Sequence record: SRR20825006_149
Length of the DNA: 51,290 bases
Strand: one strand, 5' to 3'
Within the stretch, counting starts at the first letter, position 1; every line of letters starts with the position of its first letter. The notes beneath the pieces are model-generated. The model searched no databases, had not been told where the DNA came from, and saw only the letters and a program-made list of their open reading frames with translations. A program made the translations under genes and the position numbers. Positions 1 to 51,290 of the stretch are shown piece by piece.

Positions 1-529
1 CCGGATCATGTCGGCCTATCGCAAACATTGCGAATACATGCTCGAAGACGGATCTCTCCCGTCTGACATTGACCGCGCCATGACCAATTTCGGCTTCCCG
101 ATGGGCCTGTTTGCCATGCAGGACATGGCCGGCCTTGAAATCTCATGGGCCACGCGCAAACGCCTGGCCCCCACCCGCGATCCGAATGAACGATATGTCG
201 CCCTTGGGGATTACCTCTGTGAAATGGGCCGTTTCGGGCGCAAGAATGGCCTTGGATGGTATCGCTATGATGAACATGGCAAAGCTTTCCCTGATCCTGT
301 TGTCGATGAACTGGTGATCGCTGAGTCGGCGAAAAAGGGCATCAAGCGCCGCCCGTTTTCCGATGCCGAAATCATCGAAACCATCCTGTCTGCCATGCAG
401 GCAGAAGGCGAAAAAATCCTCGCCGAAGGCATCGCGCACAGCCCGGACGCCATCGATGTCGTGATGGTCAACGGCTACGGCTTCCCCCGCCACAAGGGCG
501 GGCCGATGCACCTTAAAAAGACCGCCTGA
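1..529 (+). CDS. 3-hydroxyacyl-CoA dehydrogenase, C-terminal part (FadB/FadJ-like; 5' end outside the window)
   Basis: Two 3HCDH_C-like repeats: DIDRAMTNFGFPMGLFAMQDMAGL, GRFGRKNGLGWYRY and DAIDVVMVNGYGFPRHKGGPM. Frame is open from the window edge; TGA ends at 529. Confidence 0.9.
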   Translation, partial: RIMSAYRKHCEYMLEDGSLPSDIDRAMTNFGFPMGLFAMQDMAGLEISWATRKRLAPTRDPNERYVALGDYLCEMGRFGRKNGLGWYRYDEHGKAFPDPVVDELVIAESAKKGIKRRPFSDAEIIETILSAMQAEGEKILAEGIAHSPDAIDVVMVNGYGFPRHKGGPMHLKKTA

Positions 530-611
530 ACACCCGAAATCCGGGGCTTTCGCGGCCCCGGAAAGGTGCCCGACCCCGGCCCTTCTCCACCATCACCCCG
601 ACCCGCGCAGC

Positions 612-760
612 GGCACAAACTTGGCACAAACCGGGCGCAACTCGGGCATAAAGCCCCCCAAATGACGCTCAACTGGTGCTCAAACAGCCCGCAAACCGGG
701 CACAACTCTCCCGCTTGGCCGCCTTTGACTGCTTTTGACTGCCGTTTGTCCCCCGCTTGA
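612..760. repeat. Degenerate tandem array with ~11-bp period (GGCACAAAC-like units, then inverted TTTGAC(T/C)GC-like units)
   Basis: Units GGCACAAACTT, GGCACAAACCG, GGCGCAACTCG and GGCATAAAGCC start at 612, 623, 634 and 645. CAA cores fall at 616, 627, 638, (649 TAA), 659, 670, 681, 692 and 703; TTG cores at 715, 725, 735, 746 and 757. Confidence 0.6.
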
Positions 761-851
761 CCGCCAACAAAACGGCCAAAATCGCCGCTCGTGGCCATAA
801 TACGAACCGCCAATCTGGCTGCCCGCCGCACACTGCACACCACATACCACC

Positions 852-888
852 AAAACAAAAACGCCCACCGGGAAATTCCCGACGGGCG
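852..888 (-). terminator. Rho-independent terminator (minus strand)
   Basis: Minus strand reads CGCCCGTCGGGAA-T-TTCCCGGTGGGCG followed by TTTTTGTTTT. The two apparent mismatches are G-U pairs only on this strand. Confidence 0.8.
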
Positions 889-910
889 CAATTCTGGTGT
901 TGACTTGGTT

Positions 911-943
911 CTTATAGCAGACCAAAAAGAACAAATCAAGAAC
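911..943 (-). promoter_or_regulatory. Alphaproteobacterial LexA (SOS) box overlapping a sigma70-type promoter
   Basis: Minus strand GTTC-TTGATTT-GTTC (943-929) matches GTTC-N7-GTTC. It overlaps TTGATT (939-934)-N17-TATAAG (916-911). Confidence 0.65.
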
Positions 944-972
944 TTTTTAGCATGGCCGGTGTTTTTTTTCGC

Positions 973-1971
973 CTACCCGACCAGAACTTCCTTGCCACTC
1001 GCAAGCGATTCAAGCGCCGCATCGGCCAGAATCAACGCTTTCAGGCCATCTGCACCGCTGGGATAGTTGCTGGTTTTACCCGCCACCACATCACAGAATG
1101 TCGTCAGCTCGATGCGATAGGCATCGGCATAACGCGACATGAAGAAATCCATCAACGGTTCGGCGGTATAGCCCGCCCCGTTCGCCACCGTCACCGACGT
1201 GGTGCGATGGTTTCCGGCCTCGACCAGACCTTTTGAGCCATGCACTTCGATGCGCTGGTCATAACCATATGTCGCACGGCGCGAATTGGTGATCACCGCC
1301 ATCCGACCACTTTTGGTCCGAAGGGTTGCCGCCGCACTATCGACATCACCCGTCGCCTTGATTGCCGGGTCGGTCAGAACCGCACCGGTGGCATAGACCG
1401 ATACAATCTCCTCGCCCAGAAGGAAGCGCGCCATATCAAGGTCATGGATCATCATATCGCGGAAAAGCCCGCCCGACCGTTTGATATAATCGACCGGCGG
1501 CGCGGATGGATCGCGCGACGTGATCTGCACCATTTCAACATCACCAATCGCGCCCGCGTCAATTTCGGCCCGAAGGCGGGCAAAACTGGGGTCAAAACGG
1601 CGGTTGAAACCAACCATCAGGACCGCACCGGTTTCCTCGACCACCTTAAGGCAATCGCGCACCCGCCCGGCATCCAGATCGACCGGCTTTTCACAGAAAA
1701 TCGCCTTGCCCGCCCGCGCGGCCAGTTCGATCTGATCGGCATGAAGGTCGGTTGGGGTGGCAATGATAACGGCGTGAATATTGCCATCCGCCATGATTTC
1801 CTCGACCGTCGCACGGGTCGCCCCGGTAAGGGCAATCGCGTTTTCCGCCGCGGCATCGACCGGGTCGAAAACCTTGGCGATTTTGGCATTTGGCAGGGCC
1901 TGAACGGCTTTGGCGTGGGTGATGCCGATACGGCCAGCACCAAGAAGTCCGATATTAAGCATGTCTGACAT
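973..1971 (-). CDS. iolG: myo-inositol 2-dehydrogenase
   Basis: Gfo/Idh/MocA motifs GAGRIG, CEKP, GFNRRFDP, DMMIHDLD and YGYDQRIEVHG; last gene of the iol operon. Confidence 0.92.
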   Translation of the reverse strand: MSDMLNIGLLGAGRIGITHAKAVQALPNAKIAKVFDPVDAAAENAIALTGATRATVEEIMADGNIHAVIIATPTDLHADQIELAARAGKAIFCEKPVDLDAGRVRDCLKVVEETGAVLMVGFNRRFDPSFARLRAEIDAGAIGDVEMVQITSRDPSAPPVDYIKRSGGLFRDMMIHDLDMARFLLGEEIVSVYATGAVLTDPAIKATGDVDSAAATLRTKSGRMAVITNSRRATYGYDQRIEVHGSKGLVEAGNHRTTSVTVANGAGYTAEPLMDFFMSRYADAYRIELTTFCDVVAGKTSNYPSGADGLKALILADAALESLASGKEVLVG

Positions 1972-2015
1972 CCTGAAAGGACAAATGTTGCGAAGATGGG
2001 AATACGGAAAACGGG

Positions 2016-2819
2016 TTATTTGCTGTCGCGCTGGAAAATCCAGTCATGATCGGGATGGTTCTGGAACCGCCATTTGCGCATCGGCCCGGCCATGACATTC
2101 AGGTAATACATCTCATAGCCATAAGGACTGCCGCACGGGTGATGCCCCTTGGGCACCAGCACCACATCGCCGTCCGAAACCGCCATGGTTTCGTCAAGCT
2201 CCCCATCCTCGGTAAACACCCGCTGGAAACCGAAACCCTGCTTGGGGTTAAGCCGGTGATAATAGGTTTCCTCAAGGTATGTCATGTCGGGATAATTATC
2301 CTCGTCATGGCGGTGCGGCGGATAGCTTGACCAGTTACCGGACGGGGTGAAAACCTCGGTCACGAGAAGACTGTCGGCAATATCCTTTTCCTCCATCGCA
2401 ATCGGATGGATGTATCGGGTATTGGCCCCCTTGCCGCGTTCGACCAGCTCGATATCGCTGATCACGCGGGCCGGATAATTTCCCTTGCCCGGTGCGGTAC
2501 AGACCGCCAGAACGCAATCGGTTGTGGCCTTGGCATTCCAGCTGGCATCGTTGGGCGCATAGACACAGGCAGGCGGGATACGTTCAAACACGCTCATGCG
2601 TTTGCCCAGTTCCCCGAAATTCTGATCGCCCACCGTGATTTCGGCCTTGCCTTCGACAAGGACCAAAATCACTTCGCGGTCGCCCGTCGGCTCGGCTGCC
2701 GTTTCACCGGCTTTCAGGTGATAAAGACCGAACCCGACATAGCCCCAATTGGCACTTTGGGCGGTAATGTCATGGACCTTTCCACGGGTCCCCGACGGTT
2801 TTCTCAGCAGATCGGCCAT
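2016..2819 (-). CDS. iolB: 5-deoxy-glucuronate isomerase
   Basis: GNWSSYPPHRHD, LEETYYH, VPKGHHP and YYLNVMAGP motifs. Confidence 0.95.
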   Translation of the reverse strand: MADLLRKPSGTRGKVHDITAQSANWGYVGFGLYHLKAGETAAEPTGDREVILVLVEGKAEITVGDQNFGELGKRMSVFERIPPACVYAPNDASWNAKATTDCVLAVCTAPGKGNYPARVISDIELVERGKGANTRYIHPIAMEEKDIADSLLVTEVFTPSGNWSSYPPHRHDEDNYPDMTYLEETYYHRLNPKQGFGFQRVFTEDGELDETMAVSDGDVVLVPKGHHPCGSPYGYEMYYLNVMAGPMRKWRFQNHPDHDWIFQRDSK

Positions 2820-3724
2820 CAGGCTTCTCCCTTATCCAGTCCGGTTTTCTGCGCCATCGCACGCAGCGCCTTAAGCCCCATCGACTGATATTTGAACGGA
2901 TTGCGCACGACCGGGTCCTGTTCGGCCTCGATCACCAGCCAGCCGGAATAATCATGCTCGGCCGCGATCTTCAGAACCGGTTCGAAATCAACAATGCCTT
3001 CCTCGTCGCCGGGCACGGTAAACACCCCGCGCCGCACCCCTTCAAGGAAGCTCAGATGCTGATTGCGCACCTGCTCGGCGATTTTCGGACGCACGTTTTT
3101 GCAATGGATATGCGCCACCCGATCCATATAACGGCTGGCCAGTTCTTCGGGATTTGCCCCGCCAAACCATGCGTGGCCTGTATCCAGCAACAAATGCGTT
3201 TTCGGGCCGGTATGGGCCATGAAGGCATGAATTTCATCAGCCGTTTCAACAATTGTGCCCATATGGTGATGATACACCAATGTCACACCCTGATCGGCGC
3301 AATAGGCGGCAATCGCCTCAACATCCGCGCCAAATTTCGCCCATTTGTCCGCTGGCAAAACGGGGCTTTCGGACAAGGCGGCATTGTCATTGCCGTGGAT
3401 CGCATTGCTGGTTTCACACACGATGCACACCTTGCATCCCATCGCTTTCAGCAAATCCAGATGCGGCTGGATCGCCTTTTTCTCGTCCTCGACCGAATGG
3501 GTCAGAAGGTTAAGCGAATGCCAGCCCGACACGAATTTAAGCCCGTTGGGGTCAAGCTTGGCCTTGAGTGCCGCCGGTTCGGTCGGCATCTTGTGGCCTT
3601 TTTCAATCCCGTCAAAACCGATTTCGCCTGCTTCGGACAAACAGGTTTCAAGGCTGATTTCAGCACCCAGCGTCTGATCATCGTCATTGGACCAGGCAAT
3701 CGGGTTGGTACCGTAAAGGATCAT
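2819..3724 (-). CDS. iolE: myo-inosose-2 dehydratase
   Basis: [26 protein letters not shown] and EAEQDP motifs. Confidence 0.95.
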
Positions 3725-3728
3725 TTTC

Positions 3729-5558
3729 TTAATCTCCGGGGCGCTGTTGTTTAAGCGCAGCTTCGTAATTTTTGCGGGCTTCGTTCACTGTTGGCCGCAC
3801 CGAAACTTCCGGCACGGCAACATCCCACCAATGACCACCGGCGTCGGTGCTTGGCAGGGGATCGGTATCAATGACAATGGCGTATGACCGGTCGGCCTTG
3901 CGCGCACGTTCCATCGCCGCTTCCAGTTCGCTGATCGACGATACCTTTTCGGCAATCGCCCCCATCGATCCGGCATGGGCGGTGAAATCAATCGCGGACG
4001 GCACCACATGGCGTGCGGTATCCAGAAGGTTGTTGAAACTCTCCCCACCCGTCGCCATCTGCAACCGGTTGATACAGCCATAACCACGGTTATCAAGGAT
4101 CACGGTGATGATCTTGTGGCCCAGCATCACACTGGTCGCCAGTTCGGAATTCATCATCATGTATGACCCGTCACCGACCATCACGACGACCTCGCGGTCG
4201 GGCTGTGCCATCTTGACCCCAAGCCCGCCGGCAATTTCATATCCCATGCAGGAAAAGCCGTATTCAACGTGATAACCGTTGGGTTTTGCCGCCTTCCAAA
4301 GCTTGTGCAGCTCGCCGGGCAGACCACCCGCCGCACAAACCACAATCGCATCGTCATCAACACTGCGCTGAACCGCACCAATCACCTGCGCATCGGTCGG
4401 AAGGGCATTGCCCGTTGGTGTTGCCGTCACCTTGTCCACCGCCGCAATCCAATCGGATTTAAGCCCGGCATCAATCGCCGGTGCCCGGTAATCGCCCAGC
4501 ATGTTGCCAATTTCGGCAAGGGTGATTTTGGCATCCCCCGTCACCGCAATCGCATTATGTTTGGCCGCGTCATAGGCCGCGACATTGATCGACAGAATGC
4601 GCCGATCCGGATGCTTGAAAAGGGCCCAGCTGCCGGTGGTGAAATCCTGCAACCGTGTCCCGACCGCAATGATCAGATCGGCATTTTCGGCAATCGCATT
4701 GGCACTGCTTGCCCCCGTGACACCAATGGAACCAAGGTTAAGATCATCATCCCACGGCATGGACGATTTACCCGCCTGCGTTTCCCCAACCGGAATATTG
4801 TGACGATGGGCGAACTCGGCCAGGGCATCGCAGGCACCTGCATAATGCACTCCGCCACCGGCAATGATCATTGGCTGTTTGGCAGCCTTGATCGCCGCCA
4901 CCGCCGCGTCAAGCTGATCCAGATCGGCGCGCGGACGCTGGGTTTTCCAGATTTTGGTCTCAAAGAAACTTTCGGGCCAGTCAAAGGCTTCTGCCTGCAC
5001 ATCCTGACAGAATGCCAATGTCACCGGGCCGCAATCAGCCGGATCGGTCAATGTCGCCATGGCGCGTGGCAGGGCGGTCAAAAGCTGCTCGGCGCGCATG
5101 ATGCGGTCAAAATAACGGCTGACCGGCTTGAAACAGTCATTGGCCGAAATCGTGCCATCGCCGAAATCCTCGACCTGCTGCAACACCGGGTCGGGGGCGC
5201 GATTGGCAAACACATCGCCGGGCACAAACAGGACCGGCAGGCGGTTGACATGCGCCAATGCGGCGGCCGTGACCATATTGGTCGCGCCGGGCCCGATCGA
5301 TGTCGTGACCGTCATGGCACGTTTGCGGTTTGATGCCTTGGCATAGGCAATGGCGGCATGCGCCATGCCCTGTTCGTTATGGCCGCGCCAGGTCGGGAAA
5401 TCATCGCCAATACCGTGCAATGCCTCGCCCATTCCGGCGACATTGCCATGACCGAAAATCGCCCAGCACCCGCCGAAAAACGGTACACCGTCTTCGTTCT
5501 GCTGTTTGCTCAGATACCGCACCATCGCCTGGGCGGCGGTTAATCGAACGGTTTTCAT
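3729..5558 (-). CDS. iolD: 3D-(3,5/4)-trihydroxycyclohexane-1,2-dione acylhydrolase (TPP-dependent)
   Basis: [28 protein letters not shown] and TPP motif GDGSYMM. Start set at MKTVRLT, whose ATG overlaps the iolC stop (ATGA) and follows GGAGGAG. Confidence 0.95.
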
Positions 5559-7468
5559 GCCGCTCCTCCCGATTTTTTGCGCGCCGCATCCCATGTGGTG
5601 CAAAGCGCGCGATATTTTTCCGCCATCTGTGTAACGGCTGTTTGATCGTCAATGTTACCCGCAAGCCAGTCGCGTGCAACCCCGGCAAAGATCGTCCGCC
5701 CGACGGCAAAGCCCCTGACCATGTCATGCTTGGCCGCAACCTCGAAACTTGCCACCAGTTCGGCTTCGGGCGCTTCAAGACCCAGAACGACGATGCCCCG
5801 GCAATAAGGATCATGGCGCGAAATCATGTCACAGGCATGACGCCATGCCGCGTCCGATTTCATCGGTTCCAGCTTCCACCAATCGGGATAAACCCCGATC
5901 TCATAGAACCGCTCGATGATTTTCGCCGTCGTCTGATCATCACAGGCCGCAACCTTTGACGGGATGATTTCCAACAGGAATTCAAGCCGGTTGGCCCGTG
6001 CCCCATCCGCCAGCCGCTTGATGGTTTCTTCCTGATCTTCCTTCATCGCCGCGTCATCATCGGGGTGATAGAAACACAGCACCTTGACGACATGCTCGAC
6101 CGGCCATTCGGCAAGCTTGCTTCCGATATCCGGGCCAATTTCCAATCGTAACGGACGCGATCCCGGCAATTCAACCGGCCGCCCGATCCAAAGCCCGGTG
6201 CCAGCCGCGGCATAAAGCGCATCACGGCCAAGGCGCGGTTCGCACAGGATGCCATAACCCGGCTTATCACCCGCCACATCGCGCACCGAACGCAGGCAAA
6301 GCTCCTTGAACGGCCCGATCCGGTCGCGCGAAACGCCAACCTCATCGGCCAGGTCTTCAAGCTGCATGCGGTGATCAAAGGCAAAAACCCGCATTTCCGG
6401 CCAGTCACCCATCCGGTTGGTCGACCAATGGATCTGCTCCAGCTCCGCATCATGACGCAGCGACGGGTTCTTGATCCCCCGATCAAAGAAGAACTGCAAT
6501 TCGTCCCAGCTTGGATAAGCCGGCGTACAGCCATGCCGCGACACGGCAAACGCGCCGCACGCATTGGCATATTTAAGCGACGTTTCCCAGTCCTGATCCG
6601 TCAGCCACCCCTTAAGCAGGCCGGACATAAACCCATCACCCGCGCCCAAAACGTTAAACACCTCGACCGGAAAACCGGGGCCGGAAATACCGTCATCAAG
6701 CTTCGCGCCAATCTTGCCGGTAAAGGCAACCGCCCCCATCGGCCCGCGCTTGCACACCAGTGTCGCGTTCGACGTAACCCGCACATTTTCAAGCGCCTCA
6801 AGCGTATCGGTCGTGCCACCGGCAATGTGAAACTCTTCCTCGGTCCCGACGATCAGGTCAAAAAGATGCAATGTCGCTTGCAGTTCCTTGGTCACCTTGT
6901 CCGATGCAATGAAGCGGTTTTCACCATCCCCATGCCCCGACAATCCCCAAAGATTGGGCCGGTAATCAATATCAAGGGCCGTTTTGGCCCCGTTTTCCCG
7001 CGCCAGTTTCAATGCCTTCAGCACGGCCGCCCGGGTGCGCGGATGCGATAAATGCGTCCCCGTCACCGTGACGCACCGCGCATCGGCAATAAATTCGGGA
7101 TCAATATCATCCTCGCACAGCGCCATATCGGCACAGTTTTCCCGATAGAAAATCAACGGAAACTGTTCCTGATCGCGCACGCCCAGAAGGACAAGGGCGG
7201 TCAGACGTTCCGGATCGGTGACAACACCACGGACATCGACACCCTCGGCCAGCAACTGTTCGCGGATGAAACGCCCCATGTGCTCGTCGCCCACCCGCGT
7301 GATCAGGGCCGATTTCAGGCCAAGCCGCGCGGTGCCACACGCCATATTGGTCGGTGATCCGCCGATATATTTGTTAAAGGATGCCATATCCTCAAGTCGG
7401 CCGCCGATCTGCGCCCCGTAAAGATCAACCGATGATCGTCCGATGGTAATGACATCAAGCTTTTTCAT
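5555..7468 (-). CDS. iolC: 5-dehydro-2-deoxygluconokinase with C-terminal DUF2090 (aldolase-like) domain
   Basis: PfkB kinase motifs (GGSPTN, DIDYRPNLW, NVLGAGDGF) plus a C-terminal region with AFDHR, PDWWKLEP and GFAVGRTIF. Confidence 0.93.
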   Translation of the reverse strand: MKKLDVITIGRSSVDLYGAQIGGRLEDMASFNKYIGGSPTNMACGTARLGLKSALITRVGDEHMGRFIREQLLAEGVDVRGVVTDPERLTALVLLGVRDQEQFPLIFYRENCADMALCEDDIDPEFIADARCVTVTGTHLSHPRTRAAVLKALKLARENGAKTALDIDYRPNLWGLSGHGDGENRFIASDKVTKELQATLHLFDLIVGTEEEFHIAGGTTDTLEALENVRVTSNATLVCKRGPMGAVAFTGKIGAKLDDGISGPGFPVEVFNVLGAGDGFMSGLLKGWLTDQDWETSLKYANACGAFAVSRHGCTPAYPSWDELQFFFDRGIKNPSLRHDAELEQIHWSTNRMGDWPEMRVFAFDHRMQLEDLADEVGVSRDRIGPFKELCLRSVRDVAGDKPGYGILCEPRLGRDALYAAAGTGLWIGRPVELPGSRPLRLEIGPDIGSKLAEWPVEHVVKVLCFYHPDDDAAMKEDQEETIKRLADGARANRLEFLLEIIPSKVAACDDQTTAKIIERFYEIGVYPDWWKLEPMKSDAAWRHACDMISRHDPYCRGIVVLGLEAPEAELVASFEVAAKHDMVRGFAVGRTIFAGVARDWLAGNIDDQTAVTQMAEKYRALCTTWDAARKKSGGAA

Positions 7469-8247
7469 CAGATCGTCCCCCCAAGCGACCCTTCAAGCTC
7501 GGCCAGTTCCTGACCGCCCGCCATCAGATCCTGCAATTCTTCGGGTTTGATATCACCGCGCTTTGCCGTGCCATGTGTCTGGCCACGGTTCAAAACCGTG
7601 AAACGGTCGCCCACCGCCATGGCATGGCGCACGTTATGGGTAATGAAAATCACCCCGATGCCCGATTTGCGCACCCTGTCGATGGTCGCAAGGACATTGG
7701 ATGTCTGCCGCACGCCAAGGGCGGATGTCGGTTCATCCAGAATAAGCACCTTGGCCCCGAAATAGACCGCGCGCGCAATCGCCACCGTCTGCCGTTCGCC
7801 CCCCGAAAGGGTGCCGACGGCCTGTTCCGGCTCGCGCAGATTAATCCCCATGCGCGCCATTTCGTTCAGTGTGACGGAATTGGCGTGATCGAAATCGATC
7901 CATTTGAACGGGCCGAAACTTTTGCGCGGTTCACGCCCCATCCAGAAATTGCGCGTCACCGACATCAACGGGATCATCGCCAGATCCTGATAAACCGTTG
8001 CAATGCCGCTTTCCATGGCGTCACGCGGGCTTTCAAAAACGACGTCCTTGCCGCCAACCCTCATCGTTCCCTTGGTCGGTTTATGGACCCCCGACATGGT
8101 TTTGATAAAGGTCGACTTGCCCGCCCCGTTATCGCCCAGCAGACAATGGCATTCGCCTTCCATCACATCGAACGACACCCCGCCCAGCGCAATCACCGGA
8201 CCAAAATGCTTTTCGATATTGTTCATTTCAATCAATGGCGTGCTCAT
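7468..8247 (-). CDS. Sugar (inositol) ABC transporter ATP-binding protein, single NBD
   Basis: Walker A GDNGAGKS, signature LSGGERQ, Walker B LILDEPT. Confidence 0.92.
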
Positions 8248-9344
8248 CACCGTTCTCCCGTGATCATGCGGCGGATATAGGTGTTCATGATGACGGCAAG
8301 GATCAGGATACCGCCCAGGAACACACGGAACAGCGAACTTTCAGCCCCGGCAAAGAAAAGCCCCTGCTGAACCACACCGAAAATCAGCGCGCCAAGTGCT
8401 GCCCCGATGACCGATCCATATCCCCCGGTCAGAAGCGCCCCGCCGATCACCACACAGATGATCGCTTCAAATTCTTTCAAAAGTCCGCGGTCTGCAGCGG
8501 CCGAACCGAATTCCATCACCTGACAGGTGGCGAAAACCGTGGCACAGAACGCGGTAAACATGAACATCAGGATTTTGACCCGATTGACCGGCACGCCGAC
8601 ATAACGTGCGGCTTGCGCATCCCCGCCGGATGCAAAAATCCAGTTCCCAAACCGGGTTTTGGTCAAAAGCCAGTGCCCGAAAATCACCAGCACCACCGCC
8701 CAGACCACCAGCATCGGCAGGCCTTCGACAACCGGCTGCCCCTCGCGCGAACCACGCGTAAAGGTATCAAGCAGTCCAAGATCGGCAAACCACTGGAACA
8801 GGTCCTTGAAAATCACGCCGCCAAACAGAAATGCCAGCGGATCACCCTCTGCGGCTTCCTTGACCCCGCCAATAATCGTCTGGCGCGTGGTCAGGATGGA
8901 TAACCAGATCGTCAAACCGCGCAGGATATAAAGAAATGCAAGGGTGACGATAAAGCTCGGCAACCCGGTCTTGATCACAAGGAACCCGTTTAACGCGCCA
9001 AGCCCGACACAAATGACAAAGGCCGCAATGATCGACAGCCACACCGGCCATCCCAGATGGACCGACAGGATGGCAATCACCACCCCGGCAAAACCGATCA
9101 TCGATCCGACCGACAGATCAAATTCGCCGGCAATCATCAAAAGGCAGGCACCAACCGCAATAATGGCAAACTGCGCAGAAACCACGCCCCAGTTCTGCAC
9201 CCCTTCGGGCGAGAACATGCCGCTATCGCCCGCGATCATGAAGAAGAAAACAAAGACCAGGATCGTGCCGCAAATAGCACCCAGTTCCGGTCGGATCATG
9301 GCACGTCGAAGGGTTGAGACTTGCTTGAGCCGCTCGTCCGTCAT
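8247..9344 (-). CDS. Sugar (inositol) ABC transporter permease
   Basis: RbsC-type motifs [16 protein letters not shown] and [14 protein letters not shown]; many transmembrane segments. Confidence 0.92.
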
Positions 9345-9419
9345 GACATCACTCTTTTATCTGGCAGGTGAGTTTTGCCAGGGGGCGGCACGCTGCCCAC
9401 CCCCTGACGGGAGGAATGC

Positions 9420-10361
9420 TTAACGGAATTCGCCAGCGTATTTTTCAACAAGCGCGATATTGTCCTTGGTGATGAAACCGGGACCGGAATTGATGTTGCC
9501 GGACGGCAGAACACCATATCGTGCATAGTTGGTCAGGATAACGACCGGCAGATACCCCTGAAGGTAAGGCTGCTGATCAATGGCGAAATTGATCTCGCCC
9601 TTTTTGATCGCTTCGGCGATTTCGCTGGAAAGATCGAACGTGCCAAACATGATCTGACCGGCAAGACCGGCATCACGAACGGCGGCCAGGGTCGGATGGG
9701 CCGAATTCGGGCCAAGTGTCAGGATCGCATCGACATCCTTGTTGGTATTCAGATAGGCCGCGACCTTGTTCTTCACTTCCGACGGATCCATGCCGCTATC
9801 GATCATCTGGCTGCCAAGCTCGACGCCAAGCGCATCGGCAAAGCCACGGCAACGCTCAACCGATGCCGGGTTGGTGATGTAATGGTTCACACAGACAAAT
9901 GATTTCGCACCGGCGGCTGCGGCACGTTTGCCCGCCCCGAAACCGGCATCATATTCCGGCTGACCAACATGCATCAGCGCACCAAGCTCGGCCGACTGTT
10001 CAACGGTGCCGGAATTGATGGTGATCACCGGAATACCGCGATCAACCGCATCCATGATCGGGCCTTTAAGCACGTTGAAATCGGCGATGGTGACAATGAT
10101 GCCATCCGGGTTGGTGGCCGCTGCCTGCTCGACAATACGGGCCATATCGGCCAGATCGCCGGTCGGCGGGTTGCGGTAATCAACCGTGACTTCCATCTGG
10201 TCGCCTGCGACCTTGATGGCATTCTTGATGGTGTTCCACCAGCTGTCCGAGTCCGGTGCATGGCTGATCAGAACGAATTTTTCGTCTTCTGCCGAAGCAG
10301 TCCCGGTAAATCCGGCAAAGGCAATGGCAGCGGCCGCAATTGCGGTCAAAGTCTTCTTCAT
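9420..10361 (-). CDS. Sugar (inositol) ABC transporter periplasmic substrate-binding protein
   Basis: Sec signal peptide (MKKTLTAIAAAA...ASA), RbsB-like fold, IDQQPYLQGY motif; RBS GGAGG. Confidence 0.92.
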   Translation of the reverse strand: MKKTLTAIAAAAIAFAGFTGTASAEDEKFVLISHAPDSDSWWNTIKNAIKVAGDQMEVTVDYRNPPTGDLADMARIVEQAAATNPDGIIVTIADFNVLKGPIMDAVDRGIPVITINSGTVEQSAELGALMHVGQPEYDAGFGAGKRAAAAGAKSFVCVNHYITNPASVERCRGFADALGVELGSQMIDSGMDPSEVKNKVAAYLNTNKDVDAILTLGPNSAHPTLAAVRDAGLAGQIMFGTFDLSSEIAEAIKKGEINFAIDQQPYLQGYLPVVILTNYARYGVLPSGNINSGPGFITKDNIALVEKYAGEFR

Positions 10362-10510
10362 CGTTAGCCTCCCTAGTGGCTTTGAAACGGGGCCGCATTT
10401 TGCGCCCCGATGCGTCGACTGAATGTTCAGTGAACGGTCCGGCCTGTGATTTCTTAAGGCGTCACTTTTTACCGGGCCTCGCTTCGGGGTCAGGTACCCC
10501 GAATTCGATG

Positions 10511-10530
10511 AATGGAATTTTTATTCCATT
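10511..10530. promoter_or_regulatory. Probable IolR operator upstream of the transporter/iol operon
   Basis: Perfect inverted repeat AATGGAAT-TTTT-ATTCCATT, resembling GGAA-N6-TTCC IolR sites of alphaproteobacteria. Confidence 0.7.
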
Positions 10531-10555
10531 TTTATTTTGATGCAACAAATTTTTT

Positions 10556-11380
10556 CTATTCGCTTGCCCGATCCCGTTTTGCCCCAATCGCCACCGCCAA
10601 CGAAATCGCCAGCGAAAGCGTGGCCGACAGCGCCCTGAAGGCCCCGACATCGACTTCGGACACCGCAAGGGTCAGGGCGTCAATCCGCCGAAGCGGACTT
10701 GTCATCGTATCGGTAATCGCAACAACCGGGTTGCCGAGTCCCCGTGCATAGGCCGCCAGATCGATGGTTTCCTGCGAATAGGGGGCAAAGGTAATGGCAA
10801 TCATCACATCGCCCTTGCGAATGGCATGACGCGGGTTAAGCTTCCCCACCCCGTCATGCAAAACCGCCGGGATGTCCATCTTTTCAAACGCATAGGATAA
10901 ATAACTCGCCACCGGAAAGGCGCGTCTGAACCCGACAATATGGATCATCGGGGCAGCCGCCAGCACATTGACCGCTTCTTCAAGCAATCCGGCATCAATC
11001 GACGACGCCAGATTTTCAAGCGACAGCCGCCCGGCCTCGACAAACTCCGCCAAAAGCGCACTGGGGCTATCGGCCCCGCTTGCCCGAAGATTTTCCAATC
11101 GCGTCGCGTAATCGGGCCATTTCTGGGCATAGGTTTCGCGAAACATTTTCTGCATTTCGGAAAATCCCGAAAAGCCCAGCAACTGGCAAAACCGCATGAA
11201 GGCCGATGGTTGCACCCCCGCCCCGGCGGACAGTTCCGCCACGGTCGAAACCGCAATACGGTCTGTATTCTGGGCGACAAATTCGGCGCATTGCCTCAAT
11301 CTTTTGGGCATTGCCTCCGATATTTCAGCCAGCCGATGATTGAATTCTTCAAGCGAGACCGGCGCGGTTTGTTCCGTCAT
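10556..11380 (-). CDS. iolR: RpiR/MurR-family transcriptional regulator (IolR)
   Basis: HTH region AGVQPSAFMRFCQLLGFSGFSEMQ and SIS domain (GFRRAFPVA, FAPYS, AITD); sits inside the iol cluster. Start set at MTEQ. Confidence 0.85.
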   Translation of the reverse strand: MTEQTAPVSLEEFNHRLAEISEAMPKRLRQCAEFVAQNTDRIAVSTVAELSAGAGVQPSAFMRFCQLLGFSGFSEMQKMFRETYAQKWPDYATRLENLRASGADSPSALLAEFVEAGRLSLENLASSIDAGLLEEAVNVLAAAPMIHIVGFRRAFPVASYLSYAFEKMDIPAVLHDGVGKLNPRHAIRKGDVMIAITFAPYSQETIDLAAYARGLGNPVVAITDTMTSPLRRIDALTLAVSEVDVGAFRALSATLSLAISLAVAIGAKRDRASE

Positions 11381-11444
11381 GGCGTACGGGTTTCCTGTTT
11401 TTGTTTTTGCTTGACGCTGGATGTATTCCATGATCATCCATTTT

Positions 11445-11462
11445 ATAGAATAAAAATTCTAT
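11445..11462. promoter_or_regulatory. Second probable IolR operator in the divergent iolR/dehydrogenase promoter region
   Basis: Inverted repeat ATAGAAT-AAAA-ATTCTAT, with the same spacing as the 10511 site. Confidence 0.6.
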
Positions 11463-11489
11463 TTTGATACAGACAGGGAGTCCAGCGAA

Positions 11490-12617
11490 ATGGCATCCAT
11501 CGGTATTGGCCTTATCGGCACCGGTTTCATGGGCAAGGCGCATGCGCTTGCATTTGGCGCGGTTCGCGCCGTGATGGGCGATGTCCCTGATGTCCGTCTT
11601 GAACTGCTCTGTGATACCCCGGCGGACAAGGCCAGAACCATGGCCGATCAGTTCGGCTTTGCGCGTGCCACCGATGACTGGAAGGCCCTGATTGCCGATC
11701 CGGCGGTCGATATCGTATCGATCACCACCCCCAATATGCTGCATTTTGACATGGCGCTGGCCGCAATTGCGGCGGGCAAGCATGTCTATTGCGAAAAGCC
11801 GCTGGCCCTGACGCTTGATCAGGCGCGTGCGATGCGCGATGCGGCGCGCAAGGCCGGGGTGAAAACCATGGTCGGCTATAATTACATCAAAAACCCCGCC
11901 TTTACCCATGCCTGCAAACTGGTGCGCGAGGGTGCGATTGGCGACATTGTGCATTTTCGCGGCTGGGTGGACGAGGATTATCAGGCCAACCCCGAACTCC
12001 CCTGGACCTGGCGCAGCACGATTGCCGACGCTGGTTTGGGCGCACTTGGCGATCTGGGATGTCATCTGGTTTCGATGACCTATGGCCTTGTTGGCCCGAT
12101 CGACAGTCTGATTGCCGATATGCAGACGGTCCATGAAACCCGCCCGCTGGCCGATGGGGCGGGCCGGGCAAAGGTCGAAAACGAAGATACCGCAACCGCC
12201 CTTGTCCGCTTTGCCAATGGCGCACAGGGCAGCATTTCAACCTCCCGCTCCGCCTGGGGGCGCAAAAACCGGCTGGCATGGGAAGTCCACGGCACAAAGG
12301 GCATGCTGTGCTTTGATCAGGAACGGCTGAACGAATTGCAGCTTTACCGCAACGAAGGCCCGACCGCCAAACAGGGCTTCACCACCATCCTGACCGGCCC
12401 GGAACATCCGCCTTATGGCAATTTCTGTCCGGCACCGGGCCATCAGCTTGGCTTTAACGACCTCAAGGTCATCGAAGCCGCCGCCCTTCTGCGCGCCATC
12501 CGCGACAATCACGCTGCCTATCCGGGCTTTGACGATGCGTTTGAATTCGAAAAGGTCATCCACGCGGTTGCCCTGTCGGCCCGCGAAGAACGGCGTGTAA
12601 AAATCGACGACCTTTAA
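11490..12617 (+). CDS. Gfo/Idh/MocA-family oxidoreductase (probable inositol-isomer dehydrogenase)
   Basis: GTGFMG, CEKPLA, GALGDLGCH and PAPGHQLGFNDLK; divergent from iolR. Confidence 0.85.
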   Translation: MASIGIGLIGTGFMGKAHALAFGAVRAVMGDVPDVRLELLCDTPADKARTMADQFGFARATDDWKALIADPAVDIVSITTPNMLHFDMALAAIAAGKHVYCEKPLALTLDQARAMRDAARKAGVKTMVGYNYIKNPAFTHACKLVREGAIGDIVHFRGWVDEDYQANPELPWTWRSTIADAGLGALGDLGCHLVSMTYGLVGPIDSLIADMQTVHETRPLADGAGRAKVENEDTATALVRFANGAQGSISTSRSAWGRKNRLAWEVHGTKGMLCFDQERLNELQLYRNEGPTAKQGFTTILTGPEHPPYGNFCPAPGHQLGFNDLKVIEAAALLRAIRDNHAAYPGFDDAFEFEKVIHAVALSAREERRVKIDDL

Positions 12618-12859
12618 CGCACGGCATTATCGGAAGGGCTCAAGCGTCCGACATATGTTCGGGCTTGCCCTTCCACTTGGCAAAAAGCACCAATATCCCC
12701 GCCCTCTGCTGTGCTTTTGATTTTGCAGGCATGGTTTCCATCCTTCTTTGGTGTGTTTCACACCCCAAACGGTCGGCGCTTCCCAAAGATGCCCTATAAA
12801 CAGCCAAGCAACATGCGCAAGACAGGCTGCAATTTGACCGTCAATACGCCACCGATAAT

Positions 12860-12897
12860 GAAAAGGCCGGAACAGCATTTCTGCTATTCCGGCCTTC
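12860..12897 (-). terminator. Rho-independent terminator downstream of the 822-aa gene
   Basis: Minus strand AAGGCCGGAATAGCA-GAAA-TGCTGTTCCGGCCTT followed by TTCATT. Confidence 0.6.
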
Positions 12898-12931
12898 ATC
12901 ATTCAGGAGCCGACGGGAGGTCTCGGCTCCC

Positions 12932-15400
12932 TCAGTGAACCAGCGGCAATTCCTTGCGGTCGCCCTCAAGCGTCCATTCCATTGGATTAAGAGCACGGCC
13001 CTCGGCCGATACGACGCCGTTTTGATGGAACAACACCGCGCCATATTGCGCATCTTCGATACGATATGTGCCATCGGTATCAACATGAACATCAAGCGCA
13101 TGGCTATTGGCAAATTTCGCCAAATCACCGGCATGTCCCAGTCGAACAACCCATATCCCATCACGCCCCGCAAGACGCAATTCATGCCCGGCCGACCCGC
13201 CCGTTTGCACAAGCTCCAAAGGTCCCGACGCCGATATAAGCAACGCACCCTCGCCCGAACGTGCCGACGCCCGATATCCATCGACATGCCATTCATCAAA
13301 CGCCAATGTCGGGAACCATGCATGGGTAAAATCAGGTTGCGGTGCCACACCTTCAAACCGGACAATCGCCAGATCACGATATTGCTGAACGCGTGGAACA
13401 CTTGCCGATCCGCCCCAGAAGGACGGGCGACCAAAACCGGATTGAACAATTTCGCCGGGATGGTTGATGAATATCTGTGCGCCCGGTTCGCGACCGATCC
13501 GCGCCTGAAGAAGCGTTTCCTGATATCCCCAGTCCCGCCAGCGATAAAGGGCGGCACTTCCCATCGCGGTTTCACTGGTTTTGTAATGATACAATCGGCA
13601 AAACGCATTTTCGCCCTGCCAGAAAGTCCATTCCTGCGCGGTATCGCGTTTCTCCCAGCAGGCAATGTCGGCAAGATCAGGCAATTCAAGCCCATGATCA
13701 CGCAACGCCAAAGCCATCTGGGCCAGGCAATTCACATGCGCCCCAAACTGCCCTTTGCCCCACAACAATCTGGCAAGACCGTTCAGTTCCAAAGTATCGG
13801 CGACGCAAAGTGAATGCTCGTAACTTCGGCCCTGCGCCCCGGTAATGACGCCGTGATGCGCCGAATTGGCAATCATGGTGATCAGTCGGGTAATGGCCCC
13901 AGATGCCCGTTTCCGAATGACTTCGTCGGGTGCAAGCGCAAACAGGGCCGCCAGCCCTTTAAGATCAATCGGGAAATAGGTTCCGGAATTGAATTCCGCC
14001 ATTTCGGCCGCTTCGAAATGATCGAACCACGCCATCAGGCGCTCATAACCGGCCTGTTTCTGTGCGGTGCCATTCCTATCTGCGCGCCGGAAATGTGACT
14101 GCGGCAACAGGTTCCCTGCCAGATAGGCAGAAGTATGGAACAACAATGCATGGTTTTCCGAGAAATACCACTGAACATCGTTGCCCGGCTCATCCATCCA
14201 GTAACGGAATTCAAGAATAGCGGCATCGATACGCGCGACCAAAGATGCAGGGAGCCGATCCGCAAACACAATGCGCGTCCACAAAAGCGGAACCAGCGCA
14301 AAATCAGCACAGTCATAACACTGCTCGATCCCCGGCAAAGCCGTGTTGATGATTGCCTCGGCACGCGCCAACGCCACCTCATCCCCGACGGCCGCACAGG
14401 CAAGTGCGGTTTCGGTATCGGTTTCACCGTTCTTTGCAATCCATGCAAGGCTTTCGGCAATGCGCGCCTCAAGGTTTTCCGGTGCTGGCCCGGTTACAGA
14501 ACGCCAACTGACTTCCGCACCAAGCCGCGCTTCGGATGCAAAATCGCCGCACTGGAACGCAAATCCGAAATACCGGTAATCTGCCGGAAAATCGTTCGAC
14601 GATGCCAGACGCACGCGATCTGCCCCCGCGGGAATTTCAAACGTCACATCATCATGATCATGCGACATGAAATGACCGGCAACCCTGACCCGGCCGCGAA
14701 CCTTGTCAGGAAACGGCACAGGCATGACAAGCCAGATATCATCACTGTCATAGAATTTACGATCAAGATGCATGGCATCAACAGCCGCCTCGACCGCAGA
14801 TACGGCGTCAGGTTCCGCCGGAAAACAATTCCCCGCCTCTGCCTTTGGGCCGTCAATCCAGACAAGCGCAATACGGATAACCGCATCGCGCTCGCACAGA
14901 TCTTCAAACTGGACGGCAACCTCGTTGTGGCCCTGTTTCAGATCGGCCTCAAACTCGACCTCGTCCATGGCATTCCGGGTCGCGGGCGAAAGCCACGCAA
15001 CCGCCCGCCCGTTCACATAAACGCGCGCGGCCCCACAAATACCCAATCGCAACCGCGCAGGGCCTGCATCCATGGCATTGATCGCCGTTCTCGCCCACCC
15101 CTGAATATGGGTTGCCCGGAACCAGAACCCCGAAAGATCAAGAAACGGTGATCCACCTGGCAAAATGTTCCTTGCCTTCCGCCAGTCAGGGAACGGCAGT
15201 TCGGCAATTTCTTTGCCACGGCGTTCGGCAATATAAGCGGTCCGGCAGGGATAGGTATGCGGGATGAAATTCTTTTCCTTTGTCAGGAAAAAGGTTGAAT
15301 CCATCTCGCCTTCCATCGGCATATCCGCCACATCATATGCCCGTTCTTCAAGCGACGTGACCTGCCAGTAAGGAACGGATGCTCCGGATTTAAGCAGCAT
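12932..15400 (-). CDS. Uncharacterised 822-aa protein; possible cytoplasmic oligosaccharide lyase (heparinase II/III-like architecture)
   Basis: Long ORF starting 3 nt after the kduI stop. Beta-rich N-terminus, helical middle with WYFSENHALLFH and EFNSGTYFPID, beta-rich C-terminus; no signal peptide. Function inferred from context. Confidence 0.75.
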   Translation of the reverse strand: MLLKSGASVPYWQVTSLEERAYDVADMPMEGEMDSTFFLTKEKNFIPHTYPCRTAYIAERRGKEIAELPFPDWRKARNILPGGSPFLDLSGFWFRATHIQGWARTAINAMDAGPARLRLGICGAARVYVNGRAVAWLSPATRNAMDEVEFEADLKQGHNEVAVQFEDLCERDAVIRIALVWIDGPKAEAGNCFPAEPDAVSAVEAAVDAMHLDRKFYDSDDIWLVMPVPFPDKVRGRVRVAGHFMSHDHDDVTFEIPAGADRVRLASSNDFPADYRYFGFAFQCGDFASEARLGAEVSWRSVTGPAPENLEARIAESLAWIAKNGETDTETALACAAVGDEVALARAEAIINTALPGIEQCYDCADFALVPLLWTRIVFADRLPASLVARIDAAILEFRYWMDEPGNDVQWYFSENHALLFHTSAYLAGNLLPQSHFRRADRNGTAQKQAGYERLMAWFDHFEAAEMAEFNSGTYFPIDLKGLAALFALAPDEVIRKRASGAITRLITMIANSAHHGVITGAQGRSYEHSLCVADTLELNGLARLLWGKGQFGAHVNCLAQMALALRDHGLELPDLADIACWEKRDTAQEWTFWQGENAFCRLYHYKTSETAMGSAALYRWRDWGYQETLLQARIGREPGAQIFINHPGEIVQSGFGRPSFWGGSASVPRVQQYRDLAIVRFEGVAPQPDFTHAWFPTLAFDEWHVDGYRASARSGEGALLISASGPLELVQTGGSAGHELRLAGRDGIWVVRLGHAGDLAKFANSHALDVHVDTDGTYRIEDAQYGAVLFHQNGVVSAEGRALNPMEWTLEGDRKELPLVH

Positions 15401-15403
15401 GAC

Positions 15404-16240
15404 TTAACGCAGCTCCTTAATGGCAACCGGCGAAACATCGGTATATTCCTGATTTTCCCCGGTCATGCCCCACACAAAACCATACGGCCCGGTACCGGCC
15501 CCCATATGAATGGACCAGGCTGGCGACAGGACGACATCGCCATTTGCCACAACCAGATGACGGGTATTATCCGGGCGCCCCATGAAATGCATAACCCGGT
15601 CTTCATCCGAAAGATCGAAATAGCAATAGGCCTCCATGCGGCGCTCATGCAGGTGCGGCGGCATGGTGTTCCAGACCGAACCCTTCGCCGGATCGGTAAT
15701 GCCCATCAGCAACAGACAGGATGGCGCGACCTCTGGATGAATATACATCGCCAGGGAACGGCGATTGCTTTTCTCGGCATCCCCCATCTCAAGGATTTTC
15801 GATTCCGCACGCGTGATCAGACGCGTCGGCACTGAATGCCCCGCCGGGACCGAATTCATATAAAAACGTGCCGGGCTTTTGGCATCATCACTGCCCAGCG
15901 AAACGGTTTCAGCACCACGGCCGATATAAAGAACATCGCGGTTTGCAAGCTCATAGCGCGTTCCGTCCACCTCGATCCAGCCCGCGCCGCCAAGGTTTGC
16001 AATGCCCATTTCGCGTGCATCAAAGAACAGGTTCGTCCCGACATCTTTGCCATCGCCAAAGCCAAGCGCCTTTTCCCCCGGAACGGCACCACCGACAATC
16101 ATCCGATCAAAATGAGTATACGCAAAGCTGATCTGACCCGGCACAAAGAGACGCTCGACCATAAAATTCTCGCGCAACTGGGTCGTATTCATTCCATCGA
16201 TCTGATCGGGACCGGCACCATAGCGTTGTTCCATAGCCAC
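15404..16240 (-). CDS. kduI: 5-dehydro-4-deoxy-D-glucuronate (DKI) isomerase
   Basis: YTHFDRMIVGG, WNTMPPHLHERRMEAY, SPAWSIH and GENQEYTD; GTG start preceded by AGGAG. Confidence 0.93.
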   Translation of the reverse strand: MAMEQRYGAGPDQIDGMNTTQLRENFMVERLFVPGQISFAYTHFDRMIVGGAVPGEKALGFGDGKDVGTNLFFDAREMGIANLGGAGWIEVDGTRYELANRDVLYIGRGAETVSLGSDDAKSPARFYMNSVPAGHSVPTRLITRAESKILEMGDAEKSNRRSLAMYIHPEVAPSCLLLMGITDPAKGSVWNTMPPHLHERRMEAYCYFDLSDEDRVMHFMGRPDNTRHLVVANGDVVLSPAWSIHMGAGTGPYGFVWGMTGENQEYTDVSPVAIKELR

Positions 16241-16426
16241 GGGATATCTCCTAAGGATGTTCCTGCACGTTCAGCCACCGTTTGGATCGGTGACGCACTT
16301 TATAAATTCGCAGAAGCAGGAAGCTGGCTTCCTGTTCCGCACAGGAAAAAACATCACACCAAGAAATTTTTCGTGCAATATGTAAATAAATTCCACAAAC
16401 TGATGAGAATCAGGAAAGGGAAAAAC

Positions 16427-17449
16427 ATGGCAGTTAGCGGACGCACGAAGATAAGCGACATCGCCTCGCGTCTTGGGGTTTCTACGGCAACCGTATCACG
16501 CGCCCTAAGCGGCAATGGCTATGTCCGCGAACATCTCGCCTCCAGAATCCGGGCTGCGGCCATTGAAATGAACTACGCCGTTTCAAGCACCACTGCCGGG
16601 CAAAAGGTCCTGATTGTTTCCTCGCAAGAGGCCATGATCGATTTCAAACGCAGCCAGTTCACCATGTATGTTCTCGAAGGGGTTCGCGAACGCGCCGAAA
16701 GCCGGGACATCCGCATAGAATCTTACATCTATCAGCCCAATCAACGCTTCGAAGACCTCTACAACGCGGCACAGGCCCCGGATTTGATCGGTCTTTTGCT
16801 TGTTTCCGTCGATGATGCGACACTCGATTATGTGCGCGCCTCGGATATGCCTGCCGTCCTGGTCAATGGTGACGATCCGGAAATGCAGCTAAGCTCGGTC
16901 ACGCCATGCAATCGATCGGCGGCCTCCCTGGCGACCAAACATCTTATCAATCAGGGACACCGCCATATCCTGTTTCTCAATCGCCCCGGCAGGCGCACGA
17001 TTCAGCGCCGCTTCGAAGGATGGCGCGACGCCATGGCCGAACATTACAATCCCGACTATGTGATTGATATCGACGACTGGACCGCCGAAGCCGCAAGCCA
17101 GCGCATTACCGAGGTCATCGAAAGCAACCTTTCTTTCAGCGCCATTGTCGCTGCTGGCGATATCCTGGCTGTCGGCGCTGTTTCCGCCCTGCAAGCCAAG
17201 GGCTACAACGTCCCGAAAGATGTTTCTGTGGTCGGCATTGATGGCCTGCCCCAGGGCCAATACATGTCACCTGCGCTGACATCGGTCAAAATTCCGATGC
17301 AGACAGTCGGCGCGCTGTCGCTGGATCTGCTGATTGAAACCTGCCGACTGACCAATGCCGATATTGAAATGCCCGCACGCCGGATTGAACTGGCGTGCGA
17401 GCTCATTAACCGCGAAAGCGTCGGCCCGCCACCGGCCAAACTACGCTGA
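16427..17449 (+). CDS. LacI-family transcriptional regulator
   Basis: HTH ISDIASRLGVSTATVSRAL and effector domain VPKDVSVVGIDG, SPALTSV. Real start is the ATG at 16427 after AGGAAAGGG; the ORF track over-extends it upstream. Confidence 0.9.
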   Translation: MAVSGRTKISDIASRLGVSTATVSRALSGNGYVREHLASRIRAAAIEMNYAVSSTTAGQKVLIVSSQEAMIDFKRSQFTMYVLEGVRERAESRDIRIESYIYQPNQRFEDLYNAAQAPDLIGLLLVSVDDATLDYVRASDMPAVLVNGDDPEMQLSSVTPCNRSAASLATKHLINQGHRHILFLNRPGRRTIQRRFEGWRDAMAEHYNPDYVIDIDDWTAEAASQRITEVIESNLSFSAIVAAGDILAVGAVSALQAKGYNVPKDVSVVGIDGLPQGQYMSPALTSVKIPMQTVGALSLDLLIETCRLTNADIEMPARRIELACELINRESVGPPPAKLR

Positions 17450-17492
17450 CAGACATGACCGGCCAAACGTGATCAGGGCGCCACAAACCGCC

Positions 17493-18233
17493 CTATCGCG
17501 CAAGCCAGCCACCATCAACATTCAAAATGGCACCTGAAACATAATCAGACGCGGGCGCTGCCAGATAAACCGCTGTTTCCGCGATATCATCAGGACGTCC
17601 CCAACGCCCTGCCGGAATACGTTCCAGAATGGCCGCAGACCGATCAGGATCATCACGCAACGCCTGTGTATTGCTTGTCGCGATATAGCCCGGCGCAATC
17701 GCATTCACATTGATACCGCGTGCCGTCCACTCATTTGCCAGAATACGGGTCAAACCGGCCACACCATGCTTGGATGTGGTGTAGGACGGAACCCGAATAC
17801 CCCCCTGAAACGATAAAAGCGACGCGATATTCACAATCTTGCCCTGCCCGCCGCGCGCAAAGACCTCCCTGGCAAATGCCTGCGCGGTAAAGAACACCGC
17901 CTTGGCATTCACATCCATGACGGCGTCCCAGTCTTCTTCGGTAAAATCGATGCAATCGGCGCGGCGGATAATCCCCGCATTATTGACCAGAATGTCGATA
18001 TTGGCACCCTCAAACAGGGCCGCCCCCGCCATCGGATCAGCAAAATCAACAATGACCTCGCTTGCGACACCGCCCGCATCACCGACCATTGCAACCGTTT
18101 CGCTACAGCTTCGCCGTCCTGCACAGACAACTTCCGCACCTGCGCGTGCCATGGCGACGGCAATAGCCTGCCCTATTCCGGCATTGGCACCGGTTACCAA
18201 AGCTTTTCGACCGCTCAGCGAGAACGCATTCAT
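17493..18233 (-). CDS. kduD: 2-dehydro-3-deoxy-D-gluconate 5-dehydrogenase
   Basis: SDR motifs TGANAGIG, NNAGIIRR, IASLLSFQGGIRVPSYTTSK and NVDGGWLAR. Confidence 0.93.
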   Translation of the reverse strand: MNAFSLSGRKALVTGANAGIGQAIAVAMARAGAEVVCAGRRSCSETVAMVGDAGGVASEVIVDFADPMAGAALFEGANIDILVNNAGIIRRADCIDFTEEDWDAVMDVNAKAVFFTAQAFAREVFARGGQGKIVNIASLLSFQGGIRVPSYTTSKHGVAGLTRILANEWTARGINVNAIAPGYIATSNTQALRDDPDRSAAILERIPAGRWGRPDDIAETAVYLAAPASDYVSGAILNVDGGWLAR

Positions 18234-18273
18234 GATATAACTCCGCTTGGATAGGATTAGGTATGGGTGAACG

Positions 18274-19596
18274 TCACATCAGCCCAAGGAACCGCGGCAA
18301 TGCCAACGTGATCCAGGGGACATAAGTGGTCAGAAGCAAGGCCGCCGATGTCGCAAAGAAGAACGGCAGGATCGGCCTTACCACCTGATCAATGCGCAGA
18401 TTGGCAACCGCACACCCGACAAAAAGGACGCTCCCGACCGGTGGTGTCATCGACCCAACCCCAAGGTTAAAGATCATGATGATCCCTAAATGCACCGGAT
18501 GAATGCCGATCTCGGTCGCAATCGGCAAAAAGATCGGGGTGAAAATCAACACTGCCGGCGTCAGATCCATGAAAAACCCGATGATCAGCAGACAGACATT
18601 CATCACCAGCAAAATCACAATGGGATTGTCAAAGGTCAGAATGGTCTCGGCAATGACATCGGGAATCCCGGCAATCGTCATGACATAGGACATGATGCCC
18701 GATGCCGCGATCAGAAACAGGATCGAACAACTCGTAACCGCCGACGATTTCAAAGCTTCCAGATATTCCTGCAAGCTTGCCATCCGGTACATCAACGACA
18801 GAACAAATGAATACAGAACGGCAACCGCCGCACCTTCTGTCGCGGTAAAAGCCCCGATCGCAATGCCACCAATGACCAGGATAATCATCAATAACGGCGG
18901 CAACGCCTGCCATGTCACATGCAGAATTTCCGACCAGCCGACACTACCTTCCGTGCGATAACCGCGACGCATGGCAAAAAAGGTAATGACCATCATAACC
19001 GATAGCCCCATCAGGATGCCCGGAAGATACCCGCCAAGAAACAGGGCGGAGATCGACGTCCCGCCAGACACCAGCGAAAACAGGATTAAAGGTCCGCTTG
19101 GCGGGATCAGAATACCGGTGGGCGCCGATGCAATATTCACCGCTGCCGAAAACGCGGGATCATACCCCTCTTTGCGCTGCAACGGCCCCATAACCCCGCC
19201 AACGGCGGCCGCAGCAGCAATGGACGACCCGGAAATCGAGCCAAACAGCATATTGGCCAGCACATTGGTATGGGCCAATGCACCGGGCATACGCCCGCCC
19301 AGCAACTTCGCCAGATTGATCAGGCGGATTGCGATACCGCCCTTGTTCATGATGTTTCCCGCCAGCACAAAAAACGGGATGGCCAGAAGCGTAAAACTGT
19401 CGATGCCCGAAAACATCTTTTGGGCGCTGACAAAACTGATCACGCTTGATGGCAAATAGGCAAAGCCCGTCACAACCGACGAAACACCAATTGCAATCGA
19501 AATCGGTGTTCCAAGGGCAAGAAGGCCGAAAAACAGCGCAAACAGCACAATTGCCGCACCCGCAGGATCAAGCATGAAATCAACAAGCGCATCCAT
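18274..19596 (-). CDS. dctM: TRAP transporter large permease
   Basis: LAIPFFVLAG, FGSISGS, LIPPS and TPPVG motifs; start set at MDALVDF. Confidence 0.92.
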   Translation of the reverse strand: MDALVDFMLDPAGAAIVLFALFFGLLALGTPISIAIGVSSVVTGFAYLPSSVISFVSAQKMFSGIDSFTLLAIPFFVLAGNIMNKGGIAIRLINLAKLLGGRMPGALAHTNVLANMLFGSISGSSIAAAAAVGGVMGPLQRKEGYDPAFSAAVNIASAPTGILIPPSGPLILFSLVSGGTSISALFLGGYLPGILMGLSVMMVITFFAMRRGYRTEGSVGWSEILHVTWQALPPLLMIILVIGGIAIGAFTATEGAAVAVLYSFVLSLMYRMASLQEYLEALKSSAVTSCSILFLIAASGIMSYVMTIAGIPDVIAETILTFDNPIVILLVMNVCLLIIGFFMDLTPAVLIFTPIFLPIATEIGIHPVHLGIIMIFNLGVGSMTPPVGSVLFVGCAVANLRIDQVVRPILPFFFATSAALLLTTYVPWITLALPRFLGLM

Positions 19597-19597
19597 T

Positions 19598-20101
19598 TCA
19601 AACTGTCTCCTGCACTTCTTCAACCGGCGCCAGTTGACCCAGACCGATCAGAATAATATTAAGGGCCTGCAACAGAATGATCAGGCCCGCCGACACCGGA
19701 ACCGCAAGGTAAACCATCCCCATCGGGATCTGCATGATCGGCGAAAGCTGCGCCATTGCAGACATGCTCGCCCCCCAGCCACCGATCAGCATCGTAAAGC
19801 TGGCAAATGCGATGGAAATAAGCCCGTTCAGCATCGCCAGCCCTTTGCGCCACCACATCGGCCCCAGAAAAACCAGCAGATCAAGCGACAGATGTTTACG
19901 GCTGCCAAAACAGTAAGCCGACCCCAGAAGCGCCATCCAGATCATCGTAAATCGAAGCGTTTCTTCCGTGAACAAGGCAGGCGTTGCCAGCACATAGCGG
20001 GTGAAAACCTGCCACAGCATCAGGACCACCATGCAGCACAACGTGATTGAAATAATCACCAGCAGCAGGCGCTCAATACCATGCTTGAGAGATTGCAACA
20101 C
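19598..20101 (-). CDS. dctQ: TRAP transporter small permease
   Basis: QVFTRYV, TEETLRFTMIWMALLG and HLSLD; four TM segments; GTG start 9 nt after GGAGG. Confidence 0.88.
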   Translation of the reverse strand: MLQSLKHGIERLLLVIISITLCCMVVLMLWQVFTRYVLATPALFTEETLRFTMIWMALLGSAYCFGSRKHLSLDLLVFLGPMWWRKGLAMLNGLISIAFASFTMLIGGWGASMSAMAQLSPIMQIPMGMVYLAVPVSAGLIILLQALNIILIGLGQLAPVEEVQETV

Positions 20102-20198
20102 TTCGCGTTTCCTCCGTCGAAGTTGCCTGGCGCAGACAGGCATTCTTTTTATTTCGATTATCCCCAGACCATGCGATGTGAAAACAATATCTGCAATC

Positions 20199-20213
20199 TG
20201 AAAATTATTTTCA
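20199..20213. promoter_or_regulatory. Palindromic candidate operator for the LacI-family regulator
   Basis: TGAAAAT-T-ATTTTCA. Related 15-mers at 20419-20433 (TGAAAATTTATTACA) and 16381-16395 (TGTAAATAAATTCCA). Confidence 0.5.
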
Positions 20214-20544
20214 TAAACATTTCGGAACCGGACTTACACGTTAAAGCAGGATGATGCAACCGGCGCTGCGCAGCCAAACTGCGCTCCATCACATTCAAAA
20301 GATTATCAAACCCGGACAAATCTCTGACCTCAAAGATATTGGCGCGCACTCTGTCCCAAACGTGAATGCCGACGCCCCTTTCGCGCGGTTTCCTCATGTT
20401 TGCTTGGCCGCCCGCGAATGAAAATTTATTACATATGGAAATTTTATTTTCACAATGACAGTTTTATCCACATGTCATCGATGAAATGCGGTGACATTTT
20501 CGTCACCGCCAATCGGGCGGAAAAAAATCCAAGGGAGGAAAACA

Positions 20545-21519
20545 ATGAAATATCAGAAACTTGCCTTGACCTTAACTGCAATCGCCACTCTTGCGGTCGG
20601 CCAGGCAGAGGCCAAAACACGTTTGACTCTGGCCAATTCGCTGTCGGCGGACCACCCGACCAGCACCGCCCTGCAACAATTTGCTGATGAAGTCAAAGAA
20701 CGTACAGATGGCGAAGTTACCATTCAGCTGTTCTTAAATGCGGTTCTGGGGTCCGAGCGCGAAGTCCTCGAACAGCTTCAGAACGGTGCGGTTGACATGA
20801 CCCGTGTGAGCGCAGGCAACCTCGAAAACTTTGACCCGGTATTCAAGGCATTCACCCTGCCTTATATCTTCAAGGGCGAAGACCATTTCTATCGCGTCAT
20901 GACCGGACCGGTCGCAGACGAGGTCTATAACGCCACAGAAGGCAGCGGCTTTGTCGGCCTGACCTTCTTCGACAGCGGCGCACGTTCGTTCTATACCACC
21001 GATAAACCGATCAATACGCCAGAAGACCTTGCTGGCCAGAAAATCCGGGTTCTGAACTCCAACAGCTCGATCCGCATGGTCGAAATGATGGGGGGCTCCC
21101 CGACACCGATGCCCTACGCCGAAATCTATACTGCCCTGCAAATGGGCGTGATTGATGGTGCGGAAAACAACGTCACGGCTTTGACCATCGGTCGTCACGG
21201 CGAAGTCGCCAAATTCTATTCGCAGGACGAACATCTTCGCATTCCGGACTTCCTGGTGATCTCCAACGCGGCGGCAGAAAAACTCACCGACGAACAGAAC
21301 GCCATCGTCAAGGAAGCTGCTCTAAACGCGACTGAATCCTTCCGTGCGCTCTGGGACCAGGCCGTCAAGGATTCGACCGCAGAAGCAGAAAAGATGGGGG
21401 TGACCTTTGTCTCCCCGGATCAGGCCCCCTTCCGCGAAAAAGTCATGCCGCTGCTTGACGAGTATCGCAACGATCCGGATTTCGGCGGTCTTCTGACCCA
21501 GATTCTCGAAACCGAATAA
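20545..21519 (+). CDS. dctP: TRAP transporter substrate-binding protein
   Basis: Signal peptide, LGSEREVLEQLQ, GARSFY, KIRV and EIYTALQMGVIDGAENN; RBS GGGAGG before the ATG at 20545. Confidence 0.93.
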   Translation: MKYQKLALTLTAIATLAVGQAEAKTRLTLANSLSADHPTSTALQQFADEVKERTDGEVTIQLFLNAVLGSEREVLEQLQNGAVDMTRVSAGNLENFDPVFKAFTLPYIFKGEDHFYRVMTGPVADEVYNATEGSGFVGLTFFDSGARSFYTTDKPINTPEDLAGQKIRVLNSNSSIRMVEMMGGSPTPMPYAEIYTALQMGVIDGAENNVTALTIGRHGEVAKFYSQDEHLRIPDFLVISNAAAEKLTDEQNAIVKEAALNATESFRALWDQAVKDSTAEAEKMGVTFVSPDQAPFREKVMPLLDEYRNDPDFGGLLTQILETE

Positions 21520-21571
21520 TTTTCCGCTCCGCGCCACCAAATTCCTTCAGAAAAAACAGCGAGACATAATA

Positions 21572-22669
21572 ATGGGAACCGATACCGTCAGCCTTCACCA
21601 CGAATTGAAAGAGAAAATCTCTCAGATAGTGACAGGCTTACGTAACCTGCGAGACGAAGGACAATTCAACGAGCCGAACCTTGATGGAACAGCCGGTGAT
21701 TATGTCAGTTTCGATAGTTGGGAATGGCCACAGGGTGTCGGTCTGTATGGAATTGCACAACTCTGGCTCCAGACCAGAGACGCAGAAGCGCGGAGTATTC
21801 TGGAAAATTGGTACGAAAAACAGCTTTCCCGGGGCCTGCCGCCCCAGAATGTGAACACGACAGCCCCCATGCTGGCCCTGTCCATTCTGTGGCAGCAGAC
21901 CCGGGATCCTCGATGGGAACCTGTTCTTGACGATTGGGCAAACCGTCTGATCGCAGAAGCCCCGCGCACCACGTCCGGCGGGTTCCAGCACGATGTTTCA
22001 GACAAGATCAATAACGGCGAACTGTGGGACGATACCCTGTTCATGCTCGCCCTGTTTCTGGCATCCTACGGTCAGGCTTCCGGCCGAAAAGACCTGATCG
22101 ACGAAGCCAAATTCCAGTTTCTGGTCCACACCCACTATCTTTGCGAACCCGAAACCGGCCTGTGGTTCCATGGCTGGACCTTCGATGGAAATCACAATTT
22201 CGCCCGTGCGCGCTGGGCGCGCGGCAATTCATGGATTTCGGCAGGAATACTCGATCTTATTGATCTTGCCGATCTTGATGCCGCCACACGCCGCTATCTG
22301 CTATGGGTTGTCAAGGCACAGCTATCAAGCCTGATCGACTATCAGACCCAAAACGGCACATGGCACACACTGGTCGATGATCCAACTTCTTACGAGGAAA
22401 TCTCGGCAACCTCTGCAATCGGTTATGCGCTGCTCAAAGGATATCGGCTGGGCCTTGGCCCCGAAAGCTGGAAAACGGCCGGTCAAAAGGCTCTGCATGC
22501 CGTGCTTGGCAACATCGACAGTAATGGCGTCGTGCAACAGGTTTCCTACGGCACCCGCATGGGACATGACCTTGAATTCTACAAGAACATCCCCCTGCAC
22601 CCCACTGGCTATGGCCAATCCATGGCGCTTCTGTGTCTCGTCGAAGCTCTCAATCACATAAACGAATAG
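21572..22669 (+). CDS. Glycoside hydrolase family 105 (unsaturated uronyl hydrolase, YteR/YesR-like)
   Basis: WEWPQGVGLYG, LWDDTLFM, GLWFHGW, WARGNSW, EISAT and YGQS; no signal peptide. Confidence 0.88.
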   Translation: MGTDTVSLHHELKEKISQIVTGLRNLRDEGQFNEPNLDGTAGDYVSFDSWEWPQGVGLYGIAQLWLQTRDAEARSILENWYEKQLSRGLPPQNVNTTAPMLALSILWQQTRDPRWEPVLDDWANRLIAEAPRTTSGGFQHDVSDKINNGELWDDTLFMLALFLASYGQASGRKDLIDEAKFQFLVHTHYLCEPETGLWFHGWTFDGNHNFARARWARGNSWISAGILDLIDLADLDAATRRYLLWVVKAQLSSLIDYQTQNGTWHTLVDDPTSYEEISATSAIGYALLKGYRLGLGPESWKTAGQKALHAVLGNIDSNGVVQQVSYGTRMGHDLEFYKNIPLHPTGYGQSMALLCLVEALNHINE

Positions 22670-22693
22670 AATTGCGCTTCAACTGAAGTTTCG

Positions 22694-22728
22694 AAAGCCC
22701 CTGTCCGCATTGCGACAGGGGCTCTTTT
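22694..22728. terminator. Terminator hairpin between convergent genes (probably bidirectional)
   Basis: AGCCCCTGTC-N8-GACAGGGGCT with AA on the left and CTTTT on the right. Confidence 0.75.
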
Positions 22729-22736
22729 ATAAGTTT

Positions 22737-23795
22737 TCAGCGAAGCCTATCGGCCAAAATCGAACCAAAATCACGACAAGACAATGATCCGGCAAGGTCT
22801 GCTGTTCGCGTTTCCGGATTTTTCAGCATTTCGGAAATTGTCTTATCCAGCCTGTTTGCAGCCTGCTGCAAATCGCTGCGACCGGTTTCTGCCCCCTTCC
22901 AATCCAGAAGCAGAACGGTCGACAGCAAAAGCGATACGGGGTTGGCGATATTCTTGCCTGCAATATCGGGGGCTGAACCATGCGATGCCTGCGCAATCGC
23001 ATTTTCATCCCCGACATTGAGTGACCCGGAAAGCCCAAGCCCACCGGCCAGCTCCGCCGCCTCATTCGAAAGGATGTCGCCAAACATGTTGGTCGTTACA
23101 ATCACGTCAAACGCATCTGGCGTTCTGACCAGAAGTGATGCCATCGCATCAACATGTTCTTCGCGAACCGTAAGTCCGCCCTGCTCGGCTGCGGCTTTCT
23201 CTGCTTCGGATAAAAACAGACCGTCGCTAAGTTTTAAAACATTGGCTTTGTGCACAATGGTCAGATGCCCGCGACGTTTGGCCGCAAGACGTGCAGCAAA
23301 TGCCGACACCCGATAACTTCCCTGGCGCGTCACCTTGCGCATCGCCAGCGCAAGATCAGGGGTTGGCATCACCTCGCCGGTGCCCGCATACATGGTGCGA
23401 TCGGCATAAAAACCTTCTGTGTTCTCACGCACAATCACTAGATCCATATTCCGGGCCAAAGCAGGAAGACCTTCAAACACCTTCGAAGGCCTTACATTGG
23501 CATACAGATCAAGATTGATGCGCAATGCCGCAGAAGGATTGATCCCACCCTGATCTGCCGGAGGATAATGCGCGGTATCAACCGGTCCCAGAATGGTCAG
23601 ATCAGCCTTGCGGGCACGCTCGATCAATTCCGGGGTAATGGTGGCACCGTGTTTTTCCAATGATGCAAATCCGACATCTTCGCTGGTAAATTTTAATCCC
23701 AGCGAAAACGAACGATCCAATGCCTCAAGCACATTGCGGGTGACAGCCGTAATTTCCGGTCCGATCCCGTCGCCCGGCAATAAAAGAACATCCAC
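22737..23795 (-). CDS. Isocitrate/isopropylmalate dehydrogenase-family protein, substrate unknown
   Basis: PGDGIGPEI, LYANVRP, VRENTEGFY, HKANV, NMFGDILS and HGSAPDIAG; GTG start after GGAGG. Confidence 0.88.
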   Translation of the reverse strand: MDVLLLPGDGIGPEITAVTRNVLEALDRSFSLGLKFTSEDVGFASLEKHGATITPELIERARKADLTILGPVDTAHYPPADQGGINPSAALRINLDLYANVRPSKVFEGLPALARNMDLVIVRENTEGFYADRTMYAGTGEVMPTPDLALAMRKVTRQGSYRVSAFAARLAAKRRGHLTIVHKANVLKLSDGLFLSEAEKAAAEQGGLTVREEHVDAMASLLVRTPDAFDVIVTTNMFGDILSNEAAELAGGLGLSGSLNVGDENAIAQASHGSAPDIAGKNIANPVSLLLSTVLLLDWKGAETGRSDLQQAANRLDKTISEMLKNPETRTADLAGSLSCRDFGSILADRLR

Positions 23796-23799
23796 GACC

Positions 23800-24921
23800 C
23801 TAAACCTCCGTCAGAATATTTTCAGGAACAAGAACCCGACCTTCAAACAACCGGCGTGCGGTGCGGATCACCCCGCCGGAAATCACCGAAAGATTTGGTC
23901 CCGATCCTTCGATGGTAAGTTCCACCGCAATCATGCCACTTGGATGTTCAATCTGAATCCACTGTTGCGGCAAGGCCTTGAGACTGATCATACCATCAAC
24001 GATGCTTCCTGAAAGTGATGCGCAACTGGCAACACAAATCGCACCGGTCACCGCATGGGTTGCATGGCAATTATGCGGCACAAAATAGCGCGATGTAATA
24101 TCGCCACCTTTTGTCGGCTCGGACAGAATGGCCATTTTCGGAACAACCTTACCGGTACAATCGCCAAGCCCCATTAGTTCCGATGCTTTGCGGCGCACGG
24201 CTTCCATCCGCGCAATCAGTTCTGCATTGCCGTCAAGCTGCGCCTTTGTTTCGTTCCCCGTTATTCCAAGATCGCGGGCGCGAAACATCACCATCGGAAC
24301 CGCCACATCAATACAGGTCACTTCAAGCCCGTCGATATAGTTGATCGGTTTCCCCGTTGGCAGGAGCCGACCGGTTTTGCTGCCCATGATATCCTTGAAC
24401 CGCAATATCAGCGGGGACGCAGTCCCGGGCACGCCATCAATCGCCGCATCCCCGCTATAAGTCACCTTTCCGCCGGGTGTCGCAACCAGGACATCAACCA
24501 ATGCACCGACATTTTTATTGTAAATGCGGACCAGCGTTTGATCCCCTGTAACCGGCACCAAACCGGCCTCAATCGCAAACGGGGCAACTGCCGCGGTCAT
24601 GTTCCCGCAATTCGGATTTACGTCAACCTCTGCCCTGTCGATGGCTACCTGGGCAAACAGGAACTCGACATCTGCATCCGGTCGGCTGGATGGCGCAACA
24701 ATGCATGATTTGCTGGTTAACGTATCGGCACCGCCAATTCCATCAATCTGACGTTTGTCTGGTGACCCCATCGCCGCAAGCAAAAGACGATCACGCGCGG
24801 CAACGTCTTCGGGCAAATCACTGGCCAAAAAGATCGGCCCTTTTGATGTTCCGCCGCGCATCATGACGCAGGGAACGGCATGTTGGTCATTCACAATCAC
24901 GGTATTTTTCATGTCGATCAC
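23800..24921 (-). CDS. PrpF/GalD-family isomerase (4-oxalomesaconate tautomerase/aconitate isomerase-like)
   Basis: MRGGTSKG, QIDGIGG, NCGNM, GDAAIDGVPGT, HPSG and RTARRLFEG. Confidence 0.88.
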   Translation of the reverse strand: MIDMKNTVIVNDQHAVPCVMMRGGTSKGPIFLASDLPEDVAARDRLLLAAMGSPDKRQIDGIGGADTLTSKSCIVAPSSRPDADVEFLFAQVAIDRAEVDVNPNCGNMTAAVAPFAIEAGLVPVTGDQTLVRIYNKNVGALVDVLVATPGGKVTYSGDAAIDGVPGTASPLILRFKDIMGSKTGRLLPTGKPINYIDGLEVTCIDVAVPMVMFRARDLGITGNETKAQLDGNAELIARMEAVRRKASELMGLGDCTGKVVPKMAILSEPTKGGDITSRYFVPHNCHATHAVTGAICVASCASLSGSIVDGMISLKALPQQWIQIEHPSGMIAVELTIEGSGPNLSVISGGVIRTARRLFEGRVLVPENILTEV

Positions 24922-26897
24922 CCCAGCGGCCAGGGAAGTTCAATCAGGTCCTGAAGCATCCCGGCCGGGAAATCGAGAACCAGTGACCACGCAAGAACAC
25001 AAAGCCCGCCAATCGCAAGCCCGGTTAAAAGCAACGTCCGAAGCCACGATGCCTTTGCCTTGACCCGAAGGAAGGCCATGAAGAACCCGGTAATCGCAAT
25101 CAGGAACCCAAACACGGCGGTTGCGGCAACCATTCCGGCAACCCAAAAAACGTAGTGCCAAAGACCTGCGGTCGGCTTCACGTCCTGATGTTCAAGGTCA
25201 AATTCATGATCAAAATTGGCCGCATGGGACGGTGGCGATACAATCAATTGCCAGATCAAAATCGCCGAAACGACGAACATCACCACCGAAACCGCACCGG
25301 TAAAGACACTGCCAAGGAAGGAATGCTGCGTTGCATCCCAAATTCCGAACGCAAAGAACGCCAGAAGCACGCCCGCAAACAGGATTTGCGGCCAGCGTTT
25401 CGGATTGTGGGAATGGCTGCTTTCTTCTTCTTCAACCGGATTTACCGGGTGTTTGCGCATCCCCATAAGAACGGAAATGACTGTCAAAGCCGCGATAATT
25501 ACCACACCTGGACGGGTCAAGAATTCCCAGTTGTAGAATTGCAGGGCCTGATAAAGATAGGTTTCCGTGTTGGATGCGAGCACAAAACCAATCAGAAACG
25601 CCGGGCGAGGCCAGCCAAAGCGTTTCATCAGCACGCCAAGAACACCAAGCACCAACAAGGCGATCATATCGGAAAGGGAACGCGTCGCCTGAAACGCGGC
25701 AAAGCAGATCACCGTAATCATGAACGGCGCAAGGTAACCGTATTTGATTGTCGTCAGGCGTGAAACGAAAGGCGAAATCAGCAATGCACCACCAGCACCA
25801 ACGACATTGGCAATCGCAAGCGACCAGATGATCGTGTAGGTGATATCAAGATCGCGCCCGACCATTGCAGGGCCGGCTTCAAGACCAATCAGGACCATAC
25901 CGCCAAGGAAAACAGCCATGCTGCCCGATCCGGGAATACCAAACAGCAGCGTGGGAACAAGCCCGCCGCCCTCCTTGGCATTGTTTGCGCTTTCCGGTGC
26001 CAGGACACCACGAATATCGCCCTTGCCGAATTGCGATTTGTCTTTTGCGGTCTGGACCACATGACCATAGGCGATCCAGTCGACAACACTTCCGCCAAGC
26101 CCGGGCAGGGCCCCGACAATACTGCCAAGACCGGCACAACGCAGGCACAACCATTTGTGACGGATCATATCCCGAACGCCGTCGCGCCACCCCAGACCAA
26201 GGGTGCCCTTATCAGAAATAGATCGATTTTGCCGGCACAGGTCGATGATTTCAGGGAACGCAAACATGCCCAGCCCGACAATGACGAGTGGCAGACCATC
26301 CATCAGATAAACAGAGTCAAAGCTCATGCGGAGTTCGCCGGTGGCCGGAGCCGCACCAAGCGCCCCCAGCAGCAAGCCAAGGCCCGCAGCAATCACGCCT
26401 TTAGGCAGGCTTTTACCGGCAAGAACGCCGACCATCGACAGACCAAGAACAGCCAGCATAAAGAGTTCGGCCGAACCAAATGCCAGGATCAGAGGCCGCG
26501 CGATCACGACAAAGCCGGTCAGGATAACAGCCCCCACCAGTCCCCCGACCAAGGATGCCGAAAATGCAGCCCCCAGCGCACGGGCACCATGGCCTTTTTT
26601 GGCCAAAGGAAAACCATCAAGAACTGTTGCTTGTGATGCACTTGATCCCGGTATCCCCATCAAGACAGATGTAAAGGTATCCGAGGTCGGGATAACAGCA
26701 ACAAGACCGATCAACATGGCAAGTGCCGAAATCTGGTCCATGCCATAAATGAAAGGTAACAGAAGAGACAGCCCGACAATTCCGCCCAGACCGGGCAGAA
26801 TGCCGACAATCATGCCCATTCCAACCCCCAGCAAAAGATACATCAGATGGGTTGGCTGCGCGAAATGAGACAGTGCCGTCATCATTGCATCAAGCAT
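24918..26897 (-). CDS. tctA: Tripartite tricarboxylate transporter permease TctA with fused C-terminal TctB-like domain
   Basis: GILPGLGG, GIPGS, PESANNA and PTLLFGIPGS. About 160 extra C-terminal residues carry several TM helices; no separate tctB in the operon. Confidence 0.88.
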   Translation of the reverse strand: MLDAMMTALSHFAQPTHLMYLLLGVGMGMIVGILPGLGGIVGLSLLLPFIYGMDQISALAMLIGLVAVIPTSDTFTSVLMGIPGSSASQATVLDGFPLAKKGHGARALGAAFSASLVGGLVGAVILTGFVVIARPLILAFGSAELFMLAVLGLSMVGVLAGKSLPKGVIAAGLGLLLGALGAAPATGELRMSFDSVYLMDGLPLVIVGLGMFAFPEIIDLCRQNRSISDKGTLGLGWRDGVRDMIRHKWLCLRCAGLGSIVGALPGLGGSVVDWIAYGHVVQTAKDKSQFGKGDIRGVLAPESANNAKEGGGLVPTLLFGIPGSGSMAVFLGGMVLIGLEAGPAMVGRDLDITYTIIWSLAIANVVGAGGALLISPFVSRLTTIKYGYLAPFMITVICFAAFQATRSLSDMIALLVLGVLGVLMKRFGWPRPAFLIGFVLASNTETYLYQALQFYNWEFLTRPGVVIIAALTVISVLMGMRKHPVNPVEEEESSHSHNPKRWPQILFAGVLLAFFAFGIWDATQHSFLGSVFTGAVSVVMFVVSAILIWQLIVSPPSHAANFDHEFDLEHQDVKPTAGLWHYVFWVAGMVAATAVFGFLIAITGFFMAFLRVKAKASWLRTLLLTGLAIGGLCVLAWSLVLDFPAGMLQDLIELPWPLG

Positions 26898-26962
26898 CAG
26901 GAAACTCCGTCAAAAGACAAAGTTCGCCCGTTCCCTTGAAACGACCAGACAGTCGCAGGGTG

Positions 26963-26991
26963 AAAAAAGCGGGGTGGACAAGGCCACCCCG
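26963..26991 (-). terminator. Intercistronic terminator-like hairpin between tctC and tctA
   Basis: Minus strand CGGGGTGG-CCTTGT-CCACCCCG-C-TTTTTT. Confidence 0.55.
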
Positions 26992-27021
26992 ATCAGGAAA
27001 CGGGAGACTTCAGATTTTCAG

Positions 27022-28122
27022 TTAGAACTGAACCGAATATTTATCGGTCAGCCATTTTTGCACCCACTCACGGGCTTCTTCTGGAACGTTCACAGCCGTG
27101 CGGAAAATACGCTCTGCAGGCTCGCCAACGATCTGTTTGTATTCGCCAAGCGTTGCCTGTCGATCCGCGACAAAGCTCTCATCTTGGGTTGCGGCCTGTG
27201 CGGCATCACGATAGGCCTGCACGATTTCCTCAGGCGTATCTTTTGGCAGGAAGACCATTTTCTGAGCCGGGAAACCGGCAATGAAAAAGGCTTTGTAAGC
27301 ATCCCAGGCGGGACCTGAAGGTTTTTCACCCTTCATCATCTCGTATGCTTCCGGGAAACTTGGCAGGTCGGGGAAGGAAGGATCGCGCACGATATTGCCG
27401 TCATCGTCGATCGCCCCCCACGAGAACAGCGGAACAGCGCTGCCGATATCAACAAGTGGTGTAACGTTGTTAATAAACGCCGACGAAGTCTGGTAATCGA
27501 TGTTGACTTCGCCACGCTCAAAGGCAAGACGACCGGCCCCTCGGCCTTTCATGCCAAACACGGCATCGACATCAAGTCCCAGCAGCTCAAACGCTAGCAA
27601 CGGAACCAGATCAAGGGACGTCGCGCCCTGACTACCATAACGCAACTTGACGGTTTCAAGTGCTTTCATGTCAGCAGCCGACTTAAGACCCAGATCGGAA
27701 TTCACATAAACAACACCACCCGTCGGCGAAGCCAAAACCACGCGCCAGTCACGCATTTCATATTGCACGCGTTTGTCGCGCAACAGATACGGAAACTGGG
27801 TTGAGCCGGAAGTTCCGATGGCGGTCAATCCATCAGGTTTGGCGCGGGCTTCAAACTGGTTCGCCCCCGAAGTCGAACCGCCGCCCGGAATGTTCTTGAC
27901 GACAACGGTCGGGTTTCCCGGCAGAAAGACGCTGAAATACGGTGCCCAGAACCGGCCCCAGGTATCAGTCCCCCCACCTTCACCGAACGGAATAATCAGT
28001 TCGACACGATCCCCGGCAAAGTCGGCATCCTGTGCGGTTGCTGTACCGGCAAAGCCAAAAGCAATTGCCGCAGCCGCACACGCGGTTTTGAATGATTGAT
28101 TAACGGTTTTTCCCCATGACAT
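27022..28122 (-). CDS. tctC: Tripartite tricarboxylate transporter substrate-binding protein (Bug/TctC)
   Basis: Signal peptide ending ATA-Q, IPFGEGGGTD, VVKNIPGGGS and KPDGLT; ATG at 28122 after GGAGGG. Confidence 0.88.
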   Translation of the reverse strand: MSWGKTVNQSFKTACAAAAIAFGFAGTATAQDADFAGDRVELIIPFGEGGGTDTWGRFWAPYFSVFLPGNPTVVVKNIPGGGSTSGANQFEARAKPDGLTAIGTSGSTQFPYLLRDKRVQYEMRDWRVVLASPTGGVVYVNSDLGLKSAADMKALETVKLRYGSQGATSLDLVPLLAFELLGLDVDAVFGMKGRGAGRLAFERGEVNIDYQTSSAFINNVTPLVDIGSAVPLFSWGAIDDDGNIVRDPSFPDLPSFPEAYEMMKGEKPSGPAWDAYKAFFIAGFPAQKMVFLPKDTPEEIVQAYRDAAQAATQDESFVADRQATLGEYKQIVGEPAERIFRTAVNVPEEAREWVQKWLTDKYSVQF

Positions 28123-28297
28123 TGGGCTTTCCCTCCATAACGGTTGTTTTCTCTCGAACGGAAGGAAGAAGCGCGTGACGCACAGACATGCATCAAGTGT
28201 CGATTTCCTCCCATTCAGGCTTTCGGCTGTTATTGTTCTTCTGACCGGTCGTTGCCGGGAGTGCCGTTTGCCTATGACGCAAAATCTAAACGAAAAA

Positions 28298-28316
28298 GCT
28301 GTCAGTTTGCTGTCTA
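28298..28316. promoter_or_regulatory. OmpR/PhoB-type direct repeat (candidate TctD site)
   Basis: GCTGTCAGTTT-GCTGTCTA with 11-bp period, between divergent tctC and tctD. Confidence 0.45.
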
Positions 28317-28365
28317 GGGTCAAATTTTTCATTTTCGAAGTCGTTTTCGGTGTTATTTAGGCAGA

Positions 28366-29028
28366 ATGCGTATCCTGATCGTAGAAGATAACCTTGTTCT
28401 GGCTGACAAAATCGCTGCTGCCCTGCGGCAGACCGATCATGCTGTCGATCTGGTTCATGATGGCGAAGATGCTCTTCGACTTGTTCTGCAAGAAACCTTT
28501 GATCTTCTGATTCTCGATTTGTCGCTTCCGGGACTGGACGGGATTGAAATTCTGAAAACCGTGCGCGCGCGCAAAATCAATTTGCCCGTCATGATCCTGA
28601 CCGCACGCGGCAATCTGGATGAACGTGTCGCCGGTCTGGATGCCGGGGCAGACGATTATATGATCAAACCGTTCGAGCTATCGGAACTCGAAGCCCGTGC
28701 CCGCGCACTTTTACGACGCAATATCGGGCAGCGTAATCCCGCCATCACGGTTGGAAAACTGACATTCAATTCGGTGGACCGGTCCGTCACGATTGATGGA
28801 CAGCCCGTTTCGCTAACACCGCGCGAACGTGGTGTGCTGGAAATCCTGCTGCTGAACGTAAGCCAGGTGATCAGCAAGGAAAAAATCGCCCTGCATCTGT
28901 TCGGTTTTGATGATGAGGCCAGCGTAAAATCCATCGAACTTTACATCAGTCGCCTGCGCAAAAAAATTGCATCAGGTGATGTCGAAGTCCGGACTATTCG
29001 CGGACTTGGCTATATGATTGACGAATGA
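28366..29028 (+). CDS. tctD: OmpR-family response regulator TctD
   Basis: Receiver domain (LDLSLPGLDG, GADDYMIKPF) and winged helix (IELYISRLRKK, TIRGLGY); divergent from tctC. Confidence 0.85.
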   Translation: MRILIVEDNLVLADKIAAALRQTDHAVDLVHDGEDALRLVLQETFDLLILDLSLPGLDGIEILKTVRARKINLPVMILTARGNLDERVAGLDAGADDYMIKPFELSELEARARALLRRNIGQRNPAITVGKLTFNSVDRSVTIDGQPVSLTPRERGVLEILLLNVSQVISKEKIALHLFGFDDEASVKSIELYISRLRKKIASGDVEVRTIRGLGYMIDE

Positions 29029-30434
29029 CCGAAAACGCTACCGCCATATCAACATCATTGCGCGCAAGGCTCCTGCGCTGGCTTTTGCTGCCTGGATTAA
29101 TGCTGGCATTCGGGCTGCTGGCCAAAAACTATCTGACCGTTAGCGAAATGGCCAACCGTATTCAGGACCGGCTTCTGGTTGCACTGGCGGTAACGATTTC
29201 CGAACATGCAATCAATTCAAGGGGCGATTTGCTATCGCGTGATATCGAGCTGCTGCTCGAGCAATTCACCCGCGAAAACACATATTACCGCGTACAGGGT
29301 CCGGACGGGGCGTTTGTGACGGGGGATTCTGGTCTGCCACGACTGCCCGCTGGCATTACTCTGGAACCGGGTGTCCCCCATTTCTATAACGCACACTATC
29401 GCAACGAGGACGTACGCGCGGTAACCATGAAATATCTGGTTTCCAATCCGTCGTCGAACATCTATGGCTGGGTCACCATTGATGTCAGCCAGACCCGTCG
29501 TGAACGCGATAATCTGATTTATGACGAACTTCTGGGATCGACCACTGATTTTCTGGTTCTGATGTTTCTCGGCGGCGTTTTCGCGTGGATCGGCGTTTCA
29601 CGCGGACTTGCCCCCCTAAGACGCCTTCAACAGGCAATCCGCCGCAGATCCACTGATGATTTGCGGCCAATTCGCCATGCCATGCCCAAGGAAGTCACCG
29701 AGGTCGTCAGATCTCTAAATGCACTTTTGGCACGCCTGGAAAGCTCAATCACGGCCAATCAGCGTTTCATCGCCGATGCATCACACCAGCTACGTACCCC
29801 GCTTGCGACAGTACAGGCCGAAGCCGAATGGGCTTTGCGCAATGCCAGCGACCAACAAGACCGTCAAGCTCTTGAACGTATCGTCAGTCAAACCCGTCAG
29901 ACGGCCAGACTTGCCAACCAGCTTCTGAACCTCGCGCGGGTGTCACCGGAAGGCCGAAAGGCTGTCCGCTACGAGAAGACTGATCTCTTGGCCCTTGCCG
30001 CCTCGGTGACATCCGGGATGGTTCGTCATGCCATCCGCCACAATATTGATCTTGGCTTCGACGATCAAAGCGAGGGCATGAGCTGTGAAATTGAAACAGG
30101 AAACGAAGTTCTGCTTCAGGAAATGCTTTGCAACCTGATCGAGAATGCAATCGTCTATGGCAATCCCGGTACGATTGTGACGGTGCGCGTCATTGGTCGC
30201 GGCGTTGCTGTAGGTCCGGTTCTCGAGGTTGAAGACAACGGCCCCGGTATCCCGGAAAAAGACCGCGATACGGTTCTGGAACGGTTCGTGCGCCTTGATG
30301 AGCAAAACGGACAAGGATGTGGCCTTGGACTGGCTATTGTCAAAGAAGTTGCCAACGCACATCAGGCCGTTATGTCCCTTGAAGACGGCAAAGACGGTGT
30401 CGGCCTCAAGGTGCGGATTGCATTCCCGCGCTAA
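29025..30434 (+). CDS. tctE: Sensor histidine kinase TctE
   Basis: 2CSK_N-like periplasmic domain, HAMP, H-box ADASHQLRTPL, NLIENA, DNGPGIP and GLGLAIV. Confidence 0.85.
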   Translation: MTENATAISTSLRARLLRWLLLPGLMLAFGLLAKNYLTVSEMANRIQDRLLVALAVTISEHAINSRGDLLSRDIELLLEQFTRENTYYRVQGPDGAFVTGDSGLPRLPAGITLEPGVPHFYNAHYRNEDVRAVTMKYLVSNPSSNIYGWVTIDVSQTRRERDNLIYDELLGSTTDFLVLMFLGGVFAWIGVSRGLAPLRRLQQAIRRRSTDDLRPIRHAMPKEVTEVVRSLNALLARLESSITANQRFIADASHQLRTPLATVQAEAEWALRNASDQQDRQALERIVSQTRQTARLANQLLNLARVSPEGRKAVRYEKTDLLALAASVTSGMVRHAIRHNIDLGFDDQSEGMSCEIETGNEVLLQEMLCNLIENAIVYGNPGTIVTVRVIGRGVAVGPVLEVEDNGPGIPEKDRDTVLERFVRLDEQNGQGCGLGLAIVKEVANAHQAVMSLEDGKDGVGLKVRIAFPR

Positions 30435-30456
30435 CCGGTTCTATCTGTCTCGTTGC

Positions 30457-30498
30457 AGACGAAAGACCGGCACGTCGTGCGCCGGTCTTTTGTCTTTT
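30457..30498. terminator. Terminator between convergent tctE and tcuB
   Basis: AGAC-G-AAAGACCGGC-N9-GCCGGTCTTT-T-GTCT followed by TTTT. Confidence 0.75.
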
Positions 30499-30503
30499 GA
30501 CAT

Positions 30504-31634
30504 TCAGGCCGCTTTCTTGTCCGGACAAACGCCCACCACCTGCTTGTGATCGTTCTTTTCGACCGCAAACACAATCAGCGCGATCAGGCGATAAAAACCA
30601 TGCACAAACTTGCCATATGGCATGGACAGAAACAGCGTCATCACAACACCAAGATGGATGCTTAACATCACCCCGACATATTGCGTATCACGCACAAACA
30701 TCAGGCAAAGTCCGGTCAGACTTGTCAAAAACAGCAGAACCAGAAAACTGACATCCATACCCTTGTTCGTTTTGCCTTTCGGGGCGGCATCTGCCCGGGC
30801 CTTCAGGATCAGCAGCCCCGCAGGCCCCACAATAAGACCAAGTCCTCCCAGAATGCCAAACAGTTTGGGCAGGCTCAAATACCCGTAAGGTGCGGGAAGA
30901 TCGAAGCCATAATGCAAGACCGTGGCCGACGATGTGGCAGCAAAGCACAGCATGAAGCCCCAGAATGTCATCTGATGGAACCAACGCCTTGCCATGGAGG
31001 GCGTTTCGCTTGGATACGAGCATCCCTGCCCGTTGCCACCATCCAGATATTTCAGCGAAAGAGCATCTTTTATCCCCTGCATGACGCGGGGATAATCAAG
31101 CCTGAAAGGACTTGGCAAATTCATTGTCCGCCAGAATTTGACAATCGAAACCAGCAGCGCAAGCAGCACAAATCCACCGACCGCACCAAACATTGCGGCC
31201 AGGACATCATGCGAAATCACGCCGTAAAATGCGTTGTCGTGCGCTGAAAAGAAATCATCCCCGGTTAGAATGGCCGTTCCGCCCAGAAAAAGCGTGATCA
31301 CAACGATTGACAGAAAACTGACCCAAAGACCGTTATTGGCAAACAGCTTGCCCATAAAGCCCGGCCACGCGTAAATGCCGTAGTTTTCCTGCCTGAGCTC
31401 CGCCATCGCGGCCGGAACGTTAAGCTGAAATTCGTGTGGCGGCGCATATTGGCAATTGTGATAACAGGCCCCGCAGTTATGGCAAAGGTTTGCCAGATAA
31501 TCGAGCGTATCGGAATTGAATTCCAACCGCAGTTCCATCGCTTGGAAAACGGCACAATGTCCCTCGCAATAACGGCAGGCATTGCAGATCGACATAACGC
31601 GGGCGGCTTCGGCTGTTTTATCGGTTGAGCGCAT
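30504..31634 (-). CDS. tcuB: Tricarballylate utilization 4Fe-4S membrane protein
   Basis: CNACRYCEGHC and CHNCGACYHNCQYAPPHEF clusters, LKYLDGG, PYGKFVHG; start set at MRSTDK. Confidence 0.92.
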   Translation of the reverse strand: MRSTDKTAEAARVMSICNACRYCEGHCAVFQAMELRLEFNSDTLDYLANLCHNCGACYHNCQYAPPHEFQLNVPAAMAELRQENYGIYAWPGFMGKLFANNGLWVSFLSIVVITLFLGGTAILTGDDFFSAHDNAFYGVISHDVLAAMFGAVGGFVLLALLVSIVKFWRTMNLPSPFRLDYPRVMQGIKDALSLKYLDGGNGQGCSYPSETPSMARRWFHQMTFWGFMLCFAATSSATVLHYGFDLPAPYGYLSLPKLFGILGGLGLIVGPAGLLILKARADAAPKGKTNKGMDVSFLVLLFLTSLTGLCLMFVRDTQYVGVMLSIHLGVVMTLFLSMPYGKFVHGFYRLIALIVFAVEKNDHKQVVGVCPDKKAA

Positions 31635-33006
31635 AATCGGCAGCCTCCCTTCCTGCAATTCGTCCAAACACATTTCCAATCGTCATGCCAATCCCGGCAA
31701 GATATCCTTGGCCCAGAACGTTTCCGGCCATAATTTCACCCGCAGCAAAGATGTTCGGGCTTTCGGTCCCGTCGGCCATCTGCATCTGCGCCTTTTCGCT
31801 GACTTCTACCCCGAGATAGGTGAATGTGATGCCCGGCCGCAGGCAATAGGCGCTATAGGGCGGATGATCGAGTGTCCGCGCCCAGTTGGTCTTGTTCACC
31901 ACAAGCCCGCTGGTATGAACCCCATCCAGTTCGGTATGATCAAATTTTCCCGGTTGAACCGCCGCGTTATAGTCGGCAACGGTTTTCTCAAGCGTCGCGG
32001 GATCCAGACCGATCTTTTGGGCCAATTCGCCAATCGTATCGGCGACCACGGCCGGGAAAACGGGGGGCATAAAGGCACCACGCGCCTTCTGGTCAATAAT
32101 CACATGGGCCACCTGATCAGGTTGGTCCGCAACAAGACGGCCCCAGATCGCATATCGCTTTGGCCAGAAATCCTCGCCTTCATCATAAAATCGCTCGGCA
32201 TTCCTGTTCACCACAATGCCAAGCGACACGCAGTCAACCCGCGTGCAGATTCCGCCGTCAAACTTTGGCGCGCGCCCGTCAATTGCCACCGCATGGCACT
32301 GATTGGGTTCCCCGATCTGCCGGGCTCCGGCATCAAGCAGCATGCGCAGCAAATCACCACGATTATAGGGCGTCCCCCGGATCAGGAAATTTTCGGCAAT
32401 GTCGCCCCATGCCTCTTTCAGCCACTCGATATTCGCTTCAAATCCGCCGGCTGCCGCAACGAACGCATTTGCCGAAATGGTGTGATCACCCACCTGAAGG
32501 CTTTTAAATCTTCCTTCCGAAATCTCTACGGACGTGACCATCGCATCGTAATGAACTTCAACGCCAAGCTTATCGGCATGCCGATAAAGGGCGTTTAACA
32601 GTTGCTTGCCCCCGCCCATGAAGAACGCATTCGTTCGGCCCAAATGCAGGGTTCCGCCAAGTGGCGGCTGGAACTGCACACCGCGCGCCTCAAGCCAGTC
32701 AACGGCTTCTGTCGATTGGCGCAGGGTCATGCGGGCGAGTGTTTCGTTGGTTTTCCCCTTGGTCACCCGCATCAGGTCATCCCAGTATTCCGCCTCGTCA
32801 TAAGTGCCGCTCAAAACCGACAAGGGGCCAATATGCATGGGTCGCAAATTGCGGGTATGGCGGGTATTCCCGCCGCGATGGGTTCTGGGTGCCCCTTCCA
32901 GCAGACAGACGCGCGCGCCTTTTTCCGCAGCAACAATCGCGGCAATCAGCCCCGCCTGCCCGCCGCCCGCGACAAGGACATCATAATGATCGGATTCAGT
33001 TTTCAC
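31618..33006 (-). CDS. tcuA: FAD-dependent tricarballylate dehydrogenase
   Basis: GGGQAG, RGGNTRHTRN, GGFEAN, HAVAIDGRAPKFDGGI, DEGEDFWPKRYAIWG and GYLAGIGMTIG. Confidence 0.92.
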   Translation of the reverse strand: MKTESDHYDVLVAGGGQAGLIAAIVAAEKGARVCLLEGAPRTHRGGNTRHTRNLRPMHIGPLSVLSGTYDEAEYWDDLMRVTKGKTNETLARMTLRQSTEAVDWLEARGVQFQPPLGGTLHLGRTNAFFMGGGKQLLNALYRHADKLGVEVHYDAMVTSVEISEGRFKSLQVGDHTISANAFVAAAGGFEANIEWLKEAWGDIAENFLIRGTPYNRGDLLRMLLDAGARQIGEPNQCHAVAIDGRAPKFDGGICTRVDCVSLGIVVNRNAERFYDEGEDFWPKRYAIWGRLVADQPDQVAHVIIDQKARGAFMPPVFPAVVADTIGELAQKIGLDPATLEKTVADYNAAVQPGKFDHTELDGVHTSGLVVNKTNWARTLDHPPYSAYCLRPGITFTYLGVEVSEKAQMQMADGTESPNIFAAGEIMAGNVLGQGYLAGIGMTIGNVFGRIAGREAADYALNR

Positions 33007-33034
33007 GGCGTCTCCACCTCTTTTCGTATTTTAA

Positions 33035-33053
33035 TGGATACTCTTGTATACAA
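33035..33053. promoter_or_regulatory. Candidate GntR (FadR/VanR-type) operator
   Basis: Perfect palindrome TTGTATACAA (33044-33053) preceded by a TGGATAC partial copy, between divergent tcuA and the GntR gene. Confidence 0.6.
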
Positions 33054-33127
33054 TTGTCTCCAACCTTGAGATTTCAGCATGCTTGTGTCAAGTTAAAAAC
33101 CAGACAGAACAAAGCAGGTGCCTTCTC

Positions 33128-33778
33128 ATGAGCCCAGATTCCGCCGATCACCAGCCCCGCGGGGAAGTTGCCTATCAAAAGCTTCTGGCAGCCATCCAGC
33201 ATGGCGAACTCAAGCCGGGGACCCGAATCCGCGAGGTGGAAGTTGCTGAAAGGTTTGGAATCAGCCGCACCCCGGTGCGCGATGCCATTCGACGTCTGGA
33301 AAGTGATGGGCTGCTGATCCACATGCCGCGACACGGGGCCGTCATCAAGGAACTCGATCATCGCGAAGTGATCGAGCTGTATGAAATTCGCGAAGTTTTG
33401 GAAGGAACGGCCGCCCGTTATGCCGCGCGCCACGCATCAGAGCTTGAAATCGCCGAACTGGAAGATCTCAATGAACTGATGCTGAAAAACGGGCAGGACC
33501 CGGTGAAAGTTGCAGAAGCAAACCGGCTGTTTCATCAGGCGCTGTATAGAACGGCGAACAATCGCTATCTTATTGATGCACTTAATTCTTTATCGAATTC
33601 AATGGCGCTTCTGGGCGGTACGACGCTTCAATATGACGGCCGCCCCGAAAGTGCCTATCAGGAACATAAGAACATTATCGACAGCATCCGGTCCGGCAAC
33701 GCCGATCAGGCCGATACCGATGCAAGACATCACATCCGAAGCGCTCAAAGGCTGCGGATCAAGCTATTGCGTGAATAA
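33128..33778 (+). CDS. GntR-family regulator with FCD domain
   Basis: FGISRTPVRDAIRRL, ELYEIREVLEG, NRLFHQAL and EHKNII. Confidence 0.9.
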   Translation: MSPDSADHQPRGEVAYQKLLAAIQHGELKPGTRIREVEVAERFGISRTPVRDAIRRLESDGLLIHMPRHGAVIKELDHREVIELYEIREVLEGTAARYAARHASELEIAELEDLNELMLKNGQDPVKVAEANRLFHQALYRTANNRYLIDALNSLSNSMALLGGTTLQYDGRPESAYQEHKNIIDSIRSGNADQADTDARHHIRSAQRLRIKLLRE

Positions 33779-33807
33779 GAGGCGATCTGTTGCACGCTGT
33801 TGCAAGG

Positions 33808-35589
33808 TCACACCACGCGCAACAGATCCGCATAAACACCGTCAAGAGCGACCAGTTGGTCATGACGCCCCTGCTCTGCGATGCGTCCTGCTTTCATCAC
33901 CACGATCTGGTCCGCATGGCGGATGGTGGACAGCCGGTGCGCGATGGTAATCGTTGTCCGGCCTTTCGACATGTGGTTCAACGCAGACGACATCGCGCGT
34001 TCCGTACGTGTATCAAGAGCACTGGTCGCCTCGTCCAGTAAAAGCACAGGCGGGTCGCGCAGGATGGTGCGAGCCAGCACCAAGCGCTGTTTCTCGCCAC
34101 CGGAAAATCGGTATCCATCCTCACCAACCAGCGTATCATAGCCCATAGGCAGCGACGCGATATGGTCGTGAATCTGGGCAATCTTTGCCGCCGCAACCAG
34201 TTCGGCCTCGGTCGCGTCCGGTTTTGCGAAGCGCAGGTTCTCTGCCACAGAGGCATGGAACAGATAGGGCTCTTGCGGAACGACCCCCACCATTTCGGAC
34301 AGCGATTGAAAACTGAGATCGCGCAGATCCACGCCATCAAACCGGATGGCACCACTATCCACATCGTAAAGCCGCGCCAGCAAGTATCCCAGTGTCGTCT
34401 TGCCCGAACCCGTCGGGCCGACTATCGCGACATTGCTGCCTGCGGGAATCATGAGGCTTATGTCATACACAGCAGTCGGGCCATCCTCATGGTAGGCAAA
34501 ACTGACATGCTCCAGCTCTACCTGACCGCGCATGTCCGAACGGCGAATTGTAACGGGTGCCGGTTTCTCGGTGATCTCAACCGGCATGTCCAGATACTCG
34601 AAAACCCGGGCAAACAATGCACGTGTTTTTCGTGTATCGCGGCCGATTTCCAACAATTGCTCGAAAGGCCACAATAGCTGTTCCTGTAACGCGATCATCG
34701 CAACCAGCGTACCGATGGTGGCAGGATTGTCTGTCTGCATCAGCAGCCCCCCCGCCAGCAACGTCATCGCCGGCAGGACGGCCAGCGCAAAGCTGATCAG
34801 GGACCACTGCCATTCACCGGCGGTATGTGACTTCACCTCAAGTTTCGCCAGGTCTCCCGATATCCGGGTGAACCGTTGTACAAGATGTGGACCCCTTCCC
34901 ATCGTGCGGGCAAGGATGACACCCGAGGCCGAAAGCGTTTCCTGCACCGCCACGGAAATGTCGGCGGCGCGCGCCTGCTGCTGGTAGGTCAACGCTTCGC
35001 GCATACGGGCAACGCGGTTACTGATCAGGATCGTTCCCGGCACCACGAACAGAACAAAAAGTGCCAACCGCCAGTCAAGGATCACGATGGCAATGGCCGT
35101 CATGACAACCGCACTGAGCGAACGACCAAGTTCGTTGGCAGTTTCCGTTACCAACGATTGCAGTCCATCGATATCACTGGCGATGCGCGACTGAACCTCG
35201 CCCACACGCGTTCCGGTAAAGAACCGCAACGAAAGGCTTTGGAGATGGGTGTAAAGCCGCACCCGCAAGGCATGCAGAACCGCCTGTCCGATACGTGACA
35301 TGAGGATCACCTGATAGGCACCGACCGCCGCCGAAAGCAGGGCGACGATGACCATACCTCCCACCAGCCCGACAAGCAGTTTGATATCATTGGCGGGCAA
35401 AGCTTCGTCAATGATCGCCCGCAACAGGAACGGTCCCGCCAGACCGACCGCTGAGGACATGATCATAAGCAATATGACCGCTGCGATCCGTTTCCGGTAA
35501 GGAATGAACAGCGACAATATACGCCGCATGGAAACATGCCGCGCCGCAAGGTCGGTATAGTCGTCGGAATAAGGAAGATGTTTGGACAT
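33808..35589 (-). CDS. ABC exporter, fused permease + ATPase (multidrug/peptide type)
   Basis: N-terminal TM domain; GPTGSGKT, FSGGEKQR, LLLDEATSALD and IAHRLSTI. Confidence 0.9.
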   Translation of the reverse strand: MSKHLPYSDDYTDLAARHVSMRRILSLFIPYRKRIAAVILLMIMSSAVGLAGPFLLRAIIDEALPANDIKLLVGLVGGMVIVALLSAAVGAYQVILMSRIGQAVLHALRVRLYTHLQSLSLRFFTGTRVGEVQSRIASDIDGLQSLVTETANELGRSLSAVVMTAIAIVILDWRLALFVLFVVPGTILISNRVARMREALTYQQQARAADISVAVQETLSASGVILARTMGRGPHLVQRFTRISGDLAKLEVKSHTAGEWQWSLISFALAVLPAMTLLAGGLLMQTDNPATIGTLVAMIALQEQLLWPFEQLLEIGRDTRKTRALFARVFEYLDMPVEITEKPAPVTIRRSDMRGQVELEHVSFAYHEDGPTAVYDISLMIPAGSNVAIVGPTGSGKTTLGYLLARLYDVDSGAIRFDGVDLRDLSFQSLSEMVGVVPQEPYLFHASVAENLRFAKPDATEAELVAAAKIAQIHDHIASLPMGYDTLVGEDGYRFSGGEKQRLVLARTILRDPPVLLLDEATSALDTRTERAMSSALNHMSKGRTTITIAHRLSTIRHADQIVVMKAGRIAEQGRHDQLVALDGVYADLLRVV

Positions 35590-35597
35590 TGGTACAA

Positions 35598-36665
35598 TCA
35601 GACGAAAGGTAACACTTGGCACGGCAGCCGGATTTCGACGGCAAGACCAGGATGATCAGAAGGGAATATCGACGCATCTCCTCCATGCGCCCGGGCAATC
35701 GCCCTGACAATTGGCAAGCCCAGGCCGGAACCACCACCGCTACGCCCCCGTGAGTCGTCCGCACGCCAGAACCGCTCGAAGGCACGCGTGCGGCTTTCTT
35801 CAGGAAGGCCCGGTCCTGTATCCGTGCAACGGAAAAAGACATACTGTCCTGCCACACCGGTCTCGACATGCACCGTACTTTGCGGCGCGTAACGACAGCA
35901 ATTTTCCAGAACCGCCACGAAAGCCTGCCTCAATCGCGCGCGGTCAGCACTGACGACGGCGCTGGACAACTGGCGCATTACCGTGATCCCGGCCTTGCTG
36001 AAATGATCCTCAAGCGAAAGGAGCGCCGCCTCGGCCTCCACCGCCAGATCAAGACGTGAATATTGCAGATCGAGCTGCCCTGCATTGCTCAGCGCCAGTG
36101 TCCGCAACTCCTCGACGATGGCCGACAGATCATCCACATGGTTAATCAGGCGACCATACAGTTCCGGACTGGGGGCGAAGGCACCATCCAGCAACCCCTG
36201 GAGCCGCCCACGCAGAATGGTCAAAGGCGTTCGCAATTCATGTGCAATGGCCGAGTTAGAATATTTCAACTCGGCCTCGGCACGTTGCAGTCGCCCTGCC
36301 ATCTGATTGAAATCGTCAACCAGATCGCTCGCCTCGCCAAAATTGCCCCGGCTCAATGAGGCGCGCGCCGAAAAATCCCCATTCGCCACCTTGCGCGCAG
36401 CCGCGGCAACAGATTTCAAAGGATCCACAATCCGTCGTGCCAGAACCCACCCCAACAAAGAGGCGGTTAATATGCCGATCCCCAGAAGAAGGCCCAACGT
36501 TACGATATCACCGGTGCGCAGGATGTCGTCGTCGGTGAAATCCGGATAAAGCCATTCATAAATGAAGAAGAAATACGCCGTTAACCCGAAATAAACGACG
36601 GTGAAAGCAAGCAATGTAAGCGAAATCATCGCACGAACGATGCGGGAATTCAGATTTCTAGCCAT
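35598..36665 (-). CDS. Sensor histidine kinase, AdeS/BaeS-like (very short periplasmic loop)
   Basis: Two TM segments, HAMP, NSAIAHELRTPLTILRGRLQG, DTGPG and GSGLGL; start set at MARNLN. Confidence 0.88.
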   Translation of the reverse strand: MARNLNSRIVRAMISLTLLAFTVVYFGLTAYFFFIYEWLYPDFTDDDILRTGDIVTLGLLLGIGILTASLLGWVLARRIVDPLKSVAAAARKVANGDFSARASLSRGNFGEASDLVDDFNQMAGRLQRAEAELKYSNSAIAHELRTPLTILRGRLQGLLDGAFAPSPELYGRLINHVDDLSAIVEELRTLALSNAGQLDLQYSRLDLAVEAEAALLSLEDHFSKAGITVMRQLSSAVVSADRARLRQAFVAVLENCCRYAPQSTVHVETGVAGQYVFFRCTDTGPGLPEESRTRAFERFWRADDSRGRSGGGSGLGLPIVRAIARAHGGDASIFPSDHPGLAVEIRLPCQVLPFV

Positions 36666-37359
36666 GGGTGTTGTCCAGTCGATAACCGACACCACGGACA
36701 CCGACGAGCATGCCATCCGCCCCGGCAGCAGCCAGTTTGCGCCGCAGATTGCTGACATGGCTGTCGACTGTCCGATCCAGCGCCTCACCCTCCGGCAGGC
36801 ACGCATCGACCAGTTCCGAGCGCTCGAACACCCTGCCAATCCTCAAGGCCATATAAGCCAGAATGCGAAATTCGGTTCTGGTAAGGCCGAGCACAACCGG
36901 TCCCGCCGCGCTTTCGACCTCCACCCGATAGGCCTGTGGATCAATGGTCAATGGTCCGACGCGCAACATTTGCCCGTCATCACGGGCAATGGTTCGCCGC
37001 AAGACCGCCTTAACACGCGCCACAACCTCAAGCGGGTTGAACGGTTTAACGACATAATCGTCTGCACCAATACGTAGCGCCTGCAACTTGTCGAGATCCT
37101 CGGCAAGCGCCGTTACCATGATGACGGGCGTGTCACCACGTCGACGGATCGCCGCCAGCACTTCATAACCGTCCTGCCCCGGCAGCTTGATATCCAGCAC
37201 CACAAGGTCGGGCCGCAAGCGCTGATGATGGGCAAGCCCGACCGTTCCATCACCAGCCGTAACAACCCGGAATCCTTCGCGTGACAGGTAAGTCCCGATG
37301 ATTTCCGCAATCTCGGGCTCGTCCTCAATGATGAGGATCAAGGCATTGTTCATGGACAT
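36658..37359 (-). CDS. Response regulator, AdeR/BaeR-like
   Basis: IIEDEPEIA, LRIGADDYVVKPFNPLEVVARV, DRTVDSHVSNLRRKL and VRGVGYR. Start is 37359 or 37353. Confidence 0.88.
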   Translation of the reverse strand: MSMNNALILIIEDEPEIAEIIGTYLSREGFRVVTAGDGTVGLAHHQRLRPDLVVLDIKLPGQDGYEVLAAIRRRGDTPVIMVTALAEDLDKLQALRIGADDYVVKPFNPLEVVARVKAVLRRTIARDDGQMLRVGPLTIDPQAYRVEVESAAGPVVLGLTRTEFRILAYMALRIGRVFERSELVDACLPEGEALDRTVDSHVSNLRRKLAAAGADGMLVGVRGVGYRLDNTHG

Positions 37360-37532
37360 GTTTTCGATCTTTGGCTTTTCACCCAAAAGGATTCATTTGA
37401 TTGAGGCGCATCTCACCCCAGGTTATTCACAACCGATTGAAAGTTCCATCATGCATCTGCCAGCAATGCCGGCATCGGAGTTCCAGAATAACACTCAACG
37501 ATTACTCCTCCCACGTCGAGGGCAGGTTAAGA

Positions 37533-37553
37533 TTTTGTCGAGGTTTTGTGGAG
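37533..37553. promoter_or_regulatory. AdeR-like direct-repeat site upstream of the response regulator
   Basis: TTTTGTCGAG-G-TTTTGTGGAG, 11-bp period. Confidence 0.55.
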
Positions 37554-37632
37554 ATGTTCGGCAATAGGAACTCCAGTGTAACGAGCTCAAGAGGCAGTCC
37601 GATAATTTATCTGTATCAAAGAGCGCACTTCA

Positions 37633-39027
37633 TCATTGTGCTGCCGCAACCTCTTCATCAGCGATTGCAGTACTTCCGCCAAGCGCGCGGTAAAGCGTTG
37701 ATTCATTGACAAACTGTGCGAGCCGCACATCGGCAAGAACCACTTCGGCAGAACGACGGCGTTCCTGCGCATCAAGCCAGATGCGCAGGGTGGTCGCACC
37801 AGCCCGATAACGTGTCTCGGTCAGTTTCTCGACTTCCAGCGCGGCCATATAGGCATTATCAAGTCGGCGTGACTGCTCGCCATAGCTGGCGCGCGCACCA
37901 AGCGCATTGGCCACATCGGCAAACGCGTTCAGCAAAGTTTTGCGAAATGCGGTGACGGCCTCTTCATAATGGGTCTCTGAAACCGCAATCGTCAAACTCA
38001 TATCCTTCAGGTTAAGGAATGAGAGGACAGCACCTGCTCCCAGGGTTCCGACCGGGTTGGAGACGAAGGAAATCAGTTGATCGCTGCTGGTCCCTAACCC
38101 ACCGGTAAGCGATATCCCCGGATAGAAGCTGGTCCGCGTCGCGTCCACGCTCTTCAACGTCCCCCGCAACCGCGCTTCTGCTGCACGAAGATCAGGACGG
38201 CGGGCAAGCAGATCGGCGGGCAACCCTGCTGCAAGCTCCGGAAACTTCTTTCGCGGCAGGCTCTGCGGTTCTGGAACCGGGTTTGGCGCACCGTTCAAAA
38301 GGACCGTAAGCACATTGCGCAGAACAAGGCGGGCCTGCTGCAACTCCGCTACTCGCGCCGCCTGAGTCTCGACAGCTTGTTCGCTTTCTCTAAGTTCCAG
38401 ATCGGAAACATCCCCGACTTCTGCCTGCTTCCGCACGAGATCCTGAATTTGCTCTACATAATCAAGGCTGTTTATAGCCGATGCAACCGACTCATTGGCA
38501 TGGGCGATACGGAAATAGGTTTCGATCGTCATGCCGATGATTGCCAGGCGCGCCGCTTCGTAATCCTCGGCAGTTGCCTCCGCCTCGAAGCTTGTGCTGT
38601 CGCGCTGTGCCGCCAGTTTCCCCCACAAGTCGACTTCATAGGAAACACCGATTGCTGCAGACGAAGATGCTGTCGAAGTCGCACTTCCTTCAAGAGGCCG
38701 GCTCTTCGAAGTGTTAAGAGTCCCGCTCAACTTCGGGAACAGGGCATTTGCCGCAAGGTCGGCTTGCAGGCGCGCTCTGCGCGCACGAACGGTCGCAGCG
38801 AAAATGTCGTTGTTGCGACTGACCACTTCGCTGATCAGGGTGGTAAGTCCGGAATCTCCGAATGCAATCCACCACTGATCTGCACTCGCATTCGCCGTAT
38901 CTGCGGCAACCGAAGCAGACCATGTCGGCCCCTCCGGCAGATCAGGGCGCAGATAGTCTGTCGACGGGCTGGTGCAACCGGCAAGGACAACAAACAGGCA
39001 AGGAACAATCAATCTGACAAAAACCAT
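37633..39027 (-). CDS. Efflux outer-membrane factor lipoprotein (NodT/OprM family)
   Basis: Lipobox LAGC, WWIAFGD, YEVDLWGKL, PADLLARRPDLRAAE and LYRALGG. Confidence 0.9.
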   Translation of the reverse strand: MVFVRLIVPCLFVVLAGCTSPSTDYLRPDLPEGPTWSASVAADTANASADQWWIAFGDSGLTTLISEVVSRNNDIFAATVRARRARLQADLAANALFPKLSGTLNTSKSRPLEGSATSTASSSAAIGVSYEVDLWGKLAAQRDSTSFEAEATAEDYEAARLAIIGMTIETYFRIAHANESVASAINSLDYVEQIQDLVRKQAEVGDVSDLELRESEQAVETQAARVAELQQARLVLRNVLTVLLNGAPNPVPEPQSLPRKKFPELAAGLPADLLARRPDLRAAEARLRGTLKSVDATRTSFYPGISLTGGLGTSSDQLISFVSNPVGTLGAGAVLSFLNLKDMSLTIAVSETHYEEAVTAFRKTLLNAFADVANALGARASYGEQSRRLDNAYMAALEVEKLTETRYRAGATTLRIWLDAQERRRSAEVVLADVRLAQFVNESTLYRALGGSTAIADEEVAAAQ

Positions 39028-39029
39028 GA

Positions 39030-40976
39030 CTACTCTCTGGAAAGCGCAACGACCGGATCAAGCCGCGAGGCATTGCGTGCAGGCAGAAAACCGAAAACGA
39101 GGCCGATGAGAAGTGCGACCAGACAGGCGGAAAGGATGGCGTCGATCGAAATGATCATCGGGAATGAACTGCCCTGCCCCCCAAACGTAGCAGCCGCGCC
39201 AAGCGCCACTCCAACGCCAAGCAGAGATCCGGCAATGCAAATCGTGACAGCTTCAATCAGAAACTGAAGCATGATGTCGATACGCCGTGCGCCGACCGCC
39301 ATGCGCAGGCCGATCTCGCGGGTACGCTCGGTGACGGAAACCAGCATGATGTTCATAACGCCGATCCCACCAACGATCAGCGAAATGACCGCGACCGAAG
39401 AAATCAGCAGCGTCATCGTCCGCGACGTCTTCTCCATGATCCGGCGCAACTGGTCACTGTTGAAGACAAAAAAGTCCTGTATACCGTGACGGCGTGTCAT
39501 CAGACCGACAATCGCGCGTTCGGCAACAATCGTGTCAACATTGTCAGATATGCGAACGGTCAGCCCGGCAAGGCTCGTTGCCGCCCCAAGCAGCCTGCCG
39601 GCCACAGCAGTATAGGGAAGGTATATTTGCAGGGTTTTGCCCGACATGCCGGAACGCTGGGCCACCGTGCCGATGATGACCACCGGCACGCGATCGATCA
39701 TGATGATCTTGCCAAGCGGAGATTCACTACCCGGAAAAAGCGTAGTTGCGGCTCTGTCGTCTATCACGGCCTCCTGACGACGCTCGGCGATACTGTCGGC
39801 CGTGAAGCCGTTGCCCTGCACGATCTTGAGGCCGTTTACCCGAAAATAATCCTCACCGACACCGTCAACGTTGGCCGACATGGAAGTGCTGCCGAACCGA
39901 ATGCGCGCACTCGTCGACACCAGTGGCGTAACGCTGTCGATATAGTTTTGCGCAGACAAAGCCTCGGCGTCGGACACAACCAGCGTCCTGATGCTGTCGG
40001 CGCGCTCGTCGTCCCAACCCTGCCCGGGATAAATGGAAAGTGTACTGGCACCAAGTTCGCTGATCTCGGCAAGGACCCGCTGGCGTGTCCCTTCGCCCAG
40101 ACCGACGACTGAAACCACGGCAGCAATGCCAATGATGATCCCCAGCATGGTCAGGAATGTGCGGACCCGATGAGCCGCCATCGAGCGCAACGCCATGGGA
40201 AAAGCTTCTGCAAACCGTCGATGGAAACCTGCCAGCACGCCAACAGACCCGGAACGTGCAAAGGAAGGTAAGGGAGCACCAACCAGAGGTTCGCGGCATC
40301 GCTGGTCAGACAGAACCAGACCGTCACGGACTTCTATGATGCGATCAGCATGGGCCGCGACCTCCATATCGTGGGTGACGATAATGACCGTATGGCCGTC
40401 CCGATGAAGCTCCTTGAGAATCTCAAGCACGGTTTCACCGCTTCTGCTGTCAAGCGCTCCGGTCGGCTCGTCGGCAAGGATGATACGCCCACCATTCATA
40501 AGCGCGCGAGCAATCGACACCCGCTGCTGCTGACCGCCGGAAAGCTGACCTGGACGGTGATCGACGCGCTCGCCAAGGCCGAGACGCTCCAGAAGTGACC
40601 GGGCCCGCTCGCGCCGGGAGGCGGTATCAAGGCCTGCATAAACGGCTGGCATCGCGACATTGTCAGTCGAGTTGAGCGTGCCGAGCAAGTGATAGCGTTG
40701 GAAGATGAAGCCGAAATGCTCCCTTCGCAACGCTGCCAGTTCGTCTGCGCTCAAACCGGCAACACTGCGCCCACCGACACGGTAATCGCCCGCAGTCGGC
40801 TGATCAAGGCAGCCAAGAATATTCATGAGCGTCGACTTGCCCGATCCGCTTGCGCCCACAATCGCGACAAGTTCACCACTGTCGATATGAAGATTGATCC
40901 CCGCAAGCGCGGAAATGGTCTCTTCGCCCGTCTGAAACAGCCGTGTGACGTTCTCTATTTCCAGTAAAGCGCTCAC
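39030..40976 (-). CDS. macB: MacB-family ABC transporter (ATPase + FtsX permease)
   Basis: GASGSGKS, FGFIFQRYHLL, LSGGQQQRV and GGIGVMNIMLVSVTERTREIG. Confidence 0.92.
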   Translation of the reverse strand: MSALLEIENVTRLFQTGEETISALAGINLHIDSGELVAIVGASGSGKSTLMNILGCLDQPTAGDYRVGGRSVAGLSADELAALRREHFGFIFQRYHLLGTLNSTDNVAMPAVYAGLDTASRRERARSLLERLGLGERVDHRPGQLSGGQQQRVSIARALMNGGRIILADEPTGALDSRSGETVLEILKELHRDGHTVIIVTHDMEVAAHADRIIEVRDGLVLSDQRCREPLVGAPLPSFARSGSVGVLAGFHRRFAEAFPMALRSMAAHRVRTFLTMLGIIIGIAAVVSVVGLGEGTRQRVLAEISELGASTLSIYPGQGWDDERADSIRTLVVSDAEALSAQNYIDSVTPLVSTSARIRFGSTSMSANVDGVGEDYFRVNGLKIVQGNGFTADSIAERRQEAVIDDRAATTLFPGSESPLGKIIMIDRVPVVIIGTVAQRSGMSGKTLQIYLPYTAVAGRLLGAATSLAGLTVRISDNVDTIVAERAIVGLMTRRHGIQDFFVFNSDQLRRIMEKTSRTMTLLISSVAVISLIVGGIGVMNIMLVSVTERTREIGLRMAVGARRIDIMLQFLIEAVTICIAGSLLGVGVALGAAATFGGQGSSFPMIISIDAILSACLVALLIGLVFGFLPARNASRLDPVVALSRE

Positions 40977-42160
40977 ATCATCTCCATAGCGTTAGAGTCC
41001 GATGCCTGACCATCTGCCGGAATGACAACCTCCTCGCCGACCTGCAGGCCATCGATCACTTGCGCCTTGATCCGGTCAGTCAGTCCTATTGTGACAAGGC
41101 GCTCCGAAATTTCGCCAGAAGAGGAGCGGACACTAATGCGATAGCGACCGTTCTGATCGCGCTCGGTCAACGCTGACCATGGCACCAGCGGCACGTCCTC
41201 TGCCTGCCCCACCACAATGGTCACCAGAGTAGTCATCATGGGTCGCAGTCGGCCATCAGGATTGGGCGTTGTGAATATTCCGTTGAAATAAACAGCCTGT
41301 GTTGCCTGCCCTGCGGTTGTGGAGGCCGTCGTTGATTCTGTCGCGATTGATGTCGGGGCGGGCGCAATCTGCTCCAATCTGCCGACCGTCGGAAGATGGG
41401 TTTCGCCCATGATCGTGAAACGCACGATCTGGCCGGGTTTTACGCGGGTAATATCGGCTTCTGATATTCTTACCTTAACCTGCATGACGTTGAGCTCGGC
41501 CAGCACAATGATCGTCGGCACGGCCAGATTGGAGTTCAGTGTTTGGCCAGCCTTGGTAACGACCGCAACCACAACCCCATCCATCGGCGCGGTAACCTTC
41601 GTGTAGCCAAGGTTGGCTTTCGCGTTCTCGACCTCCACTGTGGCTTGGGCAATCTGCGCGTCCAACGCCTCGATATCAGCCGTCAGGACTTTGAACGCCG
41701 CCTCCGCCGTCTCAAGCTCGGCGACTGACGCCGCACGCTGACGGGCCATGCTCTTCTGCCTGTCATAGGCTTGCTCAGCCCGCCTGAGTTCAAAACCACG
41801 CGCCTTGCGCTGCGCCTTCACATTGGCAAGTGCCGCCTCTGCGATGCGAAGAGCATATGCCTGTGCCGTCGGGTCAATCTCGGCGATCAGATCCCCGGCC
41901 TTGATTTTCTGACCCAGTTCAACATGCAAGGTTTTCAACTGACCGGAAACCTGCGCACCGACACTGACGATCCGGGCAGGTTCGAGTTCACCATTGGCAA
42001 GAACCGTTTCCTCGATTGTGCCGAGCGAAACAAACTCGGTAAGCACGGATGCCTGCGGCTCTTCCTCAAGAACACCGCTGGCCGACGCCATTGCCACCAG
42101 CGCCACAGCAATTACGCCTGCGATGATCAGAGTTCGACCAATGCTATTTGACAGTTTCAT
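40973..42160 (-). CDS. macA: MacA-family periplasmic adaptor
   Basis: N-terminal TM, VGAQVSGQL, NLGYTKVTAPMDG and ISEADI; directly upstream of macB. Start set at MKLSNS. Confidence 0.87.
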   Translation of the reverse strand: MKLSNSIGRTLIIAGVIAVALVAMASASGVLEEEPQASVLTEFVSLGTIEETVLANGELEPARIVSVGAQVSGQLKTLHVELGQKIKAGDLIAEIDPTAQAYALRIAEAALANVKAQRKARGFELRRAEQAYDRQKSMARQRAASVAELETAEAAFKVLTADIEALDAQIAQATVEVENAKANLGYTKVTAPMDGVVVAVVTKAGQTLNSNLAVPTIIVLAELNVMQVKVRISEADITRVKPGQIVRFTIMGETHLPTVGRLEQIAPAPTSIATESTTASTTAGQATQAVYFNGIFTTPNPDGRLRPMMTTLVTIVVGQAEDVPLVPWSALTERDQNGRYRISVRSSSGEISERLVTIGLTDRIKAQVIDGLQVGEEVVIPADGQASDSNAMEMM

Positions 42161-42364
42161 TGTTGTTTTTACCAACCGACATTTATTGACCAGAAAAGAA
42201 GATCGTCGTTCAATCGGGTTCACTCTCGCCCCGAGACGACTGATCTCGATAACCCCGCCACATCAGCCAGATGGTTAGCCGTGGGCGGGTCGTTTGCGAG
42301 TTTTGAAAAAATCCCTGTGAACATGATTGCTTTCTTCAAGCACCATCTCACGCCGCAATGAAAG

Positions 42365-42396
42365 TTGGGTGCAGGTTATGTGGAGATCGCGTGGAC
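42365..42396. promoter_or_regulatory. AdeR-like triple direct repeat upstream of macA
   Basis: TTGGGTGCAG-G-TTATGTGGAG-A-TCGCGTGGAC, 11-bp period, same orientation as the 37533 site. Confidence 0.5.
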
Positions 42397-42435
42397 GCGC
42401 GCGTCTCCTCGCCCAGCTGCCCCGTAATCCAGGAC

Positions 42436-42479
42436 CCAAATGACAAAACCCCGCCAATCGGCAGGGTTTTGTCATTTGG
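42436..42479. terminator. Long stem-loop terminator ending the secretion-like operon
   Basis: Perfect 16-bp arms CCAAATGACAAAACCC / GGGTTTTGTCATTTGG with an inner GCC/GGC extension. Confidence 0.7.
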
Positions 42480-42592
42480 ATGCGACGGCAGGCATCCAGT
42501 CCGGCGCTCCATACCTGGAACGACAAACAAATATTTTGTAATATTAATTACTTAAATGAAATCTGCTCAAATGATCGATCCGGACAATCCCT

Positions 42593-44755
42593 CTAAAAAC
42601 TGACTTCCCGGATAAAGCCTGCGACTATCGCTTCATAAAGGCGGCGCGCCCAGCTCATGGGCTCGGCATCAATCTGCAGCCTGCCGCGCTGCATCATCGA
42701 AAAACCCTCGCCGGCCGGGGGACTTTCCCTATCCGTCGCAACGATCCCCTCCAGCTTGAAAACCGGATCATGCGGGGTGTATCGGCCATCCCTGTCCGCA
42801 GTCGCGGCAATTGTCCCGCCGTGGGTGGATACAAGGGCTGGTGTCTCGATATAGGTGCTGTTGAACCGCTCGACAGTCTCGACCTCGATGTCAAGAACGG
42901 GTTGGGTAAACTGTTCCGGATAGAACCTTGCCGATGGCCGGTTGCCGATACGCGCAATATCGCGCTGGGAGACATAGGCGACAACTTCCCATGACGCCCG
43001 TTCGCTGGCACCGACAATCCGCGCAAGCTGGGTGCGCGGTGCAATCCAGTCGCCAACCCGGATATCATCGGCCAGTTCGCGCACCATGCCGTCAATCGGC
43101 GCACGCAGGGTCAGAAGATCCTGCCGCGCTTCAAGGGCAACGATCCGCGCCGCCAGACGCCGCATTTCCTGAAGACGGGCGGCATAGTCGCCAAGATTAT
43201 CCCGGCTCGCCTCGGTCTGCGCCAGCAATATCCGCGCCTCGGCAAGCTCCAGCTCCCGAATGCGGTGTTCGGCATCAAGTTCCGGCGCGCTCAGAATGGC
43301 AATCGTATCACCGGCCCGGACCCGGTCCCCTTTTTTGACCGTGATTTCGACAACCTGGCCTGCAACCGTGCTGATGATCTCCGCATCATTGCTGGCCTGA
43401 AGCACCGCATCTGCCGAAACACGCGATTGCCACGGCACGAATGTCAGAACGGTCAGAACAGCCAACAGAAATCCCGTCACGACAAGCGACGGTGTGACTT
43501 TTGCGCTATGGCGGTCTTTCCACCAGTGTTTCATTTCATTTAAAACCGGAATGACGATGAACCATGCGATTTCGACCACAAAAAGGATAATGCCAAGAAC
43601 CTTGAAGAACAGGTGGTAAACCACCAGCGCAATGCCAAGAAACAGAAAGAAGCGATAAATCCAGACCGCAATCGCAAACGCCGTCAGCATTCGCCGCTTT
43701 TTGCGTGGCATCGGTTCGGGGGCGGGATGCCCGAACCGGAAAAGCGTCTCGCGGATCGTCCATTTCGCCATGGCAAAGGACCGGTTTTGCAGATTGGCAA
43801 TACCCAGAAAATCCGACAGCAGATAATAGCCGTCAAACCGCATGAAAGGGCTTAGATTGATCAGAAGTGTTGTGATCCAGGTTGTCGTCGCCAGAAGGAA
43901 CACCGCACTTTGCAACGGCCCGGGCGGCACAAGATGCCAGAAAAAAGTCGCCAGCAGCGCAAGTGCCAGCTCAACCCGGATACCGGCCGCCGCAATACGC
44001 AGCCTTTTTTCCTTGCTGATGATCCGCCAGGCATCGGACGTATCGGTATAAAGCACCGGATACATCACCAGAAACGCAACCCCCATCGACGGCACCCGGC
44101 AGCCATAGCGCGCCGCACTATAGGCATGCCCGAATTCATGAAGGATTTTGGCAAGCGTAAGTGTCACCGCCATCCACACCACGCCCTGCCAGTTGGCAAA
44201 GCCCATGAATGTCGACACAAACAGGTCCCATTGACGCAAGGTCAGGAAAATGCCGATCAACCCCAGGATCAGCACGCCCAACTGAACCGCGCGCGATGCG
44301 ATAATATCGGCAATCGGCTGGGTCTTGCGCAGGAAACCGTCCGGATGAACCAGCGGCACACGCACAAAAAGATAATTGTGGATCGCCCATTTCCAGAAGG
44401 GCGGTTTGCCCGCATTGGCAATGCGCGAAAACTCGGCCACGGTCTCGTTGCTGTCGCGCTGCAACAGACCATTACCATGCAGGAACTTTATCAGTCCGTT
44501 TAGCGAGGCCTCGTCAACGCTCAGAACCGTATCGCGGCAAATGCGCTCGATGATTGCCTGCCCCTGGCGCAAAGGCCACCGGCGCAGCATTTCAAACGCG
44601 GCATAACCGATCCGGAAATACCGGTTGCGCACCGGATCATGGATCGTCCAGCACGGCGCGCCATATTCATCGGTCCCGGCGGGCAGAAGCCTCAGATCCT
44701 CGCGCAGTGGCGGCACAACCAGCTCTTTTGCGTTCCCCTGCGGTGCGATTGCCAT
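42593..44755 (-). CDS. Fusion of PqqD/RRE-like domain + M50 site-2 metalloprotease + HlyD-type membrane-fusion domain
   Basis: N-terminal WTIHDPVRNRYFRIG...; HEFGH zinc motif (44126-44140); IAAAG; NLSPFMRFDG third-ligand motif; then lipoyl half-motifs VKKGDRVRAGD and LRAPIDG around a coiled coil. Confidence 0.85.
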   Translation of the reverse strand: MAIAPQGNAKELVVPPLREDLRLLPAGTDEYGAPCWTIHDPVRNRYFRIGYAAFEMLRRWPLRQGQAIIERICRDTVLSVDEASLNGLIKFLHGNGLLQRDSNETVAEFSRIANAGKPPFWKWAIHNYLFVRVPLVHPDGFLRKTQPIADIIASRAVQLGVLILGLIGIFLTLRQWDLFVSTFMGFANWQGVVWMAVTLTLAKILHEFGHAYSAARYGCRVPSMGVAFLVMYPVLYTDTSDAWRIISKEKRLRIAAAGIRVELALALLATFFWHLVPPGPLQSAVFLLATTTWITTLLINLSPFMRFDGYYLLSDFLGIANLQNRSFAMAKWTIRETLFRFGHPAPEPMPRKKRRMLTAFAIAVWIYRFFLFLGIALVVYHLFFKVLGIILFVVEIAWFIVIPVLNEMKHWWKDRHSAKVTPSLVVTGFLLAVLTVLTFVPWQSRVSADAVLQASNDAEIISTVAGQVVEITVKKGDRVRAGDTIAILSAPELDAEHRIRELELAEARILLAQTEASRDNLGDYAARLQEMRRLAARIVALEARQDLLTLRAPIDGMVRELADDIRVGDWIAPRTQLARIVGASERASWEVVAYVSQRDIARIGNRPSARFYPEQFTQPVLDIEVETVERFNSTYIETPALVSTHGGTIAATADRDGRYTPHDPVFKLEGIVATDRESPPAGEGFSMMQRGRLQIDAEPMSWARRLYEAIVAGFIREVSF

Positions 44756-44761
44756 GGCAGA

Positions 44762-46090
44762 TCAAAACCCGATCATCTGGCGCAATGCTGAAAGCGGACG
44801 GCGGAAAAGGAACAGCGCCAGCGGAACACGATCCCCCATGATTTTCGCCGATCCCTTCAACCCGATACGGGGAATGTCATCCGGGCTGTCAAAGCGCGCC
44901 ACCGCCTGATAGGCCAATATGCCTTCTGGCGTTTCCTTTGGCTGATAGGCGGCATATTCAAGCGTTGCGTCAATCGAACCAAGCGGATCAACATCCAGAA
45001 ACAGCCGGACCTCCGCCCCCGATTGCAGGGCGATGGCATCGGAAACCGGAATGGAAATACCAAGCTCGGCGGCATCGGGGGCGGCAATGGCCATGACCTG
45101 CTCACCCGTCGAAACAGGCCGCCCGCGCCAGTCATTGGAATCACTGAAAATCGCAATACCCGATTGCGGTGCCCTGACCTCGATCTGCGAAAGCTGATAG
45201 CGGCTGAATTCGGCCTGTTCCTGACGCAATGCCAGACGCGTCTGCGAAAGCGCAACCTCGGCCCGGCCCTTGGCATCCCCGAATGCCTGCTGCGATGCAC
45301 GGCGCAGTTCCGCCTCGGCGGTATCGACCGCGCGCAACGCTATCTCGTAATTTGCCTTGAATTCCGCACCTTCAAACGAAAACAGAAGATCGCCCTTTTC
45401 GACCGGCGCATTCGGACGAACACTGATTTCGCGAATAACCCCGGTGATCGGGGCGGCAATCATGACCGGATCGCGCGGCATGACCGTTGCCGGGGCAATA
45501 ATACTTTGCCGAACCGGGATGGCCAACACAAGAACAAGGCCGACGAAAACACCGGCCAGAACGGCGCGGCGTTTTTTCCCGGCCTCAAACAATCCGCCCC
45601 GCCTTTTGCGCGGGCGAAGCGCATTCCACGCATGGCCAAGCGCATCGGTCAGTTGTTCGACAAGAAGCAGTTCCCCGTCCTGCCATTCCGGGGCCCGGAT
45701 CAGTAACAGAAGGCCAAGCGATGTGCCATCCGGGGCAAGAACAGGCTGAGACAGGATATTGTCCTGAAGAAACTCCCGCCAGTCCGCTTCGACATCAGCA
45801 CCATCCGATGCACGCGAAAATATCTTCTTCTGATCGGGGGTAATCTGCCGGTTGGCAAGCTTTTCGACGAACCGGATATAGGGGGCATTGCGGTCCACCG
45901 TCGGAACGTTTGAAACAGCCACCACCCGCAATTTCCCATCCAGCCCATGCGAAAGCAACACCGCCTGCTGATAGGAAATCAGTCGGCGTGTTTCCGTAAC
46001 GGCCACGAACTGAAGTGCGGTCATATCCCGGGCCTGGCGGATGGACTTTTCGATGCCCAGCAAAATTGCGGATGCTGTAATGGTGCTCAT
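44762..46090 (-). CDS. HlyD-family membrane-fusion protein with N-terminal cytoplasmic GAF-like domain
   Basis: ~160-aa soluble N-terminus (VVAVSNVPTVDRNAPY, GTSLGLLLL), one TM, then IAAPITG/VRAPQSG lipoyl motifs, GRPVSTGE and RIGLKGSAKI. Confidence 0.8.
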   Translation of the reverse strand: MSTITASAILLGIEKSIRQARDMTALQFVAVTETRRLISYQQAVLLSHGLDGKLRVVAVSNVPTVDRNAPYIRFVEKLANRQITPDQKKIFSRASDGADVEADWREFLQDNILSQPVLAPDGTSLGLLLLIRAPEWQDGELLLVEQLTDALGHAWNALRPRKRRGGLFEAGKKRRAVLAGVFVGLVLVLAIPVRQSIIAPATVMPRDPVMIAAPITGVIREISVRPNAPVEKGDLLFSFEGAEFKANYEIALRAVDTAEAELRRASQQAFGDAKGRAEVALSQTRLALRQEQAEFSRYQLSQIEVRAPQSGIAIFSDSNDWRGRPVSTGEQVMAIAAPDAAELGISIPVSDAIALQSGAEVRLFLDVDPLGSIDATLEYAAYQPKETPEGILAYQAVARFDSPDDIPRIGLKGSAKIMGDRVPLALFLFRRPLSALRQMIGF

Positions 46091-46140
46091 TTTACCCGTC
46101 GGTTCTGGTCGCGTGCCGCTTCGCCCTGTGCCGGAAACGC

Positions 46141-46938
46141 TCAGGATTCCGGTTCAAAAACAGCAACACCGCTCATGCCCGGCAACAGCTTCCCGGCATC
46201 GCCATTGATGGCTGCAAAGACTTTAACCGTCTGGCTGACCGGGTCAATATCAGCACCGATCCTTTCGGTGGTTGCCGCAATGACCGATCCCGTTTCCTCG
46301 ATCCGCGCCTGAAAGCTCTGCCCCGTCGAAAGCCATGACAGCCAGCTTGACGGCACGATCAGTTCAAGTTCAAGATTGCCCGAACCGATGATTTCCATCA
46401 GTTCATCGGCAGGATTGGCAATCTGATAGGGCTGGCTCAGCCACTGGACAACAGCCCCGTCATAGGGTGCCGTGATCTTGCAGCGATCAAGATACACATC
46501 ATGAAGCTGCAACTGCGCCAGTGTCCGCTCCTTTGCTGCTTGCGCCATGACAACATCAAGCTCGCCAACACTGCGCAATTCAAAAAGCCGCTGCTGGGAT
46601 TTCAGTTGGGCATCGGCCTGGCGATAGTCGGCCGCCGCCGTTGCGCGTTGTGCCTTATAGGCCGCACAATCAAAAGAAATCAGCAAATCGCCCTGCTTGA
46701 ACTTCTGGCCCGGACGGACCGTCATTTTATCAATTCTCGCGGCCAGTTCACCGGCAAGAACGGCGCGATCCTGTGTGGTCACCAGAACACGCGCTTGCAG
46801 TGGTTCCTGCGCATCTGCCAGAACCGGAAACAACAAAGCCGAAACCGCAAGCATGCAAAACATGCTTGCGGCAGACTTGAATGTGCGGCCCGGGGACTGA
46901 ACCCGAAATCCGCGCAACGACGTCAGGCTAAAAAGCAT
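46141..46938 (-). CDS. Short periplasmic adaptor (RND/HlyD-type membrane-fusion protein)
   Basis: Signal/anchor ending ADA-Q, GQKFKQGDLL, ITAPYDG, IDPVSQT and LLPGMSG; ATG overlaps the TolC stop. Confidence 0.82.
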   Translation of the reverse strand: MLFSLTSLRGFRVQSPGRTFKSAASMFCMLAVSALLFPVLADAQEPLQARVLVTTQDRAVLAGELAARIDKMTVRPGQKFKQGDLLISFDCAAYKAQRATAAADYRQADAQLKSQQRLFELRSVGELDVVMAQAAKERTLAQLQLHDVYLDRCKITAPYDGAVVQWLSQPYQIANPADELMEIIGSGNLELELIVPSSWLSWLSTGQSFQARIEETGSVIAATTERIGADIDPVSQTVKVFAAINGDAGKLLPGMSGVAVFEPES

Positions 46939-48557
46939 CACTGAACAGCAGCCTGCTTCATTTCATTTTCTGATGCCGGATCGCCAACGTCTTCGGCAAC
47001 GGTGACCGGTGCATCGTAATCCCCCCGGTTCCAGCGCGACAGAACATCGCCGACCGTCTGCGCAAGCGTATCGACAGAATCATCAGGGATATCGTTCGGG
47101 AACGGATCTGCCCCGATCGAGGCAAACAGACGGCCATAGGATGCCTGCATGTCGGCATAGGCCATGTCGCGTTGCAGATTGCTGAGCAACGCACGGACAT
47201 CGGCACGGATCGCCTGCCCCTCGCCGACCGCATTGGCCGACTGGCTGGCATTGACGGTTTCCGATATCTGGTCCTGCACCGATGCGATCCGGTCGGTCAG
47301 TTCATAATCGCGCTTGGCAAAGGCAAACCGCAGTTGCGCGATATTGACCTGACTGATCACCGCCATGCTCAGCGCAAGACGCCGCACTTCCGAAAGTTCG
47401 ATCTGGCTGTCGGCAAGGCGCATGTTTGCCGGTGCCTTGAACAACTGCATCAGGTTCCACGAAAGATCAAGCGACCCTTCATACCAGTCGGAATTGACCT
47501 TGTAGCTGTCCGTGGTGTGATTGATACCGGCACTGAAATTAAGCCCCGGCACCATCTGCAGGATGGCGATCTTTGCGTCCTGCTGATTGATCCGCAACTG
47601 ATAGGCTTCCGAACGCAGTTCCGAACGGTTTTTCAACGCCTCCAGCTCAAGTTCCTCGGCACTCATCGAAAGAACCGGCATTGAACCGGTTTCCGGTTCA
47701 ACCGCGGCCGCAACCGTGAAATCGCTATCGGGGTGAATGTTCATCAGAACGGCAAGTTCGGTGCGGGCTTCCACCAGTTGACGCTGACGGGTTTCAAGTT
47801 CACGCAGGGTCAACAGAAGATCTTCCTGATAGGTCAGCGCATCAAGCGGCGCACCAACCCGTTCACGCACCTGCGTTTCGGAACGCGAAAGTGCCGTACG
47901 AACCTTTTCCAGGACCGGTTTGAACTGCACCAGCGCCCGTTCGGCTGCGGCTGCGCGCCAATAGGCACTGCGCGTATCATTGATCACGTTATGGATCACC
48001 TGGCGACGGCGTTCCTTGACGATAAGCGCCATGTCCGCCTGCTGATGGGCACGCATATAGCCAATGGCAAAATCCAGAACATTCCAGCTTACCGTCAGGT
48101 CGCTATCGCGGACTTTCTTGTCCGAACTGGTGGATGTCGAGGTTTTGCTCTCGTTATAGGTCGAGTCTGACCGGCTGCGCTGTGTCCAGCCGGAACTGGC
48201 AACCACGTCGGGCAGAAGATTGACATTGGCAACGTCAAGCTGCCCCATCGCAACGGCTTCTTCCATCAGCTTGAGCCGATGATCAAGGTTGTATTTAAGC
48301 GCACGCGCTATCGCTTCCTCAAGCGTCAGCGGCCCGGTGATCTTTTCCTGCTTTTCAAACAGGCGCTTCAGATCATTTTCAACCCGCGCATTATTTTCCG
48401 AAACCGTCAACGGCTCCGGCGCAACCGCACAGGCCGATAATACTGCCGCCGCAGTCAGCGCGACCGCCACATTCCGCCATTTTCGGAAAGTTCCGGGAAA
48501 CTTCAAAGCACGATAAACCAAGACGGTATTCCCCCAAGTAAATTCAAACTCCCGCAT
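46938..48557 (-). CDS. TolC-family outer-membrane channel (lipoprotein)
   Basis: Lipobox LSAC, LTLEEAIARALKYNLD, SWNVLDF and LSWNL. Start codon uncertain and may lie slightly downstream. Confidence 0.87.
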   Translation of the reverse strand: MREFEFTWGNTVLVYRALKFPGTFRKWRNVAVALTAAAVLSACAVAPEPLTVSENNARVENDLKRLFEKQEKITGPLTLEEAIARALKYNLDHRLKLMEEAVAMGQLDVANVNLLPDVVASSGWTQRSRSDSTYNESKTSTSTSSDKKVRDSDLTVSWNVLDFAIGYMRAHQQADMALIVKERRRQVIHNVINDTRSAYWRAAAAERALVQFKPVLEKVRTALSRSETQVRERVGAPLDALTYQEDLLLTLRELETRQRQLVEARTELAVLMNIHPDSDFTVAAAVEPETGSMPVLSMSAEELELEALKNRSELRSEAYQLRINQQDAKIAILQMVPGLNFSAGINHTTDSYKVNSDWYEGSLDLSWNLMQLFKAPANMRLADSQIELSEVRRLALSMAVISQVNIAQLRFAFAKRDYELTDRIASVQDQISETVNASQSANAVGEGQAIRADVRALLSNLQRDMAYADMQASYGRLFASIGADPFPNDIPDDSVDTLAQTVGDVLSRWNRGDYDAPVTVAEDVGDPASENEMKQAAVQ

Positions 48558-48749
48558 CTCTGCCCGACAGATACGCGGCTATCCGATGCGTCATCCGGGT
48601 CTGTTGCGATTCTGTCCAAAACCGCAACATCCCTCTTTCCATCTCGATCCCGCCCGGGCTCTTCGAAACCGGTCGGGACATTCCCTCATTCCGGCAGTCA
48701 GACAGGGTCGACCGCCGGAAAATCATTACTCAAGTCATCAAGCAAATCA

Positions 48750-51290
48750 TCACGCCGGAATACGATACGTGCCCAGAACCTGGTCAAGCAGCATCGTTTC
48801 CATTTCGGCGGCATCGCCAAAGGCTGCCAGTTGCGCGCTGAAATCGTCAAGTGCCGCGGCAAGCTCTGCCTCACCGTTACCATCGATCATGGCCTGATCA
48901 CCGCCACCCTCGCCAGTCGGGGTTTCACCGTCGCCACCTTCGCCACCTTCGCCACCCGGAGCCTCGCCCCCGGTTGAGGGCGCGCCCAGAATACCGTCAT
49001 TGCCAACAGGTGTTCCGGTTCCCGCTTCGCCACCGGCACCGCCGCCAAATCCACCGCCGAAGCCGCCGCTGCCCAAACCACCACCAAGGCCACCACCTAG
49101 TCCGCCGCCACCAAGGCCACCGCCCAAGCCGCCGCTGCCAAATCCGCCACCGGTCAAAGCAGCACCACCGCCGTTACCTCCCAGTCCGCTGGTAACACCC
49201 AGCCCGCTTCCGGCCTGGTTGACGCCAAGCCCTGTCGAAACCGGCGTGCCGGTATTGTCGATCGGGCTGGTACTGCCCAACTGGCCGGTCACGGTGGTCC
49301 GGATCGGGCCGCCGGAGTTGAACTGCCCGCCAGAACCATTGCCATTCGATCCGCCGCTAAGCGCACTGCTGACCGGCGTTCCCGCGTCCCCACCCGATCC
49401 CGGCGTTTGCAGGATCGGCGGGATCGTTACGACCGGTGTCGGTGGCGGCGCAGGCGGCGGCGGAGGCGGTGGTGGCGTTTCGGCCACCGGCTCTGTCACC
49501 CGTACCGTCACCGTGCTGGCCGTGCTGGTGTTTCCGCTGATATCGGTCAACGTCACGCTGATCGTCCGGTTCCCGCCTGCCGGTGTGCCCGAACTGTTTT
49601 CATAGGACAGCGCACGTATCAGCGTCTGAACATTTGACGGTTCCGCAGAAGTGTTGAAGTTGATCTTGAGCGTACTTCCCGCCCCGATCGGATTTTCGAG
49701 CGTACCAATGACAGTCCCGTTAACCCGAACATCCGTCCCGTCAAGGGTCACAGTCCCGGTGGTATCAAGTGTCAGGATATCCTGGGCTGCGTTACCGCCC
49801 CCGGTGATGCTGACCGTAAGGTTCCCGCCGTTACTGAAACCACCCGCAACGAAATCCGCATCCACTATGGCCGCATTCTGCCCGACATCAAGTTTGACCT
49901 TTTCACCGGTGGTATAGGCAACACTGTCCCCCGAAAGGTCGGTGATGGCCGGTCGGGCGGTAACATTGACAGTGATTGTATCGCTGTCGCTCACAGTGCC
50001 GTCCGATGTTTCCACGGTAATCGTACGCGAACCGGAAGCTGCCGCCGTAAACCGCAGATTGGCCAGCGTCGCATTGACATCGGCGACACTGCCGGAAATC
50101 TCGATGGAATTGGTGCCACCCCCGGTGATGCTCGCATTGCCGGTCGTGGTAAATGTTCCATGTCCACTGGGCACCGAAATTGTGGTGGTCACCGTCGCGC
50201 TATCGACATCCTCAACCGAAATGCCGGTGATCGCCTTTGCCTCGCCAACAACGGCGGTCTGTGCCCCCGGTACGGTATTGACCGGCGCATCATTGACGGC
50301 ACCGACTGCAACCGTCGCCGCGATGGACGCACTTGCGGTGTCCGAACCACCGTTGGTCGTACCGCCGCTGTCGCTAATGCCGGTAAGGGTCACAACACGG
50401 CTCGATGTGCCGGGATTGTTACTGCTTGACGCATAGGTCATGCCATCGACCACGGTTTGCGCATCCGCCGCACTCAGGGTACCGCCGGTAATCGTGATGG
50501 TCGCAACACCGCCCGTAACCGAAACGTTATAGGTCAGTCCGTTGGTGGCAGTGGACCCGGTTCCATTGACAAGCGAGATCGCCTTACCATCAAATGTGAT
50601 GCTGTCGCTGGCTTCGGCATTGGTCACCGTAAAGGTCATGCCCGAAATCGTCTGACCGCTTTCACCCGTGCTGATCGTGACACCAGAGAACAGATCAACC
50701 GCCGTACCGTTTTCGGTAAAGGTCGGAGTGCCACCAGTGGCCGAAACCGTCGGCGCATCATTCACACCCACCACATTGACCGTAACATCAGCCGGGGCGG
50801 AGGTAAAACCACCCGACGCATCGGTAACCGTCACCCGTACCGTCCGCGCCCCTGTCGTCGGATCATCCGCGTTGCTGTTGCTGTACTGGATCGCCGCCAG
50901 AAGGCTCGCGACCCGTGCAGGGGTGGCGTTGCCATCGAAATTGATCACCAGATTGTTGCCTGCGGCAATATTGTTGGCCAGCGTACCGATCACGGTGCCA
51001 CCGACACTGACAGTCGAGCCCGCAGTTGAGCCGGAAAGCGTAATCGTGCCCCCGGTCGAAAGCCCCAGGATATCCTGCGCAGCATTGCCGCCGCCTGTGA
51101 TACTGACGGTCAGATTGCCGCCATTGAAATCGGTATTGTCGCTATCGGCAACGGTCGCCGCCGTTCCGGCATCAATGGCAACCGCGCCGCCGCCTTCGGT
51201 ATAGGTGACACTATCCCCATTCAGATTGCCGATCACCGGAGCAGAGACGATATCGACATTGCCGCCGCCAACCTGCGGATTGACCGTACC
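48750..51290 (-). CDS. Giant repetitive extracellular/adhesin-like protein, C-terminal part (5' end outside the window)
   Basis: Frame open to the window edge. Thr/Gly/Val-rich cadherin/Ig-like repeats with VNDAP linkers, then a poly-Pro linker, GLGGG repeats, an acidic Gly linker and a helical C-terminal tail. Confidence 0.88.
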   Translation of the reverse strand, partial: GTVNPQVGGGNVDIVSAPVIGNLNGDSVTYTEGGGAVAIDAGTAATVADSDNTDFNGGNLTVSITGGGNAAQDILGLSTGGTITLSGSTAGSTVSVGGTVIGTLANNIAAGNNLVINFDGNATPARVASLLAAIQYSNSNADDPTTGARTVRVTVTDASGGFTSAPADVTVNVVGVNDAPTVSATGGTPTFTENGTAVDLFSGVTISTGESGQTISGMTFTVTNAEASDSITFDGKAISLVNGTGSTATNGLTYNVSVTGGVATITITGGTLSAADAQTVVDGMTYASSSNNPGTSSRVVTLTGISDSGGTTNGGSDTASASIAATVAVGAVNDAPVNTVPGAQTAVVGEAKAITGISVEDVDSATVTTTISVPSGHGTFTTTGNASITGGGTNSIEISGSVADVNATLANLRFTAAASGSRTITVETSDGTVSDSDTITVNVTARPAITDLSGDSVAYTTGEKVKLDVGQNAAIVDADFVAGGFSNGGNLTVSITGGGNAAQDILTLDTTGTVTLDGTDVRVNGTVIGTLENPIGAGSTLKINFNTSAEPSNVQTLIRALSYENSSGTPAGGNRTISVTLTDISGNTSTASTVTVRVTEPVAETPPPPPPPPAPPPTPVVTIPPILQTPGSGGDAGTPVSSALSGGSNGNGSGGQFNSGGPIRTTVTGQLGSTSPIDNTGTPVSTGLGVNQAGSGLGVTSGLGGNGGGAALTGGGFGSGGLGGGLGGGGLGGGLGGGLGSGGFGGGFGGGAGGEAGTGTPVGNDGILGAPSTGGEAPGGEGGEGGDGETPTGEGGGDQAMIDGNGEAELAAALDDFSAQLAAFGDAAEMETMLLDQVLGTYRIPA

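Follow-up and report, generated by a model that had tools for sequence, protein, structure and literature searches.

Tripartite machines that end in a TolC-family duct are described in excerpts of PMC8277102 as having an ABC, RND or MFS transporter at the inner membrane. The DNA analysed here, a window of 51,290 nucleotides from sequence record SRR20825006_149, raises the question of how a giant repeat protein might leave the cell through such a duct when the operon that carries its gene encodes no pump of these kinds, but instead a TolC-family lipoprotein, a short adaptor (MFP), a GAF-TM-MFP protein and a fusion of an N-domain, an M50 protease and a further MFP (Table 1). We put at roughly 60% the probability that the five genes encode an export and processing machine that is dedicated to the adjacent giants, depends on TolC and does without an ABC. 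The unit points to an undescribed export route for giant surface proteins, and the literature searched contained no characterisation of this system.

Table 1. Positions of the five-gene unit, its functional elements and its nearest transporter genes in the window
Feature	Position	Strand	Basis or remark
Giant repeat-protein gene, 3' part	48750-51290	-	ORF, 846 codons plus stop; 5' end beyond the window
C-terminal tail of the giant	48750-48842	-	FSAQL (visible residues 817-821), 25 residues, stop codon
TolC-family outer-membrane factor, predicted lipoprotein	46938-48557	-	ORF of 539 aa; Pfam OEP
Short periplasmic adaptor (MFP)	46141-46941	-	ORF of 266 aa; HlyD_3/HlyD_D23
GAF-TM-MFP	44762-46090	-	ORF of 442 aa; AF2 model, MFP domains, TM helix
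GAF-fold cytoplasmic domain of GAF-TM-MFP, residues 1-160	45611-46090	-	AF2 model and structure matches
N-domain + M50 protease + MFP fusion	42593-44755	-	ORF of 720 aa; Pfam, NCBIfam, AF2 model
RRE/PqqD-like N-domain of the fusion, residues 15-100	44456-44713	-	AF2 topology
HEFGH zinc-binding/catalytic motif, residues 206-210	44126-44140	-	Near the predicted cytoplasmic end of TM2
NLSPFMRFDG, second S2P signature, residues 300-309	43829-43858	-	Predicted cytoplasmic end of TM4
22-bp perfect hairpin closing the unit	42436-42479	-	Folding computation; 114 nt past the M50-MFP stop codon
MacA	40973-42223		Follows the hairpin; Pfam, NCBIfam
MacB	39030-40976		1.6 kb downstream of the unit; Pfam, NCBIfam
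NodT-type OMF	37633-39027		Follows MacA and MacB; Pfam, NCBIfam
MsbA-like ABC	33808-35622		7 kb further; it and MacB both lie within 9 kb

The preliminary description of this DNA had presented five co-oriented genes, the four machinery genes being closely packed and closed by a strong hairpin, and the layout bears this out. All five ORFs lie on the minus strand at the positions it had claimed, the stop of the TolC gene being overlapped over 4 nt by the start of the short-MFP gene, with gaps of 50 nt and then 6 nt between the next genes, and with 192 nt between the giant gene and the TolC gene. The hairpin folds at -44.8 kcal/mol (z = -6.4), a value equalled in 0 of 200 shuffles; it has no T-run and was not listed by the terminator scan. 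An 83-aa ORF at 42275-42526 was discarded because it spans the hairpin and has no counterpart in the other loci.

What the unit lacks agrees with what had been claimed for it. Walker A and LSGGQ motifs and ABC_tran matches were sought in the five proteins and none was found, nor did any of the five give a Pfam or NCBIfam match to an RND or MFS permease, and by TM prediction the M50 fusion is the sole polytopic inner-membrane protein among them. No energy-coupling module was found in the five-gene unit, and we know of no protein exporter that functions without one. The heading given to the locus, that it has no ABC transporter, holds for the operon but not for the neighbourhood, in which MacB and an MsbA-like ABC are encoded. 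As the missing pump in general, MacAB with its OMF was rejected because its adjacency to the cassette is not conserved; it is possible that it serves as the pump in the window's own organism, and possible too that a housekeeping ABC acts in trans.

The arrangement recurs widely. Where at least 1.5 kb of upstream sequence is available, GAF-MFP immediately precedes the M50 fusion in 71 of 72 loci; the short MFP is in place upstream of the fusion in 62 of 66, and in 53 of the 61 loci that extend 4.3 kb or more upstream the order TolC-MFP-GAF-MFP-M50-MFP is complete. In the remaining eight the TolC gene is missing from its usual place, together with the short MFP in four of them. Alpha-, Beta- and Gammaproteobacteria as well as Nitrospirota are represented among the loci. 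At 50% identity (E<=1e-30) the M50-fusion family comprises 5699 clusters, the best 150 having lengths of 648-741 aa throughout; at 90% identity and E<=0.001 there are no fewer than 6992. In E. coli, where 24 of 5426 complete genomes carry the five genes, these form an island with IS elements at its borders, found on plasmids as well as on a chromosome, and the cassette is also present in genetically tractable Azospirillum and Pseudomonas. No recurrent sixth gene was found: when the unlabelled flanking ORFs of 120-420 aa from 81 sources, namely 80 loci and the window, were compared all against all by BLAST, the largest family occurred in 5, and the 34 ORFs just downstream of cassettes gave a heterogeneous Pfam list. 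ORFs in these loci were called by a crude method of our own within flanks of up to 10 kb, with the far ends of most giants outside.

This distribution bears directly on a first alternative, which we consider unlikely: that the unit belongs to an ordinary type I secretion system (T1SS) whose ABC is encoded elsewhere, the adaptors docking on a housekeeping or unlinked ABC dimer and the M50 fusion merely trimming or releasing the substrate. A canonical T1SS requires ATP hydrolysis, as is well established and as excerpts of PMC8277102 state. MacB and an MsbA-like half-transporter lie near the unit in the window, an ABC gene directly abuts the cassette in two other loci (L005 and L067), and the genes beyond the giant are mostly out of view because the flanks end at 10 kb, all of which favours this alternative. 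However, when we surveyed the M50-MFP neighbourhoods for ABC co-occurrence, a check that the preliminary description had suggested, our own HMM run over all six-frame ORFs found an ABC nucleotide-binding domain within the flanks (up to 10 kb) of just 7 of 80 related loci and inside the cassette in none. The annotated units of A. brasilense, E. coli, Kosakonia and B. anthina likewise consist of the giant and four genes, with no transporter gene (in A. brasilense Sp7 the unit is on plasmid p2, locus tags AMK58_RS22620-22640), and the IS-bounded E. coli island moves without an ABC. The M50 fusion, moreover, carries its own MFP and therefore fills the inner-membrane position of the adaptor's usual partner. 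Longer fused forms of the M50 fusion were sought and none turned up, which counts weakly against this alternative.

The M50 fusion has the marks of a site-2 protease (S2P). Peptidase_M50 (PF02163) is matched at residues 196-285 with 27.5 bits against a cut-off of 27.2; residues H206, E207, H210, N300 and D308, the last being the probable third zinc ligand within the second signature, are invariant in 113 sequences. Seven TM helices are predicted, with the N-terminus in and the C-terminus out by positive-inside count, and the AF2 model (pLDDT 88.1) places a beta-hairpin between TM2 and TM3 and gives the MFP part an alpha-hairpin; PDZ and CBS domains were sought in the fusion and none was found. 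The MJ0392 structure 3b4r is matched weakly (E 0.0013). Among family models, the daptide intramembrane protease (NF041824) covers residues 42-401 with 158.3 bits (E 3e-46) against a cut-off of 300, and YydH/LiaK (NF058609) residues 184-325 with 36 bits against a cut-off of 225; judged by these scores, the fusion is a relative, not a member, of the daptide protease family. Its MFP part has structure matches to MacA, MexA and EmrA, the best sequence match among solved structures being HlyD in the HlyB/D complex (8dck; profile E 7.9e-13).

The label PqqD/RRE-like, given to the N-domain beforehand, draws on the modelled fold. The AF2 model has a beta3-alpha3 topology (strands 22-26, 35-40 and 45-49; helices 51-58, 65-75 and 82-94), and weak leads point the same way, the domain scoring 0.95 as a feature look-alike of a cluster with PqqD in 25% of its members, and with PqqD matches, all sub-threshold, in the N-domains of 4 of 62 relatives. 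Pfam gave no match at E<=10, PqqD included, for the window's isolated N-domain. The domain is strongly conserved, with L17, R18, G32, D40 and W60 invariant.

The other machinery proteins fit the parts assigned to them. In line with its earlier designation as a TolC lipoprotein, the outer-membrane factor matches PF02321 OEP in two stretches (107.8 bits, cut-off 22) and has a lipobox, LSAC, at residues 40-43 within a hydrophobic segment (29-47); with the T1SS-specific model TIGR01844 it reaches no more than 27.9 bits, the cut-off being 225. Three MFP domains had been claimed, and Pfam finds HlyD_3/HlyD_D23 in all three adaptors, whose TIGR01843 scores are far under that model's cut-off. The short MFP reaches 103.2 bits with RND_mfp TIGR01730 (cut-off 94.9) and has a signal-peptide-like hydrophobic segment at residues 20-38 and no other membrane span. 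GAF-TM-MFP (AF2 pLDDT 92.5) is predicted to have a single TM helix (175-193) followed by a periplasmic MFP. Its N-terminal domain has Atlas structure matches, with TM scores by query of 0.87-0.88, to clusters that have Pfam GAF in 98-100% of their members, and its AF2 secondary structure fits GAF, with the Pfam GAF score itself (16.8 bits) below the cut-off of 22.4. The adaptor folds match MacA, MexA, AcrA and EmrA (Foldseek E 1e-13 to 1e-15); searched as whole models against the PDB, the M50 fusion and GAF-MFP retrieved adaptor structures alone and none for the N-domain, GAF or M50 core.

The presumed substrate is seen only in part. Its visible 846 aa contain two VNDAP motifs but no Pfam family at E<=0.01 (a chance-level row appears only at E<=1) and no NCBIfam family, so the earlier term 'cadherin/Ig' finds no confirmation in this part; Cadherin_4 is matched by the closest complete orthologue, an ORF of 1940 aa in locus L001 that is 71% identical over 705 aa (its residues 1076-1775). 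That orthologue also has an N-terminal motif and DUF4347 (PF14252, 188 bits), and because of its length the giant of the window may measure about 1900 aa. An RTX nonapeptide array is absent from the visible 846 aa, which hold a single chance GGxGxD and no Pfam HemolysinCabind match; HemolysinCabind is found in some related giants, for example that of L049. DUF4347, proposed earlier for the N-terminus of the giant, is indeed present in 15 of the 17 neighbouring giants with a readable N-terminus, as in the L001 orthologue, and none of the giant N-termini read has a Sec-type signal.

Giants and cassette keep company across the loci. Of the 49 in which 2 kb or more precede the TolC gene, 35 have an ORF of at least 600 aa, in most cases truncated where the locus stops, whose end is just ahead of that gene, and 9 of the other 14 have a DUF4347 ORF downstream or divergent; a giant or DUF4347 gene thus stands beside the cassette in 44 of the 49 informative loci, from four phylum- or class-level groups. 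DUF4347 proteins also occur on replicons without the cassette, with 116 plasmid records against 63 for the M50 fusion; 40 of the 116 are from Phaeobacter, and at most one of these 40 may have the M50 fusion, an observation that tells against the reading we prefer.

Both ends of the giants carry a motif. LExRxxxD[GA] is present at the N-terminus of all 24 neighbouring giants whose start was checked (20 with the strict pattern, 4 with a looser one), its L, E, R and D being invariant across 20 aligned giants, and it is usually followed by DUF4347, a folded domain, and then a low-complexity linker. At the other end, the 25 residues after FSAQL include an amphipathic, hydrophobic stretch, which makes this tail a candidate export or recognition signal. 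Of 32 giants encoded directly upstream of the TolC gene, 16 have the pattern [FL][STA]xQ[LVF], derived post hoc from the very tails counted, at a distance of 24-45 residues from their end; the background is 2-3% (11 of 706 internal 70-aa windows; 17 of 662 C-termini of other ORFs). Cassette-linked annotated giants have both motifs in 5 of 5 cases, the B. anthina giant being counted through the variant LEPRVVYDA, which was read by eye and is matched by neither N-pattern. The N-motif is absent from two unlinked DUF4347 proteins (Phaeobacter and Dolichospermum), and the C-motif from that of Phaeobacter, the one unlinked case whose C-terminus lies in the sequence examined. On these sequences, the terminal motifs track cassette linkage.

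A conserved motif at the N-terminus, ahead of a folded domain and a low-complexity linker, would also suit a second alternative, in which the giant is threaded C-terminus first, is plugged by the folded DUF4347 region and is freed when the M50 protease, under control of the GAF domain, cuts near the N-motif. The resemblance of the giant's C-terminal tail to a T1SS signal region, the presence in the same operon of a gene for a cytoplasmic GAF sensor domain and the modelled location of the protease active site on the cytoplasmic face are all consistent with such a release device, for which the control of LapA by LapD and LapG would be a functional analogue. LapG, a cysteine protease of the periplasm, and LapD, a receptor for c-di-GMP, are not homologous to anything here; the GAF domain is not known to bind a ligand, and the scheme does not account for what drives export. 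We judge it distinctly improbable. It is in essence a variant of the preferred explanation, with the protease assigned to release and not to export.

That the cassette is instead an efflux pump for a RiPP-like peptide or a small molecule, with the giant a neighbour by chance or through shared regulation, could draw on the kinship of the M50 part with RiPP leader proteases and on MFP and TolC genes that are typical of efflux pumps, but is scarcely credible given the 44 informative loci with a giant or DUF4347 gene beside the cassette, terminal motifs that track the cassette, the absence of a permease and the lack of any recurrent extra family among the flanking ORFs of 120-420 aa (largest in 5 of 81 sources).

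The reading that we prefer, a dedicated export and processing machine, would be self-contained and envelope-spanning, without an ABC, RND or MFS pump of its own. Its outer-membrane duct would be the TolC-family lipoprotein, and three adaptors are predicted to reach it: the soluble periplasmic MFP, GAF-TM-MFP and the C-terminal MFP of the M50 fusion. The models predict that the M50 catalytic motifs lie at the cytoplasmic face and that the beta3-alpha3 N-domain and the GAF domain are cytoplasmic. The M50 fusion would form the inner-membrane core, recognising and cleaving a terminal signal: its N-domain may bind a terminal peptide of the substrate, either LExRxxxD[GA] or the [FL][STA]xQ[LVF]-helix tail, and the protease may then cut the terminal segment at the membrane-cytoplasm interface, a step that would parallel the work of the leader peptidase domain in peptidase-containing ABC exporters, where it is part of the exporter. 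Still unfolded, the chain would then leave through a mixed adaptor ring and TolC, with the GAF domain gating export on a small ligand. Candidates for the driving force are the proton-motive force (PMF) acting through the extra TM helices, a ratchet by extracellular Ca-dependent folding of the cadherin-like repeats, and a housekeeping ABC recruited in trans.

Every genomic check offered in the preliminary description came out in its favour, and its interpretation as a whole, at whose core is the proposal that the M50 fusion may stand in for the ABC as substrate recogniser, processor or translocator, is partly supported. We would go further only tentatively, to the suggestion of a new secretion-system class of diderms in which an S2P-type protease-adaptor ring, as the inner-membrane translocon, combines RRE-like recognition and cleavage of a terminal signal with GAF-gated, ATPase-free TolC export of proteins thousands of residues long, powered by the PMF or by a folding/translation ratchet. 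If the export reading is true, an intramembrane protease joins the TolC scheme as a new inner-membrane module, the question arises how polypeptides of 2000-4500 residues cross two membranes without a dedicated ATPase, and the DUF4347-headed giants, a large uncharacterised class, gain a route out of the cell, together with two candidates for sorting signals. The system is amenable to direct testing, both in the compact, IS-bounded unit of E. coli and in the tractable Azospirillum and Pseudomonas.

Among known systems, the T1SS for giant adhesins, such as LapA with LapBCE and SiiE with SiiCDF, come close in design. Shared with them are a TolC-family duct, a HlyD-type adaptor, and an adjacent, co-oriented gene for a large, repetitive, acidic, cadherin-like substrate that has no Sec signal and a conserved extreme C-terminus. 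Unlike them, the present unit has no ABC exporter, three distinct adaptors instead of one and an M50 protease as its sole polytopic protein, and no RTX array lies in the visible part of its substrate, whose relatives have a conserved N-motif and DUF4347. The adaptor folds also match the MacA and AcrA types of MacAB-TolC-type tripartite pumps, and two-adaptor pumps such as TriABC show that a single pump can contain more than one kind of adaptor; here, in contrast, there is no ABC, RND or MFS permease and the presumed cargo is a protein.

Meanwhile, the protease has its own set of relatives. With the site-2 proteases RseP, SpoIVFB and MJ0392 it shares the invariant HExxH and NxxPxxxxDG motifs and, in the model, the TM2-TM3 beta-hairpin, but it differs in four extra TM helices, a beta3-alpha3 N-domain, a C-terminal MFP and the lack of PDZ and CBS domains. 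The RiPP M50 proteases NF041824 and NF058609, to which their NCBIfam family names give a leader- or maturation-protease role, are homologous to its N-domain and M50 core and share the HExxH chemistry; the fusion scores under both curated cut-offs (300 and 225), however, and differs from them in being joined to an MFP, in occurring in diderms with TolC and in having as its neighbour a protein of thousands of residues and not a short precursor. In peptidase-containing ABC exporters, the likeness would be one of concept, a protease placed within the inner-membrane export component, where it could recognise and take off a short conserved leader as the cargo is passed to MFP and TolC; theirs is a cytoplasmic, papain-like C39 domain on an ABC, whereas here an intramembrane zinc protease is carried by an adaptor.

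We read the five-gene unit in the window, at a probability of roughly 0.6, as a dedicated ABC-less, TolC-dependent machine for export and processing. All five co-oriented ORFs listed in the preliminary description, the 3' part of a giant repeat protein and the four machinery genes that we call the cassette, were found in place on the minus strand. The TolC-gene and short-adaptor (MFP) ORFs overlap by 4 nt, the next two gaps measure 50 and 6 nt, and 192 nt separate the giant's stop codon from the TolC-gene ORF. The strong hairpin described at the unit's end was borne out (-44.8 kcal/mol, z = -6.4, with 0 of 200 shuffles equally good); it has no T-run and is absent from the consensus terminator scan. 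An 83-aa ORF spanning this hairpin is probably not a gene; none of the related loci showed a counterpart. Elsewhere in the window, the minus-strand ORFs at 12932-15400 (822 aa), 24918-26897 (659 aa) and 27022-28332 (436 aa) match no NCBIfam family at E <= 1e-5.

Features of the window, and tail fiber genes in the records of related loci (own coordinates)
Feature	Coordinates	Strand	Basis or remark
Giant, 3' part, 846 aa	48750-51290	minus	ORF, continues past window edge
TolC-family factor, 539 aa	46938-48557	minus	ORF
Short adaptor (MFP), 266 aa	46141-46941	minus	ORF
GAF-TM-MFP, 442 aa	44762-46090	minus	ORF
M50-MFP fusion, 720 aa	42593-44755	minus	ORF
Perfect hairpin, 22 bp	42436-42479	minus	past last stop codon of unit
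ORF, 83 aa, TTG start	42275-42526	minus	between unit and MacAB operon; probably not a gene
MacA	40973-42223	minus	Pfam/NCBIfam; directly past hairpin
MacB	39030-40976	minus	MacB_PCD, ABC_tran, FtsX
OMF, NodT type (NodT/TdeA-like)	37633-39027	minus	Pfam/NCBIfam
AdeS/AdeR-like two-component pair (sensor kinase, response regulator)	35598-37386	minus	NCBIfam
MsbA-like ABC half-transporter, stand-alone, 604 aa	33808-35622	minus	NCBIfam
Tail fiber genes	L063 12339-14638; L081 1-2670; L086 22164-24271; L087 5445-6059		

The proposed TolC lipoprotein matches PF02321 at 107.8 bits and carries a lipobox, LSAC, at residues 40-43. The short adaptor scores 103.2 bits with TIGR01730 (cut-off 94.9), and its sole hydrophobic segment spans residues 20-38; we read the protein as a soluble periplasmic adaptor behind a signal peptide. 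For the GAF-MFP, the structure model (pLDDT 92.5) gives an alpha/beta domain at residues 1-160, a TM helix at 175-193 and an adaptor whose two-helix hairpin spans 242-301. Its N-domain, described earlier as GAF-like, matches by structure (TM 0.87-0.88) clusters in which 98-100% of members contain GAF; its Pfam GAF score, at 16.8 bits, stays below the cut-off of 22.4.

The structure model of the M50-MFP fusion (pLDDT 88.1) comprises an N-domain with strands at residues 22-26, 35-40 and 45-49 and helices at 51-58, 65-75 and 82-94, seven long helices at 155-439, and an adaptor whose hairpin spans 491-546. Lys and Arg counts of the loops predict an N-in, C-out topology. HEFGH (206-210) and, within NLSPFMRFDG, D308 would then sit where TM2 and TM4 reach the cytoplasm; the accessory N-domains of both proteins would be cytoplasmic and the three adaptor bodies all periplasmic. 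Because H206, E207, H210, N300 and D308 are invariant among 113 family members, we take it as almost certain that the protease is active; by motif it belongs to peptidase family M50, with a Pfam score that clears only just. Between residues 351 and 413, outside the S2P catalytic core, three charged residues are invariant in the same 113: R368 in mid-TM5, K385 where TM6 begins and E395 in mid-TM6. Proposing such buried charges as proton-coupling or gating residues is speculation. Structure searches found no solved structure for the fusion family; the closest ones are HlyD (8dck) and MacA on the adaptor side and MJ0392 on the protease side.

Three strands followed by three helices is the order of RiPP recognition elements (PqqD fold). 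The PqqD/RRE-like domain claimed earlier stands on this topology and on its likeness to a cluster with PqqD in 25% of members (feature look-alike score 0.95); the window's own N-domain has no Pfam PqqD match, and sub-threshold matches occur in 4 of 62 relatives. Both labels, GAF and RRE, derive from models and look-alikes. Over residues 42-401, the N-domain and M50 part are homologous to the model for daptide intramembrane proteases (158 bits, cut-off 300), and they match YydH/LiaK at 36 bits; the fusion is related to the RiPP M50 proteases without being one of them.

The fusion family is large and uniform. It comprises at least 6992 clusters at 90% identity; at 50% identity and E <= 1e-30 there are 5699, and the top 150 of these measure 648-741 aa. 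A scan of one genome per species confirmed 586 loci among the first 600 pattern matches; we retained 80, each with as much as 10 kb of flank, which belong to Alpha-, Beta- and Gammaproteobacteria and Nitrospirota, and counted neighbours on our own six-frame ORF calls with the window proteins as queries. Where 1.5 kb or more of upstream sequence is available, a GAF-MFP gene immediately precedes the fusion gene in 71 of 72 loci; the short MFP lies upstream in 62/66, and the GAF-MFP, short MFP and TolC in the window's order in 53/61; among the other eight is L024, where TolC and the short MFP are divergent and downstream. In a search with a nucleotide-binding-domain HMM built from the window's MacB (one iteration), ABC domains turned up in no more than 7 of the 80 loci, and in none of these within the cassette itself. 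At two of the seven, L005 and L067, an ABC gene abuts the cassette.

The annotated records point the same way. On plasmid p2 of Azospirillum brasilense Sp7, a gene for a 4195-aa DUF4347 protein is accompanied by those for TolC, two adaptors and the M50 fusion, and the only flanking transport genes encode a mechanosensitive channel (about 0.8 kb downstream) and an L-lactate permease (about 15 kb off); annotated Kosakonia cowanii and Burkholderia anthina plasmids have the same five-gene set. In E. coli, insertion elements bound the five genes: IS5 and IS1 do so on an IncF plasmid of 69 kb (NZ_CP081687.1, L082), and IS1 and Tn3/IS5 remnants on a chromosome (NZ_CP010169.1, L088). At >= 99% identity, the E. 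coli gene occurs in 24 of 5426 complete E. coli genomes, at 21 plasmid and 4 chromosomal places, and Citrobacter and Hafnia plasmids also carry the giant and four-gene unit. This distribution suggests recent horizontal spread among enterobacteria. That the unit moves between replicons as giant plus four speaks for these five genes being all that the function would need from its own locus. In Zooshikella, A. brasilense, Kosakonia and B. anthina, small 'tail fiber protein' genes with the Phage Tail Collar domain, at times tandem and at times with a GNAT acetyltransferase gene, lie by the cassette or giant; across the related loci they did not emerge as a general neighbour.

Of the 49 loci with 2 kb or more of sequence upstream, 35 have an ORF of at least 600 aa, mostly cut by the locus edge, that stops just ahead of TolC; the 10-kb flanks leave the far ends of most giants beyond view. 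In nine of the remaining 14, an ORF positive for DUF4347 sits downstream of the M50 gene or runs divergently to TolC, in three (L029, L031, L039) the large ORFs are fragmented or set off by one more gene, and in two (L055, L066) the sequence ends straight past the M50 gene. In four Nitrospirota loci (L057, L068, L070, L079) one cassette lies between two giants with N-motif and DUF4347, one divergent upstream of TolC and the other downstream of the M50 gene, so that one machine may serve several substrates.

DUF4347, anticipated at the giants' N-terminus, is present in 15 of 17 giants with a readable N-terminus, a beta-propeller replacing it in Pseudomonas (L020) and Marinomonas (L035). The window covers the giant without its N-terminus, and this part matches residues 1076-1775 of a 1940-aa ORF in L001 (71% identity over 705 aa) that carries the N-motif, DUF4347 and Cadherin_4. 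No Sec-type signal was seen in the giants' N-termini read. Two terminal patterns, defined on the same data as counted, recur: the N-motif LExRxxxD[GA], 3-125 residues from the start, in 24/24 ORFs (20 by the strict pattern and L027, L061, L075 and L080 by a looser one, leaving out the DUF4347-positive fragments L053 and L060), and the C-motif [FL][STA]xQ[LVF], 24-45 residues from the C-terminus and followed by a hydrophobic or amphipathic stretch, in 16/32 giants, against 11/706 internal windows and 17/662 other C-termini. The L, E, R and D of the N-motif are invariant across 20 aligned ORFs; several of the other 16 giants show looser C-motif variants by eye, and the window's giant has FSAQL 30 residues from its end.

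The N-motif is more general than DUF4347, which alone is no marker of the system, because 116 plasmid records carry it versus 63 with the M50 fusion, and at most one of 40 Phaeobacter records has the fusion. Both motifs occur in 5/5 cassette-linked annotated giants (one with the variant LEPRVVYDA, by eye), whereas an unlinked Phaeobacter protein with DUF4347 right at its start has neither and an unlinked Dolichospermum protein lacks the N-motif, its C-terminus lying outside the sequence compared; in this small sample (5 vs 2), the direction matches what sorting signals would predict. Across 13 aligned DUF4347 domains (L001, L018, L045, L047, L049, L057, L061, L062, L063, L070, L075, L079, L080), a His in a hydrophobic strand and 'YGC' are invariant, the neighbouring 'SHG' His is kept in 12/13, and 'D.AAS.D.TG....GGDW.LE' is largely kept. 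Such a His...Cys pair after strands presumably resembles clan-CD (caspase/CHAT-like) cysteine peptidases; if so, the giants might self-process.

Sequence and models show that the machinery combines a TolC duct with three kinds of adaptor and a single polytopic inner-membrane protein, namely an intact S2P-type protease whose active site faces the cytoplasm. Two accessory domains are cytoplasmic, and the genes are tightly linked to those of large repeat proteins with two common terminal motifs. How it works we infer throughout. The fusion's N-domain would bind one of the terminal motifs and the protease cleave there, the unfolded chain would pass through a mixed adaptor ring to TolC, and the GAF domain might gate export. 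The C-terminus could leave first, as in classical type I secretion, the protease later severing an anchor of N-motif and DUF4347 that is cytoplasmic or plugs the duct; or the N-terminus could lead once its leader is removed, with co-translational export of the very long chain possible. Both orders fit, and neither is preferred.

The driving force is the main gap of the model, and the serious rival, an ABC exporter acting in trans, would account for it; we consider it unlikely. No ABC, RND or MFS gene was found in the five-gene unit, nor a Walker A or ABC signature motif in its five proteins, yet the earlier 'no ABC' holds for the operon and not for its surroundings, because MacB and an MsbA-like half-transporter lie on the same strand and are both on offer. 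The latter scores 390 bits with MsbA_rel and 352 with type_I_sec_HlyB, each well under cut-off, has no adaptor gene next to it, and is a possible trans-acting exporter in the source organism. The complete MacA-MacB-OMF operon forms a second TolC-type system adjoining the first, an adjacency not conserved across the 80 related loci. Against a trans-acting ABC speak the lack of conserved linkage to any ABC gene, the mobility of the five-gene island and the fusion of the protease itself to an adaptor. A retention-and-release reading, less probable again, is a variant of the dedicated machine rather than a competitor. That the unit is a RiPP or drug efflux pump with the giant a neighbour by coincidence is highly improbable, as the cassette-giant linkage counts contradict coincidence.

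The preliminary description knew of no mechanistic characterisation, and the openly available full-text papers searched likewise yielded no description of the gene arrangement, the fusion or its function. NCBI models give the unit proteins generic names only, which fits an uncharacterised family. What matches 'M50' in PMC8277102 is M507, a residue of MacB. In-silico work names Azospirillum baldaniorum proteins with DUF4347 as candidates for biofilm matrix proteins, in passages that do not mention their export (PMC13723633), and a DUF4347 protein in Burkholderia thailandensis is reported as up in stationary phase (PMC12322963). The unit is not a canonical type I secretion system, because the defining ABC exporter was sought and not found. 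In working, the dedicated machine comes closest to type I secretion of giant adhesins, and in concept it resembles the peptidase-containing ABC exporters, which cut the leader during export.
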